From an uncultured Paraprevotella sp. (GTDB lineage: Bacteria > Bacteroidota > Bacteroidia > Bacteroidales > Bacteroidaceae), in contig CALUIV010000003.1 in the NCBI GenBank assembly GCA_944320775.1, positions 253 through 64,252 of the forward strand: a stretch of 64,000 nt of DNA, read 5' to 3'. Under the pieces are notes generated by a model. It saw nothing but the letters and a program-made list of their open reading frames with translations. It was not told the origin of the DNA and ran no database searches. A program made the translations under genes and the position numbers. Numbering within the stretch: the stretch's first letter is position 1; each line of letters opens with the position of its first letter. This document shows positions 1-64,000 of the stretch, piece after piece.

Positions 1-1
1 T

Positions 2-931
2 TTAAAAGAGAACCGGATCGGACACCTGAATCAATATGACCGTTTCCATTTTATCAAAGGAAACATTGCAGACAAAGCTCTGATTAAGGAAGTTTTTACC
101 ACCTGGAAACCCGAAATAGTCGTCAATCTGGCAGCACAGGCCGGAGTGCGATACAGTATTCAAAATCCTGATGCTTATATTGAAAGCAATATTCTTGGTT
201 TCTACAACATTCTGGAAGCTTGCCGGCACAGTTATGACAACAGCCACAAAGGTGTGGAACATCTGGTCTATGCCAGTTCATCCAGCGTCTATGGTACCAA
301 TAAAAAAGTACCTTACAGCACAGAGGATTCCGTAGACCATCCCGTCAGCCTTTATGCTGCAACCAAGAAAAGCAACGAACTGATGGCCCATGCATACGCA
401 AAACTATACGACATACCGGTCACCGGACTTCGTTTCTTCACGGTGTATGGTCCGGCCGGACGCCCCGACATGGCCTATTTTGGATTTACAGACAAATTAC
501 GGGCCGGACAGAAAATCCAGATTTTCAATTATGGCAATTGCCAACGCGACTTCACCTATATTGACGACATTGTCGAAGGTGTGATACGAGTCATACAACA
601 TGCTCCGGAACGGAAAACCGGAACAGACGGACTTCCCGTTCCACCCTACAAACTCTATAATATAGGAAACAACAAACCGGAAAATCTGCTCGAATTTGTC
701 ACCATCCTTCAGGAAGAACTGATCCGGGCAGGCATTCTGCCTCCGGATTATGATTTCGAAGCCCACAAAGAACTCGTACCCATGCAACCGGGTGATGTGC
801 CAGTGACATATGCCGACACGAGCGCACTTGAAGCGGACTTCGGTTTCAAACCATCCACCCCACTGCGCACAGGATTGCGCGCCTTCGCGGAATGGTATGC
901 AGACTATTATCATCCATCTAAAACAAAATAA
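2..931 (+). CDS. NAD-dependent epimerase, UDP-glucuronate 4-epimerase-like (5' end outside window)
   Basis: Frame is open from base 2 ([11 protein letters not shown]...[11 protein letters not shown]). Extended SDR motifs [14 protein letters not shown] (YxxxK), [16 protein letters not shown]. Confidence 0.9.
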
Positions 932-933
932 AT

Positions 934-2265
934 ATGAACGGAACCAAAGAGCTCAAAATCACCGTTGCCGGAACCGGATATGTCGGGTTGTCGATTGCAA
1001 CCCTGCTGGCGCAACACCACCAAGTGTATGCTGTTGACGTTATTCCGGAAAAGGTGGATAAAATCAACAACCGTATTTCACCGATTCAGGACGAGTATAT
1101 CGAAAAATATCTGACCGAGAAAGAACTTCGCCTGACTGCAACACTCGACGGCGCTTCAGCATACAAACAGGCTGACTTTATCGTTATTGCAGCTCCAACC
1201 AATTATGATCCGGTAAAAAATTACTTCGATACAAGTCATGTGGAAGAAGTGATCGACCTGGTGCTCAACGTAAACCCGGATGCCATCATGGTGATCAAAA
1301 GTACCATACCCGTAGGATACAGCCGTAGTCTGTACGTAAAATACGCTGAAAGATTCAGAACTGACCCTCATTTGCAGGGAAAGAAATTCAAGTTGCTGTT
1401 TTCACCGGAATTTCTGCGAGAGAGCAAAGCGCTCTACGACAATTTATACCCATCGCGTATTATTGTCGGTTACCCGAAACTGATTGAAGGACAAGAACTG
1501 GAAAATCAGGCAATCCGGGAAATTGCAGACGAGCACCTGGAAGAAGATGCAAGAATTTTTGCCGGTTTGCTTCAGGAAGGTGCCATAAAAGAAAATATCG
1601 AAACTTTATACATGGGGCTTAAAGAAGCGGAAGCAGTAAAACTATTCGCCAATACTTATCTGGCTCTACGCGTGTCTTATTTCAATGAACTGGATACATA
1701 TGCCGAACTCAAGGGGCTGGACACCAAGGCAATTATTGATGGAGTTTGTCTGGACCCGCGTATTGGAAGTCACTACAACAATCCTTCATTCGGCTACGGC
1801 GGTTATTGTCTGCCCAAAGACACCAAACAACTGCTTGCGAATTATGCGGATGTACCGGAAAATCTGATTGAAGCCATTGTCGAATCCAACCGTACCCGTA
1901 AGGATTTCATCGCCGACCGGGTGCTTAATCTGGCCGGATATTATAGCGCCAACTCAGTATGGAACATCCAACAAGAGCATCAGGTAACCATTGGTGTGTA
2001 CCGACTGACCATGAAATCAAACAGTGACAATTTCCGCCAAAGTTCCATTCAGGGGGTCATGAAACGAATCAAGGCCAAAGGAGCTACCGTAATTGTTTAT
2101 GAACCGACACTCGAAGACGGAAGTACATTCTTCGGTTCCAAAGTGGTAAACAATCTGGATGAGTTCAAACGGGAATCCCATGCAATCATTGCCAATCGTT
2201 ATGATGCGTGTCTGGACGATGTCGCTTCCAAAGTTTATACCCGAGATATTTTCAGAAGAGACTAA
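934..2265 (+). CDS. ugd: UDP-glucose 6-dehydrogenase
   Basis: GTGYVG Rossmann motif, [17 protein letters not shown] catalytic Cys. Confidence 0.93.
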
Positions 2266-2283
2266 AAACATAAAGCGATAAAA

Positions 2284-2874
2284 ATGGAAATCATTAAAAC
2301 AAACATAGAAGGCGTTGTCCTGTTGGAACCACGCATCTTTTACGATGACCGGGGCTATTTCTTTGAATCTTTTTCCGAAAAAGATTTTCATAACCTGGTT
2401 TGTTGCAACACCCGTTTTGTACAAGACAACGAAAGCCGGTCTTCTTATGGAGTCGTACGCGGACTTCATTTCCAGAAACCGCCTTTTGCACAAAGCAAAC
2501 TGGTACGTGTCATTCAGGGAGCTGTACTTGATGTGGCAGTAGACATCCGCAAAGGTTCTCCTACATTCGGACAACACGTAGCCGTGGAACTGAGTGAAGA
2601 AAACCATCGCCAGCTATTTATCCCCAGAGGATTTGCACACGGATTCAGTGTACTGACTCCCGAAGTGCTGTTCCAATATAAATGCGATAATTTCTATGCG
2701 CCTCAATCTGAAGGAGCTATTGCATGGGATGATCCGGACCTGAATATCGACTGGCGTATTCTGACAAACCAAGTAATCCTGTCGGAGAAAGACAAACATC
2801 ATACCCGGCTGAAAGATGCAGAATGGCTGTTTGATGCGAATACTGACTATTACGCCAATCCGGAGATAAAATGA
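2284..2874 (+). CDS. rfbC: dTDP-4-dehydrorhamnose 3,5-epimerase
   Basis: DDRGYFFE, FVQDNES, RGLHFQ, DVAVDIRKGSPTFG, GFAHGF. Confidence 0.95.
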   Translation: MEIIKTNIEGVVLLEPRIFYDDRGYFFESFSEKDFHNLVCCNTRFVQDNESRSSYGVVRGLHFQKPPFAQSKLVRVIQGAVLDVAVDIRKGSPTFGQHVAVELSEENHRQLFIPRGFAHGFSVLTPEVLFQYKCDNFYAPQSEGAIAWDDPDLNIDWRILTNQVILSEKDKHHTRLKDAEWLFDANTDYYANPEIK

Positions 2875-4361
2875 AAAGATTAGCCCTATTCATGGCCCTA
2901 TTGGGATGTACCTCCTGGATATCCGGACAGACATCCACAGATTCGTTATCCTATCAGTTAGAAACTGCCGCAACAGCTGGTGGAGGAGATTTTGCCCCAC
3001 TCTGGTTTTCGGCAAACCGTTACGGATTGTCCAGTGTCCAACCCAACAGTGTATGGTTGTCGGCCGGTATGCGTTATGACAAAAAAATGAAGCATCACTG
3101 GAAACTCCAGACGGGTATAGAACTGGCAACAGGATATGGTCTGACACAAGAATTTATCCTGCAACAAGCCTATGCAGGCATTGCCTGGAGATGTCTTCAG
3201 CTAAGTATCGGAAGCAAAGAACGAAAACCGCTGATTAAAGACCTCTACTTAAGCAGTGGCGCATTGATCGAAGAAGGAAACGCACGTCCGATTCCTCAGG
3301 TACGGGCTGAAATAGAAAATTACGTAGCAGTACCGGGAACCAAAAACTGGCTGTGGTTCAAAGGACATTTCTCTTATGGCATTTTTACCGACGGAAACTG
3401 GCAAGAAGAACACGCCCGCTCCCAATCACGTACGTACGTAAAAAACACCTTGTACCATTCCAAATCGGCCATGTTTAAAGTGGGCAATACGGAAAAGCGG
3501 CCATGGGACATTGAAATCGGATTACTGGTTTCCTCTCAATTCGCCGGAGACCAGTATCAATGGAATACTGAAACCCAACAATGGGATGTATTCAATATGC
3601 CTGCCGGATTTAAAGATTTCATCAAAATGATTCTCCCGACGCAAGGAGGGAACGACACGCCGAACGGAGACCAGGTTAATGTTGCCGGAAACTATATTGG
3701 AAGTTGGAATGCCGCTTTCAGTTACTATTGGCATGACTGGAAGTTCCGTATCTATTATGAACATATGTTTGAAGACGAATCACAGATGTTCATGCAATAC
3801 GGTCGCTGGAAAGACGGACATATCGGTCTGGAAGTCACCTGCCCGGACAATCCCTGGGTCAGCAAACTGTTATGGGAAGGCCTGGCTACAAAAGACCAGA
3901 CCGGACCAATCCTTTTCGATGGTTTCGTACAAAGTCTTCCCGACCACCAGATTAGTGCCTGTGACGATTATTACAACAATTATTTTTATCAAAGCTGGCA
4001 ACACTGGGGAATGGGTATGGGTAACCCGTTGCTCCCCGGTCCGATCTACAACCGGAACGGTAGTATGATGTTCCGGAGTAACCGGGTTCGAAGCAATCAT
4101 TTCGGAATCTGCGGCAACCCGACCAACGAATGGAGTTATCGGATTCTGTTGAGCGAAGCCCGGCATTGGGGAACCTACAACAATCCTTTCGACAACATCA
4201 AACGACAATTTTCATCGCTCTATGAAGTCAACTATCATCCCGTACAACTTCCCGGATGGAACTTCAGTGCTTCATTAGGTTTGGACAGGGGTACACTTTT
4301 GGGCAATAATACAGCCGGTATGATTACGATTAAAAAAGAAGGATGGTTATGGAAAAAATAA
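2871..4361 (+). CDS. Capsule assembly Wzi family outer-membrane protein
   Basis: Signal peptide; APLWFSANRYGLSS, SSGAL..GNARPIPQVR and YNNYFY..WQHWG..MGNPLL segments typical of Bacteroidales Wzi-like barrels; ATGA overlap with rfbC. Confidence 0.75.
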   Translation: MKRLALFMALLGCTSWISGQTSTDSLSYQLETAATAGGGDFAPLWFSANRYGLSSVQPNSVWLSAGMRYDKKMKHHWKLQTGIELATGYGLTQEFILQQAYAGIAWRCLQLSIGSKERKPLIKDLYLSSGALIEEGNARPIPQVRAEIENYVAVPGTKNWLWFKGHFSYGIFTDGNWQEEHARSQSRTYVKNTLYHSKSAMFKVGNTEKRPWDIEIGLLVSSQFAGDQYQWNTETQQWDVFNMPAGFKDFIKMILPTQGGNDTPNGDQVNVAGNYIGSWNAAFSYYWHDWKFRIYYEHMFEDESQMFMQYGRWKDGHIGLEVTCPDNPWVSKLLWEGLATKDQTGPILFDGFVQSLPDHQISACDDYYNNYFYQSWQHWGMGMGNPLLPGPIYNRNGSMMFRSNRVRSNHFGICGNPTNEWSYRILLSEARHWGTYNNPFDNIKRQFSSLYEVNYHPVQLPGWNFSASLGLDRGTLLGNNTAGMITIKKEGWLWKK

Positions 4362-4813
4362 AAAAGAACAATATTTACGGCGTTTTCGGATTACTTCTGC
4401 TCCTCCTGTTTACAGGCAGTTGCGATAAAAAATGGCCTCAGAACGGAAATCTAGACGGACAGTGGCAATTACAGGAAATTGTTGACAAACAAACGAACGA
4501 TACCATTCACCCCAGACGGCTTTATTATCGCATCCAACTGGACATGGTCGAACTGACCAGCCTGAACGGAGATCCGGCCCAAAATGTAATCGGCCTGTTT
4601 GACTATAACAAGGAAGGCAAACAAGTGCGTTTTTATGAATTTCACGAACGTAATTATGCCACAACCGGAGCATATGATAAAATTACGGACGAAACGGTTC
4701 TCTATCCTTACGGACTTTTCGGTTTAGACACCTATTTCCAGATTATACGGGCTGACGGAAAACAGTTGATCCTCGAATCTGAACGTTCCAGACTTAAAAT
4801 GAGAAGTTTCTGA
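4343..4813 (+). CDS. Lipocalin-like domain lipoprotein
   Basis: Hydrophobic stretch with lipobox TGSC followed by NGNLDGQWQL; overlaps the Wzi stop (start may be 4349). Confidence 0.65.
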   Translation: MVMEKIKKNNIYGVFGLLLLLLFTGSCDKKWPQNGNLDGQWQLQEIVDKQTNDTIHPRRLYYRIQLDMVELTSLNGDPAQNVIGLFDYNKEGKQVRFYEFHERNYATTGAYDKITDETVLYPYGLFGLDTYFQIIRADGKQLILESERSRLKMRSF

Positions 4814-4832
4814 TATAAGACTTTTAAACATC

Positions 4833-4881
4833 AAAAGAGCACTTTATACATTTCACGGATGAAATTATAAAGTGCTCTTTT
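4833..4881. terminator. Bidirectional intrinsic terminator
   Basis: aaaagagcactttata (4833-4848) pairs with tataaagtgctctttt (4866-4881), with inner atttca-cgga-tgaaat; lies between convergent genes. Confidence 0.85.
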
Positions 4882-4897
4882 TGTATAGAAACGTTTA

Positions 4898-5329
4898 CTA
4901 CTTCTTTCCAAAAACACGAGACCAAAAACCAGGTTTCGGTTGTTCTTCCTCTTCGTAAACAGAATTTGAAAGTAAATCTTCGTATGATAATTTCTTTGTG
5001 ACCATCTCATAAATTGTTCCCCAATCAGGCAAACCACCCAAATTCCGGTCATCAATAAAAAGATCGGCCTTCAACTTTCTGGAAAAATAATCATGCCCTA
5101 GTTGTTCCTCAGGATAATTTCTGTTTACTGCATAAAATTCCAAACCACGTTCACGACAAAACGCAACGGCATCATCCAACAATTTTCCTTCACGCACGCT
5201 CCAAAGAATCAGTTTATGATGTTCGTTTTTCAATTTTTTCAGCGTATCAATAGCAAATGGTATTTCATTTCCAATCTTCGGATATTTATGCTCGACGATT
5301 GTACCATCGAAATCTACAGCAATAATCAT
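4898..5329 (-). CDS. BT0820-like HAD-type phosphatase
   Basis: IIAVDFDGTIV HAD motif I, LILWSVREG, LFIDDRNLGG. Confidence 0.8.
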   Translation of the reverse strand: MIIAVDFDGTIVEHKYPKIGNEIPFAIDTLKKLKNEHHKLILWSVREGKLLDDAVAFCRERGLEFYAVNRNYPEEQLGHDYFSRKLKADLFIDDRNLGGLPDWGTIYEMVTKKLSYEDLLSNSVYEEEEQPKPGFWSRVFGKK

Positions 5330-5461
5330 GGACTTATCTATTTAATGTTACAACTTATGTATGTTAAAAAGCATGACAAAAATACGGCATTAAATCGAAT
5401 ATTCAAAGTTGATTTCAATTATTAATATTTATTATTATGCACTTAGGAAACAATATACCAT

Positions 5462-5508
5462 AAAAACGGCCGTTTTTTCCTTGTTTCCAAGCAAAAAAAC
5501 GGCCGTTT
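5462..5508 (-). terminator. Terminator downstream of ilvC
   Basis: aaaaacggccgtttttt / aaaaaaacggccgttt inverted repeat about 35 bp after the ilvC stop. Confidence 0.75.
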
Positions 5509-5541
5509 ATTATTGTGCGTAATTATTGAGTCGAGCAACTA

Positions 5542-6585
5542 TTAGTTGTTCTCCGGACGCAACTTACGAACGGTTTCAGCTGTACGCCACATTTCACTAT
5601 CGTGCAAAGCCTGAAGTTCTTTTTCCAGTTTCTCACGGTAATCCGGCTGAGAATTGGAATCGATTGAAATCTGTGCTTCGTTACCAGTTTTTACTGATTC
5701 GTACAATTTCTGCATCACCGGCTTGATGGCATCGTGGAACGGGCCCATCCAATCCAAAGCACCACGCTGAGCTGTCGTAGAACAGTTGGCATACATCCAG
5801 TCCATACCCTTCTGTGCAAACAAAGGCATCAGAGACTGAGTCAACTCTTCAACCGTCTCATTAAAGGCTTCAGACGGTGTATGACCATTCTCACGCAACA
5901 CCTCATACTGAGCCAGCAACAGACCTTGAATAGCACCCATCAAAGATCCACGCTCTCCCGTCAGGTCCGAATAAACCTCACGTTTGAAAGTAGTCTCAAA
6001 CAAATATCCGGAACCGATACCGATTCCAAAAGCCAACGTACGGTTCAAAGCATTACCAGTTGCGTCCTGATAAACAGCATAAGAACTGTTCAAGCCACGA
6101 CCTTCAAGGAACATCGTACGCAATGAAGTGCCGGAACCTTTCGGAGCTACCATAATGACATCGATATCTGCAGGCGGGATAATGTTGGTTCTCTCTTTAT
6201 AAGTGATACCAAAACCATGAGAGAAATAAAGCGCCTTACCCGGAGTCAGGAATTCCTTTATTTTCGGCCATACCGCAATCTGAGCAGCGTCAGAAAGCAA
6301 CATACAAACGATTGTTCCTTTTTGAGCGGCTTCTTCCAGTGAAAGCAAGGTCTCACCCGGAACCCAACCGTCTGCTACAGCCTTATCATATGTTTTACCT
6401 GGGCGCTGGCCGACAATTACATTAAAACCGTTGTCTCGCAAATTACATGCCTGACCCGGTCCCTGTACACCATAGCCCAAAACTGCGATCGTCTCATTCT
6501 TTAAAATCTCACGTGCTTTTTCCAATGGAAATTCTTCGCGGGTCATCACATTTTCGATAACACCGCCAAAATTCATTTCTGCCAT
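5542..6585 (-). CDS. ilvC: Ketol-acid reductoisomerase
   Basis: GYGVQGPGQA NADPH-binding motif, FSHGF, VAPKGSG, DLTGERGSLMG. Confidence 0.95.
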   Translation of the reverse strand: MAEMNFGGVIENVMTREEFPLEKAREILKNETIAVLGYGVQGPGQACNLRDNGFNVIVGQRPGKTYDKAVADGWVPGETLLSLEEAAQKGTIVCMLLSDAAQIAVWPKIKEFLTPGKALYFSHGFGITYKERTNIIPPADIDVIMVAPKGSGTSLRTMFLEGRGLNSSYAVYQDATGNALNRTLAFGIGIGSGYLFETTFKREVYSDLTGERGSLMGAIQGLLLAQYEVLRENGHTPSEAFNETVEELTQSLMPLFAQKGMDWMYANCSTTAQRGALDWMGPFHDAIKPVMQKLYESVKTGNEAQISIDSNSQPDYREKLEKELQALHDSEMWRTAETVRKLRPENN

Positions 6586-6689
6586 GTTTTTTAAAATCTT
6601 TATTTGGTTTCCCCTTTTACCTTTATATATGGTAGTTTCAGAAACCTTGTGTTATTCAATAAATATTGATTTCATGTTTTATTTAGTAG

Positions 6690-6697
6690 CAAAGTTA
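6690..6697 (-). promoter_or_regulatory. Bacteroidetes -7 promoter element (TAACTTTG) for ilvC
   Basis: Matches TAnnTTTG, about 105 bp upstream of the ilvC start. Confidence 0.55.
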
Positions 6698-6729
6698 CAA
6701 AATATTTTTAAACAGCCTAATAAAAGATA

Positions 6730-7497
6730 CTATTTATTACGAAAAATAATTTTTCCGCGACAAACTACCTCTCCAACCGATTGCCCTTCTGCTACATTTT
6801 TACGCACTTCAATGTCGTATTCTTCATCACCGACCTGTTCTTTAAAGAAACTTAACCGATCGCCACTATAACTTTCGGCCACATAGGCAACCTCAAAACG
6901 GCGTACAGTCTTAACAGCATACCAGTCTTTCGGAAACAGGTCCATAATGTGTTCAATATATTTTATACTGTTTACATGCCCATTAATATCAATGTCGCTA
7001 TATTGTACATCAATTGTCCGGCAAGGCTGTTTCTCGTTCACCTTAATGCGTCCCGGCTTACTGATCGGACAAGGTTTTTCCGATTCTATATAATCCACAA
7101 TCGTTCCACCATGAAGCGTCAGTAAATCGGCTGGTTTACGGGTATCCAAATTGATCATAGCCCAAATAGAACGGGCATAACCATATATCTTGCCATCTTT
7201 ACCCGTAATAGCGAAATTTCGGTCGGTAAAAAGACGATAAACATTTTCAATCCATGTTTCCACCGTAAACGATTCGTATTCCCGAGGCATTTCTTCCATT
7301 TCGATAGCCAGTCTCGAAAGAACCCAAGTATAATTGCTTTCGTTAAGACGGGCGATTCCAAATCCACGCTCCGTAGCATGAAAACCGGCACTATTCAAGA
7401 GATGATTCCCCAAAACTCCCATAAAAAGCCGACCACAGAAATCGACATGGAAAGGTTCGGCTACATAATTATAAGCACTAACTTTGCACTTGCTCAT
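6730..7497 (-). CDS. Acyl-[ACP] thioesterase
   Basis: Double hotdog fold: EPFHVDF.G, WVLSRL.IEM, SDIDINGHVNSIKY catalytic motif. ATG 7497 is preferred over 7542, which overlaps ilvN. Confidence 0.88.
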   Translation of the reverse strand: MSKCKVSAYNYVAEPFHVDFCGRLFMGVLGNHLLNSAGFHATERGFGIARLNESNYTWVLSRLAIEMEEMPREYESFTVETWIENVYRLFTDRNFAITGKDGKIYGYARSIWAMINLDTRKPADLLTLHGGTIVDYIESEKPCPISKPGRIKVNEKQPCRTIDVQYSDIDINGHVNSIKYIEHIMDLFPKDWYAVKTVRRFEVAYVAESYSGDRLSFFKEQVGDEEYDIEVRKNVAEGQSVGEVVCRGKIIFRNK

Positions 7498-7531
7498 GTT
7501 TCTTGTTTCTGTATTAAATCCGAATCCGAAC

Positions 7532-8122
7532 TTATAAATCACATGCAGACGATTCTTTTGCCTGCTGTTTTTTCATATTATCATATGCTTCCTTACGTTC
7601 AGCCAAATAACGATCGAGGTATTCTATACAGCTCTTCGTCACGGCTATTCGTCCGGAACGCACATACTGCAACACACAACCATAATCATTCAGGGCATGA
7701 TAGAGCGACATAATATCTTCGGTCATGCCACGCTTCGTCACTATCGTATAAGTAGGATTCATTTCAACAATCTGTCCGCCATGTTTTCGGATTTCCTTGG
7801 AAATCATCGGATTGTTTATTGCAATCTCTGTAGTCAGCTTATATAACCCTACTTCTTGGATAAAAATCTCATCATCCGTAAAATAATTAGCCTGAAGCAC
7901 ATCAATCTTTTTTTCGATCTGCTTGGTAATCGTCGAAATCTGTTCTTCGGTACTCCAACAGGTAATTGTGTACTTATGAACTCCCTTAATGCTTGATGCC
8001 GAAACATTCAAACTTTCAATATTTACCTGACGACGCGTAAAAACAGCTGTCACCTGATTCAAAACACCCGCAAAATTCTCCGAGAAAACCAGTAACGTAT
8101 AAAATTTCTTATCTTGTTCCAT
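7532..8122 (-). CDS. ilvN: Acetolactate synthase small regulatory subunit
   Basis: ACT domain ENFAGVLNQVTAVFTRRQVNIESLNV; C-terminal VRSGRIAV. Confidence 0.92.
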   Translation of the reverse strand: MEQDKKFYTLLVFSENFAGVLNQVTAVFTRRQVNIESLNVSASSIKGVHKYTITCWSTEEQISTITKQIEKKIDVLQANYFTDDEIFIQEVGLYKLTTEIAINNPMISKEIRKHGGQIVEMNPTYTIVTKRGMTEDIMSLYHALNDYGCVLQYVRSGRIAVTKSCIEYLDRYLAERKEAYDNMKKQQAKESSACDL

Positions 8123-8126
8123 ACCT

Positions 8127-9833
8127 TTAATCTTTTTTTATCTGCAACAACATATCATCCACATCATTTCCCGGACTGCACATCGGCATCACCTCGCCTT
8201 CTTCAATGACAGCCACTTGTAAAAGATAAGGACCTTCCGTATGGATCATACGATCGATAGCAGCCTCCAGTTCTTCACGGGCAACAACCGTTTCATTCGG
8301 AATATTATAGGCAGAAGCGATCATATTGTAATCCGGATTTAACATCGGTGTAAATGAATACCGGCGATGGAAAAACATTTCCTGCCACTGACGAACATTT
8401 CCCAAATAGTTATTGTTAAGCAAAATCATCTTAACCGGTGCACCTTGTTCCATAATCGTACCGAACTCCTGTATGGTCATCTGAATACCACCATCGCCCA
8501 TAAACAAACAAACCAGACGATCCGGAGCTCCAAAAGTTGCTCCAATCGCAGCCGGAATTCCAAATCCCATAGTACCCATACCACCAGATGTAACGATACT
8601 TCTCTTTTTCGTAAATTTGAAATAACGCGCAGAAAGCATTTGGTTTTGACCGACATCCGTTACCAAAATTGCCTCGTTTCCTGTCATTTCAGTAACCTTA
8701 CGTACAACCTCACCCATTTTTATCGGTCCGTCCTGAGGATGAATTTCCGGCTCAATTACAATGCGACGTTCTTCCTCATGATGCACCTCAAAACTGTCAA
8801 TCCATTCCGTATGCTGTTGTTTTTTCATTAACGCAGTCACGGCAGCCAATGTATCCTTACAGTTACCTAATACGGCCAAATCAACCGGTACGTTCTTATT
8901 TACCTCACTGGGATCTATCTCAAAATGAATCTTGCGGGCCTGCTTGGCATATGTACTCAAATTTCCCGTAATCCGATCGTCGAAACGCATACCTACGGCT
9001 ATCAACAGATCACACTCCTGAGTCTTACGATTACTAGCCAGACTGCCATGCATACCCAACATACCCATATTCAAACGATGATCAGAAGGCAAGGCGGACA
9101 ATCCTAACAAAGTACATCCCGCCGGCATGTCAGCCAATTCCAGGAACTGAAGCAATTCTTCCTGTGCTTCGCCCAGCTCGACACCTTGACCGACCAAAAC
9201 CAAAGGCCGTTTTGCCTCATTAATCATACGTGCAGCCTCAACGACTGATTCCGGATCGGTTTTAGGAACAGGAACATAACTTCGTACAAAATCCACATTC
9301 TCCGGTTCGTAATCAACCATACCAACCTGAGCATTTTTTGCAAAGTCCAAAACTACAGGCCCCGGACGTCCGGAGCGTGCAATATAAAAAGCCCGACTGA
9401 CAGCCCAGGCAATATCCTCCGGACGACGAATCTGATAAGCCCATTTTGATATAGGTTGGGTCACACCAACCAAATCACACTCTTGAAAAGCATCAGATCC
9501 CAACATATTGGCACCTACCTGACCACAAATCACAACTATCGGCGTACTATCCATCATTGCATCAGCAATACCGGTAATCGTATTAGTTGCTCCCGGTCCA
9601 CTCGTTACCAAACAGACACCTACTTTTCCAGACACACGGGCATACCCCTGAGCTGCATGTGCAGCTCCCTGTTCATGACGAACCAAAACATGATTCAATG
9701 TGTCCTTATGATCGTAAAGTGCATCAAATACCGGCATAATAGCTCCTCCCGGATATCCGAAAAGCGTCGTAACCCCTTCATTCTCCAAAGAACGCATTAA
9801 AGCCTCCGCACCTGTAATTCTCTGTTTTTCCAT
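8127..9833 (-). CDS. ilvB: Acetolactate synthase large subunit
   Basis: FGYPGGAIMP, RHEQGA, TSGPGATN, GMRFDDR, GDGGIQM...NN ThDP motif. Confidence 0.96.
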   Translation of the reverse strand: MEKQRITGAEALMRSLENEGVTTLFGYPGGAIMPVFDALYDHKDTLNHVLVRHEQGAAHAAQGYARVSGKVGVCLVTSGPGATNTITGIADAMMDSTPIVVICGQVGANMLGSDAFQECDLVGVTQPISKWAYQIRRPEDIAWAVSRAFYIARSGRPGPVVLDFAKNAQVGMVDYEPENVDFVRSYVPVPKTDPESVVEAARMINEAKRPLVLVGQGVELGEAQEELLQFLELADMPAGCTLLGLSALPSDHRLNMGMLGMHGSLASNRKTQECDLLIAVGMRFDDRITGNLSTYAKQARKIHFEIDPSEVNKNVPVDLAVLGNCKDTLAAVTALMKKQQHTEWIDSFEVHHEEERRIVIEPEIHPQDGPIKMGEVVRKVTEMTGNEAILVTDVGQNQMLSARYFKFTKKRSIVTSGGMGTMGFGIPAAIGATFGAPDRLVCLFMGDGGIQMTIQEFGTIMEQGAPVKMILLNNNYLGNVRQWQEMFFHRRYSFTPMLNPDYNMIASAYNIPNETVVAREELEAAIDRMIHTEGPYLLQVAVIEEGEVMPMCSPGNDVDDMLLQIKKD

Positions 9834-9851
9834 GATATATAATACTACCTT

Positions 9852-11657
9852 TTAATCATTTATAATACGAACTCCACCCTTATCAGCCGAACTAACCATA
9901 GAAGCATATGCCTTAAGCGACTTCGGAACAATACGGTTGCGTGTCATCGGACGCTGTGGACGGGCGGCCAGTTCCTCATCGCTCAACTTCACCTGAATCG
10001 TACGGTTCGGAATATCAATCTCTATCAGGTCTCCATCCAAGATTTTTCCTATATTACCTCCTGCTGCAGCTTCCGGTGAAATATGACCGATGCTCAGGCC
10101 TGACGTACCTCCAGAAAAACGTCCGTCAGTAATTAAAGCACATTCCTTACCTAAATGACGACTCTTGATATAGGAAGTCGGATAGAGCATTTCCTGCATT
10201 CCGGGACCTCCTTTAGGGCCTTCGTGCGTGATCACAACAACATCTCCACGAACAACCTTTCCATTCAGGATGCCCTCACAAGCATCTTCTTGAGAATCAA
10301 AAACTTTTGCAGGGCCACAAAAATGCCAGATACTTTCATCAACACCCGCTGTTTTAACAACACAACCATCCTGTGCAATATTACCAAACAGAATAGCCAG
10401 TCCACCATCCTTGCTATAGGCATGCTCTACTTCGCGAATGCATCCGTCTGCCCGGTCTGTATCCAACGTGTCATAAGTATTGTTTTGTGATCCCATCTTG
10501 TTACTAAACACACCTCCTGGAGCACTGCTATAAATACGCAAGGCCTCTTCACTGACCTGGTCTCCCATAATCGAATACTTATTTATATCTTCGCCCAAAG
10601 TAGCTCCATTCACACGAATGCAAGTAGTATCCAACAGGTTTACCCGTGCCAATTCCCCTAGAATATTCAAGATACCTCCAGCACGGTTACATTCCTGAAT
10701 AGAATATTTGACCGTGTTCGGAGCCAGTTTACACAAACAAGGTACTTTTCGGCTCAAGGCATCAATATCTGCCATTTTGAAGTCTACTCCGGCTTCATTG
10801 GCAATTGCCAGTAAATGAAGTACTGTGTTGGTTGAACCGCCCATGGCAATATCCAAAGTCATGGCATTCAGAAAAGCCTGACGAGTCGCAATACTTCTGG
10901 GCAATACCCGATCGTCTCCCTCTTCATAATATTTAAGCGCATTCTTCACGATCAACTGTGCGGCGTCTTTAAATAATTGAATACGATTGACATGGGTAGC
11001 CAAAATGGTTCCATTTCCAGGAAGAGACAATCCTAAAGCCTCCGTCAGAGAATTCATGGAATTAGCCGTAAACATTCCCGAACAACTACCGCATCCGGGA
11101 CAAGCATGTTCCTCAATCTCATTCAATTCTTCCTGAGTCACCGTATCATCGGCACCCTTTACCATAGCAGTAATCAAATCAATGTTTTGTCCTCGCCATT
11201 TTCCGGCCTCCATCGGACCTCCGGACACAAAAACAGTCGGAATATTCAGCCGCATACTGGCCATCAGCATTCCCGGTGTAATTTTATCACAGTTCGAAAT
11301 ACAAATCATTGCATCAGCCTTGTGCGCATTCACCATATATTCCACACTGTCAGCAATAATATCCCGCGATGGCAAAGAATACAACATACCGTCGTGCCCC
11401 ATTGCAATACCATCGTCTATGGCAATCGTATTGAATTCGGCCGCATAACATCCCAATTTTTCAATTTCGGCCTTTACCAACTGACCGATTTCATGTAAAT
11501 GTGTATGTCCCGGCACGAATTGAGTAAAAGAATTGACTATAGCGATAATTGGTTTTCCAAATTGTTCCCGTTTCATTCCATTGGCTACCCACAAAGCACG
11601 GGCTCCCGCCATTCTGCGCCCTTCCGTACTGAAGGCACTCCTAAGCTGATGTTTCAT
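9852..11657 (-). CDS. ilvD: Dihydroxy-acid dehydratase
   Basis: [51 protein letters not shown]; likely start MKHQLRS at 11657. Confidence 0.96.
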
Positions 11658-11696
11658 CGTATTATGTTTTAGTTTTTTCATTTTTCATTGAGCACA

Positions 11697-11728
11697 CAAA
11701 TTTATAGGCTTTTTTTTTATTAAACAAA
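11697..11728 (-). promoter_or_regulatory. Consensus Bacteroidetes promoter for the ilv operon
   Basis: On the minus strand TTTG (11725-11728), a 20-nt spacer, then TAAATTTG (11697-11704). Confidence 0.65.
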
Positions 11729-11912
11729 AGTTTTTAGAATAAAATGCCTTTTAAATACGAATTAAAACTAAAAACATTATTTAAATTACAAATTATAATA
11801 TCACAAATCTTAATTATTTCATTTATGCTCAAATTGGATTCTATTCAAGTCAACTTTTCATTTTAATATTTATAGAAATAAACAATATAAGATACGACTA
11901 CTCCATCTCGAA

Positions 11913-12965
11913 CTATAATACATAGCCGACCCGCAACAAACCAAGAATATTCCTTTCCTGATTATTCCTGATCAAATGGATAGCGGGCTGTACATAACCA
12001 TTTTTATGAGAAAAAGGAAACTTCCAGGTTAATTCACCCGCCCATTCATATGAATCCATAAAATCTGCATGATTAATAAAAATACCACCAACCGTCTGTT
12101 TTTTATGGAAAACCATTCCAACTCCAACGTAATTCCGACAATTCAAATATGCAGCCGGAGAAACCGAATATTGCAAAAGCAAATGAACATTCCGAAATAC
12201 CCGTTTTTCTATATACCCCCATAAAACAGTCGATATGTTTTTCTTATTTACATTTATCTCATCAAATTCACGGCCATTTTTATGCTCTGAATCTCCTTCT
12301 AAATAAAAGACAAAACCACCAAAATAACCATTACCATTTCTCTGATAATCTACAGAAATAATACTCAAGAGACCATCTGCATCAGGACAAAAACGGAATA
12401 CATTGTTCATTCCGGTAATATTCCGATATCCTGTTCCATTATATAATGACGATTCAATGGTCCAATGATTAAATTTCAATTTATAGTCTATCGCCATGGA
12501 TGCTACCGGATAATTGGCTATCGGATAATTAGCGGATATTGTAGGAAATATACCACAGGAGCTGTTGGTAAACAAAGAAGTACACGATGAAACAAAATAA
12601 TCCTCATTCAAATTACGCACACCGAAGAAAAAAGAAGATTGCTCCATAGGAATCCGAATCCCCAAAACGGCTGGTGCCAAAGGAATACCTTCTGCTTCAA
12701 TATTGGAAAACACCTGTAAATCATTTGCCAGACGTTCCTGTCTAGTTTTGGCTACACTGACAGATGCACATTCAAATTCTATTTTTCTACCCAAAGGTAA
12801 AGTAAAATCACTCCGAAGCAGGTTCACCCAATTTGCTCCCTTTCTGAAATCTGTCTGCAATTCTGTTGTATAAGTCAATTCGAAAGTCTGTGCAACAAGA
12901 TGGTGACAGTTCATAAGCCCTGTCACCATAAAAACAACATATATATTCTTCATTGTTATATTCAA
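11913..12965 (-). CDS. Outer-membrane porin-like beta-barrel (OprB-like)
   Basis: Signal peptide, alternating beta-strand pattern, C-terminal GLLRVGYVL; 4 bp downstream of mgtA. Confidence 0.6.
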   Translation of the reverse strand: MNITMKNIYVVFMVTGLMNCHHLVAQTFELTYTTELQTDFRKGANWVNLLRSDFTLPLGRKIEFECASVSVAKTRQERLANDLQVFSNIEAEGIPLAPAVLGIRIPMEQSSFFFGVRNLNEDYFVSSCTSLFTNSSCGIFPTISANYPIANYPVASMAIDYKLKFNHWTIESSLYNGTGYRNITGMNNVFRFCPDADGLLSIISVDYQRNGNGYFGGFVFYLEGDSEHKNGREFDEINVNKKNISTVLWGYIEKRVFRNVHLLLQYSVSPAAYLNCRNYVGVGMVFHKKQTVGGIFINHADFMDSYEWAGELTWKFPFSHKNGYVQPAIHLIRNNQERNILGLLRVGYVL

Positions 12966-12969
12966 TCTG

Positions 12970-15612
12970 TTACAGCCATTTCACAAATCGCTTGATATAC
13001 CAGTTCTTAACCAATTGAGTCAACATACAATAAGACAACAAAATACCCAATAACCAAGGGAAATAGCTTAAAGGAAGCGGTTGTAAGCCTATAACCTGTC
13101 CGACTGAAGTAAACGGAATCAGAATGCCTATAGCCATGATCAGGAAAGTTAATCCCATTACAGGCCACGAAGCACAACTTTGAATAAAAGGAATTTTTCT
13201 TGTCCGTATCATATGTACTATCAAAGTCTGTGAAAGAAGTCCTTCTATAAACCATCCGGATTGAAACAAAGTTTGATGTTCTGCCGAATTGCATCCAAAA
13301 ACATACCACATAACCAGATAAGTAGCTATATCAAAAATAGAACTGATCGGTCCGATAAAAATCATGAAACGACTCAGGTCGGAAGCATCCCATTTACGTG
13401 GTTTACATAAATATTCAGCATCCATACGGTCAAACGGTATCGTTGTCTGCGACAAATCATACAACAGATTCTGAATAAGCAAATGAATAGGCAACATCGG
13501 CAAGAAAGGAAGAAATGCACTGGCAGCCATCACACTAAACATACTACCGAAATTCGAACTTGCGGTCATCTTTACATATTTAATAATGTTACCAAAAGTC
13601 TTTCGTCCCTCCAGCACACCAGCCTCCAACACCATCAAATCCTTTTCCAATAGAATAATATCTGCACTCTCTTTGGCTATATCCACGGCTGAATCAACAG
13701 AAATACCGATATCAGACTGACGTAATGCCGAAGCGTCATTAATCCCATCCCCCAAAAAACCGACTGTGTTTTGCTGTTCCTGAAGCAAAATGATAATCTC
13801 TGTTTTCTGTAAAGGAGTCAGTTTTGAAAAAACAGTGGTATTCAGGACTGCTTCTCTACGTTCCTCATCGCTCAAAGCCGCCAACTCCGATCCTGTAAGC
13901 ACATTATCCGTTTTGATACCTACCTGTCTGGCAATTGTCCGTACTACAGCATCATTATCTCCTGACAAGATTTTCACCTCGACTCCATGTTCATGTAACT
14001 GACGTATTGCACCGGCTGCGGATTGTTTGGGTGGATCAAGAAAAGCAAGAAAACCAATCAGCACCATATCATTTTCATCTTTTACACAAAAATTACAATC
14101 CTTATCCAAATAACTTTTATGGGCTACGGCCAAAACACGCATACCCTGCTTATTCAATTGTTCGCTGATAAGTTTTGCTTTCTGCTTAAGTTCCGATGTA
14201 AAAGGCTGTACGGTCTTATCAAATTCAGCATAAGAACAGATTTCAATCATCTCTTCCACAGCCCCTTTTGTAATAATCTGCCTTTTACCTTGTCTATCCT
14301 CGATGACAACAGACATTCTCCGACGGGTAAAATCAAAAGGGATTTCATCTACTTTCCGATAATTATCCTTCAGATGGTCCAATGCCAATTCCTTTATATG
14401 AGAAAGTATGGCTTTGTCCATAAGGTTCTTTAGTCCGGTCTGGAAATAGCTGTTAAAAAAAGCATGACGCAAAATCCGTTTATCCGTATCATTACTGCCA
14501 TCCGCATTTATGTATTTTTCCAAAACAATCTGATCACAAGTCAAAGTTCCGGTCTTATCCGTACAAAGGATATTCATGGCACCAAAATTCTGAATTGCAT
14601 TCAAATCCTTCACAATTGTTTTTTTCTTGGACATAGCAACAGCCCCTTTAGAAAGGTTAGCCGTGACAATCATTGGCAGCATTTCGGGAGTCAGTCCGAC
14701 TGCCACAGAAACAGCAAAAATAAAAGCTTCCAACCAGTCACCTTTGGTCAAACCATTTACCAGAAAAACAAAGGGAATCATAATCATCATAAAACGAATC
14801 AGCAAAAAGCTGACTTTACTGATACCTTTGTCAAATGCCGTCGCTGCACGATGACCGGATATGTTTTTTGCTACTGTTCCCAAATAAGTTTGATTACCAG
14901 TAGCCAGCACAACACCAATAGCCGAACCACTGACAACATTCGACCCCATATAACAAATATTATCCAGTTCAACGACACTACCAGGCTTTTCACCGTGGAT
15001 ATCCGGACATTTTTCTACAGGATCAGACTCTCCGGTAAGCGAAGACTGACTGACAAACAAATCCTTTGCCTGAATGATTCGAATATCAGCCGGTATCATA
15101 TCACCAGCTGCAATCATCACAATATCTCCGGGTACGAGTTCGGCAATACTGATTTCTTCATCCAAACAGCCAGCACGTTTTACATAACAGGTATTGGTCA
15201 CCATTTTCAATAAAGCTTCGCTCGACTTTCCTGCTTTCCATTCCTGCCAAAATCGAAGTATGGCACTGAAAACAACCATTGTTGAAATAATAATTATAGC
15301 CGTCCAATCCTGTTCTCCAGGGTCCGCCAACAAAACGTCAAGTATAAACGAAATCAGAACTAAAACCGTTAAAACTCCGATAAACGGATTAATAAACGTC
15401 TTGACAAACGTAGAAACCGGATTCTTTTTCTGTTCATGTTCCACTTCATTTTTCCCATAAACCGACTGTCGCATTTCCACTTCTTCCTGACTCAATCCCA
15501 TTTTTGTCGTCTGGAAATACTGATAAACCAAATGAACTGGTTGTACTGCGGCCAAAAATACCTTTTCTGCATTAAATGTACCTTGATGCATTGTTTTTTT
15601 CTTCTTCCACAT
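12970..15612 (-). CDS. mgtA: Magnesium-translocating P-type ATPase
   Basis: LTGES, AVGLTPEMLP, DKTGTLT phosphorylation site, PFDFTRRRMS, SGDN, GDGINDA, TASSNFG. Confidence 0.95.
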   Translation of the reverse strand: MWKKKKTMHQGTFNAEKVFLAAVQPVHLVYQYFQTTKMGLSQEEVEMRQSVYGKNEVEHEQKKNPVSTFVKTFINPFIGVLTVLVLISFILDVLLADPGEQDWTAIIIISTMVVFSAILRFWQEWKAGKSSEALLKMVTNTCYVKRAGCLDEEISIAELVPGDIVMIAAGDMIPADIRIIQAKDLFVSQSSLTGESDPVEKCPDIHGEKPGSVVELDNICYMGSNVVSGSAIGVVLATGNQTYLGTVAKNISGHRAATAFDKGISKVSFLLIRFMMIMIPFVFLVNGLTKGDWLEAFIFAVSVAVGLTPEMLPMIVTANLSKGAVAMSKKKTIVKDLNAIQNFGAMNILCTDKTGTLTCDQIVLEKYINADGSNDTDKRILRHAFFNSYFQTGLKNLMDKAILSHIKELALDHLKDNYRKVDEIPFDFTRRRMSVVIEDRQGKRQIITKGAVEEMIEICSYAEFDKTVQPFTSELKQKAKLISEQLNKQGMRVLAVAHKSYLDKDCNFCVKDENDMVLIGFLAFLDPPKQSAAGAIRQLHEHGVEVKILSGDNDAVVRTIARQVGIKTDNVLTGSELAALSDEERREAVLNTTVFSKLTPLQKTEIIILLQEQQNTVGFLGDGINDASALRQSDIGISVDSAVDIAKESADIILLEKDLMVLEAGVLEGRKTFGNIIKYVKMTASSNFGSMFSVMAASAFLPFLPMLPIHLLIQNLLYDLSQTTIPFDRMDAEYLCKPRKWDASDLSRFMIFIGPISSIFDIATYLVMWYVFGCNSAEHQTLFQSGWFIEGLLSQTLIVHMIRTRKIPFIQSCASWPVMGLTFLIMAIGILIPFTSVGQVIGLQPLPLSYFPWLLGILLSYCMLTQLVKNWYIKRFVKWL

Positions 15613-15657
15613 TTTGCGTTGTGTTACAAGTTATTACTCCAGTTATTTTAAACGCTG

Positions 15658-15665
15658 CAAAAGTA
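15658..15665 (-). promoter_or_regulatory. -7 element (TACTTTTG) of the mgtA promoter
   Basis: TAnnTTTG match 46 bp upstream of the mgtA ATG; no TTTG at the expected -33 position. Confidence 0.6.
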
Positions 15666-15688
15666 AGAGCATCTTTTCGGAAACTCCG

Positions 15689-15732
15689 TTAGAGACCTAT
15701 TAGAACGGTATTAGAAACCCATTAGAAAATTT
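15689..15732. repeat. Four TTAGA direct repeats at an exact 11-bp period (candidate response-regulator operator)
   Basis: ttaga at 15689, 15700, 15711, 15722: ttagagaccta/ttagaacggta/ttagaaaccca/ttagaaaattt. Confidence 0.8.
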
Positions 15733-15765
15733 TCATTACTTATTCCGTATATCACTTTTTATGCT

Positions 15766-15773
15766 TATCTTTG
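15766..15773 (+). promoter_or_regulatory. -7 element (TATCTTTG) for slyD-aroC
   Basis: TAnnTTTG match 27 bp before ATG 15801. Confidence 0.6.
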
Positions 15774-15800
15774 TCACTCAAACTTCAAAAAATAAAAGAA

Positions 15801-16388
15801 ATGAATACGACTTCAAACAAGTACATCACAGTAGCTTATGAGTTATACACTGATTTCGACGGCAAACAGGAACTGGTAGAAAAGGCACCCGTAGAACATC
15901 CTTTCCAGTTTATTTCCGGTTTGGGAACTACACTTGATGCCTTCGAAGCACAGATTACCCCACTTGCCAAAGGCGACAAATTTGACTTTGTCCTAAGTAT
16001 TGAAGAAGCTTACGGTGAATACGAACAGGAACACGTTGTCGAAGTTCCCAAAGAAGTATTCCACGTTAACGGCAAGTTCGACAATGAACATATTTATCCG
16101 GGTGCAGTTGTTCCTTTGACCAATGGCGACGGAGCACGATTCAACGGAACCATTGCAGAAATTGCCAACAATACCGTAACTGTAGACCTCAATCATCCGC
16201 TCGCAGGAAAAGAACTTCACTTTATCGGAGAAGTAACAGAAATGCGCGAGGCAACCAAAGAAGAGATCCAGCAAATGTTGAATATGCTGAGCGGTGAAGG
16301 CGGCTGTGGTTGTGGCGGATGCGGCGGCGGATGCGACGAAGGTGGTTGCTGCGACAGTCAAAAGGGGGGCTGTTGCGGTTGCAATTAA
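15801..16388 (+). CDS. slyD: FKBP-type peptidyl-prolyl isomerase, SlyD-like, with Cys/Gly-rich tail
   Basis: [30 protein letters not shown]; start MNTTSNKY at 15801. Confidence 0.88.
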
Positions 16389-16431
16389 CAACAGGCCACA
16401 TAAAAACACAAAGCAAGACAAAAAAACAAGC

Positions 16432-17508
16432 ATGAGCAATACATTTGGCAACATATTCCGTCTGACCAGTTTTGGTGAAAGTCACGGCCCTGCCATAGGT
16501 GGGGTCATTGACGGTTTTCCAGCTGGAATCGACATCGACACAGAATTTATTCAAAACGAGCTGAACCGCCGCCGTCCGGGACAAAGCCATTTGACCACTC
16601 CTAGAAAAGAAGCTGATCAAGTTGAATTCCTTTCCGGCATATTCGAAGGTCGCTCTACAGGGTGTCCCATAGGATTTATTGTCCGAAACACCAACCAACA
16701 TTCGAACGATTACGACAACATACGTAACCTGTTCCGTCCGTCGCATGCCGATTTTACTTATACCAGCAAATATGGCTTGCGCGACCATGCCGGAGGCGGC
16801 CGTTCATCCGCCCGGGAAACTATTGCCCGGTGTGTAGGCGGCGCATTAGCCAAATTAGCTTTGCGCCAACTGGGCATCCAAATATATGCCTATACCTCTC
16901 AAGTTGGTGATATCTGCCTGAATCCGGATTACCGTCTTTATCAGCCGGAACTGATAGAAAGTAATCCTGTACGCTGCCCTGACCCGGAAATAGCCGAACG
17001 AATGGCTGCACGTATTTCTGAAGTTAAAGCCAAAGGCGATACCATAGGCGGTGTCATTACAGGCGTTATCCAAGGTTGTCCAGTCGGATTGGGCGAACCC
17101 GTTTTCGGAAAATTGCATGCAGCCCTAGGATATGCCATGCTCAGCATTAATGCCGTCAAAGGATTTGAATACGGAAAAGGATTTGCAGGTGTAAGCGAAA
17201 CCGGCAGTCAGCAAAACGATATTTTCTTTCAGAACAATGGGAAAATAGATGTGAAGACCAATAACAGTGGTGGTATACAAGGCGGCATCAGCAACGGTCA
17301 GGACATTTATTTCCGGGTGGCTTTCAAACCGGTTGCTACCATCCTGATGGAACAAGCAACCGTTTCAGCCGATGGTACGGACACCGTACTCAAGGCACGT
17401 GGACGCCACGATGCCTGCGTACTCCCACGCGCAGTTCCCATTGTTGAATCTATGGCTGCAATGACCATACTAGACTATTATCTACTCAACAAAACGACAA
17501 CAATATAA
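16432..17508 (+). CDS. aroC: Chorismate synthase
   Basis: MSNTFG...[41 protein letters not shown]; start at 16432. Confidence 0.96.
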
Positions 17509-17535
17509 CTTTTTTGAGAAATAAACACTCAAAAA

Positions 17536-17566
17536 TTTGCATTATAACAACAATTTGTTATCTTTG
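17536..17566 (+). promoter_or_regulatory. Consensus Bacteroidetes promoter
   Basis: TTTG (17536-17539), 19-nt spacer, TATCTTTG (17559-17566). Confidence 0.75.
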
Positions 17567-17571
17567 CAGCA

Positions 17572-17671
17572 AAGAGTTGTGAAACTCCAGTTTTTATAGC
17601 TTAATTAAAAGATCTAGTTTAGTTTTTGTGTTGGTTAATGGGAGCTTTTTTGAGCTCCCATTAATTTTTTT
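17572..17671 (+). ncRNA. Candidate ~100-nt small RNA or leader RNA
   Basis: Bounded by a consensus promoter and a strong intrinsic terminator; contains no ORF. The 5' end is estimated from the -7 element. Confidence 0.55.
17635..17671 (+). terminator. Intrinsic terminator
   Basis: Perfect 12-bp stem ttaatgggagct / agctcccattaa, 6-nt loop, then T7. Confidence 0.88.
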
Positions 17672-17696
17672 CATACCTATAAAAAAGTTTGAAAAA

Positions 17697-18917
17697 ATGA
17701 AAATAATCCATACTAGTGACTGGCATCTTGGACAAACGCTCTACGGCCATGACCGCACAGAAGAACAAACTGCATTTTTAAATCAGTTAGTCGAAATCGT
17801 CAGGAAAGAACAGCCGGACGCATTGGTCGTCAGTGGTGATATTTTCCATACCAGTACTCCTTCATCTACAATTCAGAAGCTCTACACCGAACATCTGCTT
17901 CGTATCCGCCAGGCAGCTCCAACAAGTACAATCGTCGTCACAGCCGGCAATCACGACAGTGCTTCCAAATTAGAAATTACCAGTAGCCTTTGGCAACACT
18001 TCGGAGTATATATTATCGGACAAATTCATCGCAACACTGATGGAACAGCAGATCTGTCACACCATATCATTCCTGTTCGTCCTACTCCTGAAAGTGCTCC
18101 AAAAGGGTTTATCATAGCTGTTCCTCATGTCTATCCCTACAATTTTCCGGATTTAACAGGTGATACTCCACGAGAACAACGCCAAGAAGCTTTCTTTAAG
18201 ACACTCCAGACCATTACCGATCAGCTGAACTCCGACAACCTTCCTGTAGTCCTGATGGCCCACCTGACCGTGACGGGAAGCGATCAGACCGGTCATGATC
18301 TTTCCTTAGGCGGCATGGACAGTATTGACATCCGAACACTTGGCAACGGTTATGATTATCTGGCCTTGGGACATATTCACGGACAACAAACACTCTCCTC
18401 TCCATGTGGTACTGCCCGATATTGCGGTACACCAATTCCAGTTAGTTTCGACGAAAAAGGCATACACTCGGTCAGCCTTGTTGAAATAACAGCTCACCAT
18501 ACCCACCCCAAAATACAAACCATCCCAATCCAGAACCCTTGTCCGCTCCATACCCTTCCAACCACACCGCTTCCAATCGAAGAAGCACTCGAAGCATTGC
18601 GGAATTTCTCAACGACAGACACGGCCTATATCCGATTAAACGTATTGGCAGAAAACTTTCTTAATCCCAATGCCCAGGAACAAGCTTCAGAACTATCCCG
18701 GCAAAAAGGCTACCGTTTCTGTTACATACATATCCAAAGACCCGAGTCAAAACTACAAAATCAGCATCATGCCCTGACCGTTCAAGAATTACGTAAAAAG
18801 TCACCTGTTGACATTGCCCGCATGTACTACGAAGATACTCAAAACACCAACCTCCCCGAAGATTTTACTACCATGATCCAGGAAGCATGGCATCAAATCC
18901 AAGAAGAAAATAATTAG
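17697..18917 (+). CDS. sbcD: Exonuclease SbcCD subunit D (Mre11-like)
   Basis: HTSDWHLG, VSGDIFH, AGNHDS, MAHL, ALGHIH metallophosphoesterase motifs; start MKIIH at 17697. Confidence 0.93.
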   Translation: MKIIHTSDWHLGQTLYGHDRTEEQTAFLNQLVEIVRKEQPDALVVSGDIFHTSTPSSTIQKLYTEHLLRIRQAAPTSTIVVTAGNHDSASKLEITSSLWQHFGVYIIGQIHRNTDGTADLSHHIIPVRPTPESAPKGFIIAVPHVYPYNFPDLTGDTPREQRQEAFFKTLQTITDQLNSDNLPVVLMAHLTVTGSDQTGHDLSLGGMDSIDIRTLGNGYDYLALGHIHGQQTLSSPCGTARYCGTPIPVSFDEKGIHSVSLVEITAHHTHPKIQTIPIQNPCPLHTLPTTPLPIEEALEALRNFSTTDTAYIRLNVLAENFLNPNAQEQASELSRQKGYRFCYIHIQRPESKLQNQHHALTVQELRKKSPVDIARMYYEDTQNTNLPEDFTTMIQEAWHQIQEENN

Positions 18918-18935
18918 TTTCAACTCATATTCCTT

Positions 18936-21900
18936 ATGCATTTCAAGAAACTTTATATAAAAAATCTGGCATCAATTGAAGAAGCAGAAATCGACTTCGA
19001 AAACGGCCCGCTTTCTGAAGATGCCCTATTTCTGATTTGTGGCGAAACCGGATCTGGAAAAACCACTCTTTTAGATGCTATCTGCCTTGCTTTGTTCAAC
19101 AACACACCACGCATGGAACAAAGCAAGCAAGAATGTTATTATGATCATCCGACCAATTCTGAAACAGCTCAGAACCAGATTTCCAAAACCGACGATCCCC
19201 GACAACTTTTACGCAGAAATACAGGCGAAGCTATTGTACAACTTGAATTTACCGGATCGAACGACTTAAAATACACAGCCATTTGGAATGTTTATCGAAG
19301 TCACCGTAAAAGTACAGGAACCCTACAAGATATCCGATGGACTCTGATCGATGAAACCAACAATTGTACCTATACCAAAAAGGGAGAGATCAAAGAAGAA
19401 ATCAGTCAAGCCGTTGGCTTGACCTTTGAACAATTCTGCCGAACGACCATGCTGGCACAAGGGGATTTCACACGATTTTTAAAGAGCGACAGTAAAGACA
19501 AGTCTGACATTCTGGAAAAACTGACTGGCACGGCAATCTATTCCCGTATAGGAATCCAAATTTTTCAGATCAACAAACAAAAACGAAATGCGCTCGAACA
19601 GCAACAATTAAAACTCAATAATATCCGGCTGTTCACACCGGAAGAATTGGAACAATACAACACCGAACTGCAGGAATACATCCAACAGATTGGGCGCATG
19701 CGTCAAAAACAAAAAGAACTTCAGGCACTGGAACAATGGCAAAAACGCGCTATCGAACTGGCCCGACAAGCAGAAATAAAGCATAACGAACTAACAAAGA
19801 AACAGACCGAGCTTCAATCTGAACAATTTCTTGCAAAAGAAAAGCTACTGGAACAATGGCACAGTTCTGCAGACGCCCGAACTCAACTTAACCAGCTGAC
19901 CGTTCTTCGACAACGTGAAAAAGAACTTCAAAAACAATTGTTGGAAAAGAGTAACACTTATGCCAATCTCTGTTTCGACCTGAAACAACTGAAACTTTAC
20001 ATAACAAAAATCGAACAAAACGTACAACAGGTCCGCAACATACAGACAGCATTGGCTCCACTTTCAAGTATGCTTGAAAACGAACAGGCCATATCAGCAA
20101 CCTTGCGCCAACTTATTCAACAACGCGTACGTCTTGATTCGCTAAAGGAACGGGAACTACAATTACGCCAGCAACTCACAATCCAGGAAGAGAAAAGCAA
20201 AGCATCGGGTAAAGAAGCCCAAAAACTTGCAGAACAGCTGGAACAACTACAAAAAAATATCACTGAACAGCAACAGCAACTCAACCAGAAAAAAGCTACA
20301 GAAGTCCTACAACAAAAAAGCCTTCTGGAACAAGAACGACATTTGCTTCAACCAGCGCTGACCGACATTACGCTTCTGATAGAGCGTCGGAACAACAAGC
20401 AACAAGCTCGAACATCCTGCAGCAACTGGCAAAACCAACTACAAAAAACAGCTGAAGCAGAAAAGGCAGCAACTTTAGAACAAACAGAAAAGAAAAAAGC
20501 AGCCGACGACTTCGAACAATTATTCAATAAACAAAAAGCCGCCATCGAAGACTGGGCACGCGAAGCCCGCTTCCGTCTTCATCCCGGAGATTCCTGTCCC
20601 GTATGTGGCCAAACCGTCCACAACATTCCCACCGATGAACAGTTCCGCTCCATACTGACTCCCATGCAAGAAAAGTTAGACCTTCTGAAAAAAGAAAGCG
20701 ATGAACAGGAAGCTAAAGTACGCAGCCTCAATGCCCAAAGAAAAGCCTACGAAGAACAATATCGACAAGCCGTTGAAATCCTGCACACTTGCGAAGCAAA
20801 CTATTCGGAAGCTTACACAAAAGCCAGTCAAAGCTGCGCAGCCTGTGGGATACCAACCTTTCAGCAAGATACACCAGCACAGCTGGATAACCGTCTGAAA
20901 AATGTACAGACCCAACTGGAACATCTGAACATCAAGGAACAGGAAATCAACAGACTCAACCAACATATACAGCAGCTACAGCAGAAAAAAGACCAGTTGC
21001 AAACCTTATTTAACACCAAAAACAAAGAAACGAACCAACTCGAACAGCTTCATGCGGCATTAAAGAAACAAATCGAAGAACTCATCCGACAAGCCAGTTC
21101 CGAACAACAGGCACTTAGCGAACAAGAAAATCTGCTGGCTCCTCAGATACTCTGGGAGGACTGGAAAAATATCTGGAAAAACGATCCGTCCCAACTGTTA
21201 ACCAGATTAGAACAAACCGGTAAAACCTATCGTCTGTCACGAGAACAGCAACAGCAACTCGAGCAACAGCTCAATCAGGCACAATCTGAATTACGCGAAG
21301 CCGAACGCAGCTGCCAGTCTGTCACTCTAGATTTTCCGGAGTGGACTCAGATTCCGGCCACCCGTACCCTATTCCAACCCGAAGGACTTCTCTCCCGTTG
21401 GAATGAGCTACAATCACAAGCCTATAATCTGGCACAAAGTCGAAATAATCTCCGGAAAGAAACAGATGCACAAACCCAAGCCCTTCAGGATTTTTATCAC
21501 ACACATCCCGATATCTCTCCGGAACGCCTGAGCTATCTAACCCGAATGACCACAGACGATACAACCAATCTGCAACACCACCTGCAAAAAGCCCGAAACG
21601 AAGAAGTAGCATTGCAGAGTGCTTTGAAACTTATTCTTGAAGAACAAGAGCAGCACATCGGAAATCGTCCTCCTTTTGCACTGACTGACGATCAGTCGCT
21701 TGAAGAACAACTCCGAAGTACTGAACAGGCAATATCAGAAACCGACCAGAAGATCGGACGTCTGACAACCACTTTGGAAGAAAACCGGCAACGGCAAAAA
21801 CAATGCGAACAAGAGCAAAACGAATACAAACGCCTTGAGTCGGACTACCACAAATGGAACAGTCTGTGTCATCTTTTCGGCGACAATAACGGAGTAAAAT

Positions 21901-22358
21901 TCAGGAATATAGCCCAAAGCTACGTACTCCGCGAACTACTCTATCATGCCAACCAATATCTACGACAGTTCACCGACCGCTACGAAATGATTTGTCCGTC
22001 AGTGAGCCTGACCATCCTGATCCGAGATTTCTATCAGGGGGGTGCCCAACGTCCAACAAGTACCCTTTCAGGAGGTGAAAGTTTTCTAGTTTCCCTGTCA
22101 CTGGCTCTCGGCTTGTCTGCATTAACCCACGACAACCAGTCTGTCGACACCCTCTTTATCGATGAAGGATTCGGAACACTGAGCAGCGATTATCTGAATG
22201 TCGTCATGGATACATTAGAAAAACTACACCAACTTAACGGCAAGCGCGTCGGCATCATCAGCCACGTAGAAGGATTGCGCGAACGTATCCGCACCCAGAT
22301 TCAGGTACGCCGTAAAGACAATTCCTGCAGCGAAATCAAAACTGTCTGCCTCAACTGA
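18936..22358 (+). CDS. sbcC: SbcC/Rad50-like SMC ATPase
   Basis: Walker A GETGSGKT, long coiled coils, CPVCG zinc hook, LSGGE signature, FIDEGFGTL Walker B. Confidence 0.93.
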   Translation: MHFKKLYIKNLASIEEAEIDFENGPLSEDALFLICGETGSGKTTLLDAICLALFNNTPRMEQSKQECYYDHPTNSETAQNQISKTDDPRQLLRRNTGEAIVQLEFTGSNDLKYTAIWNVYRSHRKSTGTLQDIRWTLIDETNNCTYTKKGEIKEEISQAVGLTFEQFCRTTMLAQGDFTRFLKSDSKDKSDILEKLTGTAIYSRIGIQIFQINKQKRNALEQQQLKLNNIRLFTPEELEQYNTELQEYIQQIGRMRQKQKELQALEQWQKRAIELARQAEIKHNELTKKQTELQSEQFLAKEKLLEQWHSSADARTQLNQLTVLRQREKELQKQLLEKSNTYANLCFDLKQLKLYITKIEQNVQQVRNIQTALAPLSSMLENEQAISATLRQLIQQRVRLDSLKERELQLRQQLTIQEEKSKASGKEAQKLAEQLEQLQKNITEQQQQLNQKKATEVLQQKSLLEQERHLLQPALTDITLLIERRNNKQQARTSCSNWQNQLQKTAEAEKAATLEQTEKKKAADDFEQLFNKQKAAIEDWAREARFRLHPGDSCPVCGQTVHNIPTDEQFRSILTPMQEKLDLLKKESDEQEAKVRSLNAQRKAYEEQYRQAVEILHTCEANYSEAYTKASQSCAACGIPTFQQDTPAQLDNRLKNVQTQLEHLNIKEQEINRLNQHIQQLQQKKDQLQTLFNTKNKETNQLEQLHAALKKQIEELIRQASSEQQALSEQENLLAPQILWEDWKNIWKNDPSQLLTRLEQTGKTYRLSREQQQQLEQQLNQAQSELREAERSCQSVTLDFPEWTQIPATRTLFQPEGLLSRWNELQSQAYNLAQSRNNLRKETDAQTQALQDFYHTHPDISPERLSYLTRMTTDDTTNLQHHLQKARNEEVALQSALKLILEEQEQHIGNRPPFALTDDQSLEEQLRSTEQAISETDQKIGRLTTTLEENRQRQKQCEQEQNEYKRLESDYHKWNSLCHLFGDNNGVKFRNIAQSYVLRELLYHANQYLRQFTDRYEMICPSVSLTILIRDFYQGGAQRPTSTLSGGESFLVSLSLALGLSALTHDNQSVDTLFIDEGFGTLSSDYLNVVMDTLEKLHQLNGKRVGIISHVEGLRERIRTQIQVRRKDNSCSEIKTVCLN

Positions 22359-22369
22359 CCCCGAACACC

Positions 22370-22440
22370 ACGAGCCCTCCCCGGATGTTTCCCCTGCCTT
22401 TTTCAGGCTCTCAGGAAACATCCGGGGAGGGCTCGTTTTT
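22370..22440. terminator. Long hairpin terminator between sbcC and the EamA gene
   Basis: Perfect 23-bp inverted repeat acgagccctccccggatgtttcc (22370-22392) / 22414-22436, then a T tract. Confidence 0.85.
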
Positions 22441-22485
22441 TATTATCTTCCTTTATGAAAAATCAGTCCGTCTCCCAATGCCCGC

Positions 22486-23406
22486 TTATGAATGTCGCGG
22501 ACGAATCATCCGCACCACCGTGGTCAATGTGTTTTGAATCGGCTTACCTAAAATAATCAGCGTCACAGCTATCAGAATCAGCACGATGCCCAGTCCCTGC
22601 TGCCAGGTGAACGCCTCGCCGAAAACAAAAGCACCGATACAGACCGCCGTGACCGGTTCGAGCGCTCCCAACACCGAAGTCATCGTCCCTCCGATATGGT
22701 GGACAGCTAACAACAGCGTAATGTTGGAAATCACGGTCGGCAACACCGCCAACAGGAACAGGTTTACCCCCGACAACACATCCGGCACCGGTTGCCATCC
22801 GCCGGTATAGCACATTTTCCCCACGAACAGCAAGGTGGTGAACACAAACACGTAAAAAGCCAGTTTACGGCTGTTCATCGTACGCAGGCGCGACTTATTG
22901 ACCGTCGTGATATAACTGGCATATCCCAATGCCGAGCACAACACTAAAAATACCCCTGTGGCACTGAAAGCCACATCGCCACTGATAGAAAGTTTCGCCA
23001 CGCCATAAACAGCCAGCAAAATAGCAATCCACGTAAGCAACGACGCCTTTTCACGATACAAAACCAACATCAGCAAGGTAACGAACACGGGGTAAGTAAA
23101 ATGCAGCGTAGTGGCCACTCCCGCTCCCATGTAATCATATCCCCAGAACAGGAACTGTGCGGAAACCATATAAAATGATGCCAGCACAAACAGAAGCGGC
23201 AAATCGCGCCAGTCAATAGCAAACGATTCATGATGCACCTTCATCATCACTCCCAATGCCACCGTAGCCATCAGGAAACGATAGAACAGAATCGAATCAA
23301 TGGTCATCCCGCCATGCATCAGCGGCAAGGTAAACAGCGGAATCAGTCCGAAGGTCACCGAAGTGACCACCCCATAAAAAATCCCTTTAAAACTATTCAT
23401 CTCCAA
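22486..23406 (-). CDS. DMT/EamA family transporter
   Basis: About 10 TM segments in two repeats; GAGVATTLHFTYP, SVLGALEPVTA. Confidence 0.88.
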   Translation of the reverse strand: MEMNSFKGIFYGVVTSVTFGLIPLFTLPLMHGGMTIDSILFYRFLMATVALGVMMKVHHESFAIDWRDLPLLFVLASFYMVSAQFLFWGYDYMGAGVATTLHFTYPVFVTLLMLVLYREKASLLTWIAILLAVYGVAKLSISGDVAFSATGVFLVLCSALGYASYITTVNKSRLRTMNSRKLAFYVFVFTTLLFVGKMCYTGGWQPVPDVLSGVNLFLLAVLPTVISNITLLLAVHHIGGTMTSVLGALEPVTAVCIGAFVFGEAFTWQQGLGIVLILIAVTLIILGKPIQNTLTTVVRMIRPRHS

Positions 23407-23469
23407 TTAAATTTTTCCAGTAAGGTTTCTTCTTCTTTTCATTCAACGACACCAAGTCATCCTTTCCGC

Positions 23470-24876
23470 TTACAGTTCCACTTCGACAGCTGCCGGATAG
23501 AGGCGCTCCGGGTCGTAATAAGCAGCACAGCTGTTCACCATATTTTCAACCGAACATTTCAATTTGCCACTAAACACTTTCCGTCCATTCACCCGTACGG
23601 TGATCTTTTTCGACAGGTCTACCAGATTTTCATTCAAATAAATTATGAATTTTCCGCGTTTGGCCGGTTGATACTGTTTCGTAAACTTCAATTCTATTCC
23701 CCAATGCGGATCCCGCTCCACGGTTGTATACGTCACATCATCAACCGTCATATCAATCCGGTTGTCACGGATTTCCATCACATATCGGGTGCGGCTTCCC
23801 GGAACCGTATCCGTACGTTCCACAACATAAAGGTTATAAAATCCGTCGCGATACCATCCATCCATGTCATACTGCTCCCAAACCACCTTTTTCGGATGCG
23901 GCTGGCGCGTAAACTGTTTCAGCCAAGGTGTTGTCGGCCGGTAGTCAATGCAGTGGCCCATACCCGGAATCAGTTCCACCCGATGTGCATAGCCCTCCGG
24001 ATCGGTCTGCTGCAGGCTGTCGAATTCCTGGCGGACATATTCCGTCAGCTGATTTCGATAGAATCCGGCATCCTTGCTACCGGTCAGCAAAGAAAATCCG
24101 ATGTTCCGGCAATTTTCAGCCGGTGCATTCTTCAGCGGTTCGCCACCGGCCATCGGTCCGGCCGCTGCCAGATAATCGGCATAGAACGAAGCCAGACGCT
24201 GGCTGCCGTATCCGCCTTCCGATATGCCGAAGAAATAAACCTTGTTCGCATCGATCTGCCCTGTCACAAAAGCCTGGCGCAACAACTGTTTCCAGGCAAA
24301 CTGCTTCGACTTCTGCCACCAGCGGTAATATTCTCCCATATTCGGAATCTGCGGAATGAAATATGCCGACGGAGCATCATCGAACATCCGGCACAGCGCA
24401 AGTCCCGTGGCCCACTCATCATTCTTATGACCGGAACCATGAAGATAGACGAACATCGGGAAACCATTTTCAGGCTTTTCTCCTTTCGTTCCCCAATAAT
24501 ACATCAGGTCGGCATAAGGTTCGAGCTGACGCGGCAGACGCCATTTACCAATCCGTTCCTGCTCCAGCGGTTCCAGACCGATCAGTTTCGGCTCGCGCAC
24601 CTCCTTATTGGCCCGACACCAAGCCTCCCAAACCTGTTTCCTTACTTGAGCCACCTCCGACACCGGGATGAAACTACCGCCATCATACACCGTATCCTTA
24701 CCGGCTATGGCCTGCTTGAAGAAAGCCACCATGCCCTCTTCATCCGCCGGCACCTCTCTTGTGCTCGTTTCACGACGCAAATGTCCCGTCTCATCAGTCG
24801 TTGCAACCGGCAAACCGGCCGATACACTGCCTGCCAGACCGAAAATCACACTGCAAAATAAAAATATCCGATTCAT
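23470..24876 (-). CDS. Secreted alpha/beta-hydrolase (esterase/depolymerase-like)
   Basis: Signal peptide MNRIFLFCSVIFGLAGSVSA; YLHGSG oxyanion region, GISEGG nucleophile elbow, GMGH His. The start could be 24876-24885. Confidence 0.65.
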   Translation of the reverse strand: MNRIFLFCSVIFGLAGSVSAGLPVATTDETGHLRRETSTREVPADEEGMVAFFKQAIAGKDTVYDGGSFIPVSEVAQVRKQVWEAWCRANKEVREPKLIGLEPLEQERIGKWRLPRQLEPYADLMYYWGTKGEKPENGFPMFVYLHGSGHKNDEWATGLALCRMFDDAPSAYFIPQIPNMGEYYRWWQKSKQFAWKQLLRQAFVTGQIDANKVYFFGISEGGYGSQRLASFYADYLAAAGPMAGGEPLKNAPAENCRNIGFSLLTGSKDAGFYRNQLTEYVRQEFDSLQQTDPEGYAHRVELIPGMGHCIDYRPTTPWLKQFTRQPHPKKVVWEQYDMDGWYRDGFYNLYVVERTDTVPGSRTRYVMEIRDNRIDMTVDDVTYTTVERDPHWGIELKFTKQYQPAKRGKFIIYLNENLVDLSKKITVRVNGRKVFSGKLKCSVENMVNSCAAYYDPERLYPAAVEVEL

Positions 24877-25291
24877 AGTCATCATAATTAATCTCATTAT
24901 CATCAAAACACGCCATCGTGTTTTTGTATATCCGTCTACAAAGATATATATAATCTGAGAAAACACCTGATAAAAATCCAATCCCCCAATCTTTCCCGTT
25001 TGACAATTTGACAAACGAAAATCCTCTATCTATCCCCTTCCGAAGTAATTCGCTATGGAGCAACGATCTGAACCTTTATCAGTTCATAATTACAAGAAAA
25101 GTACCCTGATAAATAAAAGAAAACAAGCATAAAAAGCGTAGTTTTATAAATTGGTCAGTTACAAATGTTTCTAAAATAACGCTTCTTATGCCCGTTCTGA
25201 AGATTTTGCTCTTAATCCAAGGATATCAAATAGAACTTATATCTATCATTTTATCAGTAAACGAACCATAGGACAAAGCAAAAAAAATAAT

Positions 25292-25843
25292 TTAATCTAC
25301 ATCTAATTCCATCAATTCTCCCGTCACGGAATTCATGATAAAGCCACGCACCGTGATTCCGTCGGCAGGAATCAGCGGATGATGGCGCACGATGTGCGCG
25401 CTTTGCCGCACGGCCTCCTCCGTATCATTAAATCCACTGAGCCAGGAACGCAGATTCACGTCGCAATATTCCATCATTTCAATATGATCCTGCGACACGC
25501 CCCGCTCGCGCATGTGCTGCAACATCTGTTCACTGTTCATGTGCTGCACTCCGCAATCTGTATGCCCGATAATCATCACCTCTTCTACTCCCAGCTCATA
25601 TATCGCCACCAGCAGACTACGCATGGCGCTGCCGAATGGATGCGTAATGGTGCCGCCCGCATTTTTAATGATTTTCACATCGCCATTTTTCAGTCCCAAT
25701 GCAGCCGGCAACAATTCAACCAACCGGGTGTCCATACACGTAACAATGGCTATTTTCTTATCGGGATATTTGGTTGTCAGAAACCGCTCGTAAGCTTTGG
25801 TTTCTACAAAAGTCTTGTTGAAATTCAAAAGTTCGTCTATCAT
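25292..25843 (-). CDS. Beta-class carbonic anhydrase
   Basis: TCMDTRL, KNAGG, GHTDCG zinc ligands. Confidence 0.92.
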   Translation of the reverse strand: MIDELLNFNKTFVETKAYERFLTTKYPDKKIAIVTCMDTRLVELLPAALGLKNGDVKIIKNAGGTITHPFGSAMRSLLVAIYELGVEEVMIIGHTDCGVQHMNSEQMLQHMRERGVSQDHIEMMEYCDVNLRSWLSGFNDTEEAVRQSAHIVRHHPLIPADGITVRGFIMNSVTGELMELDVD

Positions 25844-26184
25844 TGTCTTTTTATTATATTTTCTTCATGATGCTCTATTGCATGTACAAAGATAACGCTT
25901 TTATTTGGAAATATAGATTTAAATTCACCATGAAAGAATTATGGCCGAATATCAAAAATAAGAAAGTACATAAACAAAAAATGCTCACCATCCATTTGCA
26001 ACAGACAACAAAGACTTATCGTCAAACAATCAGTTCATATCCAACAATATTGAAAGAACGGACAAGGATTATTTTCCTTGCCGAAACATTTATGCCCCAA
26101 ATACATGACCTGTAAAGAACTGCCGGCAGAAGTATTCAGGTTTTATATCCGGTTACTTCTGTCGACATATTTTTATGCCCGAAA

Positions 26185-27513
26185 TCAGGAATCCAAACGT
26201 CCTGAGGCACGAAGATATTCCAATTCAGCAATCTTGTATTGGGTTTTGGCTTCGATCAGATTGCTCTTTGCCTGTAACAGTTTTGCCCGCGCATCCAACA
26301 AGTCGGACAGCAATGCCATGGACGATTGATAACGGTTCCGGACAACCCTCAGATGTTCCGAAGCATGCTGCAAAGAAGACTCGGCTGCAAGTATCAGCTG
26401 ATAGCCGTCTTGGACCTGATGAGCCGCCCGCTGAAGATCCAGCTCCAGGAAACGCTTGTTTTTCTGAAGATCGAGCTCAGCATTCCGAACATCCAATTTG
26501 TTTTTCCGCACTTTCTTCAGATTGGCTCCCCACTGAAAAAGAGGAACCTTGACAGACAACATTACTGCGCCAAGTCCGTCCTTGAACTCCTGTTCATAAG
26601 GCATCAACACGCCGTTTCCGGCATCGACCATACTGTTCAGCTTGATATTTCCATAATACGTATATCCGGCCATGAGACCGACCGTGGGCAACATGCCGGC
26701 CCGAGTCAGCTTGACTTGCTCCCGGGCCGCATCGACCTGATGTTCCAAAAGGCGCAGCTCCGGACGGGCTTCAACACCGGCCGACGACAAAACGGGTTCC
26801 GCAACATGAATTGCTGTATCAGCAAGAAGAAACGAAGTGTCATAAGACAGACCGGTAACCCGACATAAAGACAACCGACACAGATCTGCTCCGTTCTGTA
26901 CTTTCTTCAACTGATAGGACACGTTGCTGCGTTCAGCCTCAATCTGCAACAAAGCATCATCGGTGGCCAGTCCGTTTTGTACCATTACTGCGATTTGACT
27001 GTAAAGAGAGTCCATCTGCTCCCGATACCCCTCCAGCATAAGCACTTTGCTTTGGACTGCCAACAAAGTCCAATAGGACTTCTCGGCCTCAGCCAGCACA
27101 TCCATCCGGGTCATCCGGTGCTGTTCCTGTGCAACCGCTCCGCCAATGTCGGACAAATGTTTTCCGGCCATAATCTGACCACCGGCATAAAGCGGCTGGG
27201 TAAGCGTAAAACCCGCCATATACATACCACGCATCCGCAGATCCATTCCCATGATGTCCATATCCGGAAAGACATAAGCCCCCGTGGCCGATGCCTCCAG
27301 CTTAGGAAAATAAGCGGTCCGCGCTATCTGCCGGTCCAAGCGGGACTGCTGTAATTTCAGATCAGACTGCTGCAACTCTTCGCTGTTCGAAAGAGCCAGA
27401 TCGCGACATTGCTGTAAAGACAAGGAGACACGGTCTTGTGCATGAATTCCCGAAAAGGCGCTCAAGGCAAGCAGGAAAGCCAAAGACGTTTTATTTCTAT
27501 GTTTACTTTTCAT
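26185..27513 (-). CDS. TolC family outer-membrane efflux protein
   Basis: Signal peptide, YFPKL, QPLYAGG, VPLFQWG repeats; last gene of the RND operon. Confidence 0.9.
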   Translation of the reverse strand: MKSKHRNKTSLAFLLALSAFSGIHAQDRVSLSLQQCRDLALSNSEELQQSDLKLQQSRLDRQIARTAYFPKLEASATGAYVFPDMDIMGMDLRMRGMYMAGFTLTQPLYAGGQIMAGKHLSDIGGAVAQEQHRMTRMDVLAEAEKSYWTLLAVQSKVLMLEGYREQMDSLYSQIAVMVQNGLATDDALLQIEAERSNVSYQLKKVQNGADLCRLSLCRVTGLSYDTSFLLADTAIHVAEPVLSSAGVEARPELRLLEHQVDAAREQVKLTRAGMLPTVGLMAGYTYYGNIKLNSMVDAGNGVLMPYEQEFKDGLGAVMLSVKVPLFQWGANLKKVRKNKLDVRNAELDLQKNKRFLELDLQRAAHQVQDGYQLILAAESSLQHASEHLRVVRNRYQSSMALLSDLLDARAKLLQAKSNLIEAKTQYKIAELEYLRASGRLDS

Positions 27514-27528
27514 TTCTGTATCGTCTGT

Positions 27529-30500
27529 TTATGATTTATGTATTCGGAATAACACGGTATAAAAAAGCGGCAACAAAATCAACGTGATCACGGTTCCAAC
27601 GGCAAGTCCGCCCATAATGGCAATCGCCATGGAGCTATACATAGGATCCGGAATCAACGGAATCATGCCGACAATCGTCGTCAACGAAGCCATCAGTACC
27701 GGACGGACACGGGAAACTGTAGCCTCGACCACAGCCTGATAAGGAATCATCTTTTCCTCGGTCTGCAACCGGTTGATTTCATCGACCAGAACAATCGCAT
27801 TCTTGACCATCATTCCGATCAGCCCCATCAAACCGATAATGGCCATAAAGGTCATAGGCTGTCCGGTGGCAAGCAATGAAGGAGCTATACCGCAAAAGAC
27901 GAAAGGAAAACAGATCAGAATCAGCACCACCTTGCGCCAACTGTTGAAAAGCAACAGAAGTATGGCCAGAATCAGAATCACCGTAATCGGGACAAACTTC
28001 ATCAGATTGCCTATAGCCTCACCCTGGATTTCGCCCTCGCCGACCCAACGCATGTGATAGCCTTCGGGCAACTGGATCGCCTCTATGTCTTTTTGGATTG
28101 ATGCGACCACTTTGGCCGGAGTGGCATCATCCAAATCGGGATTCGGATCACATTCTGCCTCGATAACACGCTGACCGTTCAGGCGCAACACCACGTCTTC
28201 GTCCCACTCCAGGTGCAAATCTGAAACGACACGGCTCAACGGAGTGGCCCGGAACATTTTATTCTGAATATCCTCGGAGTTCAGCTTTCCGTTCAAGAGT
28301 GCTCCAAACTCTTCCGATGGTACGTGCATGTTCATCATGCTCCACACCGGAACGTCCCTCAAATCCTGAATCCGGCTGCCATCCTCGTTCCTGATTTGCA
28401 GATTAATGGGCAACAGACAATCCTGATCATGAAGCACTCCAACAGGCATACCTTCCGTTGCGGCCAGCAAAGCATTGGCCACATCGCCCCGTCCGATACC
28501 GGAACGCACACCGTCCTGTTGCTGATATTCAGCAACGAAAGACTTTCCGGTCGGTTTCCAGTTGTTCTGCACGGAATAGGCGTCCACATATGGACAAGCA
28601 CGCATGATGTCCTCGGCCTGACGGCTCAGCCTGCGCAATACGGCAGGATCCGGACCGGAAAATTCCACTTCGACCGTATGTGAGGTGGAGATGGAAAAAT
28701 TGTATTTACGCAAACGGATATAAGCATCCGGGTATTGTTCCCGAAGCATACGGCGCACTTCCGGCATCTGTTTCAGTACTGTCTCATAATCTTTGCAATC
28801 GACCATCAGTTCACCGTAACAGTCTCCTCCGGATGTCATCGGACGCACCAGGCAATAATGAGCAGGCGCACTACCCTGACTTACGGCCACACGCTCCACA
28901 TCATGACGTTCGGACAATTTCCGGCTCATCTCCAGCAAACGGTCGCGCACAACGTTTGCATCAGTTGCTGACGGGAAAAAACATTCCACAACATACTGTT
29001 TGTAATCGAAATCAGAAAAAAACAAGTTTTTAACCCGGGTCATTCCCCAGAAACTCAACAACAGCAGCAAGAATGCCAGAACAATCGTCGTCCGTTTATG
29101 ACCGATCAGAAATGCAATGGACCGGCGCACAAACCGATGTACAGGAGACCGCATCACAGTGTCTGTACCAGAAACTTCTTTTTTCTCACGCACCGGCAAC
29201 CAGGATTTGGCACAAACCGGAACTTGAATCAAAGCCAGAACCCAACTGGCCAACAAACTGACACACAACACCAAAAACAAATCACCGGCATATTCTCCGG
29301 CACTGTCCGGCGACAAATAGACACATAAGAAAGTAGATGCGGCGATGACCGTAGCCCCGAGCAACGGCCATGCGGTGTTCTTTCCGATCCGGTACAAATA
29401 GGTTTTCGGCCCTAACCCACGCTTCTTGTCAATCAGGATGCCGTCCATAATGACCACGGCATTGTCGACCAGCATACCCATGGCTACAATAAACGCACCC
29501 AGCGAGATGCGTTGCAGCGTGGTGCCGCATAGGAGCAGTATGGGAAACGACACGGCCACCGTCAGTACCAGGCCAAAACCGATAATCAATCCACTCCGGA
29601 ATCCCATCGTAAAAATCAAGACCAATACGACAATGGCCACCGATTCCAGCAGATTCCACATGAACGACGAAATGGCATCGTCGACCTTATCCGGCTGAAA
29701 AAATATTTTTTCGGTCTGCATGCCTGCCGGTACAATCTTCATTGCCTCGGCCAGTTTCTTATCGACAGCCTTCCCGACATCGGGCACAATAGCCGAAGAT
29801 TCCAATGCGATGCAAAGAGCCAGAGCCGGCTTTCCATCGACAAAGAAACCGTTGCGCTGAGGTTCGGAAAAGCTCCTTTCCACCTGGGCGATATCGCCCA
29901 GACAGACGGTTTTCCCATTGACGGTCTGTAGCATCAGTTTACGGATGTCGTCTTCACTTTTCACGGCATCGTCTACATACAGGGAAATCCGTTCGGACCC
30001 ATGAACACTTTTTCCGGCATTTACCGGAGAGCCGACCGATTGAAGCACAGACATGATCTGAGTCGGTATAATTCCGTTTCGGGCAATCTGTTCCTTGGAC
30101 AAAATGATATTGATTACCTCGCTGCGGTTTCCGGCAATGTTAATCCGTTTGACCCCCTTCACCTGTTGCAACTCGCGCCGCAGGTATTTGGCGTAACGAT
30201 ACATTTCCGGATAAGTATAACCATCGGCCGTAAAAGCATAAAAAATACCGTAAACGTCCATCAGATCATCTATGACCACAGGGTCGTAACACCCCTTTGG
30301 CAAACGACCGGACACATCATGCACCTTACGGCGAAGCAAATCAAAATGCTGTTCCAAATCGCGGTTGAGCACCGTCATCTGAAATTCAACGGTAAACAGA
30401 GCCGTTCCGTTCTGACATTCGGTTTTCACCTTGTTGACATTGGGCAAGGCACGAAGCTCTTCTTCCAGCAACAAGGCCACATTCTGTTCCATTTCGTAAG

Positions 30501-30669
30501 CACTGGCACCCGGACAGGCTACGACAACCATGGCCTGCTTGGCCGAAACGGCCGGATCCTCCAGCTTGGGCATCTGGACAAACGACAAGACACCGGCTAT
30601 GATAATGGCAACCATGAACGACCAGAACAACACCGGCCGATGCATGAAATAAGCAGTTATCTTCATCAT
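27529..30669 (-). CDS. RND efflux transporter permease subunit (AcrB/D/F family)
   Basis: 1046 aa; MPKLEDP, GMLVDNAVV, GMMVKNAIVLVD, RVRPVLMASLTT. Confidence 0.93.
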   Translation of the reverse strand: MMKITAYFMHRPVLFWSFMVAIIIAGVLSFVQMPKLEDPAVSAKQAMVVVACPGASAYEMEQNVALLLEEELRALPNVNKVKTECQNGTALFTVEFQMTVLNRDLEQHFDLLRRKVHDVSGRLPKGCYDPVVIDDLMDVYGIFYAFTADGYTYPEMYRYAKYLRRELQQVKGVKRINIAGNRSEVINIILSKEQIARNGIIPTQIMSVLQSVGSPVNAGKSVHGSERISLYVDDAVKSEDDIRKLMLQTVNGKTVCLGDIAQVERSFSEPQRNGFFVDGKPALALCIALESSAIVPDVGKAVDKKLAEAMKIVPAGMQTEKIFFQPDKVDDAISSFMWNLLESVAIVVLVLIFTMGFRSGLIIGFGLVLTVAVSFPILLLCGTTLQRISLGAFIVAMGMLVDNAVVIMDGILIDKKRGLGPKTYLYRIGKNTAWPLLGATVIAASTFLCVYLSPDSAGEYAGDLFLVLCVSLLASWVLALIQVPVCAKSWLPVREKKEVSGTDTVMRSPVHRFVRRSIAFLIGHKRTTIVLAFLLLLLSFWGMTRVKNLFFSDFDYKQYVVECFFPSATDANVVRDRLLEMSRKLSERHDVERVAVSQGSAPAHYCLVRPMTSGGDCYGELMVDCKDYETVLKQMPEVRRMLREQYPDAYIRLRKYNFSISTSHTVEVEFSGPDPAVLRRLSRQAEDIMRACPYVDAYSVQNNWKPTGKSFVAEYQQQDGVRSGIGRGDVANALLAATEGMPVGVLHDQDCLLPINLQIRNEDGSRIQDLRDVPVWSMMNMHVPSEEFGALLNGKLNSEDIQNKMFRATPLSRVVSDLHLEWDEDVVLRLNGQRVIEAECDPNPDLDDATPAKVVASIQKDIEAIQLPEGYHMRWVGEGEIQGEAIGNLMKFVPITVILILAILLLLFNSWRKVVLILICFPFVFCGIAPSLLATGQPMTFMAIIGLMGLIGMMVKNAIVLVDEINRLQTEEKMIPYQAVVEATVSRVRPVLMASLTTIVGMIPLIPDPMYSSMAIAIMGGLAVGTVITLILLPLFYTVLFRIHKS

Positions 30670-31739
30670 AGCATCCCTCCTACATTCGTTTCAGCCGGTT
30701 TCTCAAGCACCTTGACCCGTTCGCCTTCCTGAAGCATCCGGACACCGGAACGTACAATCTGCTCCTGACCTTCAAGTCCGGAAAGTACTGATACCGAATC
30801 ACCGGAAACAGAAGCTCCCAGAGTAACCGGACGACGTTGCACGGTAGAATCTTCATTCAGCACCCAGACACAAGTTTTTCCCTCGTCACGAAATACGGAA
30901 CAAAGCGGTATCGACCAGAAACCGGATGCTGCAGAATCGACCAATGATTCAATGCCGACCTCAATATTCATTCCAGACGTCACCACTTCACCCGGATTCT
31001 CTTCAAAAGCCAGATGAAGCTGATAAAGCTGATTACCATCGGCACGAGGCAGCAAGCTCTTCATGGTCATCGGCCAGAAAACATTACGCCCCCCAATGTT
31101 CGTCCGGCAGGAATAGCCCACAATAGCCTCCTTGTTCTGATAAACATCGCAAGGAACATCTGCCACGACTTCCATGCGCGATACATCCATCAGCGTAATC
31201 ACCGACATACCGGCATCAACCATTTCCGAAGCAGAGAAACCGACCGTTTGAACATATCCGGCAACCGGTGCATACAAACGGGTATAAGCCACCTTGTTTT
31301 TGTTTCCCTGCAACTGGATTTCGAGCTGTCGCAACCCGGCTTCAGCCTTTTCAAAATCATTTGCCGACAAACTCCTTTGTTCAAAAAGTGCCCTGCTGCG
31401 CGCCACCTCGTCTTTTACCTGATCATACTGAACCTGCAAAGCTTCCACACCCAAACGATAATCCTGATCATCGATCTGAGCCAGGAGCTGTCCCTGACGC
31501 ACAAAATCTCCCTCCTTCACATAAATCTGACGAATCTGTCCGGCCACTTTAAACCCCAGGTTCAATACCCGGGATTCACGTACCACACCCGAATAAGTCC
31601 GCGTAATGGTCTTACCCGTCATCACCGGTTTTGTAAGCACTACCCGATGATGCATAGCTTCCGGTTGTTCCGCCTTTTTACAGGAAAACGTCAGGAAGAC
31701 AAAAGCAAACGCTGCAATCTGAATTAATTTTCTGTTCAT
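30666..31739 (-). CDS. RND periplasmic adaptor subunit
   Basis: Lipobox FSC, LGFKVAGQI...VKEGD.V..GQLLA, LYAPVAG. Confidence 0.9.
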   Translation of the reverse strand: MNRKLIQIAAFAFVFLTFSCKKAEQPEAMHHRVVLTKPVMTGKTITRTYSGVVRESRVLNLGFKVAGQIRQIYVKEGDFVRQGQLLAQIDDQDYRLGVEALQVQYDQVKDEVARSRALFEQRSLSANDFEKAEAGLRQLEIQLQGNKNKVAYTRLYAPVAGYVQTVGFSASEMVDAGMSVITLMDVSRMEVVADVPCDVYQNKEAIVGYSCRTNIGGRNVFWPMTMKSLLPRADGNQLYQLHLAFEENPGEVVTSGMNIEVGIESLVDSAASGFWSIPLCSVFRDEGKTCVWVLNEDSTVQRRPVTLGASVSGDSVSVLSGLEGQEQIVRSGVRMLQEGERVKVLEKPAETNVGGML

Positions 31740-31931
31740 TGTTTTTTATTCTATATAGTTAATTTGTTCCAAACAGACGATCCGACCCGTTCACGTACGG
31801 ATTTTATCTGCAAAATTGCGGAATCGCAATCAATAAAGCATTTCCTTATCAGTGAGAAAAATAATCCAAAGGATGAATATTGCGTAAATATCAAAAGAAA
31901 AAGAGTATTTTTGTCATCAAAAAGATGATTT

Positions 31932-32843
31932 ATGAAAAAGACCAGCCCATCCTTTATTAATCTGAACCTGATCGACCTTTCTGTATTGAAAGAAGCGGTC
32001 TATTTGGATAATGAACTGATTTTGATAGACAATTTCAGTCTGTCGCATATCGACTCAAACAGTGCCGCATTCTTTGCCAATTATCCTATAAAGCTGTCTT
32101 TTACAGTCATTATCCTGCTTCAATCCGGTTCCATGAAATTCCGCATCAATCTGAAAGAATATGAAGCTAAACCGCAGGACATCATTGCCGTTCAAAAAGG
32201 AGCTATCGGAGAATTTCTATATACGGATCCTGATGCACAGGTTGCCGTAATTGCCTTTGGAAATGAATATTTCCGCATGACAGCACATCCGGAGGCAGCC
32301 ATGAAACTGCAACAAGTTGTCTATAACCATCCGGTAAATCATTGTCCAAAAGAGCTTTTCGAAGAAACGTTGATGATCTACCGGTTCATGAAGCAAAAAA
32401 CTACGGAAACTCAAAACCCGTTCCGGAAAGACCTGCTGCAAGCTTGCACACAAGTCTTTATGTATAACACCTCGTCTTATTTCCTGACGGCATCCCACCT
32501 TCCGGAAACACCCCTACAGGACAACCGGCAGCATGAAATCTACATGCGCTTCATTCAAGAAGTCCAAAAGCATTATACCAAAGAACGCAGCGTCACTTAT
32601 TATGCCGATCTTCTGTGTATCACGCCCAAATATCTGTCCCAAACCGTGCGGAAAGCCAGCGGACGGTTTGCCGGAGAATGGATCACGCAATACGTAATTC
32701 TGGAAGCCAAGGCACTCATTAAAAGCAGAAAATACACCATGCAGCAGATCAGCGAAAAACTAAACTTTCCCAACCAGTCTTTCTTTGGCAAATATTTCAA
32801 GAAAAAAGTGGGCTGCACACCAAAGGAATATCAAAAAACATAA
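31932..32843 (+). CDS. AraC family transcriptional regulator
   Basis: C-terminal HTH: YYADLLCITPKYLS...QQISEKLNFPNQSFFGKYFKKKVGCTP; divergent from the RND operon. Confidence 0.92.
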   Translation: MKKTSPSFINLNLIDLSVLKEAVYLDNELILIDNFSLSHIDSNSAAFFANYPIKLSFTVIILLQSGSMKFRINLKEYEAKPQDIIAVQKGAIGEFLYTDPDAQVAVIAFGNEYFRMTAHPEAAMKLQQVVYNHPVNHCPKELFEETLMIYRFMKQKTTETQNPFRKDLLQACTQVFMYNTSSYFLTASHLPETPLQDNRQHEIYMRFIQEVQKHYTKERSVTYYADLLCITPKYLSQTVRKASGRFAGEWITQYVILEAKALIKSRKYTMQQISEKLNFPNQSFFGKYFKKKVGCTPKEYQKT

Positions 32844-32855
32844 TTGGGAAAAAAT

Positions 32856-32927
32856 CAGTTGGGCATCTCGTTGAAATCAGATCAGCATCTCGTTGAAACC
32901 AGTTGGGCATCTCGTGAAAGTCAGTTG
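32856..32927. repeat. Tandem 22-bp repeat, about 3.3 copies (cagttgggcatctcgttgaaa consensus)
   Basis: gcatctcg at 32863, 32885, 32907; cagttg/cagatc at 32856, 32878, 32900, 32922. Confidence 0.85.
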
Positions 32928-32934
32928 CCGGCAC

Positions 32935-32962
32935 AAAAAAGAGATGCCCGTCGGGGCATCTC
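32935..32962 (-). terminator. Rubrerythrin terminator
   Basis: gagatgccc-gtcg-gggcatctc stem with an A6 tract on the left (U tract on the minus strand). Confidence 0.8.
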
Positions 32963-32990
32963 CTCATTTCCTGTCAAATCTAACTATAAA

Positions 32991-33569
32991 TTAATAATTC
33001 GTTTTCTTCACTTCGAAGTAAGCCTGCGGATGCTGGCAAGCCGGACATACCTTAGGCGCATCCTTGCCCTTTACCGTATAACCACAGTTACGGCACTGCC
33101 ATACTACTTCTTCATCCTTGCTGAATACGCGCTCTGCCTCAATATTGTCAACGAAAGCCTGATAGCGCTCTTCATGTCCTTTTTCAGCCACAGAAATCAT
33201 GCGATACATGGCAGCAATAGCCGGAAATCCTTCTTCATCTGCAATATCAGCAAACTTAGGATAATCAAGACTCCACTCTTCATGCTCACCTGCTGCAGCC
33301 GCTTTCAGATTCTCCAAAGTAGTTCCGATAACTCCGGCAGGGAATGTCGCTGTAATTTCAACCATACCACCCTCAAGCCACTTGAACATACGTTTTGCAT
33401 GCTCTTTCTCCTGATCAGCAGTCTCAGCAAAGATAGCGGCAATCTGCTCATATCCTTCCTTCTTAGCTACACTTGCAAAATAAGTATAACGCATGCGTGC
33501 CTGTGATTCACCTGCAAATGAAGTCATCAAATTCTTCTCTGTACGGGTTCCTTTTAAGCTCTTTTCCAT
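32991..33569 (-). CDS. rbr: Rubrerythrin
   Basis: AFAGESQAR-type helix (SFAGESQAR), EKEHA, EKGHEER diiron ligands, C-terminal CRNC...CPAC rubredoxin domain; start MEKSLKG at 33569. Confidence 0.96.
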   Translation of the reverse strand: MEKSLKGTRTEKNLMTSFAGESQARMRYTYFASVAKKEGYEQIAAIFAETADQEKEHAKRMFKWLEGGMVEITATFPAGVIGTTLENLKAAAAGEHEEWSLDYPKFADIADEEGFPAIAAMYRMISVAEKGHEERYQAFVDNIEAERVFSKDEEVVWQCRNCGYTVKGKDAPKVCPACQHPQAYFEVKKTNY

Positions 33570-33654
33570 AATCATATCTTTTTTATTAGTTCGTAAATAC
33601 CAAAATTGCTTTTTTGTTTTTGCTGATGCAAAGATAAGAATAATATTTCAAAGT

Positions 33655-33669
33655 TTGTAATAATTACAA
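33655..33669. promoter_or_regulatory. PerR/Fur-like 7-1-7 box upstream of rbr
   Basis: Perfect TTGTAAT-A-ATTACAA, about 19 bp upstream of the minus-strand TATCTTTG at 33629-33636. Confidence 0.6.
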
Positions 33670-33785
33670 TTATTATTTTAATAAATAAACCTTTTTTTAT
33701 AATACTATTACATAATCACAGATTTCAGCCTTATCCATAAAAACAACTATGGTGCTAACAAAGTGCAAGGTAGGAAAAGAAATAG

Positions 33786-33828
33786 AAAAAAACAATCGCT
33801 GAGAACCGTTTTTTTATTCCCAGCGATT
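33786..33828 (-). terminator. his operon terminator
   Basis: aatcgctgagaa / ttcccagcgatt (one G-U pair in the minus-strand RNA) followed by a U tract. Confidence 0.7.
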
Positions 33829-33844
33829 ATTTAGTCATACAAAA

Positions 33845-34948
33845 TTATAAAACACCTTTGCTCGAAGGCAATTCATAATGGTATATGTCCCGCCGAACCG
33901 CCATTTTCAGACTTCGTGCGAAGGCTTTGAATATTCCTTCGATTTTGTGATGCTCATTCTCGCCACGCGCCTTGATGTTCAGATTCATCCGCGCGGCATC
34001 GCTCAAGCTTTTGAAGAAATGCAGGAACATCTCTGTCGGCATCTCACCGATGCGCTCACGATGGAACTCGGCATCCCAGACCAGCCAGGGCCGTCCACCG
34101 AAATCCAAAGCCACCTGACAGAGACAATCATCCATCGGAAGCGTATAGCCATAACGTTCGATGCCGCGCTTGCTGCCCAATGCCTGATTGATGCAATCGC
34201 CCAAGGCAAGGGCGGTGTCTTCGATGGTGTGATGCTCATCGACATGCAAATCTCCTACTGTACGGATATACAGGTCGATGTTGCCATGCCGCGCAATCTG
34301 TTCAAGCATGTGGTCAAAGAATCCCAAGCCTGTGGCAATATCAGCCCGACCGTTTCCGTCAAGATTCAGACGGACGCAAATATCGGTTTCGCTCGTTTTG
34401 CGGCAAACCTCAGCCCGACGTTCTCCGGCAAACAGCAATTCGGCAATCTCGGCCCAAGAGGACACGTAAGTGATCATCGGGTCGTCGAAAGAACCGGCAT
34501 CCTTTTCCTTTAAGATCAATCCCCGACACCCTAAATTCTTGGCCAGTTGGGCATCGGTCTCCCGATCGCCAATCACATAACTGTTAGCCAGATCGTAACT
34601 TCCGTCCATATAGTCGGTAAGCATGGCCGTACCGGGTTTTCGGGTAGGCAGGTTTTCGTGAGGGAAACTGCGGTCGATCAAGATACGGTCGAACGTGATA
34701 CCTTCTCCTTCAAGGGTGCGCAGCATCAGATTATGAGCCGGCCAGAAGGTTTCTTCCGGAAACGACGGCGTGCCCAGTCCGTCCTGATTGCTGACCATCA
34801 CAAACTCAAAATCCAGATGGCTGCGGACAAATCCTAAATGACGCATCACTCCGGGCACAAAGGCAAGTTTCTCGAAACTGTCAATCTGTTCATCGGCCGG
34901 CTCCTGAATCAGGGTACCGTCGCGATCTATAAACAAGACTCTCTTCAT
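33845..34948 (-). CDS. hisB: Bifunctional histidinol-phosphatase / imidazoleglycerol-phosphate dehydratase
   Basis: [11 protein letters not shown] domain; [32 protein letters not shown]. Confidence 0.96.
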
Positions 34949-34981
34949 ATATATTATACGAATTTACGGGATTAATATGAC

Positions 34982-36031
34982 TCATTTCTGCTCCCACTGA
35001 TACTGGCGAAGAGCTGCCATAAGTTGGGTATTCTCTTTCTGAGTACCTATCGTAACACGCAAACAATTGTCGCATAGAGCTACCCGTGAACGGTTACGCA
35101 CGATGATGCCCCGACGCACCAGATAATTGTAAACACGTTCGGCATCATCTACACGGGCCAAAAAGAAATTGGCATTGGTGGGATACACCTGACGGCAGAA
35201 AGTAAGATCGGCAAAAGCCGCCATGACATGGGCACGCTCAGCCATGATGCTGGCCACCCATTTATCGATATCGTAACGCTTGCGCAACATGGCAAGCGCC
35301 TGCTGCTGGGTCAGGAGATTGACATTGTAAGGATATTTCACCTTGTTGAACAAAGAAATGATCTCTGTTGAGGCATAAGCCATTCCCAGACGGATACCGG
35401 CACTGGCCCAGGCTTTGGAAAATGTGTTGAGCACAATCAGATTGGGATACTGGGCCAACTCTAAGCGGAACGGTTTCTGACGGGAAAAGTCAGAATAGGC
35501 TTCGTCGATGACCACAATGCCGGAGAACGTGCTCAAAAGCCGGACCATCTCATCCCGGTTCAAGTCGTTTCCCGTAGGATTGTTGGGCGAACAGAGGAAA
35601 ATGACCTTTGTATGGACATCACAGGCTTTCAGCAGGGCATCAGCCGTAAACTGATAAGTAGCATCGAGCGACACGGTGCGATATTCTACTCCGTTGATTT
35701 CAGCACAAACCTGATACATGCCGTAGGTGGGCGAAATAGCCACGACATTGTCTACACGGGGCTCACAGAACACGCGGAACACCAGATCGATTGCTTCGTC
35801 ACTGCCGTTGCCTAAAAAGATGTTGGCCGCAGGCACTTCTTTCACCACGGACAACTGTTCCTTGAGCTCATGCTGCAACGGGTCGGGATAACGGTTGTAA
35901 GGCGGATTGAACGGATTCTCATTGGCATCGAGAAACACGGTGGCCTCGAAACCGCTGTATTCATCACGTGCGGAACTGTATGGTTTCAGACTCCATATAT
36001 TGGGGCGGACTAATTCTTTCAATGGTTTCAT
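34982..36031 (-). CDS. hisC: Histidinol-phosphate aminotransferase
   Basis: [39 protein letters not shown]. Confidence 0.96.
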
Positions 36032-36063
36032 AGCTGCGTATGATTTTTGATAAGACTTCTGTT

Positions 36064-37347
36064 CTACTTCAAACTCTCCAGACGAATGGACATAGCATTG
36101 CGATGGGCATCCAGTTCTTCGTTGGCCGCGAGAATTTCTACAGCCGGACCGATCCGGCGGATTCCTTCGGGCGTAAGCTCCTGGAACGTAATCTTGCGAT
36201 GATAACTGTCGAGATTCACACCGCTGTATGCCGTGGCATATCCGTTAGTGGGCAAGGTGTGGTTGGTGCCCGATGCATAATCGCCGGCACTCTCAGGGGT
36301 ATAGGAACCTAAAAAGACACTACCGGCATTCACCACTCCGGCTGCCAGTTCCATGTAATCGGCCGTCTCGATAATCAGATGCTCGGGCGCATAATGATTG
36401 GTCAGAGCCAGAGCCTCTTCCCGATTGCGCACCAACACAATCTTGCTGTTCTCCAACGAACGGGATGCGATGTCGCGACGCGGCAAACGGGACAATTGGG
36501 CAGACACTTCGGCCTCAACCTTGGAAATAAGTGCCTCGTCGGTCGTCACTAAAAGCACCTGACTGTCGACACCATGCTCAGCCTGTGAAAGCAAATCGGC
36601 GGCCACAAAAGCCGGATTGGCCGTAGCATCGGCCAGGACTTCCACTTCGGAAGGTCCGGCCGGCATATCAATGGCTACATCGTGCAGCGAAACTTGCTGC
36701 TTGGCCGCCATCACATACTGGTTTCCGGGACCGAATATCTTATAGACTTTAGGAACGGTCTGTGTGCCATAAGCCATGGCTCCGATTGCCTGAACGCCGC
36801 CGGCCTTGAAAATCCGGTCTACGCCGGCCACACGTGCCGCATAAAGAATAGCCGGGTGAACTTTACCCTGACGGTTGGGCGGAGTACAGAGCACGATTTC
36901 GCGACAGCCGGCGATTTTGGCCGGAGTGGCCAGCATCAGCACGGTGGAAAACAAGGGCGCCGTTCCACCGGGAATATAGAGTCCGACTTTCTCGATGGGA
37001 ACCGCCTTCTGCCAACAGGTGACTCCGGGAACCACCTCGACCGGCTGACCGGTGAACTGCTGGCTGGCGTGGAATTTATGTATATTGGCATGAGCCAGCC
37101 GAAGGGATTCCTTCAACTCGTCGCTGACAAGCAGTTCGGCTTCAGCCCATTCCCCGGCACTGACTTCCAACGAAGAGAGGGCCACATGGTCGAACTGCAA
37201 TTCATAATCAAGAACGGCCTGATCGCCTTCGGCACGCACACGGTCCAGCACCGTGCAAACCGTTTCGCGCAAGGTTTCGACCTGCATCACGGGACGTTTC
37301 AGGAGTTCGTCCCACTGTTCGGGATTCGGATATCGGATGACATTCAT
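36064..37347 (-). CDS. hisD: Histidinol dehydrogenase
   Basis: [47 protein letters not shown]. Confidence 0.97.
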
Positions 37348-37359
37348 AACTGCTTGTTT

Positions 37360-38211
37360 TTAAAGAATCATTTTTTCAATAGGAATAACCAAAATGCCCT
37401 GGGCACCGAGTTCTTTCAGACGACTGATAATTTCCCAAAAACTTTTTTCATCGATGACCGTATGAACACTGCTCCACCCTTCTTGTGCCAATGGCATCAC
37501 CGTTGGACTCTTGGCACCCGGCAATACAGCAACAATATCTTCCACTTTGTCTGTCGGTACGTTCATTAATACGTATTTTTTATCTTCGGCACTTTTCACA
37601 GCTTCAATACGGAACAACAATTCGTCCAATATGGCCCGCTTTTCGGCAGTGAGCTGTTTGTTGGCTATCAGCAGCGCTTCGCTCTTCATGACTACTTCCA
37701 CTTCACTCAGATTGTTGCTGACCAAAGTGGAACCGGAGCTGACAATATCAAATATGGCATCGGCCAGACCGATTCCAGGCGCGATCTCGACAGAACCCGT
37801 AATGACATGAATATCGGCGCAAACACCCTGACTTTCCATAAATGTGCGCAAAATACCGGGATAAGAAGTGGCTATCTTTTTTCCTTCAAACCAATGAACC
37901 CCCGGATAATCCACAGATTTGGGAATAGCCAGAGATAACCGGCATTTACTGAATCCTAGAGGACGGACCACTTCGGCATCCTCAGCCCGTTCAACAAATT
38001 CGTTTTCACCGACAATACCGACATCGGCAACCCCACTAGCTACAGACTGAGGTATATCGTCGTCCCGAAGATAAAGAATCTCGACTGGAAAGTTTGATGA
38101 CTGAACCAGAAGCGTACGCTTCGATGAACTCACTTTGATACCGGCTTCGGCAAGCAGGGCCATAGTGTCTTCATTCAGACGACCCTTAGATTGTACTGCT
38201 ATACGTAACAT
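37360..38211 (-). CDS. hisG: ATP phosphoribosyltransferase (long form)
   Basis: RIAVQSKGRL, RDDDIP, IATSYP, GSVEIAP.IGLADAIFDIVSSGSTL. Confidence 0.97.
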   Translation of the reverse strand: MLRIAVQSKGRLNEDTMALLAEAGIKVSSSKRTLLVQSSNFPVEILYLRDDDIPQSVASGVADVGIVGENEFVERAEDAEVVRPLGFSKCRLSLAIPKSVDYPGVHWFEGKKIATSYPGILRTFMESQGVCADIHVITGSVEIAPGIGLADAIFDIVSSGSTLVSNNLSEVEVVMKSEALLIANKQLTAEKRAILDELLFRIEAVKSAEDKKYVLMNVPTDKVEDIVAVLPGAKSPTVMPLAQEGWSSVHTVIDEKSFWEIISRLKELGAQGILVIPIEKMIL

Positions 38212-38257
38212 TTCTTATATTTTTAATATTAAACCCATTTTAAAACAAACTCATATG

Positions 38258-38297
38258 AAACAAAAAAGGCTCACCTGATATCGGCAAGCCTTTTGTT
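38258..38297 (-). terminator. his attenuator terminator
   Basis: Minus strand aaaaggct...agcctttt followed by a U-rich tail, between the leader peptide and hisG. Confidence 0.75.
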
Positions 38298-38332
38298 ATT
38301 CTCATGATACACATAGATACATAGATAATCGC

Positions 38333-38392
38333 CTACCGAGTGCGTGACACGTTAGGATGATGATGGTGATATGTAACTAGTGAACAATACAT
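38333..38392 (-). CDS. hisL: his operon leader peptide MYCSLVTYHHHHPNVSRTR (19 aa; not in ORF track)
   Basis: Translated by hand; four tandem His codons; lies between a TATTTTTG promoter element and the attenuator hairpin. Confidence 0.85.
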   Translation of the reverse strand: MYCSLVTYHHHHPNVSRTR

Positions 38393-38471
38393 ACTTTTTA
38401 GTTTTCGTGGCAAAAATAATAGTTATTACCCATTTTTGCAAACAAAACGCTATTTTTTTAGCGGAAATAAA

Positions 38472-38771
38472 TTACAATTCATAATCAACACAAGAACGGG
38501 CTGCCTTGTAAGGACCAATAATGGAAGCTGCAGCCAGATGCTCGGGATGTATGGAATAGGCCATCACAGCCTCCATAGAATCAAACTCACTGACCAAAGC
38601 CAGATCGAACGTTTCGGAAGGATTCCGGTTAATGCCCACCTCGATATGACGAATGAAACGAATCTTGGCCGGCAATGCTTCTATAGCCTGTTTAAACTGA
38701 AGCATAATATCCTCTTTAAGCGCGGCATCCATATCAGCTTTCAACTGAAATAGAACTACATGTTTTACCAT
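38472..38771 (-). CDS. Dabb family stress-responsive A/B barrel protein
   Basis: MVKHVVLFQLK...FDLALVSEFDS...YSIHPEH. Confidence 0.88.
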   Translation of the reverse strand: MVKHVVLFQLKADMDAALKEDIMLQFKQAIEALPAKIRFIRHIEVGINRNPSETFDLALVSEFDSMEAVMAYSIHPEHLAAASIIGPYKAARSCVDYEL

Positions 38772-38804
38772 AAATTGTTCTGTGTTTTTTTAATTTATAT
38801 TCAT

Positions 38805-38860
38805 TATCTTTGCAAAGATAGTTTTTTCGACTTAATTATAAAACAACAAAAATATTTTTG
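38805..38860. promoter_or_regulatory. Two palindromic double -7 promoter elements in the Dabb/helicase intergenic region
   Basis: TATCTTTGCAAAGATA (38805-38820) and CAAAAATATTTTTG (38847-38860) each give TAnnTTTG on both strands. Confidence 0.6.
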
Positions 38861-38902
38861 TTGCAAAAAATATACAGCAAAATTCTTGCAAGCGAAACAA
38901 TA

Positions 38903-41900
38903 ATGGAACAGCAGCAGACACAAAACAGAGGAATGAATGAATGGTTTGAAGAAATCATGCTTATTGACCGGACGGAAAAAGAAAAGAGAACACAATATTA
39001 CCGTCTGGACCGACTTGTAGAAAGAATGATTAAAGACAAGACCAAAGGATTCGCCGCAGATTTTACCAACATGGCAGCTCGCACACATGCTTTATGTAAA
39101 GCAACCGGATATCCACCTACATCACTGGAACGTTTCCGATGTAATGCAGCCCAGATTAAAAGAGGAGAACTCCAACCTGATCGTGAAGACTATTTGTATG
39201 ACCTGAAAGCTGTTTGCGAAGCCATTTCTTTTTTTTATAATGAACCGATACCGGAGATATTAACAAAAAAATTGCCGCATCACTGGAGAAACAAAAACAA
39301 ACAGCAAGAACCACGCCAAAAAATCAAAAGGATAAGACTGACTGTTACGGGATGGAACGAACAATACATCCTGGGCAAAGACAATAATGCTCCGGACGAA
39401 GGAATACTACACGTAAGCTATCGGAATCCGAATGACGAGACTGGGGCTTTTGACAATCTGCCCGAACAACTCTACGACGGAGCGCAACTGAACCTGCTTT
39501 CTGTGGTCAGATGCACAGACGAAACACATCCGGACATAAGCATACTGAAACCAGAACTGATTATATTGGATCCGGATTTTCTCGTAGACATTACAGCAAT
39601 CTGCGCGTGCATTAAACCGTATGGAAAAAGTGCCCTGAACCACATCGTCAACAAGTTTGCACCAAACGCCAAATCAGCTGCCATCCAGTTGGGAAATCTG
39701 GCCAACCGCTTTTTGGACGACTGCGTAAATGAACAAGCACACGAAACAAGAAGCGAGAACGAACTGTATCGGGAATCACTCCACCATAGTTTCGGAGAAA
39801 CTCCCATCGAATATACCACCTTACCGGGAATTGACAAGAATTTCTTTGATACGGCCGAAAAGCAGTTTCATAATATCAGGGAAACCGTGAAGGAACAATT
39901 TCAGGCCGCAGATATTGACATCGAACGGCAAGAGGTGCAACTCGAACCGTCCTTCCTTTGTGAAGCACTCGGCATACAGGGGCGTATGGACCTGATGCTG
40001 AATGATTTTTCGAAAATCGTTGAGTTGAAGAGCGGCAAGGCTCAGGAATTTCCAGAACTACAGCCGCAGGAAGTACACGGCCTGCAGATGGCACTCTATA
40101 AGGAAATTCTGTATTACAGTATGGACGTGGCACATCAGGACGTGGAAACCTATTTGTTCTATTCCCGCTATCCCAGGTTCTATAACATCCGCTATCCCAA
40201 AAAGGAATTGCAAAAAGCCATGGCTCTGAGAAACGAGATTGTTCATCTGGAGAGACGGTTACGACAGGGACATTGGCGGGAAATACGGGAAATGCTCACC
40301 GAAGAGCAACTGGTCGATCCTATGACGTTGGGCAGTACATTCTACCAAAAGTATTTGCGCAAGGACCTGATGCAGATCATCAACACACTCCATCAGATGA
40401 AAGATACGGAGGAAGCCTATTTCAATGCCTTTGTGACTTTCCTCGAGAGGGAACAGTTTCTTGCGAAAACGGGAGATGACGATCCGGATTCCGGACATGG
40501 ATTTGCCGAAACCTGGAATGCCGATACCCGGACCAAACAAAGCAACGGCAACATCCTGACTGACCTGAAACTGACTCCTGTCGAAGATGAAAACGGAACG
40601 GTTGTCGGACTGGAAGCCGCCATGCCGGAATATGGGGAGGATTTCCTGCCCAATTTCCGACCGGGCGACCTCGTCATGCTTTACGAAAGGAATACGGAAA
40701 ACGACCTGGCCATCAACAAACAGATATTCCGATGCCAGATTGAGGAAATGGGTGCAACGAATATTCGTCTGAAACTGAGCTTCAAACAAAGGAACAAACG
40801 TGTGTTTCATACCGAAAGCCGGTATGCACTCGAACCGGGATATATGGATGCGACGTTCACACAAGGCTATAAAGGGCTTTTTGAACTGTTGCAGGCTCCG
40901 AAACAGAGAAAAGACCTGATTTTAGGACTAAGACTACCTAAAAGAGACGAACAGGTCACTTGTAACGGACATTATACCAATCAGGATATTGACCATATTG
41001 TAACATTAGCCAAACAGGCCAAGGATTATTTTCTGCTGGTCGGACCTCCGGGAACCGGAAAAACCTCTGTGGCCCTGCGTTCGATGGTCCTTGAATTTCT
41101 TTCCGAAACACCCCGGAAAAATCTGCTGCTGATGGCATATACAAACCGGGCCGTAGATGAAATCTGCAAGATGCTGGACGACCTGACTGTCGACTATGCC
41201 CGAATCGGACAGGAGCTAAGTTGCGAAAAAGAATATCGGAAAAGATTGCTGAAAAATATCATCGCTCCGGCAACGAACAGAAAGCAGATTTTTGACCTGT
41301 TGGAACCCATCCAGATTGTAGTCGGCACCATCAGCAGCATTGCCGGAAAAACGGAGCTGTTCCAGTTAAAACGGTTTGACGTGGCCTTAATCGACGAAGC
41401 TTCCCAGGTGCTCGAGCCGCAATTGCTTCCGTTGCTTTGCGCCACGTCCTCACTGCCTACGGCCGATTTCCATGCTGATCCATGCGCTATCACTAAATTC
41501 ATTCTGATCGGCGACCACAAACAGTTGCCGGCCGTCGTCGTGCAACCTAACGAGTTATCGGAAGTGCACGATGAGCAACTACACGACATCGGACTGACCA
41601 ACTGCAGAAACTCATTGTTCGAACGGTTGCATCATCTGCAAATTCAGAAAGGCACAACCGGATTCGTGGCCTTGCTGAACAAACAGGGGCGCATGCATGA
41701 AACGTTGAGCGACTTTGTCAACAGGCTCTACTATAACGAGCAATTGCAGGTCGTGCCGCTCCCCCACCAGTTAGGTCAAACAGACTTCCCCTGCTGTGAT
41801 GAAGCTGACCAATGGACCCGATTTGTAGCCCATTGCCGGATGGGATTTATCCCCATAACGAAAACCGGAACGAACGACAATAACAAAGTGAACCGCGATG

Positions 41901-42340
41901 AAGCCCAAAAAGCAGCAGAGTTGGTAAAGACCCTTTACCAACTCTATCTGGAAAATCATATGGAATGGGATGCCGGACAACATATAGGAATCATCGTTCC
42001 TTTCCGTGGGCAGATCGCCATGACCAGAAAAATGCTGAACGAAACGGGTATTCCGGACTATAGTAGCATCACAATAGATACGGTAGAACGCTATCAGGGC
42101 AGTCAGCGGGATACGATTATCTACTGCACTACGATTAGCCAGAAATACCAGATGGATATGCTTTCAACCCCCGTTGAAACTGACGGTATCTGTATTGACC
42201 GGAAACTGAATGTGGCACTGACCCGGGCACGAAAGCAGTTTTTCCTTATCGGCAACCCACTGTTACTACGCCAGGCTGAGGACTATCGCAAACTGTTGGA
42301 CTATATACAACAGATTACTTCCGAACAAAACCAATCTTAA
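38903..42340 (+). CDS. Dna2-like PD-(D/E)XK nuclease fused to a UPF1-like SF1B helicase
   Basis: Nuclease GRMDL...VELKSGK...QMALY; helicase GPPGTGKT, DEASQ, GDHKQLP, KQGRM, TVERYQGSQRD, RKLNVALTRA; start MEQQ at 38903. Confidence 0.85.
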   Translation: MEQQQTQNRGMNEWFEEIMLIDRTEKEKRTQYYRLDRLVERMIKDKTKGFAADFTNMAARTHALCKATGYPPTSLERFRCNAAQIKRGELQPDREDYLYDLKAVCEAISFFYNEPIPEILTKKLPHHWRNKNKQQEPRQKIKRIRLTVTGWNEQYILGKDNNAPDEGILHVSYRNPNDETGAFDNLPEQLYDGAQLNLLSVVRCTDETHPDISILKPELIILDPDFLVDITAICACIKPYGKSALNHIVNKFAPNAKSAAIQLGNLANRFLDDCVNEQAHETRSENELYRESLHHSFGETPIEYTTLPGIDKNFFDTAEKQFHNIRETVKEQFQAADIDIERQEVQLEPSFLCEALGIQGRMDLMLNDFSKIVELKSGKAQEFPELQPQEVHGLQMALYKEILYYSMDVAHQDVETYLFYSRYPRFYNIRYPKKELQKAMALRNEIVHLERRLRQGHWREIREMLTEEQLVDPMTLGSTFYQKYLRKDLMQIINTLHQMKDTEEAYFNAFVTFLEREQFLAKTGDDDPDSGHGFAETWNADTRTKQSNGNILTDLKLTPVEDENGTVVGLEAAMPEYGEDFLPNFRPGDLVMLYERNTENDLAINKQIFRCQIEEMGATNIRLKLSFKQRNKRVFHTESRYALEPGYMDATFTQGYKGLFELLQAPKQRKDLILGLRLPKRDEQVTCNGHYTNQDIDHIVTLAKQAKDYFLLVGPPGTGKTSVALRSMVLEFLSETPRKNLLLMAYTNRAVDEICKMLDDLTVDYARIGQELSCEKEYRKRLLKNIIAPATNRKQIFDLLEPIQIVVGTISSIAGKTELFQLKRFDVALIDEASQVLEPQLLPLLCATSSLPTADFHADPCAITKFILIGDHKQLPAVVVQPNELSEVHDEQLHDIGLTNCRNSLFERLHHLQIQKGTTGFVALLNKQGRMHETLSDFVNRLYYNEQLQVVPLPHQLGQTDFPCCDEADQWTRFVAHCRMGFIPITKTGTNDNNKVNRDEAQKAAELVKTLYQLYLENHMEWDAGQHIGIIVPFRGQIAMTRKMLNETGIPDYSSITIDTVERYQGSQRDTIIYCTTISQKYQMDMLSTPVETDGICIDRKLNVALTRARKQFFLIGNPLLLRQAEDYRKLLDYIQQITSEQNQS

Positions 42341-43400
42341 GATTCAGTTTCAAATAATACAAACGGTTTTCCCGCTCAAGATAACCATATTTGTCTTTGT
42401 CGGGCAAACCTTTTTCCAACCGGGTATGCGTGAACAGGAATTCGGCAAATGTTTCGCGGTCATTCTTCTGATAAGACAAGAGACGACCATCATGGTCTAC
42501 CATGACAAAACCGGAAACGGCCGATTCCTTACCGGTATAAATTTTAGCCGGGCGCATCCCCAAAGCTAAAGCCAAAAGGAACTGCTTCATTTTATGACGA
42601 TAAAAACCATGTTTATGAATTAGTTCATCCTTAATTTTCAGAGGATTTTTCTCTTCAATCAGCTGTGTCAGTTCATCTACCCGACTGATATTGTCCAAGT
42701 GTAAAATACGCGTCATTTCCGCCAATATACGAGGGAAATGCAAATCAATCATATGCAGATTACTCCGGAAAATTTTATCGGCCACGTCACTATATTTCAG
42801 TACACCCCCCATACTTTCAATATAAAGCATCCGGCGGGCCACCTCTGCCGGATTTTCAGGTGATTCTGTATAATTGATTTTATTGACTGCCGGTTGGGAG
42901 AAACGAATACCCGTCTGTTCAAACTTCAAATTTGCCGTACGGCCACCATCCAACAAAGGATCCATACCACAAAGACGGGAATAAATACGGAAACCGACCA
43001 AAGGCATATCCTCACGATAGAATGCCAGATAAAAATCGGTACGGTCATCGGTAATTGCTTCCATATTATAGATTTTCAAAGCATCCAGAAAACCTTCAAC
43101 CCCTTCGGGCGCTTCTATTTCAGTTTCTGAAGAAGCCCGCAATACAGTAAGAATCATTTGAGAAACAGTCTCGAAATCTTCACGTGGAAACAATTCATCA
43201 ATATCAGGTCCCACAACCCGAACATCCTGTTCGCGAATCACATATCGGCGTGTACCGTCATGTTCTTCCCGTTGTATCAAAGCAATGGGGAGAACAGATT
43301 GAGCATTTCCGGCAGCATCACCAGCGGCAAGTTCACCTTTTGCCAAAAGCGAAAACAAAGTATATAATTCATTCCATTCTCGACGTGTAGCTGTCAACAT
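42315..43400 (-). CDS. HpaII family restriction endonuclease homolog, orphan, possibly inactive
   Basis: EWNELY.LF.LLA.G, RTD...GFRIYSRL, FRSNL.MID..FPRILAEM, NPL..., ALGMRP, YLKLNLKIGF align with R.HpaII as I recall it; 361 aa from MLTATRR at 43400. Confidence 0.8.
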   Translation of the reverse strand: MLTATRREWNELYTLFSLLAKGELAAGDAAGNAQSVLPIALIQREEHDGTRRYVIREQDVRVVGPDIDELFPREDFETVSQMILTVLRASSETEIEAPEGVEGFLDALKIYNMEAITDDRTDFYLAFYREDMPLVGFRIYSRLCGMDPLLDGGRTANLKFEQTGIRFSQPAVNKINYTESPENPAEVARRMLYIESMGGVLKYSDVADKIFRSNLHMIDLHFPRILAEMTRILHLDNISRVDELTQLIEEKNPLKIKDELIHKHGFYRHKMKQFLLALALGMRPAKIYTGKESAVSGFVMVDHDGRLLSYQKNDRETFAEFLFTHTRLEKGLPDKDKYGYLERENRLYYLKLNLKIGFVRK

Positions 43401-43469
43401 ATCTTTCCTATTTTTTACGTGAAACACTAGCTAAACCCAAACACAACATTCGTATGATGGATTCTTTTG

Positions 43470-43508
43470 CAAAATTAATGATTTATATGATTATTTTCCG
43501 TATATTTG
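43470..43508. promoter_or_regulatory. Divergent -7 elements for the HpaII-like gene (TAATTTTG, minus, 43470-43477) and sdaA (TATATTTG, plus, 43501-43508)
   Basis: Both match TAnnTTTG at plausible distances from the starts. Confidence 0.55.
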
Positions 43509-43536
43509 CCCATAATAACCTTTAAAAGAGAAAACA

Positions 43537-44757
43537 ATGATTACATTGAAAGAAATATACCGAATCGGTTACGGACCTTCGAGCAGCCACACTATGGGGC
43601 CACGAAAAGCTGCAGAACGTTTTTTAGAAAAACATCCGGAAGCAACACGGTTTGAAGTTACGCTCTATGGCAGTCTGGCAGCAACCGGAAAAGGACACAT
43701 GACCGACTGGGCTATTCTTGATGTTCTGAAAGAAGAAAAAACAACCATTGTCTGGGAACCTAAAATATTTTTACCCTATCATCCTAATGGAATGAAATTC
43801 CGTTCGTTTAATGCCGACAATGAACAAACAGACGAATGGACCGTATTCAGTGTTGGTGGTGGCGCTCTGGCAGAAGAAGGACAAAAAACAGCCGAATTCA
43901 AAGACATTTACGATATGAATCTGGCAACCGACATTATGAACTGGTGTGTCAGTACAGGTAAAAGTTACTGGGAATATGTCAAAGAATGCGAAGAAGAGGA
44001 TATTTGGGATTATTTGGCAGAAGTATGGAATGTTATGAAACGCGCCGTCGAACGTGGATTGGAAAAAGAAGAAGTTCTGCCTGGTCCGCTAAATCTCCGA
44101 CGTAAAGCTGCATCCTATTTTGTCCGTGCCGAAGGTTATCAGGCCTCAATGCGTACTCGAGGACTGATTTTTGCATATGCCTTAGCTGTCAGTGAAGAAA
44201 ACGCTGGAGGAGGAGAAATCGTTACAGCACCAACTTGCGGTTCATGCGGTGTACTTCCCGGAGTTCTTTATTACCTTTACAAATCCCGTAATATGAGCGA
44301 TAAACGAATTATCCGTGCTTTGGCTACAGCTGGACTATTCGGTAATATCGTAAAAACCAATGCTTCCATTTCCGGAGCTGAAGTCGGTTGTCAGGGAGAA
44401 GTCGGCGTGGCCTGTGCCATGGCGGCGGCTGCGGCAAACCAACTTTTCGGAGGAAGCCCGACCCAAATTGAATATGCTGCAGAGATGGGATTGGAACATC
44501 ATCTAGGACTCACTTGCGATCCAGTTTGTGGTCTGGTTCAGATCCCTTGTATCGAACGAAACGCTTACGCAGCCGCCCGTGCAATGGATGCCAATTCTTA
44601 TGCCATGTTTACCGACGGAGTACATCGGGTTTCATTCGACAAAGTGGTTGAAGTTATGAAAAAGACAGGACACGATTTACCTTCACTCTATAAAGAAACC
44701 AGCGAAGGTGGTCTGGCCGAAGGATTCCAACAAATGTGGGATTTAAGAAAAAAATAG
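43537..44757 (+). CDS. sdaA: L-serine ammonia-lyase, Fe-S dependent, single chain
   Basis: GYGPSSSHTMGP, TAPTCGSCG, GAEVGCQGEVG, HLGLTCDPVCGLVQIPCIERN. Confidence 0.95.
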   Translation: MITLKEIYRIGYGPSSSHTMGPRKAAERFLEKHPEATRFEVTLYGSLAATGKGHMTDWAILDVLKEEKTTIVWEPKIFLPYHPNGMKFRSFNADNEQTDEWTVFSVGGGALAEEGQKTAEFKDIYDMNLATDIMNWCVSTGKSYWEYVKECEEEDIWDYLAEVWNVMKRAVERGLEKEEVLPGPLNLRRKAASYFVRAEGYQASMRTRGLIFAYALAVSEENAGGGEIVTAPTCGSCGVLPGVLYYLYKSRNMSDKRIIRALATAGLFGNIVKTNASISGAEVGCQGEVGVACAMAAAAANQLFGGSPTQIEYAAEMGLEHHLGLTCDPVCGLVQIPCIERNAYAAARAMDANSYAMFTDGVHRVSFDKVVEVMKKTGHDLPSLYKETSEGGLAEGFQQMWDLRKK

Positions 44758-44885
44758 TCCCATAGAGTTTCTAACAGAATATCCAAACAGATTACATAAG
44801 GACTCATTTTCAGAAAATGATATAAAGACTGAGTCTTAGATATAAACAATCGCTTGCAAAAGAAGAATCCGACAATCTGAAATAG

Positions 44886-44929
44886 AAAATCCCCCAAAAG
44901 CCGTAATGTTCCAGCTTTTGGGGGATTTT
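44886..44929. terminator. Bidirectional terminator
   Basis: 16-bp inverted repeat aaaatcccccaaaagc / gcttttgggggatttt between convergent genes. Confidence 0.85.
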
Positions 44930-44952
44930 TCCATTTCAAGGAATTAATGTTC

Positions 44953-45432
44953 CTATTTCTCTTGCTGCGTCAGGAAATCCAGCAAACCATCACATGCATC
45001 TTCCAGAATATCCAAAACAGTTTCAAACCCTGAGTCTCCACCATAATATGGATCTGGCACATGATCAGCCGGAATTCGTCTACAAAAATCCGTCATACGA
45101 TATATTTTCTGTTCCTCAGGAAGTCCCGGAGCCAAATCACGTAATCCAGACAGATTACTGTCATCCATTCCGATCAGCATATCAAAATCAAAAAAATCAT
45201 GATAACCAACCGGACGGGATAAATGCGTAATCCGATATCCCCTACGAGCTGCATGAGCACGCATCCGGCTATCTGCAGGATCTCCCTGATGATAACTGCT
45301 CAAACCGGCAGAATCCAAGTCTATCTCTTTCTCCAACCCCGCATGAACAACCCGGTTACGCATAATTTCTTCGGCTGCAGCCGAACGGCAGATATTCCCA
45401 AGACAAACAAAAAGTATTCTTTTCATACCCAA
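44953..45432 (-). CDS. Low molecular weight protein-tyrosine phosphatase
   Basis: FVCLGNICRS P-loop, DSAG, VPDPYYGG. Confidence 0.94.
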   Translation of the reverse strand: MGMKRILFVCLGNICRSAAAEEIMRNRVVHAGLEKEIDLDSAGLSSYHQGDPADSRMRAHAARRGYRITHLSRPVGYHDFFDFDMLIGMDDSNLSGLRDLAPGLPEEQKIYRMTDFCRRIPADHVPDPYYGGDSGFETVLDILEDACDGLLDFLTQQEK

Positions 45433-45435
45433 TAA

Positions 45436-47247
45436 TTATGGAGCAATAATATTCAGATTCTCAATCTGGCTATTGATCACACGTTCAAACAAAACCGGCT
45501 TCTTATTCCAATGGAAAGGTTCAAATTCCTTATTCTGTCGAATAATGTTTTTCCGGAACGTAATTCCGTCAACCGATTTTGCGTAAAGAATCGGATTGTC
45601 AAACGTATCGAACAGATTATTCTCAATTAGAATTGCATGCTTTTTCCCTCCGTGGAAATAAGCCACCTGATCCTTCAGATTCGGTATTTCCGGATAAATA
45701 GAAATAACCGCATTGGTAAACTGATACATAGAAGTTAAAGCATTCAGGAAATGATTATGACGGATCGTCACATCGCGACACGCACCAGTCTCGTACCATC
45801 CATTGCAATCGCCACACAAGAGAATAGCTGTACCGGAAGTATGGTCAAAGAAGTTGTATTCCACAACCGTTGGGCGCGGAGTACTGAACAAAGCGCCACG
45901 TGCCCGGTTATTCCGAATCGTATTATGCGCAAAATATACCTCAGGCGACCAAGTCAGATTTTCAATTCCAAAGCCCTGACTCTCCGAAATGGCTGGATCA
46001 AGTTTCTTTGAAAAACTGATCTGAAAATCACGTTCGCCATGTGCCGTAGGCTGATAAATCGGACGGATGGAAGCAATCTTATTCTTTTCGCCAACAAGTT
46101 CCATCGTTGCTGAACGAATAAACTGTACCTCATCACCCACGAAACCCCAATCAAATCCCCAAGACTGGCCATGCATATACCGGGCAATCAAAGTCTTGTC
46201 GTCTACCCTGCGGATTACTTTCAGATAAGTTCCATGAACATTTATTGCGTCATCCATCATCCCTTCATACAAACCATTGATGGAAACAATCTTTCCCTTA
46301 CATCCGGAAAAATGAGTCGCATCGGCCTGCGTGGTAAAATATCGGGGATCGTCAGCACCCTTTAGACATACGGCAAAGCCATCCATTGTAATATTTTCAC
46401 AAATCTGGGCTAGAAGTCCCATCCCTTCAGCATAATGTACTTTCACATTTTTCAAAGTCGTGTTTACATTATGATACAAGAATATACCTGGATTTGGACG
46501 CTCCCAAGTACGCATCGCCACAATATTTCCTATTGTCAGACGCTGATCCTTCCAGTTCGGAGCGTGATACGTACGCGGAGCTACTTCCTTAATACCTTCG
46601 GTCGGACAATACAAATCAGCCGTATTATATAAAATATGACGTGTCTTTTTATCGAATGCAATGCCGGATTGTTGACGTAAAGCCCATCCTTCGCCATAGG
46701 TTTCAAAGCAATTATCCGCAATACGGCATTTCACCCAAGGAGCCACCTTGAAAACAATTCCCTCTGGAGTACTTTCCACGATTTCAACCTGAGCAATCTG
46801 AGGATTGGCAAAATCGATGCTAAAATCCTTCAACACACAATTCTGTGAACGGACCAAAGAAAGCGGCAACATACGTCCATGACAAACAAACTGAGCTCCG
46901 TTTCCTTCCAAAACCAGATTATGGAACCCTTCGAGTGCAATAGCTACGCTTTTCGGATTCACCTGATCATGATTGGAAATATAGTACTGCTTTTTAGCAG
47001 AATGAACCGGATGAAAATCATACACTCCCGACTCAAAACGCAAAACGATCTGTTCTTTTGAACCGATTTCGCCACGTTCCACCATTTTTTGCAAATCATA
47101 AAGCATACGTTGCATCGAACCTGACATATCACGTTCCGTATTCGGCACGATATTCCAGTCTGCAACAGAAAAAACCTTTGCAGACAAATAGTTTCCCATT
47201 CCTAAAGACAGAAACAGGAATAAAAACGATTTTAATAAATGTCTCAT
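45436..47247 (-). CDS. Alpha-1,3-galactosidase, glycoside hydrolase family 110
   Basis: Signal peptide; YYISNHDQ, ADATHFSGCKG, MDDAINVHGTY, NNRARGALFST beta-helix motifs. Confidence 0.88.
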   Translation of the reverse strand: MRHLLKSFLFLFLSLGMGNYLSAKVFSVADWNIVPNTERDMSGSMQRMLYDLQKMVERGEIGSKEQIVLRFESGVYDFHPVHSAKKQYYISNHDQVNPKSVAIALEGFHNLVLEGNGAQFVCHGRMLPLSLVRSQNCVLKDFSIDFANPQIAQVEIVESTPEGIVFKVAPWVKCRIADNCFETYGEGWALRQQSGIAFDKKTRHILYNTADLYCPTEGIKEVAPRTYHAPNWKDQRLTIGNIVAMRTWERPNPGIFLYHNVNTTLKNVKVHYAEGMGLLAQICENITMDGFAVCLKGADDPRYFTTQADATHFSGCKGKIVSINGLYEGMMDDAINVHGTYLKVIRRVDDKTLIARYMHGQSWGFDWGFVGDEVQFIRSATMELVGEKNKIASIRPIYQPTAHGERDFQISFSKKLDPAISESQGFGIENLTWSPEVYFAHNTIRNNRARGALFSTPRPTVVEYNFFDHTSGTAILLCGDCNGWYETGACRDVTIRHNHFLNALTSMYQFTNAVISIYPEIPNLKDQVAYFHGGKKHAILIENNLFDTFDNPILYAKSVDGITFRKNIIRQNKEFEPFHWNKKPVLFERVINSQIENLNIIAP

Positions 47248-47272
47248 AGCTTACATTAAATTAAAAGTTGAC

Positions 47273-47782
47273 TTATTGTTTTGAACTGACGACAAAAGAA
47301 TCAGAACCAGAACAATTACCTTCCGTCAGTCCTGAATTAACTAAATTAATCTGACCACTAATCCCTTCTTCCGGATCGTCATAAGTACCGCCATTATTAA
47401 TTACCGACCCCTGACCAGAGAACTGATAATTAGCAGAAAATTTTACACTGTAATTACCGACCGGAGCATCATCAGGCAACCAAAAGCCGATCACCGGATC
47501 AGCCGATTCGTTATCATAAACAACCTTTTTGGTTCCACTATACATTACAGTACCCTGGCATTTCACTTCCCAAGTATACGTAGCCCGATAAATCAGATGT
47601 CCTTTTTTTGCCTGAACAGCAGTAATTGTAATCGAATCACCGATTGTCGGATCAGACGGAGTTATACGAAACCCCTTAAAGGTCGGAACATAGGAATTAT
47701 AATCCTCTTTATCACAAGAAACAAGTCCTATCAAAGAAAACAAGAACAAAAGCGGTACGAATGACCAGAAAATTCTTTTCAT
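47273..47782 (-). CDS. Uncharacterized lipoprotein (Ig-like beta-rich)
   Basis: Lipobox LVSC followed by acidic DKED; beta-strand-rich 169 aa. Confidence 0.7.
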   Translation of the reverse strand: MKRIFWSFVPLLFLFSLIGLVSCDKEDYNSYVPTFKGFRITPSDPTIGDSITITAVQAKKGHLIYRATYTWEVKCQGTVMYSGTKKVVYDNESADPVIGFWLPDDAPVGNYSVKFSANYQFSGQGSVINNGGTYDDPEEGISGQINLVNSGLTEGNCSGSDSFVVSSKQ

Positions 47783-47811
47783 GTTTGTAAAATTAATTAA
47801 GTATCAGGTTA

Positions 47812-48396
47812 TTATTTAATATTTTTCAATTCAGAATACAGACGCTGTACAGGAAGCCCCATTACATTGAAGTAGGAACCGCGCAAAGAAGTCACCCCAA
47901 TAAAACCAATCCATTCCTGTACGCCATAAGCTCCGGCTTTATCCATCGGACGATAATTCCGTACGTAATAATCAATTTCTTCTTTGGTCAAATCCGAAAA
48001 AGTCACATCGCTAACTACAGAGAAACTATTTTGAAAACTACTGGTGGTCAACGTTACGCCTGTAATCACCTGATGTGTTTTACCGGAAAGCTTACGCAAC
48101 ATGGCATACGCTTCATCCTCGTTGGCCGGCTTTCCCAACACCATCCCATCCAGCCAGACAATCGTATCGGCTGTAATGATCAGTTCGTCAGGCTGCATCG
48201 TAGTCCGATAGGCCTCCGCCTTTTTCTTCGAAATATAAACCGGAATCTCTGTTCCGTCCAAACCATCCGGATAGGATTCATCAATATCCGGAATTATTTT
48301 CACTTCGTAGTCTATTCCCAAACCGGAAAGCAATTCCCTACGACGTGGAGAATTACTGGCCAGGATAATATGATATTTTGCTAAATTCTTCAACAT
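47812..48396 (-). CDS. maf: Maf-like nucleoside triphosphate pyrophosphatase
   Basis: ILASNSPRRRELL, ITADTIV, GKP, DKAGAYG, NVMGLP; start at 48396. Confidence 0.94.
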   Translation of the reverse strand: MLKNLAKYHIILASNSPRRRELLSGLGIDYEVKIIPDIDESYPDGLDGTEIPVYISKKKAEAYRTTMQPDELIITADTIVWLDGMVLGKPANEDEAYAMLRKLSGKTHQVITGVTLTTSSFQNSFSVVSDVTFSDLTKEEIDYYVRNYRPMDKAGAYGVQEWIGFIGVTSLRGSYFNVMGLPVQRLYSELKNIK

Positions 48397-48437
48397 ATTA
48401 AAATTGTTATTTTCAAAAAGTTCTCTTATGATAAAAC

Positions 48438-48956
48438 CTACCACCCGAAAGCTTCCTGATCCTGCATCCATTTATGTTGGGCTTTCAGTACCTGTTCCAC
48501 CACATCGCGCACACAGCCCTCACCGCCACGCAAGTGGGAGATATAACGGGCTATGTTACGAATCTCAGGAGCAGCGTCCTGTGGACAGCAGGGACAACCG
48601 CAACGTCGCATCACTTCGTAATCAGGAATATCATCACCCATATAGAGCACCTCCTCATCCTGCAACTGATGTTTCTGTAACAACTGCTCATAAGTACGAA
48701 TCTTTACGGAACACCCCAAATGAACCTCCGTCAGCCCCAATCCCTCATAACGACGGCGTACAGCTTCCGTGGTTCCTCCTGTAATAATTGCTATTTGCAA
48801 TCCTTTCTTCACAGCCAATTGTAAGGCATATCCATCCTTAATGTTAACCGTTCGCAAAGGAACACCGTCAGAATCCGTAGGAACCGTTTCACGACTGAGC
48901 ACTCCGTCTACATCAAACGCAAGCATCTTGATCCGTGTTAAATCATAATCAATCAT
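48438..48956 (-). CDS. kdsC: KDO 8-phosphate phosphatase (KdsC/YrbI family HAD)
   Basis: [36 protein letters not shown]. Confidence 0.85.
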
Positions 48957-48974
48957 GGTTTCCGTTTTTAAAGG

Positions 48975-49766
48975 TTATTTCTTGTGCGGAGTTTTCGTAG
49001 CCAAAGCGTGAATACTCCGGCTCATCCGATCATACACGTCCTGCATATCCGGTCTGTCAGCCAGCAATTTTTTCTGGCGTTCCAAAACATTCTCGTCATA
49101 ACGCACTGCCGGCCCCGTCTGCGCCGCACGTGGTTCAAGCGTATGCACTTTGGCTGCCGTCTCATCAATCAGCGGCAAAAGTACATCAAAAGGCAGACCG
49201 CTGCGCTCCACCATTTCTGCCGCCAGAGCATAACAATGATTGGCAAAATTACATGCAAATACGGCCGACAAATGCAGGTAACGCCGCTTTTCCGACGTCA
49301 GACGATACACCCGTCGGCTCACACTACGGGCAAGTTCTTCCAGCAACTGACAATCGGATTCTTCCAAAGCTTCAACAAAGACTGGAATCTGTGCAAAATC
49401 CACCGGACGCTTTTTGGAAAACGTCTGCATCGGATAGAACACTCCGCCATGTGCAAGACCCAAGTTTCGAAACACGTCGACCGATATACTTCCGGCTGTA
49501 TGCACAAACAAAGCGTCATCGCGTCCTGCAGCCACTTCACGAATCAACGATTCCAATACGGCATCGCGCACCGAGAACAAATATATGTCTGCATCGGAAA
49601 CTAAATCCTCCGTATGCACCGTGAACGGTACCTGCAACCTGACCGCCAGCTCGGAAGCCGACTCCTCACTGCGGCTATACACCTGAACGAGTTCATGACC
49701 GGCATGTTGCAACGCAGGTCCTAAATGTGAAGCCACATTTCCGGCTCCCAACAATACAATCCGCAT
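48975..49766 (-). CDS. Rossmann-like and DUF2520 domain protein
   Basis: LGAGNVASHL, HTAGS, FYPMQTFSK, HLSAVFACNF.NH, QTGPAVR.D; start at 49766 or 49781. Confidence 0.85.
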   Translation of the reverse strand: MRIVLLGAGNVASHLGPALQHAGHELVQVYSRSEESASELAVRLQVPFTVHTEDLVSDADIYLFSVRDAVLESLIREVAAGRDDALFVHTAGSISVDVFRNLGLAHGGVFYPMQTFSKKRPVDFAQIPVFVEALEESDCQLLEELARSVSRRVYRLTSEKRRYLHLSAVFACNFANHCYALAAEMVERSGLPFDVLLPLIDETAAKVHTLEPRAAQTGPAVRYDENVLERQKKLLADRPDMQDVYDRMSRSIHALATKTPHKK

Positions 49767-49770
49767 CGAC

Positions 49771-50316
49771 TTATTCTTCATCTGCTTGAGGCCAAGCATT
49801 AATATGTACTTTCTCCCACTGAAGATTGTCTTCGTTAAATGGCTTACGCTCCATTCCTTTATGCCCGACGGCAACAATCGAAAGAACACGCAAATGCTCT
49901 GGAATGCCCAAAATGGAACGAACCATTTCTTCTGCCGGTTTTCCATCGGCCATGGAACGGTTGCGCACCTGCACCCAGCAGGCCCCTAAACCGAGATCTT
50001 CAGCCTGCAACAATAAATAAGTTGTTGCCACCGATGTGTCTTCTATCCAGACATCACTGACCGCCGGATCGCCCAAAACTACAACTGCAAGAGGAGCACC
50101 AGCTATCAGCTCGGCACCTTTATCCTTACACTGTGAAAGCCGGACCAATGTCTCCTTATCATCAACTACAACAAACTGCCAAGCACGGGTTCCCTTTGAA
50201 GTCGGTGCCATCAAAGCGGCACGCAACAGAGCAACCACTTCGTCCTGACTCAACTCCTGCTCCGTGAACTTACGCATACTGCGACGACGGAGAATCAAAT
50301 CGCTGAAACTATCCAT
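49771..50316 (-). CDS. Nitroreductase family protein
   Basis: RRRSMRKFT, APTSK...WQFVVV, AEDLGLGACW. Confidence 0.9.
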   Translation of the reverse strand: MDSFSDLILRRRSMRKFTEQELSQDEVVALLRAALMAPTSKGTRAWQFVVVDDKETLVRLSQCKDKGAELIAGAPLAVVVLGDPAVSDVWIEDTSVATTYLLLQAEDLGLGACWVQVRNRSMADGKPAEEMVRSILGIPEHLRVLSIVAVGHKGMERKPFNEDNLQWEKVHINAWPQADEE

Positions 50317-50407
50317 ATAGTATATTTTCGTTATTCTGTTTATTTAAATTTCTTACTCTTGCAAATTTAAATAAAAAATGTGGGAAATAGCACAAAAGGA
50401 ACTGACT

Positions 50408-50475
50408 AAATCGAGATGGCCAACTGAGTTTGACGAAACGGGCAACTCATTCGAAAGAGTTGGGCAACTCGATTT
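50408..50475. repeat. Imperfect 18-bp inverted repeat with internal 22-bp-period copies; same family as 32856-32927
   Basis: aaatcgagatggccaact / agttgggcaactcgattt (2 mismatches); gggcaactc at 50440 and 50462. Confidence 0.7.
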
Positions 50476-50680
50476 GAACAAAATATCGATGCCGAATTCC
50501 AAAATCTATTTCCGTTCCGAACAAAAAATCTTATCTTTGCCCTAAGTGAATATAAACACAGATTGACACCAGTCATGGAGTTGCTGAGAGACACTTATAA
50601 AAATAAATAGCCCGACCAACATATAAAAAAGGCGTTTTTTACGTTCTTAAAAACAGTATATACCCATAAATACAGAAAAC

Positions 50681-53155
50681 GTGAACAGAAGATATTTTAT
50701 CTTTACTCTATTATTACTCATTTTCACCAGCTTCCACACCGTAAAACTCTTTGGGGAAACAGGTGTATCAATCACGACGAACACGAACTTCAACCAAGCC
50801 TCCATAGCACAAGGAACGGCTCCTCAGAACGACTCAAAAGTCACACTGTCCGGAAGAGTGATTGACAAAGAACAGAATCCGGTTATTTTTGCTTCCGTCA
50901 AGGTAGAAGGCCAGATGGCAGGGGCCACGACAGACCTGGATGGTAAATATTCGTTTACGTTTACTTCTGCCGATACCATCGTCATCACCTATTCGCTCAT
51001 CGGATATCAGAAACGGACAAAAAAACTGATCCGCCCACAAGGAAAGTTGACCCTGAACATCGTGATGCAACCACTGAGTCTGAATTTAGGCGAAATCACA
51101 GTTAAGGAAACCCGACGCCAACTGAACACGACGGAACACATCAACGTGGAAAATCTGAAACGGCTGCCCTCTACCAGCGGAAATGCCGTAGAGGAGCTGA
51201 TTGCGACCCAGGCTGGAGTGAGCACCCATAATGAATTGAGTTCGCAATACAACGTCCGCGGCGGAAGCTTCGACGAAAACAGTGTCTACATCAACGGAGT
51301 GGAAGTCTACCGACCGCTGCTCATCAGTTCTGGTCAGCAGGAAGGCTTGAGCATCATCAACAGCGACATGGTGGAAAGCATCCAGTTTTCGGCCGGAGGA
51401 TTCGAAGCCCAGTATGGCGACAAAATGTCGTCCGTGCTCGACATCCGTTATAAAACCCCGGAACGGAACGAGGCCAAAGCCAGCATGAGCCTGCTCGGCG
51501 GAAGTGTTTATGCTGGCATTGCGGGTAAAAAAATCAAGATGACGCACGGCATCCGCTACAAGACCAACCAATATCTGCTCGGAACCCTGGAAACCAAGGG
51601 CGAATACAACCCGAGTTTCCTGGACTATCAGACCTACATCCAGTGGACTCCGAACCGGAAATGGACATTCGATGTCATCGGAAACATTTCACAAAACAAA
51701 TATGAGTTTATCCCGACCAACCGGAACACCAATTTCGGTACAATGTACGACGTGAAATCGTTCAAGGTGTATTTCGACGGTCAGGAAAAAGACCTGTTCC
51801 GGACCTTTTTCGGCACCTTCAGCCTGAACTATCACTTCAACGAACGGACAAAACTTTCTCTACTCGGATCGGCCTATTACACCCAGGAACGGGAGACATA
51901 TGACATCCAGGGACAATACTGGCTCAGCGAAACCAACACCAGCGAACAACTGGGTGTCGGCACTTATCTGGAGCATGCCCGAAACCAGCTCAACGCCAAT
52001 ATGAAGAGTCTGAAACTACTCTTCAGCCAGCGCCGCACGACGCATCAATTGATGGCCGGCATCACCTGGAAGAATGAATACATCCGCGAAAAGTCCAACG
52101 AATGGGAGATGCGGGACTCCTCGGGATATTCCATTCCGCATAAACCCGACCGGCTGCAACTCATTTACAGTCTGCGGTCGCCCGAACTGACAATGCAAAG
52201 CAACCGGCTGGAACTTTTTGCCCAAGACACCTGGCGCTGGGAGAACGATTTGGGCGTATTTTCGACCAATTATGGCGCCCGCCTGAGTTACTGGGACTGG
52301 AACCGGGAGTGGCTGTTCAGCCCGCGCGTGTCCGTAGGTTTCATCCCGAAAGCCAACGAAAACTTTACCTTCCGTTTGGCTACCGGTCTCTATTATCAGG
52401 CACCTTTCTATAAAGAATTGCGCGACACGACTACGGTCAACGGAACCACCACCGTATCGCTGAACAAGAACATCAAATCGCAGCGGTCTGTCCATTTCGT
52501 ACTCGGCGGCGACTACAAGTTCAAACTGATGGACCGTCCGTTCAAATTCACCACGGAAGTCTATTATAAAGCCCTGAGCAACCTCAACCCATACAACGTG
52601 GACAATGTGCGCATCGTCTATTACGGACAGAATATCGGCAAGGGATATACTACCGGTATCGACCTGAAACTATTCGGTGAATTTGTCGAAGGCACGGACT
52701 CATGGATCAGCCTTAGCCTGATGAAAGCCCAGCAGACCATCAACGGAAAAAGTATGCCGCAACCCACCGACCAACGTTATAACCTCAACTTCTTTTTCAC
52801 GGACTTTTTCCCGGGCACCACACGCTGGCAGATGAATCTGAAAGCTTCTATTGCTGGCGGACTGCCTTTCGGTCCGCCTCATTCCGGTCTGGAAAGTCAG
52901 GTTTTCCGGGCCCCTACTTACAAGCGCGTAGACATCGGCATGAGCTACCGCCTGTTCAACAATGAAGACGGACACAAGAACGGATTCGGCCGGAACATCC
53001 GGAACGTATGGCTCGGTATAGACGGATTCAATATATTAGGGATCAACAACGTAAGTTCCTATTATTGGGTAACCGACGTGACGAACCAACAGTATGCTGT
53101 CCCCAATTATCTGACAGGTCGTCAGATTAACGGCCGCATTCTCATCGAATTATAA
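50681..53155 (+). CDS. TonB-dependent receptor with carboxypeptidase regulatory-like N domain (no SusD partner)
   Basis: GATTDLDGKYSF, YNVRGGSFDEN.VYING plug, FSAGGFEAQYGDKMSSVLDI, PNYLTGR C-terminus; TATCTTTG promoter element upstream. Confidence 0.85.
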   Translation: MNRRYFIFTLLLLIFTSFHTVKLFGETGVSITTNTNFNQASIAQGTAPQNDSKVTLSGRVIDKEQNPVIFASVKVEGQMAGATTDLDGKYSFTFTSADTIVITYSLIGYQKRTKKLIRPQGKLTLNIVMQPLSLNLGEITVKETRRQLNTTEHINVENLKRLPSTSGNAVEELIATQAGVSTHNELSSQYNVRGGSFDENSVYINGVEVYRPLLISSGQQEGLSIINSDMVESIQFSAGGFEAQYGDKMSSVLDIRYKTPERNEAKASMSLLGGSVYAGIAGKKIKMTHGIRYKTNQYLLGTLETKGEYNPSFLDYQTYIQWTPNRKWTFDVIGNISQNKYEFIPTNRNTNFGTMYDVKSFKVYFDGQEKDLFRTFFGTFSLNYHFNERTKLSLLGSAYYTQERETYDIQGQYWLSETNTSEQLGVGTYLEHARNQLNANMKSLKLLFSQRRTTHQLMAGITWKNEYIREKSNEWEMRDSSGYSIPHKPDRLQLIYSLRSPELTMQSNRLELFAQDTWRWENDLGVFSTNYGARLSYWDWNREWLFSPRVSVGFIPKANENFTFRLATGLYYQAPFYKELRDTTTVNGTTTVSLNKNIKSQRSVHFVLGGDYKFKLMDRPFKFTTEVYYKALSNLNPYNVDNVRIVYYGQNIGKGYTTGIDLKLFGEFVEGTDSWISLSLMKAQQTINGKSMPQPTDQRYNLNFFFTDFFPGTTRWQMNLKASIAGGLPFGPPHSGLESQVFRAPTYKRVDIGMSYRLFNNEDGHKNGFGRNIRNVWLGIDGFNILGINNVSSYYWVTDVTNQQYAVPNYLTGRQINGRILIEL

Positions 53156-53249
53156 TCCTTACCGTTATAATAGTTTAAAATATTTCCGGTTTCGGGGAAA
53201 ATAGTCTATATTTGTCTTTGGAACAAAACTAATTAAAACCATAATCGAC

Positions 53250-53654
53250 ATGAAAATTTCACATATTGAACATTTGGGTATTGCCGTAGAAAGCATCGAA
53301 AAAGCCCTTCCTTATTTCGAGAACGTTTTGGGATTGAAATGCTACGCTGTAGAAGAAGTAGCAGACCAAAAAGTGAAAACCGCCTTTCTGAAAGTGGGCG
53401 AAGTAAAACTTGAACTATTGGAACCGACAAGTCCGGACAGTCCGGTTGCCAAATATCTGGCCAATGGCGGAAAGGGAATTCATCACGTGGCTTTCGCCGT
53501 TGAAGACGGTGTTGCTGAAGCTTTAGCTGAATGCGAAGGCAAGGAAATCCGCCTCATTGACAAGGCACCACGCAAAGGTGCAGAAGGACTTCAAATTGCA
53601 TTCCTGCATCCGAAATCAACCTGCGGTATTCTGACTGAGCTTTGCGAACATTAA
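53250..53654 (+). CDS. mce: Methylmalonyl-CoA epimerase
   Basis: IEHLGIAV, ELLEPT, GIHHVAFAV, FLHPKST.GIL.EL. Confidence 0.93.
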   Translation: MKISHIEHLGIAVESIEKALPYFENVLGLKCYAVEEVADQKVKTAFLKVGEVKLELLEPTSPDSPVAKYLANGGKGIHHVAFAVEDGVAEALAECEGKEIRLIDKAPRKGAEGLQIAFLHPKSTCGILTELCEH

Positions 53655-53788
53655 TGAATAAACCAAGAAATACAATGCAAATAACAGCTGGCCAAACGGC
53701 TGTCTGATGATATGACAAGGCAGACCTGATACTTTGAAAAAAGTAAAAGGGCTGCCTTATTTTAAAATAAACTTATACAATCAAAATC

Positions 53789-55342
53789 ATGAGTAAGCAA
53801 ACTGAAAAGATAAAAGAATTGGTAGAACTTCGTGCAAAAGCCCGTTTGGGTGGTGGCGAGAAGGCTATTGAAAAACAACATGAACGTGGTAAATATACTG
53901 CACGCGAACGTATTGACATGTTGTTGGACGAAGGTAGTTTTGAAGAAATGGACATGTTCAAACTCCATCGTTGTACCAATTTCGGCATGGAAAAGAAACA
54001 GTTCCTGGGCGACGGTGTCGTTACAGGTAGCGGAACAATCAACGGACGACTCGTTTATGTCTTTGCACAGGATTTTACAGTTAATGGCGGCTCTCTGTCG
54101 GAAACCATGGCCCAAAAAATCTGCAAAGTTATGGATATGGCTATGAAAATGGGTGCACCTTGTATTGGTATTAATGATTCGGGTGGTGCACGTATTCAGG
54201 AAGGTATTAATGCCTTGGGCGGATATGCGGAAATTTTCCAACGCAACATCATGGCTTCGGGTGTAATCCCTCAGATTTCGGGTATATTCGGCCCATGCGC
54301 CGGCGGTGCGGTATACTCTCCTGCCCTGACCGATTTCACGCTGATGACCGAAGGTACTTCCTATATGTTCCTGACCGGTCCGAAAGTGGTCAAAACCGTA
54401 ACCGGCGAAGATGTCTCTCAGGAAGACTTGGGCGGTGCCAGTGTGCATTCAACAAAATCGGGTGTGACACACTTCACAGCACCGACCGAAGAAGAAGGTA
54501 TTGCCATCATCAAACAGTTGCTGAGCTACATTCCACAGAACAACATGGAAGAAACTCCAAGAGTTGCCTGCAACGACCCGATAGACCGTATGGAGGATTC
54601 TTTGAACGAAATCATTCCAGACAATCCGAATAAGGCTTACGATATGTATGAAGTAATCGGTGCTATCGTCGACAACGGAGAATTTTTCGAGATTCAAAAA
54701 GATTACGCCCGGAATATCATCATCGGTTTCGCACGCTTCAACGGACAGAGCGTCGGCATCGTGGCCAACCAGCCGAACTGCTATGCCGGTGTGCTCGACT
54801 GCAATGCCAGCCGCAAGGGAGCACGTTTCGTACGTTTCTGCGATTCGTTCAATATTCCAATCGTCACTTTAGTCGATGTACCAGGATTCCTGCCCGGAAC
54901 CGGTCAGGAGTACAATGCAGTCATCCTGCACGGTGCCAAATTGCTCTATGCGTATGGCGAAGCAACTGTTCCAAAAGTAACCGTCACACTGCGTAAGAGC
55001 TACGGAGGTTCACACATCGTAATGAGCTGTAAGCAGTTGCGTGGCGACCTGAACTACGCATGGCCTTCTGCCGAAATCGCCGTTATGGGTGCATCGGGTG
55101 CTGTTGCCGTATTGTATGCCAAAGGAGCCAAGGAAGCAGAAGATCCTCAGGCATTCCTCAAAGAAAAGGAGGAAGAATACGACAAACTGTTCACCAATCC
55201 ATATCAGGCTGCCAAGTATGGCTATATTGACGACGTGATAGAACCGAGAAACACGCGTTTCCGGATTATCCGTGCACTGGCTCAATTGAAAACCAAGTCA
55301 TTAGTCAATCCGGCTAAAAAACATGGCAATATTCCTTTGTAA
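53789..55342 (+). CDS. Acyl-CoA carboxyltransferase subunit (methylmalonyl-CoA decarboxylase alpha / propionyl-CoA carboxylase beta)
   Basis: [49 protein letters not shown]. Confidence 0.93.
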
Positions 55343-55372
55343 GAAAATAGATTCAACAATAAAACCGACAAT

Positions 55373-55546
55373 ATGCAAGAAAAAATCAATGGCGAAGTAT
55401 TGGCTGCCATAACCATGGCGCTCCATGAATATCTCGGTTACACAACGCACGACCAGGAAAGCTGCAAGCTGACCATGGAAAGCGAACAGACCGTATGGAA
55501 CTCCAAACTCCGAGTGCAAAGAGAACTACCGATACGCAAATTCTAA
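55373..55546 (+). CDS. 57-aa soluble accessory subunit resembling the C-terminal module of OadG/MmdD (not in ORF track)
   Basis: Translated by hand: MQEKINGEVLAAITMALHEYLGYTTHDQESCKLTMESEQTVWNSKLRVQRELPIRKF; fills the gap between the carboxyltransferase and the biotin carrier. Confidence 0.8.
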   Translation: MQEKINGEVLAAITMALHEYLGYTTHDQESCKLTMESEQTVWNSKLRVQRELPIRKF

Positions 55547-55557
55547 AAAACAAATAC

Positions 55558-55956
55558 ATGAAAGAATATAAATACAACATTAATGGTAATGATTATACCG
55601 TTCGCGTAGAAGGGATTGAAGACTGCATAGCTACCGTATATGTAAATGGTGAAAGCTATACCGTCAAGTTACCCGAACCGGAAAAACCGGCACCGCGCCC
55701 AAGCATCACCCCTGTTTCAGCCCCTCAAACAAGTACACCAAAGAAATACAGTGTCAAAGCTCCGCTTCCGGGAGTCATTATTGAGGTTGTGGTCAAACCG
55801 GGAGATGAAATCAAACGAGGACAGACCGTAGCCATTCTGGATGCGATGAAAATGGAAAACAATATCGTCAGTGAAAAAGCCGGTATTGTAGCCCAAATAT
55901 GTGTACAACCAGGAGAATCTGTTCTCGAAGGTACTGATTTAGTTGTATTTGAATAA
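55558..55956 (+). CDS. Biotin carboxyl carrier protein
   Basis: MKEYKYNING, Pro/Ala linker, KAPLPG, DAMKM biotinylation motif; start at 55558. Confidence 0.92.
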   Translation: MKEYKYNINGNDYTVRVEGIEDCIATVYVNGESYTVKLPEPEKPAPRPSITPVSAPQTSTPKKYSVKAPLPGVIIEVVVKPGDEIKRGQTVAILDAMKMENNIVSEKAGIVAQICVQPGESVLEGTDLVVFE

Positions 55957-55961
55957 ATAAA

Positions 55962-55994
55962 TTCCCCCTGTCGGAATGAATCTGACAGGGGGAA
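55962..55994. terminator. Bidirectional terminator
   Basis: ttccccctgtc / gacagggggaa 11-bp stem directly after the biotin carrier stop. Confidence 0.85.
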
Positions 55995-56045
55995 TATTTT
56001 ATCTCAAGAATCAAAGTCTTTCCTTAGAGACAAGCGACCTTTAAA

Positions 56046-56396
56046 TCATTTCAATGAATTTGTTTCCGGATTAGGGAAAACAACTGTCGGCTGGAAATTC
56101 TTGGCTTCTTCGAAATCCATCAGAGCATAAGAAATAATGATACAGATATCACCGACCTGTACACGCCGTGCAGCAGCTCCATTAAGACAAATACATCCGG
56201 AGCCACGTTCGCCTTTAATAATATAAGTTTCAAAACGTTCTCCGTTGTTATTATTGACAATCTGCACTTTTTCACCAGCAATCATATTGGCTGCATCCAA
56301 AAGATCCTCATCAATTGTAATGCTACCCATATAATTCAGGTTCGCTTCCGTCACGCGTACACAATGCAATTTGGATTTTAATACTTGAATCATCAT
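56046..56396 (-). CDS. panD: Aspartate 1-decarboxylase
   Basis: [14 protein letters not shown] autocleavage site, [14 protein letters not shown]. Confidence 0.96.
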
Positions 56397-56401
56397 GTCG
56401 A

Positions 56402-57253
56402 TTAGCCTTTATATTTAATATGATCAATCAAACGGATCGGAGCAGCTCCACAATACACTGTAATACATCCTACTATAAAATCGGAATCAGACCACGATTC
56501 TACATTCTGCAACGTATCACCGTCTACGATTGCATAATACTGCACCTCCAGTCCGACAACAGAATTAATGGAATCAACCACATATTTTTGAGTATCCTTC
56601 AAACTGTGGTTTGCAGCAAACTGCTTGCTTTGACTCAACACTTTATAGATATGAGCTGCCGTCTTACGTTCTTCCTCACTTAACAAAGTATTCCGGCTAC
56701 TCATTGCCAATCCGCTCTCCTCGCGAATCACCGGACACGGAACAATTTCCACAGCAAATCCCAAATCCTTAACCATAGCCTTAATAACGGCTATCTGCTG
56801 AAAATCTTTTTCTCCAAAATAAGCCCGATCCGGTTGCACTGCCTCAAACAACTTGCTGACAATCTGACAAACACCATTAAAGTGTCCAGGACGGAAAGCC
56901 CCTTCCATAACGGTATCTACAGGTGGATAATGGAACACACGCTTATCTTCTTCGGGATACATTTCCGATACAGAAGGAGCAAAAACAAGATCTGCTCCAA
57001 CCTGCTCCATCAAGACACAATCAGCATCAAGCGTTCTGGGATAATTCTGCAAGTCTGTCTTGTCATTGAATTGAGTGGGATTCAAAAAAACACTGACTAC
57101 TGTAAATTCATTTTCTGCAACGGAACGTGCTACAAGTGAAGCGTGTCCCTGATGCAATGCGCCCATAGTCGGAACAAAGCCAATCTTCTTACCTTCTTTG
57201 CGTACAGCGTCCAACTCCGAACGCAACGCATCAATCGTTTGTACTAACTTCAT
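56402..57253 (-). CDS. panC: Pantoate-beta-alanine ligase
   Basis: [45 protein letters not shown]; start at 57253. Confidence 0.96.
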
Positions 57254-57435
57254 TATATGTCGTTTTACATCAATTGTTTTCAAAAACCGTGCAAAATAAC
57301 ATATAAAATACCACATAGAGAAAAAAAACAGAAAATAAATACCAAATAAATGTAAAACTAGGTCTGTCCACCTATAAAATTTAGGCTTTTGGGGATATTT
57401 TTACTATCTTTGCATGACAAACTGACATTAATAAC

Positions 57436-58263
57436 ATGAAGGCAAAAAAAATTTTATTTATAACCCAGGAGATCACACCATATGTACCCGAATCAGAACT
57501 CTCGGTTGCGGGCAGAAAGCTTCCACAAGCTATTCAAGAAAAGGGTAAAGAAATCAGAACATTCATGCCCAAATGGGGAAACATTAATGAACGAAGAAAC
57601 CAATTGCACGAAGTCATCCGTCTATCTGGTATGAACTTGATCATTGATGATACAGACCATCCGTTGATCATCAAGGTTGCCTCCATACAAGCAGCGCGCA
57701 TGCAGGTTTATTTCATTGATAACGATGACTATTTCACCAACCGCCTGATGAAATCAGACGAAGATGGCAAAGAATATGAGGACAATGGAGAACGAGCCAT
57801 ATTTTACGCCAGAGGTGTTTTGGAAACGGTCAAAAAACTACGATGGGTACCAGACGTCATCCACTGCCAAGGCTGGATGTCTGCGTTGGTTCCATTATAC
57901 ATAAAAACCGCCTACCGCGAAGAACCTTCTTTCCGCGATGCAAAAGTTGTCTATGCATTGCACGAAGACGAACTGACCCAAAATATGGGTGAGAATTTTG
58001 GCAATTGCATTGCTTACAAGGATGTAGATCAGTCAGTATTAAAAGAATTCAGTCCTGAATTTACATTTGAAGAACTGAATAAACTGGCTACTAAATATTC
58101 CGACGGATTGATTCTGGCCAGCCCGAATACCAATCCAGCAATCGCTGAATATGCCCGTAGTCAAAACATTCCGGTTCTTGATTATGCTGGAGAACAGTAT
58201 ACTGATGCATACGCAGAATTTTACGACAAGATTTGGAGTGAAGGAAAAACAGAAGAAGACTAA
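57436..58263 (+). CDS. Glycogen/starch synthase-like protein, GT5 N-terminal domain only
   Basis: ILFITQEITPY, RTFMP, YFIDND, ERAIFYARG..E, PDVIHCQGWMSALVP; 275 aa with no C-terminal Rossmann domain. Confidence 0.8.
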   Translation: MKAKKILFITQEITPYVPESELSVAGRKLPQAIQEKGKEIRTFMPKWGNINERRNQLHEVIRLSGMNLIIDDTDHPLIIKVASIQAARMQVYFIDNDDYFTNRLMKSDEDGKEYEDNGERAIFYARGVLETVKKLRWVPDVIHCQGWMSALVPLYIKTAYREEPSFRDAKVVYALHEDELTQNMGENFGNCIAYKDVDQSVLKEFSPEFTFEELNKLATKYSDGLILASPNTNPAIAEYARSQNIPVLDYAGEQYTDAYAEFYDKIWSEGKTEED

Positions 58264-58311
58264 AAACAGCCTCAAAACTGTATTCACAGCCATTCAAAAG
58301 ACTTTTGAAAA

Positions 58312-59718
58312 ATGAAAAAAATTCCTATATGGTTAGCAGCCATACTTTTGTCCGCTACGGCATGCGATGACAATACAGGCACTTTAGGCATTACCAACGA
58401 CAATGATCAGATTTCTGTATCTTACAACACGTTTGAACTGAAATCAACAACAATCCTTGCTGACTCAATCATCTCCAATTCCAATACGAGTTGTTTCGGA
58501 CAAGTGACTGATCCGGAAACGGGCACAAAAATCAAGGCCGATTTTTTAGCCCAATTCCACGTAATGGAAAACTACAAACTGCCAGCATATGATTCCATCG
58601 TATCCAAAGATCATGATGGCAAAGTTTTAGCCGATTCCATTGAAATCAAATTCTATTTTCAGAAATATTATGGAGATCCGGAAAATATTCTGAAAATGAA
58701 AGTCTATGAATTGGATAAGCAAAATATCATCCGGGAAGATTCTGTATATTATTCGAATCTTGATCTGACACAATATGTAGCAGATATGAATAATCCATTG
58801 GCCATTAAGACTTTCTCTCCTATCGATCATACGGTCGATGATGGAATTCTTGATGGAAGCAGTTATTATGATAATGTTCGGATAAAACTGCCTGTTTCCT
58901 GCGGATCATACATTCTGAATAAATATTATGAACATCCGGAATATTTCAAGGATTCCTATTCATTTATCAGAAATGTATGTCCCGGCTACTATTTCAATTT
59001 AGCGCAAGGAGATGGAACCATGCTTTATTTTGATGTGGGTACCTTGGATATTTACTTCTCGTATATCCAGAATGACTCTGTATATTCAGGAATGACTCGC
59101 TTTGCAGCTACGCAAGAAGTAATCCAAAGTACACATATTGAAAACAGCGGAACAGAAAAATTATTAAATCAGGCCTTACAGTCGGATTCTACTTACATTA
59201 AAACTCCTGCAGGGCTTTATACAGAATTGGAATTACCCGTTGATGATATTTATAAAAATCATACTAACGATAGTGTAAACACTGTTAAAATAACACTGAC
59301 AAAATACAATAAATTCACAACGGACACCTATCCTTTAGGTACTCCACAAACGTTGCTAATGGTTCGTAAACAAGATATGTATTCTTTCTTTGAAGATAAA
59401 AAGAATGCAAACAGTATAACCTCTTATACAACTAGTTTCAACATGAACCAATACACGTTCTCAAATATAGCCCGTTTGATCTCTTACTGCAAAACAGAAA
59501 AGAGAAACGGAGCTAAAGAAGAAGGTATCAGTGAAGAAGAATGGGTTAAAAAGAATCCTGATTGGAACAAAGTGGTTCTAATTCCTGTTCAAGTAACCAC
59601 AGACCAATATGGGTATGCAACTACTACTGCTTTAGACCTGAAACTGAATAGTATTTGTCTTGTTGGCGAAAAGACACCTATCAAGCTATATGTTACATAT
59701 AGTAGATTCAGTAAATAA
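58312..59718 (+). CDS. DUF4270-like lipoprotein
   Basis: Lipobox ATAC followed by DDNTG; FGQVTDPETG..IKADFLAQF, YIKTPAGLYT; usual position after the GT5-like gene. Confidence 0.75.
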   Translation: MKKIPIWLAAILLSATACDDNTGTLGITNDNDQISVSYNTFELKSTTILADSIISNSNTSCFGQVTDPETGTKIKADFLAQFHVMENYKLPAYDSIVSKDHDGKVLADSIEIKFYFQKYYGDPENILKMKVYELDKQNIIREDSVYYSNLDLTQYVADMNNPLAIKTFSPIDHTVDDGILDGSSYYDNVRIKLPVSCGSYILNKYYEHPEYFKDSYSFIRNVCPGYYFNLAQGDGTMLYFDVGTLDIYFSYIQNDSVYSGMTRFAATQEVIQSTHIENSGTEKLLNQALQSDSTYIKTPAGLYTELELPVDDIYKNHTNDSVNTVKITLTKYNKFTTDTYPLGTPQTLLMVRKQDMYSFFEDKKNANSITSYTTSFNMNQYTFSNIARLISYCKTEKRNGAKEEGISEEEWVKKNPDWNKVVLIPVQVTTDQYGYATTTALDLKLNSICLVGEKTPIKLYVTYSRFSK

Positions 59719-59738
59719 AAACATAACAATAATTTCCT

Positions 59739-59777
59739 AAAATCCCCAAAAGTTATCACCTGACTTTTGGGGATTTT
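59739..59777. terminator. Bidirectional terminator
   Basis: 15-bp inverted repeat aaaatccccaaaagt / acttttggggatttt. Confidence 0.85.
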
Positions 59778-59784
59778 TATATGG

Positions 59785-60888
59785 TTACTCAGACTTTCGA
59801 TAACTCCAAACAGCCCAAATATTAAAAACAAGCATAAAACCGGACAACATAAAAAATGGAAATAACAGATCCCGAAAAGAACTTCCTTTTAAAAAAATCA
59901 TACGCATCACTTCATTAAAATAAGTCAACGGATTAATTCGTGCTACCCATTGGGCCCATAACGGCATACTCCTTACTGGAGTAAATAAACCACTCAACAA
60001 AATAAACACAAGCATAAAAAAGAAAGTGACGAACATGGCTTGTTGCATTGTTGCTGAATAATTAGAAATAACCAATCCGACCCCAGACATTATCAAGATA
60101 TAGATAAAAGCCATAAAATAAAGTAATGATAAAGAACCGACAGGAATCAGTCCATAAATATAACGGGAGAATAACAGACAAAGTGTAAGAGCTACAAAGC
60201 CTACAATCCAATACGGAATCAGCTTTCCCAAAATAAATGTCCATTTACCCAACGGAGTCACGTTCAGTTGTTCTATTGTTCCGACCTCTTTTTCACTGAC
60301 GATATTCAACGCCGGAAGAAAACCACATAACATCGTCAACAACATGACTATCAAAGCCGGAATCATAAACACTTTATAATCTAAACGTGGATTAAATAAA
60401 TTCAACTCGGCAATCTGTACAGAAGTATTCAACCTTTTCCCGGATGTTCTAGCCTCAGACTCCATAAAGTCTTGAACTACCTCCATTAAATATGAGGAAC
60501 CTAATGCACCTTTTGTACCATTAACAGCATTTGCCGATATTTGTAAATTCATAGGATCCCCCCGCATCAGATTACGTTCGAAATCAGCAGGAATCTCCAA
60601 AATAAGATCTGATTCACCAGATTCAACAGAGGCTAATGCTTCATTATAATTCCGAACATAACCAGTCAGACGGAAATAATCCGTAGCTCCTATCTGCTCC
60701 ACCAAACGTTTCGAAAGAGTGGAGCAATCGCTATCTACTACACACAGTTGATTCATTTTAATCTCAAGTGTAGCAGCCCATGGCATCAAAAGCATCATAA
60801 CACAGGGAAAAATGACAATCAGCCGCGGTATAATCGGATTACGCACCATTTGGCGAAATTCTTTTTCAATAATATATTTAAGAACCAT
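59785..60888 (-). CDS. ABC-2 type transporter permease
   Basis: KEFRQ, IVSEKEVGTIEQLNVTP, LSGLFTPVRSMP, NPLTYF. Confidence 0.9.
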   Translation of the reverse strand: MVLKYIIEKEFRQMVRNPIIPRLIVIFPCVMMLLMPWAATLEIKMNQLCVVDSDCSTLSKRLVEQIGATDYFRLTGYVRNYNEALASVESGESDLILEIPADFERNLMRGDPMNLQISANAVNGTKGALGSSYLMEVVQDFMESEARTSGKRLNTSVQIAELNLFNPRLDYKVFMIPALIVMLLTMLCGFLPALNIVSEKEVGTIEQLNVTPLGKWTFILGKLIPYWIVGFVALTLCLLFSRYIYGLIPVGSLSLLYFMAFIYILIMSGVGLVISNYSATMQQAMFVTFFFMLVFILLSGLFTPVRSMPLWAQWVARINPLTYFNEVMRMIFLKGSSFRDLLFPFFMLSGFMLVFNIWAVWSYRKSE

Positions 60889-60899
60889 AATGATAACAA

Positions 60900-61997
60900 T
60901 TATTCCAAACGATATTTGAATTTGAACAAACTCACCGATAATAAAAACACTGCCATCGCAGAAAGAATCGAAACCTCAGAAACAATTGCCGTAAATCCGC
61001 TTCCTTCAATCATTACTTTCTTGATTGCCTGAATGTACCATTTTGCTGGAATAAAATGAGACACGCACTGTAAAAACGTCGGCATACTTTCTATGGGAAA
61101 AATAATTCCCGACAGAAGCATAACGGGCATCATCATAACCATACCGGAAATAATCATTGCTGCTACTTGAGTATGTACCAGAGTAGAAACCAGCAAACCT
61201 AAGGAAAGAGCAACTACAATCAACAACATACTGACTGCAAACAATAAAAAGATACTACCTGCTATCGGAACATGAAGCACAAATACGGATAAAAACAAAA
61301 TAGTGATCAAATTCACACACGACAAAAGGAAATATGGCACTGCTTTGGCTATAATGATAAAGATAGGCCGGATTGGAGAAACAAGCAAAACCTCCATTGT
61401 TCCAGTCTCTTTCTCACGTACAATACTTATTGAAGTCATCATCGTACAGATTAACATCAGGATAAGTCCCATAACACCCGGTACAAAATTATAGGCACTT
61501 TTCATCTGAGGATTATATAGTAAGTGTGTCTGCACAGCCAAAGCAGCCCCATCTTCCGAAACAGACTGTAATTCTGCCAGAACAAGACTCCGGGCATAAT
61601 TCATCATCATATGCGCCGTATTAGGATCCGTGCCATCAGCAATCAATTGAATTCGAGCTTCTGAGTTACGTACCAAATGCTCTTGAAACCGATCTCCGGT
61701 CACCACAACCAAATCTATCTGGTTCCGTCTGAAAGCCTCATACATATCCTTCGGACTATCCAAACGACCTAAGAAGCGAAAATAAGGATTCTCATCAAAA
61801 CGTTGTACCAATCGTTGCACTTGTATATCACCCGAAGCATCCAATATCATAAAACGACAATCTTTTACTTCTGTCGATATCGCAAAACCAAAAAGCAGAA
61901 TCTGCATTACCGGCATACCAAGCAAAATAAGCATCGTTCGACGGTCACGGAAAATATGATAAAACTCTATTCGGACAAAGGCTAAAAACTCTTTCAT
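60900..61997 (-). CDS. ABC-2 type transporter permease
   Basis: EFYHIFRDRR, YNPQMKSAYNFVPG, IVREKETGTMEVL, LSGIIFPIESMP. Confidence 0.9.
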   Translation of the reverse strand: MKEFLAFVRIEFYHIFRDRRTMLILLGMPVMQILLFGFAISTEVKDCRFMILDASGDIQVQRLVQRFDENPYFRFLGRLDSPKDMYEAFRRNQIDLVVVTGDRFQEHLVRNSEARIQLIADGTDPNTAHMMMNYARSLVLAELQSVSEDGAALAVQTHLLYNPQMKSAYNFVPGVMGLILMLICTMMTSISIVREKETGTMEVLLVSPIRPIFIIIAKAVPYFLLSCVNLITILFLSVFVLHVPIAGSIFLLFAVSMLLIVVALSLGLLVSTLVHTQVAAMIISGMVMMMPVMLLSGIIFPIESMPTFLQCVSHFIPAKWYIQAIKKVMIEGSGFTAIVSEVSILSAMAVFLLSVSLFKFKYRLE

Positions 61998-62003
61998 ACC
62001 AAT

Positions 62004-62948
62004 TTATTGTTTTACCGAATATTCTAAAGAACCCGATAATAAGAAGTCAACCTCACCATACATCCCTAATTTAATCATTCCATCGTAATTATTAACAGCA
62101 ATCTTTACAGCATAAACCAAATGAGCACGTTCATCGCGAGTCTGAATTGTCTTCGGTGTAAATTCAGCCTGGTCAGAAATCCAAACCACCTTTCCATCAT
62201 AAGATTTCCGGCCAGAAGTGCCATAATCAGCATATATCTGCACCGATTGTCCTACCTTTATCCGAGTCAGTAAAGGTGCATCAACATATGCACGCAAGAA
62301 CAGATTGCGGGTATCAGCCACTTTGAACAAAGGTTTACCCGTTCCGGTCAGTTCTCCAGCTTCAGCATATTTTGCCAGTACGCGTCCGCTTATGGGAGAT
62401 CTCAGACGACATTTCTCCAGTCGATCATCTAATTGCATTACCTGCAACGTCAAAGCCTGCTGTTCATGATCAACACTATTATTGGCATTTTCTAAAGTAG
62501 AACGCTGGGCGTCATATTCCCGGCGTAAAACAGCCAGTTGTGCTTCAGCATCATCCCGTTGTTTCTTGGTGGCTGCATTTTTTTGAAATAAATGTCTGCT
62601 CCGCTCCACATCCTGTTCTGCCTGTTCTATTTGCCGGCGCAAAGCTGACATCTGTTTTACTACATCATAACGTTTCCAGTCGGCGGCATTTCGAGTTTCC
62701 AACAATTGTCGTCTGCTCAATGCAAGCTGCACCGTATCAATACATCCCACTTCCTGACCAGCCTTCAATTCATCTCCTTCCATAATATCAAAACGCAAAA
62801 TACGCCCATCAGCTTCTGCAGAAACCAATACTTCAGTCGCTTCAAAAACTCCAGTAGCATCTGCATCCGATCCGGATGAAGTACAACTCATAAAAATAAA
62901 GCCCCCAAATCCTATAAAAAACAAAACTATTTTTCCAAAACTTTCCAT
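62004..62948 (-). CDS. HlyD family membrane fusion protein
   Basis: Lipobox MSC, GVFEATEV.VSAE, SPISG.VL, AEFTPKTIQT.DER..LVYAVK, GMYGEV. Confidence 0.9.
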   Translation of the reverse strand: MESFGKIVLFFIGFGGFIFMSCTSSGSDADATGVFEATEVLVSAEADGRILRFDIMEGDELKAGQEVGCIDTVQLALSRRQLLETRNAADWKRYDVVKQMSALRRQIEQAEQDVERSRHLFQKNAATKKQRDDAEAQLAVLRREYDAQRSTLENANNSVDHEQQALTLQVMQLDDRLEKCRLRSPISGRVLAKYAEAGELTGTGKPLFKVADTRNLFLRAYVDAPLLTRIKVGQSVQIYADYGTSGRKSYDGKVVWISDQAEFTPKTIQTRDERAHLVYAVKIAVNNYDGMIKLGMYGEVDFLLSGSLEYSVKQ

Positions 62949-63188
62949 ATGTCTTTCTATACAGCAATTCGTTCACTTTTAAATATTTTCATTTCTTATC
63001 ATACATTCAGTATGCTCCGATTTGACTAAAGTAGAAATTATTTCAGGAAAAGCCAACAAAGGATTTAAAAATCTTCGGGGAAAAAGACAACAAGAATAAA
63101 AATAACCGAATATAGGTATTGTAGAAACAAAGCCAGCCCTCTATCTTTGTATTAAAATCAAAATGTAACATCCCCCAATAAATAAGTT

Positions 63189-63980
63189 ATGGAAACCAAT
63201 AATGTATTAACCGCATTCACACTAACCTTAATTGCCGGACTCGCCACCGGCATTGGAAGTCTGATTGCACTAGTTACCAAACGGACCAATACCCGTTTTC
63301 TCTCAGCAGCTCTAGGGTTATCGGCCGGTGTCATGATTTATATATCCTTCATGGAACTGATGCCAGAAGCTGTCAGTCAGTTCAATCTGCTGTATAGCGA
63401 CAAACAAGCTCAGATACTCATGCTTATTGCATTTTTTCTAGGAATTGCCCTGATTGCCATCATTGACCGACTTGTCCCGGAAGATGAAAATCCGCATGAA
63501 GTACATTTGGAACGGGAGAATACGGACCAGCATAAATTAAAACGGACCGGAATACTGATGGCTCTAGCTATTGGCATTCACAATTTTCCAGAAGGACTTG
63601 CCACCTTTGCTACCGCTTTGTCTGATCCAGAGTTGGCCCTTCCGATTATGTTCGCCATAGCCATACACAACATTCCCGAAGGCATAGCCGTATCTGTACC
63701 CATCTACCATGCTTCGGGAAGCCGAAGAAAAGCGTTTTGGTATTCTGCCCTTTCAGGTATAGCAGAACCTGTAGGAGCCTTATGCGGTTATCTCTTCCTC
63801 CGTCCGTTCTGGACTCCTGAAGTCAATGCCTTTCTCCTGGCCTTTGTTTCCGGCATTATGATCTATATCTCATTTGACGAACTTTTACCGGGAACTGAAA
63901 AGTATGGTCATCATCATTGGGGTATTGCTGGAGTTATTTCCGGAATGGCCATCATGGCCATCAGCCTGCTTCTGCTTTAA
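63189..63980 (+). CDS. zupT: Zinc transporter ZupT (ZIP family)
   Basis: SAGVMIYISF, AIGIHNFPEGLATF, AIAIHNIPEG, DELLP; TATCTTTG element at 63142-63149. Confidence 0.93.
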   Translation: METNNVLTAFTLTLIAGLATGIGSLIALVTKRTNTRFLSAALGLSAGVMIYISFMELMPEAVSQFNLLYSDKQAQILMLIAFFLGIALIAIIDRLVPEDENPHEVHLERENTDQHKLKRTGILMALAIGIHNFPEGLATFATALSDPELALPIMFAIAIHNIPEGIAVSVPIYHASGSRRKAFWYSALSGIAEPVGALCGYLFLRPFWTPEVNAFLLAFVSGIMIYISFDELLPGTEKYGHHHWGIAGVISGMAIMAISLLLL

Positions 63981-64000
63981 TAACAAGCCTGGCAGAAAAT

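Follow-up and report, generated by a model that had tools for sequence, protein, structure and literature searches.

A probable BTnc049-related small RNA gene between aroC and sbcDC in an uncultured Paraprevotella sp.

Organization of the aroC-sbcD interval

In the window (the whole stretch of 64,000 nucleotides of DNA analysed here), the chorismate synthase gene aroC is followed on the same strand by the sbcDC operon. The two are separated by a compact interval with the following features:

16432..17508, plus strand: aroC (chorismate synthase; Pfam PF01264 Chorismate_synt, E 1e-136; gene calls in identical contigs)
17536..17566, plus strand: promoter with the Bacteroides sigma-ABfr / PM1 consensus, consisting of TTTG (-33), a 19-nt spacer and TATCTTTG (-7)
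17572..17573, plus strand: predicted transcription start, an A located 6-7 nt past the -7 box, as expected from relatives
17574..17587, plus strand: 5' hairpin GAGUU-GUGA-AACUC, 5 bp with a GNRA tetraloop, unchanged in every relative and in the Rfam consensus
17588..17613, plus strand: variable A/U-rich linker, from the alignment (68% identity to the relative at locus L209)
17614..17634, plus strand: conserved U-rich core CUAGUUUAGUUUUUGUGUUGG, family-invariant, a candidate pairing or protein-binding segment
17633..17671, plus strand: intrinsic terminator with a 15-pair stem (12 Watson-Crick), a 4-nt loop and T7, from the terminator scan and the fold
17672..17696, plus strand: 25-nt spacer to sbcD without a canonical promoter and, on reading the sequence, with the near-match AAAGTTTG only
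17697..18917, plus strand: sbcD (Pfam Metallophos and SbcD_C)
18936..22358, plus strand: sbcC (Pfam AAA_23 and SbcC_Walker_B)

The initial annotation had described a promoter-to-terminator cassette devoid of ORFs, ending 25 nt ahead of sbcD. Both statements are accurate: an ORF search of the cassette returned nothing of at least 20 aa except a spurious in-frame GTG extension of sbcD, and the T run ends at 17671 with the sbcD ATG at 17697. An 8-codon ATG frame within the terminator stem is not conserved. The sRNA terminator is the sole terminator-like site within 16500-18500, and aroC has none of its own ahead of it in this range. The interval is a genuine self-contained gene for a non-coding RNA with a predicted length of ~100 nt.

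Promoter and predicted structure of the RNA

The -33 TTTG (17536-17539), the 19-nt spacer and the -7 box TATCTTTG (17559-17566) can be read directly from the DNA, so that the textbook promoter proposed for 17536-17566 is present with its full consensus. The TTTG...TAnnTTTG arrangement is the Bacteroides sigma-ABfr or 'PM1' consensus (PMC7366714). On both strands of the 64 kb, the pattern TTTG-N19-21-TAnnTTTG has 5 matches, compared to 1.3 +/- 1.1 in shuffled sequences, none of which (0/100) reached this number. A TAnnTTTG box also precedes nearly all of the 120 family loci collected from metagenomes (see below). The other four full-consensus sites of the window are all on the minus strand, at 5377-5407, 11697-11728, 38411-38442 and 59462-59493.

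The distance between the promoter and the RNA body differs within the family. At the Bacteroides-type loci, the -7 box lies 14 nt ahead of GAGTTG and position 1 of the Rfam model falls 7 nt after the box, resulting in a leader of 8-9 nt, which the Rfam consensus folds into helix P1. For the window copy and L209, the distance from the box to the hairpin is only 7 nt, and the RNA is therefore expected to begin at ~17572-17573, without leader and without P1. The predicted transcription start would thus precede the hairpin by 1-2 nt. Metatranscriptome contigs start near this position, at 17578-17585.

Folding of the region 17570-17675 (106 nt) yields -30.7 kcal/mol (z = -4.9), and 0 of 200 shuffled sequences fold as well. 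The small 5' hairpin that had been noticed is present at 17574-17587, with a stem unpaired probability of 0.01-0.25, but it is formed by 5 bp closed by a GNRA tetraloop (GAGUU/GUGA/AACUC) and not by 4 bp with a 6-nt loop. The linker at 17588-17613 carries UAGCUUAAUU, a degenerate copy of UAGUUUAGUU, the motif that is duplicated in Bacteroides BTnc049. It leads into the U-rich middle ctagtttagtttttgtgttgg at 17614-17634. This segment had been called unstructured and U-rich; it is U-rich, with a predicted mean unpaired probability of 0.53. The corresponding value is ~0.35 (about 0.3-0.4) in the Bacteroides-type members, and the core of the 5'-shortened window copy is thus predicted to be more exposed than theirs.

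The terminator stem (17633-17666) contains 15 pairs when G-U pairs are counted, around a Watson-Crick core of 12 bp (17635-17646 / 17653-17664) that is as perfect as first described, and the T7 tract occupies 17665-17671. Neither the MFE nor the centroid structure includes an antiterminator or any alternative fold competing with the terminator. From the housekeeping full-consensus promoter, transcription would start at ~17572 and end at ~17669-17671. The resulting transcript of roughly 100 nt would display a GNRA-capped 5' hairpin, the family-invariant U-rich stretch CUAGUUUAGUUUUUGUG and a strong intrinsic terminator.

The RNA belongs to the BTnc049 family

Scanning the region 16500-18700 with 4227 Rfam families revealed BTnc049 (RF04179) as the sole significant match. 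Model positions 1-111 align to 17566-17671 with 39.6 bits (E 1e-4 in this 2.2-kb search), which is less than half of the BTnc049 gathering score of 81.9. A minus-strand match to sraA and matches to L20_leader and DsrA (E 0.6-2) were discarded as noise. We also built a covariance model, R1, from 14 diverse Bacteroides-type relatives, leaving out the window sequence and its closest relative, L209. Searched against the 64-kb window, R1 gave a single real match at 17561-17667 (51.7 bits, E 1e-12), the next one reaching only 15.8 bits; the RNA is single-copy within the window in this search. The Rfam scores of the relatives decrease without a gap from 103, 101, 82, 67, 65, 50, 50 and 44 bits to the 39.6 bits of the window. 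This continuum places the window copy at the far end of one homologous family and argues against a separate invention. The earlier guess that the RNA belongs to a known Bacteroidales family, to be sought in Rfam, is thus supported by a sub-threshold match covering the full model length and, independently, by R1.

BTnc049 was described in B. thetaiotaomicron VPI-5482 (NC_004663.1, 1515041-1515163; Ryan et al. 2020, PMC7366714). It is catalogued there as a 'high-confidence' intergenic sRNA that has a terminator, a PM1 promoter and a transcription start mapped by dRNA-seq (PMC7366714 Supplementary Data 2). Its expression in B. theta is moderate (coverage ~1000, rank 52; PMC7366714), and it was recovered by CLIP of RbpB in B. 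thetaiotaomicron as a 'regulatory sRNA candidate' (bioRxiv 10.1101/2023.12.22.572801). We found no reported function for BTnc049 in the literature. A structure of this RNA was reportedly presented by Prezza et al. in 2022.

The elements of the family are unevenly retained in the window copy. The P2 hairpin GgaGuuGUGAaaCucC with its GNRA loop is found at 17574-17587 with 5 of the 6 consensus pairs, and the conserved core CuagUuuAGUUuuuGuGUUG at 17614-17633 is identical at 20/20 positions. The copy also has its own sigma-ABfr/PM1 promoter and Rho-independent terminator. The outer helix P1 (5' leader aCaga with uuuGu) is absent, the Rfam alignment placing promoter bases there in non-canonical pairs. 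Nor does the window copy have a LytTR response-regulator gene upstream, where aroC takes its place. Judged by its sequence, the window copy is a divergent, out-of-genus variant of an already catalogued sRNA, and the cassette as such is not new.

Conservation of the RNA and its genomic contexts

Relatives were collected by scanning metagenome contigs for GAGTTGTGAAACTC-N15-45-TAGTTTAGTT, which yielded 120 loci, mostly from the human gut. Ascertainment by this pattern is biased for the hairpin and for a portion of the core; the same conservation is displayed by three sequences obtained without it, namely the Rfam consensus, the window and L215. Common to the 120 loci are the hairpin, AAUAGAAUAGUUUAGUUAAGUCUAGUUUAGUUUUUGUGU and a freely varying terminator. 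In the alignment, the core is invariant across the family.

Between the window and L209, the hairpin is identical at 14/14 and the core at 19/21 positions, compared to 68% identity in the linker, 74% at the 3' end of aroC and 71% in sbcD. The locus L215 from a sister species, found via SbcD and not via the motif, is ~70% identical in DNA through sbcD, sbcC, EamA and beyond. Its contig begins inside the RNA, the last 46 nt of which are identical apart from a UUCG loop, and the 3' part of the core (17/21 nt) is identical as well. Six contigs with identical SbcD have an unchanged RNA body, the sole variants being a C>U change in L002, where G-U pairing is retained, and the flipped loop of L005. 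The stem is equally kept in L089 and L215, which share the UUCG loop, and the terminator of L209 contains a compensatory change from G-C to A-U. Strain variants are therefore either confined to the terminator loop or pairing-preserving. These alignments show an RNA more strongly conserved than its flanks, whose terminator variation preserves the structure.

Two terminator variants deserve separate mention. In L005, at the equivalent of 17645-17654, the loop reads CTCAAAAAAG in place of CTTTTTTGAG with an intact stem, as a result of either a hairpin-mediated inversion or an assembly artefact. L090 and L212, which represent one scaffold (ERZ16268173), are without the 3' arm of the terminator and the T tract at the equivalent of 17648-17680, where GGGAGCTT directly abuts GCACC. 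In this case, the sRNA body would be fused to the sbcD mRNA, either in a natural terminator-less variant or through an assembly error at the palindrome.

The neighbors of the RNA vary widely. By our own observation, for which there is no published criterion, the upstream gene encodes a LytTR response regulator in 96 of ~105 metagenome loci; it is aroC in the window, in L209 (AroC 84% identical) and in L146 (71%). The downstream genes form 25 clusters, several of them on the opposite strand and thus convergent, with examples including a TonB_C protein (27 loci), a tyrosine integrase (21), PNP oxidase/PNPOx (10), an endonuclease/phosphatase and 6-phosphogluconolactonase. Conversely, among the matches listed, the sbcD loci fetched by SbcD similarity have the RNA only if they belong to the genus of the window. 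Neither Rfam nor our own model detected it ahead of sbcD in ~40 other Bacteroidales sbcD loci among these matches, B. mediterraneensis and P. distasonis included. At one abundant SbcD locus of Bacteroides, sbcD has an HU-HIG gene as its immediate neighbor. L209, the only further sbcD locus with the RNA, was retrieved by the RNA-motif scan.

The varied upstream genes and the ~25 unrelated downstream genes point to an autonomous sRNA gene and not to a dedicated leader of sbcDC. Of the two readings initially offered, an sRNA acting in trans or an attenuator of sbcDC, the stand-alone sRNA is thus the one supported by the many unrelated contexts of the family. In phage collections, only chance-level matches of 44 nt within coding genes of E. 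coli phages were obtained, and there were none in plasmid collections. On one human-gut contig (L157, 4010-5400), a 1,210-bp unit with the LytTR response regulator and the BTnc049 gene is duplicated in tandem, the copies being identical.

Transcription across the terminator and expression of sbcDC

The distance from the T tract to the sbcD ATG is 25 nt in the window, 38 nt in the allele of L211 and 38 nt in L215. These spacers are unrelated in sequence, and none of the three contains a TAnnTTTG box. The remark that almost no room is left for a separate sbcD promoter therefore extends to three alleles or species, with promoter-less spacers of 25-38 nt. In the window spacer, the only near-match to a -7 box is AAAGTTTG at 17684-17691, 5 nt ahead of the ATG, with no -33 TTTG at the right distance from it. 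The more distant L209 has a 110-nt spacer to sbcD with its own TAACTTTG box.

The RNA evidence consists of assembled metatranscriptome contigs of low depth, which possibly include DNA and carry neither strand nor end information. Five metatranscriptome assemblies contain a contig that starts at 17578-17622 and crosses the terminator into sbcD; it is continuous from ~17580 past 18100 in X8, X9, X10 and X24, and begins at 17622 in X11. In X24 and X9, the aroC contig stops at 17495-17498 and a new contig runs from 17583-17585 past 18100, leaving the promoter region (~17496-17584) wholly uncovered. X8, X10 and X11 have their break at 17571-17621, and here too, the contig after the break continues through the terminator into sbcD. 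X23 has an 86-nt contig at 17585-17670 and further contigs at 17641-17721, all of them assembled contigs without read-level ends; we read the 86-nt contig as the terminated RNA that would be expected, short of a 5' end with poor coverage. Three RNA assemblies (X3, X5 and X6) cover the entire region without a break, and three RNA runs (X1, X2 and X21) behave like DNA. The contig breaks gather around the predicted start site; the junction between the terminator and sbcD shows no such clustering. In X14, a size-fractionated chicken-gut metatranscriptome, the sole contig on the stretch starts at 17699, two bases into the sbcD ATG, which could be due to chance or to a leaderless sbcD transcript from the AAAGTTTG box.

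The promoter-less spacers of 25-38 nt, together with the contigs crossing the terminator, make it probable that leaky read-through feeds sbcDC. The X14 contig and the separate box in the L209 spacer speak against this reading. On balance, we consider it more likely than not that sbcDC is supplied in this way, probably with a contribution of aroC transcripts, which meet no terminator of their own. Transcripts starting at ~17572 would terminate in part at the T tract, and those escaping, from the sRNA promoter as well as from aroC, would provide a low level of sbcDC mRNA. The terminator would then be passively leaky and not a regulated switch.

It appears rather unlikely that the adjacency is meaningless, with an efficient terminator and independent expression of sbcDC from a non-canonical or leaderless promoter of its own in the spacer. 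The near-consensus -7 box AAAGTTTG, 5 nt ahead of the ATG, and the X14 contig starting at 17699 are compatible with such a promoter, and the 12-bp G+C-containing stem with T7 resembles a strong terminator. However, this box has no -33 TTTG at the correct distance, the spacers of L211 and L215 are without any TTTG-type box, and five RNA assemblies join the sRNA body and sbcD in one contig.

Possible modes of action

We infer that the RNA may act in trans via its invariant U-rich stretch. The strong constitutive-type promoter, the protective 5' hairpin, the invariant U-rich stretch, the terminator and the RbpB link of the homologue match the picture of GibS and FopS, sRNAs that block A-rich translation start regions by base pairing (PMC11697453). 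By analogy, the U-rich stretch would pair with A-rich translation-start regions, probably together with the RRM protein RbpB. The prediction that part of this stretch is paired in the Bacteroides-type members (unpaired ~0.3-0.4) argues against the base-pairing model.

The recovery of BTnc049 in RbpB CLIP would also fit a protein-binding RNA, for example a decoy or scaffold for RbpB, with the U-rich stretch and the GNRA hairpin as recognition elements. The core is invariant to the nucleotide though its predicted pairing partners vary, which suits a binding site as well as a seed. We nevertheless regard this as improbable, since pairing is the mode of action of many RbpB-bound sRNAs, GibS and FopS among them (PMC11697453), and since the moderate expression of BTnc049 in B. 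theta (coverage ~1000, rank 52) is low for a titrating decoy.

The least probable reading is a dedicated cis-acting attenuator whose promoter would belong to sbcDC, the RNA being a leader and a signal such as DNA damage gating the terminator. In its favor, three alleles or species have no promoter in the 25-38 nt between the terminator and the sbcD ATG, contigs cross the terminator, and the RNA of L090/L212, having neither 3' arm nor T tract, would simply be an sbcD 5' UTR. Against it, the same RNA stands ahead of ~25 unrelated genes, convergent ones included, and behind two different upstream genes, is restricted to the genus of the window among the SbcD-fetched sbcD loci (matches listed), leaves sbcD with its own promoter box in L209, has no alternative to the terminator in the MFE or centroid fold, and combines a freely varying terminator with an invariant upstream core, the reverse of what an antiterminator switch predicts. 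Pairing between the core and the sbcD start region was likewise rejected, with -6.8, -10.1 and -8.9 kcal/mol in the three alleles, weaker than the mean of -11.3 kcal/mol over 65 start regions, which also counts against an attenuator. Of the proposed gating of sbcDC by read-through, the dependence on read-through thus agrees with the promoter-less spacers and the crossing contigs, while the dedicated attenuator is not supported, given the absence of an antiterminator, of a link to sbcD outside this lineage and of pairing with the sbcD start region.

With good confidence, we conclude that the cassette is a free-standing sRNA gene, a divergent and 5'-shortened relative of BTnc049 that would act in trans and most likely allows read-through into sbcDC.

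DNA exchange beside the sRNA gene

Exact AroC was found on 222 contigs and exact SbcD on 152. The metagenome scaffolds L211-L214 match the window at ~100% identity over 7705-17650 and 22350-24800, with sbcD and sbcC only 54-78% identical at the DNA level and SbcD at 69% aa identity to that of the window. This is an allelic replacement of the whole sbcDC operon within one species, the replacing operon having apparently been imported from another species of the genus. The donor-type UUCG loop locates the left crossover inside the conserved sRNA gene, in the loop of its terminator. On the right, the replacement fades out gradually across the final ~600 nt of sbcC.

At many Bacteroides loci (L093, L101, L102, L104, L106, L126, L178, L201 and L202), DNA with a tyrosine-integrase gene, preceded by repeated TTGTCGGAC motifs, starts 12-16 nt past the T tract of BTnc049 (~+110 to +1405 from the sRNA hairpin). 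In other strains, TonB-like or other genes occupy the position of the integrase, and the site next to the BTnc049 gene has the appearance of a hot spot for integration. No att-type direct repeats matching the 3' end of the sRNA were found downstream of the integrase at 13 Bacteroides loci (1-8 kb each), nor was the displaced TonB gene found beyond the integrase island in the 1-8 kb of sequence available.

Judging from the operon swap and the integrase islands, the sRNA gene may be a boundary of recombination. More speculatively, and with a rather low probability, BTnc049-type sRNA genes might serve as homology anchors or integration landmarks at the edge of exchangeable DNA, like tRNA and tmRNA genes, with the sRNA promoter and its leaky terminator as the only promoter that incoming sbcDC alleles need. 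If so, new sbcDC alleles would be plug-and-play behind the sRNA promoter. Independently of this idea, sbcDC is flagged as a locus exchanged between species of the genus.

Implications and comparison with known systems

These results extend a catalogued, uncharacterised Bacteroides sRNA family beyond its genus and beyond the Rfam threshold. Comparison with distant members separates what appears indispensable, namely the GNRA hairpin and a U-rich core of 18-20 nt, from the dispensable P1 helix, second repeat and terminator sequence, and this distinction narrows the search for the targets or the protein partner of the family. The locus is also a naturally occurring example of a DNA-repair operon and an sRNA gene that seem to be served by a single promoter. 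Current views are not overturned; the gain lies mainly in annotation and in two testable side hypotheses.

The closest known system is BTnc049 itself. Both RNAs have a PM1 (sigma-ABfr) promoter, a GNRA-capped hairpin GAGUUGUGAAACUC, the identical core CUAGUUUAGUUUUUGUGUUG, an intrinsic terminator and a length, predicted in the case of the window RNA, of ~100-120 nt, and the window copy aligns to the Rfam model over its full length. Unlike BTnc049, its -7 box is 7 nt and not 14 nt from the hairpin, the 5' leader and P1 are missing, the first UAGUUUAGUU copy is degenerate, and the terminator hairpin is plain, the conserved CGUAAGCGAACG tip being absent. It is also located between aroC and sbcDC instead of behind a LytTR response regulator, and its host belongs to a different genus, the window SbcD being only ~50% identical to Bacteroides SbcD.

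Examples of terminated-leader sRNAs transcribed from the same promoter as a downstream mRNA are rnTrpL of Sinorhizobium and SreA/SreB of Listeria. As in these systems, one promoter at the locus would give rise to a short terminated RNA and a read-through mRNA. However, rnTrpL and SreA/SreB sense a ligand or translation and are tied to their operon, whereas the window RNA belongs to a family with unrelated neighbors and has no switch structure.

GibS and the FopS family share with the window RNA a consensus promoter, a conserved single-stranded segment and a terminator, and provide the borrowed working model of RbpB association and repression at start regions (PMC7366714, PMC11697453). There is no sequence relationship to either RNA, the Rfam scan having given no FopS or GibS match at E <= 10. 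FopS is multicopy, with a single-stranded 5' end, an R1 seed and no 5' hairpin (PMC11697453), in contrast to the window RNA, which opens with a GNRA-capped hairpin and occurs once in the 64 kb.

Follow-up and report, generated by a model that had tools for sequence, protein, structure and literature searches.

A solitary HpaII-family protein of Bacteroidales that is probably a repurposed restriction-enzyme derivative

What does a HpaII-type restriction endonuclease gene encode when no methyltransferase accompanies it and the motif that is invariant in its relatives is missing? This question is raised by a minus-strand gene in the window, by which we mean the whole 64-kb stretch of DNA that was analyzed. 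A preliminary description had proposed that its product is a domesticated, nuclease-dead restriction enzyme retained as a DNA-binding protein, and that its function is undescribed. The gene and its immediate surroundings are as follows.

38858..42340, plus strand: SF1 helicase of 1160 aa with a Dna2-like N-terminal region, convergent with the HpaII-like gene and overlapping it by 26 bp at its 3' end
42315..43400, minus strand: coding sequence (361 aa, then a TAA stop) of the HpaII-family protein, which falls in a Lys-less “LLDGGR” clade of Bacteroidales
43470..43477, minus strand: Bacteroides-type -7 box TAATTTTG, 69 nt upstream of the ATG (weak evidence)

A full-length RE_HpaII protein with an altered motif strand

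The open reading frame extends from an ATG at 43398-43400 to a TAA stop at 42315-42317. The N-terminus, MLTATRREW, aligns with those of the orthologues, and the upstream GTG at 43427 is therefore not the start. In the HMM search suggested by the preliminary description, residues 5-358 matched model positions 1-359 of 359 of Pfam RE_HpaII (PF09561) with 427.2 bits, as compared to a gathering threshold of 25 bits. The query is a member of this sequence family. The reading frame had been described as intact and full-length at 361 aa, and its coordinates, the end-to-end match and the identical product in public gene calls (from identical contigs) all agree with this. The protein also matched PADLOC REase_II (140.6 bits), while a search of NCBIfam returned zero matching models.

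The gene had also been credited with its own consensus promoter, but this amounts to no more than a Bacteroides-type -7 box. We found no -33 TTTG upstream of it, and matches to the -7 motif exceed expectation in the window by a modest margin (69 against about 52). A sigma70-style “consensus promoter” was dropped from consideration as irrelevant for Bacteroidales. Three sequencing runs labelled RNA-Seq consisted of uniform 20-35 kb contigs and behaved like DNA.

R.HpaII and the canonical RE_HpaII enzymes (C^CGG, Type IIP/E, partnered by M.HpaII-type C5-methyltransferases) belong to the same family over their full length, at about 28-32% identity to the query. To assess conservation we used 225 canonical RE_HpaII-family sequences; residue numbers are those of the query. 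The canonical consensus, ...DKxDI...LGFSIKSxLG...TLLNA, confirms the R.HpaII motif given in the preliminary description. The corresponding stretch of the query reads DRTDF...GFRIYSRLC...PLLDGGR, and the positions that matter most are these.

43035..43037, minus strand: codon of Asp122, the Asp of K(S/A)D in canonical enzymes and of RTD here, just before predicted strand 123-127
43014..43016, minus strand: codon of Arg129; the column is Asp (of “HD”) in 97% of canonical sequences and variable in the clade
42987..42989, minus strand: codon of Arg138; the column is Ser (the S of S-x-K) in 100% of canonical sequences and R/C/N/S/V in the clade
42981..42983, minus strand: codon TAT of Tyr140; the column is Lys in 225/225 canonical sequences and Y/R/Q/C/N, never K, in the clade
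42939..42950, minus strand: D151-G-G-R154, the clade-defining “LLDGGR”, where canonical enzymes have “LLNA(G/S)x”

The replacement of Lys by Tyr had thus been read correctly, and so had the conservation of the EWxE helix (E8, W9, E11). Beyond these three helix residues the query shares R44, Y53, D122, S141, N157, N176, N214, D219, Y267 and K270 with the canonical enzymes, but it differs from them by S138 to R, K140 to Y, D129 to R and N151 to D. S138, K140, G144 and N151 are 100% conserved in the canonical set. In the clade the constraint is gone at positions 129, 138, 140 and 144, while 34 other positions are conserved in both groups. Between D122 and the motif strand, the loop of the query falls about 3 residues short of that in a 52-sequence canonical consensus, and a wider alignment with 121 representatives shows an insertion of 10-13 columns in this loop in the canonical members.

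The preliminary description had asked whether the substitution extends to other Bacteroidales. It is clade-wide and not private to the query: residue 140 was distributed as Y51/R44/Q22/C3/N1 among the 120 closest homologues. C-x-R, S-x-R, R-x-Y, N-x-R, R-x-N or R-x-Q occupied the S-x-K position in 76 of 80 metagenome loci, where K was never seen; the remaining 4 gave no match to the motif pattern. A functional HpaII-type restriction-modification (R-M) enzyme would be expected to carry the canonical D...S-x-K (D122, S138 and K140) along with the 97% conserved D129, and at the last three of these positions the query has R138, Y140 and R129.

Is residue 140 the position of the catalytic Lys? Steczkiewicz 2012 placed the RE_HpaII family in the PD-(D/E)XK superfamily by remote homology, while Orlowski & Bujnicki 2008 had been unable to suggest a motif for R.HpaII. 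An AF2 model of the query (pLDDT 92, pTM 0.90) puts strand 123-127 right after D122 and residues 138-140 within strand 135-141, and the two strands form a hairpin. From conservation, this topology and the published assignment, we infer that residue 140 corresponds to the catalytic Lys of a PD-(D/E)XK site in the canonical enzymes. Of the earlier “PD-(D/E)XK core”, then, the motif itself matches the family consensus, but the label was overstated, as it depends on remote homology in a family with no solved structure: phmmer and profile searches of PDB sequences gave no match. Foldseek searches of the PDB with the full-length model and with a model of the N-terminal half (pLDDT 80) returned no hit with E < 0.1. 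Among nucleases MspI, which like HpaII cuts CCGG, came highest in the search with the full-length model, at rank 3, a weak and non-significant match (E = 0.56, TM 0.16-0.21). In monomeric enzymes of the MspI and HinP1I type, the (D/E) slot of the D...(N/Q)-x-K motif is taken by a residue that is not acidic. Recurring beta-clamp hits were dismissed as noise. A charge argument for DNA binding was likewise rejected, as the pI is 5.9 in the clade and 6.1 in the canonical enzymes.

One possibility is that nuclease activity persists in a remodelled active site and serves a new purpose for which no methylase is required, for example as a MutH-like nickase in repair or replication, or as a Type IV-like modification-dependent enzyme. 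R142, R154 or K174 would provide the positive charge of Lys140, and metal would be coordinated by D122 together with the new acidic residues D151, E114 and D119. Several residues are compatible with this proposal. The clade keeps D122, E8 and E11; D151 (N in canonical enzymes), E114 (K in canonical enzymes), D119 and R154 are clade-specific and >97% conserved; and R/K142 points to the same side of the strand as residue 140. Migration of the Lys or Glu to an adjacent helix is also documented in the superfamily (Pa4535, Cfr10I). On the other hand, the catalytic Lys is seldom replaced by Arg. We consider this reading possible, if rather unlikely, and return to it below.

Absence of a linked methyltransferase

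The absence of any DNA methyltransferase from the 64 kb, as the preliminary description had claimed, was confirmed in two ways. Pfam scans found no DNA methylase domain in the 51 main ORFs of the window, and a six-frame screen of the window for m5C and N6 motifs found no methyltransferase; the same screen detected the methyltransferase in five control loci. We then surveyed 101 orthologous loci (21 from GTDB and 80 from metagenomes), and none had an ORF with methyltransferase motifs within 6-10 kb. By comparison, an adjacent PF00145 C5-methyltransferase was present in all three of the canonical lineages checked as controls. The linked cognate C5-methyltransferase of a functional HpaII-type R-M system is therefore missing both in the window and at the 101 loci. 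In addition, the window shows no depletion of CCGG (424 sites observed and 384 expected, 1.10 times the Markov expectation), so that an active CCGG-cutting enzyme would kill the cell unless its sites were protected.

Solitary proteins of this kind are not new, and in this respect the claim of an undescribed function was not borne out. Ershova et al. 2012 (PMC3488263; NAR 40:10107) described 11 HpaII-like orthologues in Bacteroides that are solitary (RE orthologous group 37, R-M groups 6/7), proposed a change of function for them, and cited REBASE for the lack of restriction activity in one, BthVORF1149P. Like the query, these proteins are HpaII-like, come from Bacteroides-type genomes, have no methyltransferase within 4 kb and have close orthologues in other species; on this description BthVORF1149P would belong to the query's clade. 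Our search of the literature found no functional paper on BT_1149. The 2012 study contains no motif analysis (the word “catalytic” is absent from it), whereas the motif loss is documented here. New relative to that study are the clade-wide loss of S-x-K, D129 and G144, the gain of “LLDGGR”, the order-level superclade and rnhB-linked sister clade described below, the 101-locus statistics and the dN/dS values.

Another possibility is that the protein is a classical CCGG enzyme, or one of altered specificity, served by an unlinked chromosomal methyltransferase in a “separated R-M system”. Ershova et al. listed candidate orthologous methyltransferases for five of the 11 Bacteroides genomes, and our own search covered the window and at most 10 kb on either side of the other loci. 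However, those authors put little weight on their separated-system predictions and could name no methyltransferase in the remaining six genomes, one orthologue is recorded as inactive in REBASE, and the S-x-K that is invariant in 225/225 canonical enzymes is absent and variable here. The order-level vertical inheritance, housekeeping synteny and low dN/dS reported in the next section are also unlike the behavior of R-M systems. We regard this explanation as very improbable. With the methylase and the invariant S-x-K both absent, the restriction-enzyme function is almost certainly gone. It is well supported that the protein is not a restriction enzyme and that canonical catalysis is dispensable to it.

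Distribution, neighbors and selection

The open reading frame was intact in 101/101 orthologous loci, and dN/dS, a measurement that the preliminary description had called for, was 0.03-0.09 in pairs with unsaturated dS, indicating strong purifying selection. Identity of 48-86% is kept across at least three families. Clade members include B. salyersiae, B. nordii, Paraprevotella xylaniphila and P. clara. Paraprevotella-type loci were 70-74% identical to the query, and those of Bacteroides/Phocaeicola and other Bacteroidaceae 48-59%, a gradient that is consistent with vertical descent.

The neighbors are biosynthetic or housekeeping genes, and in the window and at the surveyed loci the HpaII-like gene lies outside defence islands. 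Synteny with SerDH, hisG and the helicase is confined to the Paraprevotella group; in other genera the gene occupies other housekeeping contexts. A functional R-M system would be expected to show a sporadic, horizontally mobile distribution, and what we observed instead is lineage-specific housekeeping synteny. The helicase and the HpaII-like protein were considered as a two-gene system, and this was rejected because their adjacency is restricted to Paraprevotella-type loci.

It could be speculated that the gene is a non-functional remnant, a solitary restriction gene in slow decay, as it has no methylase and has lost its catalytic motif. Sporadic, decaying orthologues had been named in advance as the pattern that would speak against domestication, and the conserved clade of full-length genes is the opposite of it. 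The remnant reading is effectively refuted by the dN/dS values and the intactness of all 101 loci, and the breadth of conservation and the gain of new invariant residues also argue against it; we find it scarcely credible. These observations support the conclusion that the gene is neither a decaying pseudogene nor part of an R-M cassette. The intact loci, low dN/dS, housekeeping neighbors and lack of a nearby methyltransferase together indicate that the protein is, as far as its sequence record can tell, an old, vertically inherited, exapted restriction-enzyme derivative.

A sister clade in the Barnesiellaceae also lacks a methyltransferase, and Lys is optional in it (K/C/R/H/Q at position 140). 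Its gene lies in an apparent operon with RNase HII (rnhB) in four lineages, which hints at replication or repair. There was no rnhB in the window or within 10 kb of the query clade's gene at the loci examined. Across the whole methyltransferase-less superclade R154 is invariant, and all residues invariant at this level fall within 154-353. Elsewhere there is variation: D122, which the query's clade retains, is H/S/T/A in some deeper members, position 142 is M/F/P/L/I/Q/K, D151 is P/A/K/G, and E11 is variable.

This variation bears on the possibility of a remodelled nuclease. Of the residues considered, R154 and N157 alone are universal, unlike what a metal-dependent site would require, and the location outside defence islands also counts against it. 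In its favor are the RNase HII operons of the sister clade and the Dna2-like helicase next to the query, and the REBASE record of no activity would miss an enzyme that depends on DNA modification or structure. Type IV enzymes, however, have an intact nuclease site and usually reside in defence islands, whereas the query has a degenerate motif and housekeeping neighbors.

A probable change of function

The explanation that we favor, and consider probable, is that the protein is an exapted (“domesticated”) descendant of a HpaII-type Type II endonuclease that serves housekeeping DNA metabolism through non-restriction nucleic-acid binding. An ancestor of Bacteroidaceae, Prevotellaceae and Barnesiellaceae would have lost the cognate C5-methyltransferase, after which the endonuclease gene may have settled among housekeeping genes and been inherited vertically ever since. 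Canonical cleavage chemistry would no longer have been required, leaving Asp129 and the S-x-K on the predicted third core strand to drift freely. The remaining fold is under strong purifying selection, chiefly at a set of Lys, Arg, Asn and Tyr residues of the C-terminal two-thirds: R154, N157, N176, R190, N214, D219, N252, K255, Y267 and K270. The most likely action of such a protein would be non-catalytic or non-restriction binding of nucleic acid by the recognition surfaces retained from the HpaII fold. Steczkiewicz 2012 noted that PD-(D/E)XK proteins without activity can act as nucleic-acid-binding units.

We infer the loss of cleavage, the retention of DNA binding and any specific cellular role from this body of evidence, and a DNA-binding regulator, a protector of CCGG sites or a recruiter of another nuclease, all suggested in the preliminary description, would be conceivable forms of it. 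The claim of domestication itself is strengthened by the conserved clade, an S-x-K that is free to vary and the lack of a linked methyltransferase at 101/101 loci; “nuclease-dead” goes further than the data, given that the active site may have been remodelled.

There are precedents by analogy only. MutH, a repair nickase related to Sau3AI, and the nuclease-like domain of RecC use a restriction-endonuclease-type scaffold in housekeeping DNA metabolism, but their homology with the query goes no further than the proposed superfamily. Tentatively, and as a more specific proposal that we think unlikely, the methyltransferase-less superclade could be an uncharacterized Bacteroidales housekeeping factor of DNA metabolism, either a site- or structure-specific DNA-binding adaptor or a specialized nickase, acting alongside enzymes that process primers or ribonucleotides. 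The hints for this are the rnhB operon of the Barnesiellaceae and, in Paraprevotella, the Dna2-like helicase next door. If this were true, few domestications of a Type II restriction enzyme would be as old or as widespread.

Restriction enzymes are usually viewed as selfish, mobile and short-lived genes. In the present case at least three Bacteroidales families, with the Bacteroides that are abundant in the human gut among their members, have retained a HpaII-type enzyme without its methylase. Since its invariant motif is drifting and its methylase is lost while purifying selection is strong, it represents a clean natural case of a repurposed restriction-enzyme scaffold. Hundreds of gut-genome annotations as “HpaII family restriction endonuclease” probably misstate the function, and counts of R-M and defence systems built on such entries (PADLOC REase_II) are probably affected likewise. 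The RNase HII operon of the sister clade provides a concrete starting hypothesis for what that function is.

The HpaII-like gene and the motif of its clade

The preliminary description had reported an intact, full-length gene for an HpaII-like protein of 361 aa, with a Tyr codon in place of the expected Lys and its own consensus promoter. The open reading frame, the public gene calls and a Pfam RE_HpaII (PF09561) match running from end to end (427 bits against a threshold of 25) agreed on the intact gene, and the Tyr codon was found where it had been placed. As for the promoter, a Bacteroides-type -7 box is consistent with a promoter of this gene but lacks a -33 TTTG upstream.

Features of the HpaII-like gene and its convergent neighbor
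42315-43400, minus strand: HpaII-like coding sequence, 361 aa (ATG 43398-43400, TAA 42315-42317)
42981-42983, minus strand: TAT, codon of Tyr140, read from the ORF
43470-43477, minus strand: Bacteroides-type -7 box TAATTTTG, from a motif search upstream of the gene
38858-42340, plus strand: SF1B helicase protein, 1160 aa, with C-terminal AAA_11/AAA_12

A GTG nine codons upstream (43427) lengthens the mechanical ORF. It was rejected as the start because the orthologues share an M(L/A)(T/F)..(R/K)REW N-terminus and because public gene calls made on identical contigs give 361 aa. PADLOC classed the protein as a Type II REase, no NCBIfam model matched it, and no PDB sequence was related to it.

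To place Tyr140, we compared the protein with its relatives. In the 120 database proteins nearest to it (identity of 54% or more), column 140 read Y51/R44/Q22/C3/N1 and was never Lys; column 138 was R, C, N or S. Tyr140 is a character of the clade and not a lesion. When 1.84 billion cluster representatives were searched exhaustively, 1355 family members came up, and an alignment of 121 full-length representatives separated a canonical majority (106/121) from the query group. The canonical motif is K(S/A)D-I...GFSIKSxLG...TLLNA, as compared to DRTD...G(F/L/V)(R/C)(I/V)(Y/R/Q)SRL(C/G/S)...PLLDGGR(T/A)AN in the query group. Between D122 and the motif strand, the query group has a loop about 3 residues shorter than that of a 52-sequence canonical consensus; in the 121-representative alignment, canonical members carry an insertion of 10-13 columns there.

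Conservation in 225 canonical members and 118 members of the query clade (query numbering)
S138: canonical 100%; clade variable (R/C/N/S)
K140: canonical 100%; clade variable (Y/R/Q/C)
G144: canonical 100%; clade variable (C/G/S)
D129: canonical 97%; clade variable (S/D/H/N)
N151: canonical 100%; clade invariant Asp
K114: canonical Lys, 90%; clade invariant Glu

At 34 other positions, among them E8, E11, Y13, R44, Y53, D122, S141, N157, N176, N214, D219, Y267, K270 and N353, the same residue is conserved in both groups. The relaxation has therefore fallen on a small canonical-invariant set on one predicted hairpin.

Methyltransferase absence, distribution and selection

In the window's 51 principal ORFs, Pfam scans found no DNA methyltransferase domain, and a six-frame screen of the window for m5C and N6/N4 methyltransferase motifs, positive on control loci, was also negative, bearing out the earlier claim that the 64 kb hold none. 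The Pfam scans describe a housekeeping chromosome segment (rfb/ugd-type sugar genes, ilvBNCD, aroC, sbcCD, a P-type ATPase, RND efflux, hisGDCB, sdaA, pan genes and ABC-2 transporters). The window comes from a chicken-gut Bacteroidales, whose nearest relatives are 86% identical (P0002, L040). It shows no avoidance of CCGG, with 424 sites where trinucleotides predict 384 (about one site per 150 bp), and an active CCGG cutter would be lethal without protection.

The same absence extends across the clade. One scan of GTDB species representatives gave 21 loci (Paraprevotella, Bacteroides, Phocaeicola, other Bacteroidaceae and one MAG labelled Clostridium), and a metagenome scan gave at least 524 relatives; we took the best 80, mostly from human gut. 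Within 6-10 kb of the gene, none of these 101 loci had an ORF with methyltransferase motifs. On the other hand, in all three canonical lineages checked a PF00145 methylase gene sits just upstream, either overlapping the endonuclease gene or at most a few hundred bases away, and in one of them the methylase is fused to Vsr. A classical restriction enzyme protected by an unlinked methylase is highly improbable, even though Ershova et al. 2012 (PMC3488263), whose Bacteroides set comprised 11 orthologous solitary HpaII-like REs, weakly predicted "separated" methylases for 5 of them; for the other 6 they found no candidate methylase anywhere.

All 101 copies were intact, and Nei-Gojobori dN/dS was 0.03-0.09 in the eight pairs with unsaturated dS. 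Only Paraprevotella-type genomes share the window's gene order SerDH, HpaII-like, helicase, ..., hisG. Other contexts are conserved as well: one or both flanking genes of an IMPACT/YigZ, HpaII-like, nitroreductase arrangement occur in 32 of the 80 metagenome loci, and elsewhere the gene follows rpoD-like and flavodoxin-like genes, with a convergent alpha-amylase-like gene, or precedes an MFS transporter. Sporadic, decaying orthologues are not what these data describe, and a decaying remnant is scarcely credible. The loci compared had no universal partner gene and no mobile-element or defence context.

Several side observations were made. In many Bacteroides-type genomes IMPACT/YigZ lies upstream (10-85 bp gap) and nitroreductase downstream of the HpaII-like gene, all on one strand, as in the following loci.

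IMPACT/YigZ, HpaII-like, nitroreductase loci
L014 4019-6388
L020 8276-10647
L038 4391-6698
L016/L021 9344-11113

A canonical HpaII R-M locus of Chryseobacterium (L120 1008-4074) encodes a Vsr-DNA_methylase fusion protein of 560 aa; methylase and endonuclease are separated there by a 105-aa ORF, which may encode a controller protein. Relative to trinucleotide expectation, window palindromes stood at 0.47 (CTAG), 0.66 (GATC), 1.37 (GCGC) and 1.10 (CCGG); a GATC-directed system in another part of the genome could account for the scarcity of GATC. An operon of sbcD (Metallophos and SbcD_C) and sbcC (AAA_23, SbcC Walker B; 1140 aa) at 17628-22358, plus strand, lies about 20 kb from the HpaII-like gene. 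Three minus-strand ORFs had no Pfam match at E <= 1e-5: 23470-25014 (514 aa, with a signal-peptide-like N-terminus and, by eye, esterase-like motifs), 11913-12965 (350 aa) and 47273-47782 (169 aa). At 44759-44957, between the serine dehydratase and LMW phosphatase genes, contigs of a strain about 99% identical break and continue into unrelated sequence in three chicken-gut runs (labelled RNA-Seq, behaving like DNA), which suggests a strain-variable insertion or replacement.

The predicted active site and the sister clade

The preliminary description took KSD...GFSIKSQL for a PD-(D/E)XK core; canonical members do carry that motif, but its catalytic role is putative. For HpaII, Orlowski & Bujnicki 2008 gave "unknown superfamily" and had no reliable PD-(D/E)XK motif to propose. 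Steczkiewicz et al. 2012 newly placed PF09561 in the superfamily via remote homology. Their canonical site combines an Asp at the N-terminal end of core strand 2 with a (D/E)-x-K carried by strand 3; in some families Glu or Lys has migrated to a neighbouring helix, and some members are inactive, now nucleic-acid-binding units. In our AF2 model of the query (80-sequence alignment; pLDDT 92, pTM 0.90), D122 directly precedes strand 123-127 and residues 138-140 lie within the next strand, 135-141, the geometry predicted for such a site. In Foldseek searches of the PDB, neither the full-length model (best nuclease match MspI, rank 3, E = 0.56) nor a model of the N-terminal half by itself had a significant match, and the family appears to be without a solved structural relative. 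Since Orlowski & Bujnicki propose no motif, the superfamily assignment is by remote homology and Foldseek was null, K140 as the catalytic Lys is a well-motivated inference, not a demonstration, from its absolute invariance, the topology and that assignment. The PLLDGGRTAN segment (148-157) drops in confidence once the C-terminal half is removed (models m60969571367c and m46e1147c8e7d), which suggests that it packs at the domain interface.

In a neighbour-joining tree of representatives, the Lys-less "LLDGGR" clade groups with a sister clade (motif "LLP(A/P)(H/N)R") whose members belong to Coprobacter (Barnesiellaceae) or to unclassified Bacteroidales. Its lineages differ at position 140 (K, C, R, H or Q), and E11 and D151 vary too. 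In four of its lineages (41-51% identical to search query P0138) the HpaII-like gene lies directly upstream of rnhB (RNase HII) on the same strand, with a 2-8 bp gap or an overlap and no methylase at the locus. The pair, which adjoins the rpsL-rpsG-fusA operon in two lineages, looks like a conserved operon.

HpaII-like-rnhB pairs
L031 6001-7679
L033 6001-7672
L035 5059-6769
L037 473-2177

No rnhB lies within 10 kb of the HpaII-like gene in the query-clade loci examined, nor anywhere in the window. In 28 diverse sequences drawn from the superclade, invariance is limited to R154, N157, P170, N176, R190, G198, F211, L215, D219, N252, K255, Y267, L275, G281, G290, L322, G339, N345, L352 and N353; none falls within the N-terminal helix or the D122/S-x-K hairpin. 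The loss of the methylase and the relaxation of the motif are therefore old and date to the level of the order Bacteroidales, and selection now acts mainly on the C-terminal two-thirds of the protein.

One possibility is that the protein is a remodelled nuclease, still active: D122 is retained, and the clade-specific invariant residues E114, D119, D151 and R154 surround the old site. Most of this set varies in the wider superclade, which weakens the case, and we consider it unlikely.

A probable role outside restriction

The explanation we favor, with some reserve, is an exapted restriction-enzyme scaffold. The protein would no longer restrict, the ancestral cleavage chemistry being dispensable, and would be kept for a housekeeping role, most plausibly nucleic-acid binding through conserved HpaII recognition surfaces. 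HpaII is tabulated by Orlowski & Bujnicki 2008 as subtype P,E, a family with two DNA-binding sites. Of the earlier domesticated, nuclease-dead enzyme, the conserved, intact, motif-relaxed and methylase-less parts stand; the mechanism is putative, and the roles first suggested for it (regulator, protector of CCGG sites, recruiter) are candidates.

The most concrete lead comes from the rnhB operon and the neighboring helicase: the protein may serve replication or repair as a recruiter or accessory factor, although both associations may be mere synteny. The helicase gene runs convergently to the HpaII-like gene, with an overlap of 26 bp at the 3' end. The N-terminal region of the helicase protein matches Pfam Dna2 just under threshold (21.1 against 22.4 bits), a D...ELK-type nuclease-like motif is present, and PADLOC gave partial MkoA-like matches confined to the helicase part. 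The protein looks like a Dna2-like nuclease-helicase of bacteria.

The function is not as undescribed as first proposed. Ershova et al. 2012 (PMC3488263) had noticed the group and concluded that solitary HpaII-like proteins may have altered function, citing REBASE for BthVORF1149P, a putative member of our clade, as lacking RE activity. We found no functional work since then. The query is therefore a member, from a chicken-gut Paraprevotella-like genome, of a noticed but uncharacterised group; B. salyersiae, B. nordii, P. xylaniphila and P. clara are among the named members of the clade. New here are the residue-level explanation, the scale (101 loci in at least three families), the selection data and the rnhB-linked sister clade. 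The gene is real, widespread and conserved, the mechanism is what we infer, and an already described group gains a neat evolutionary story with a testable lead.
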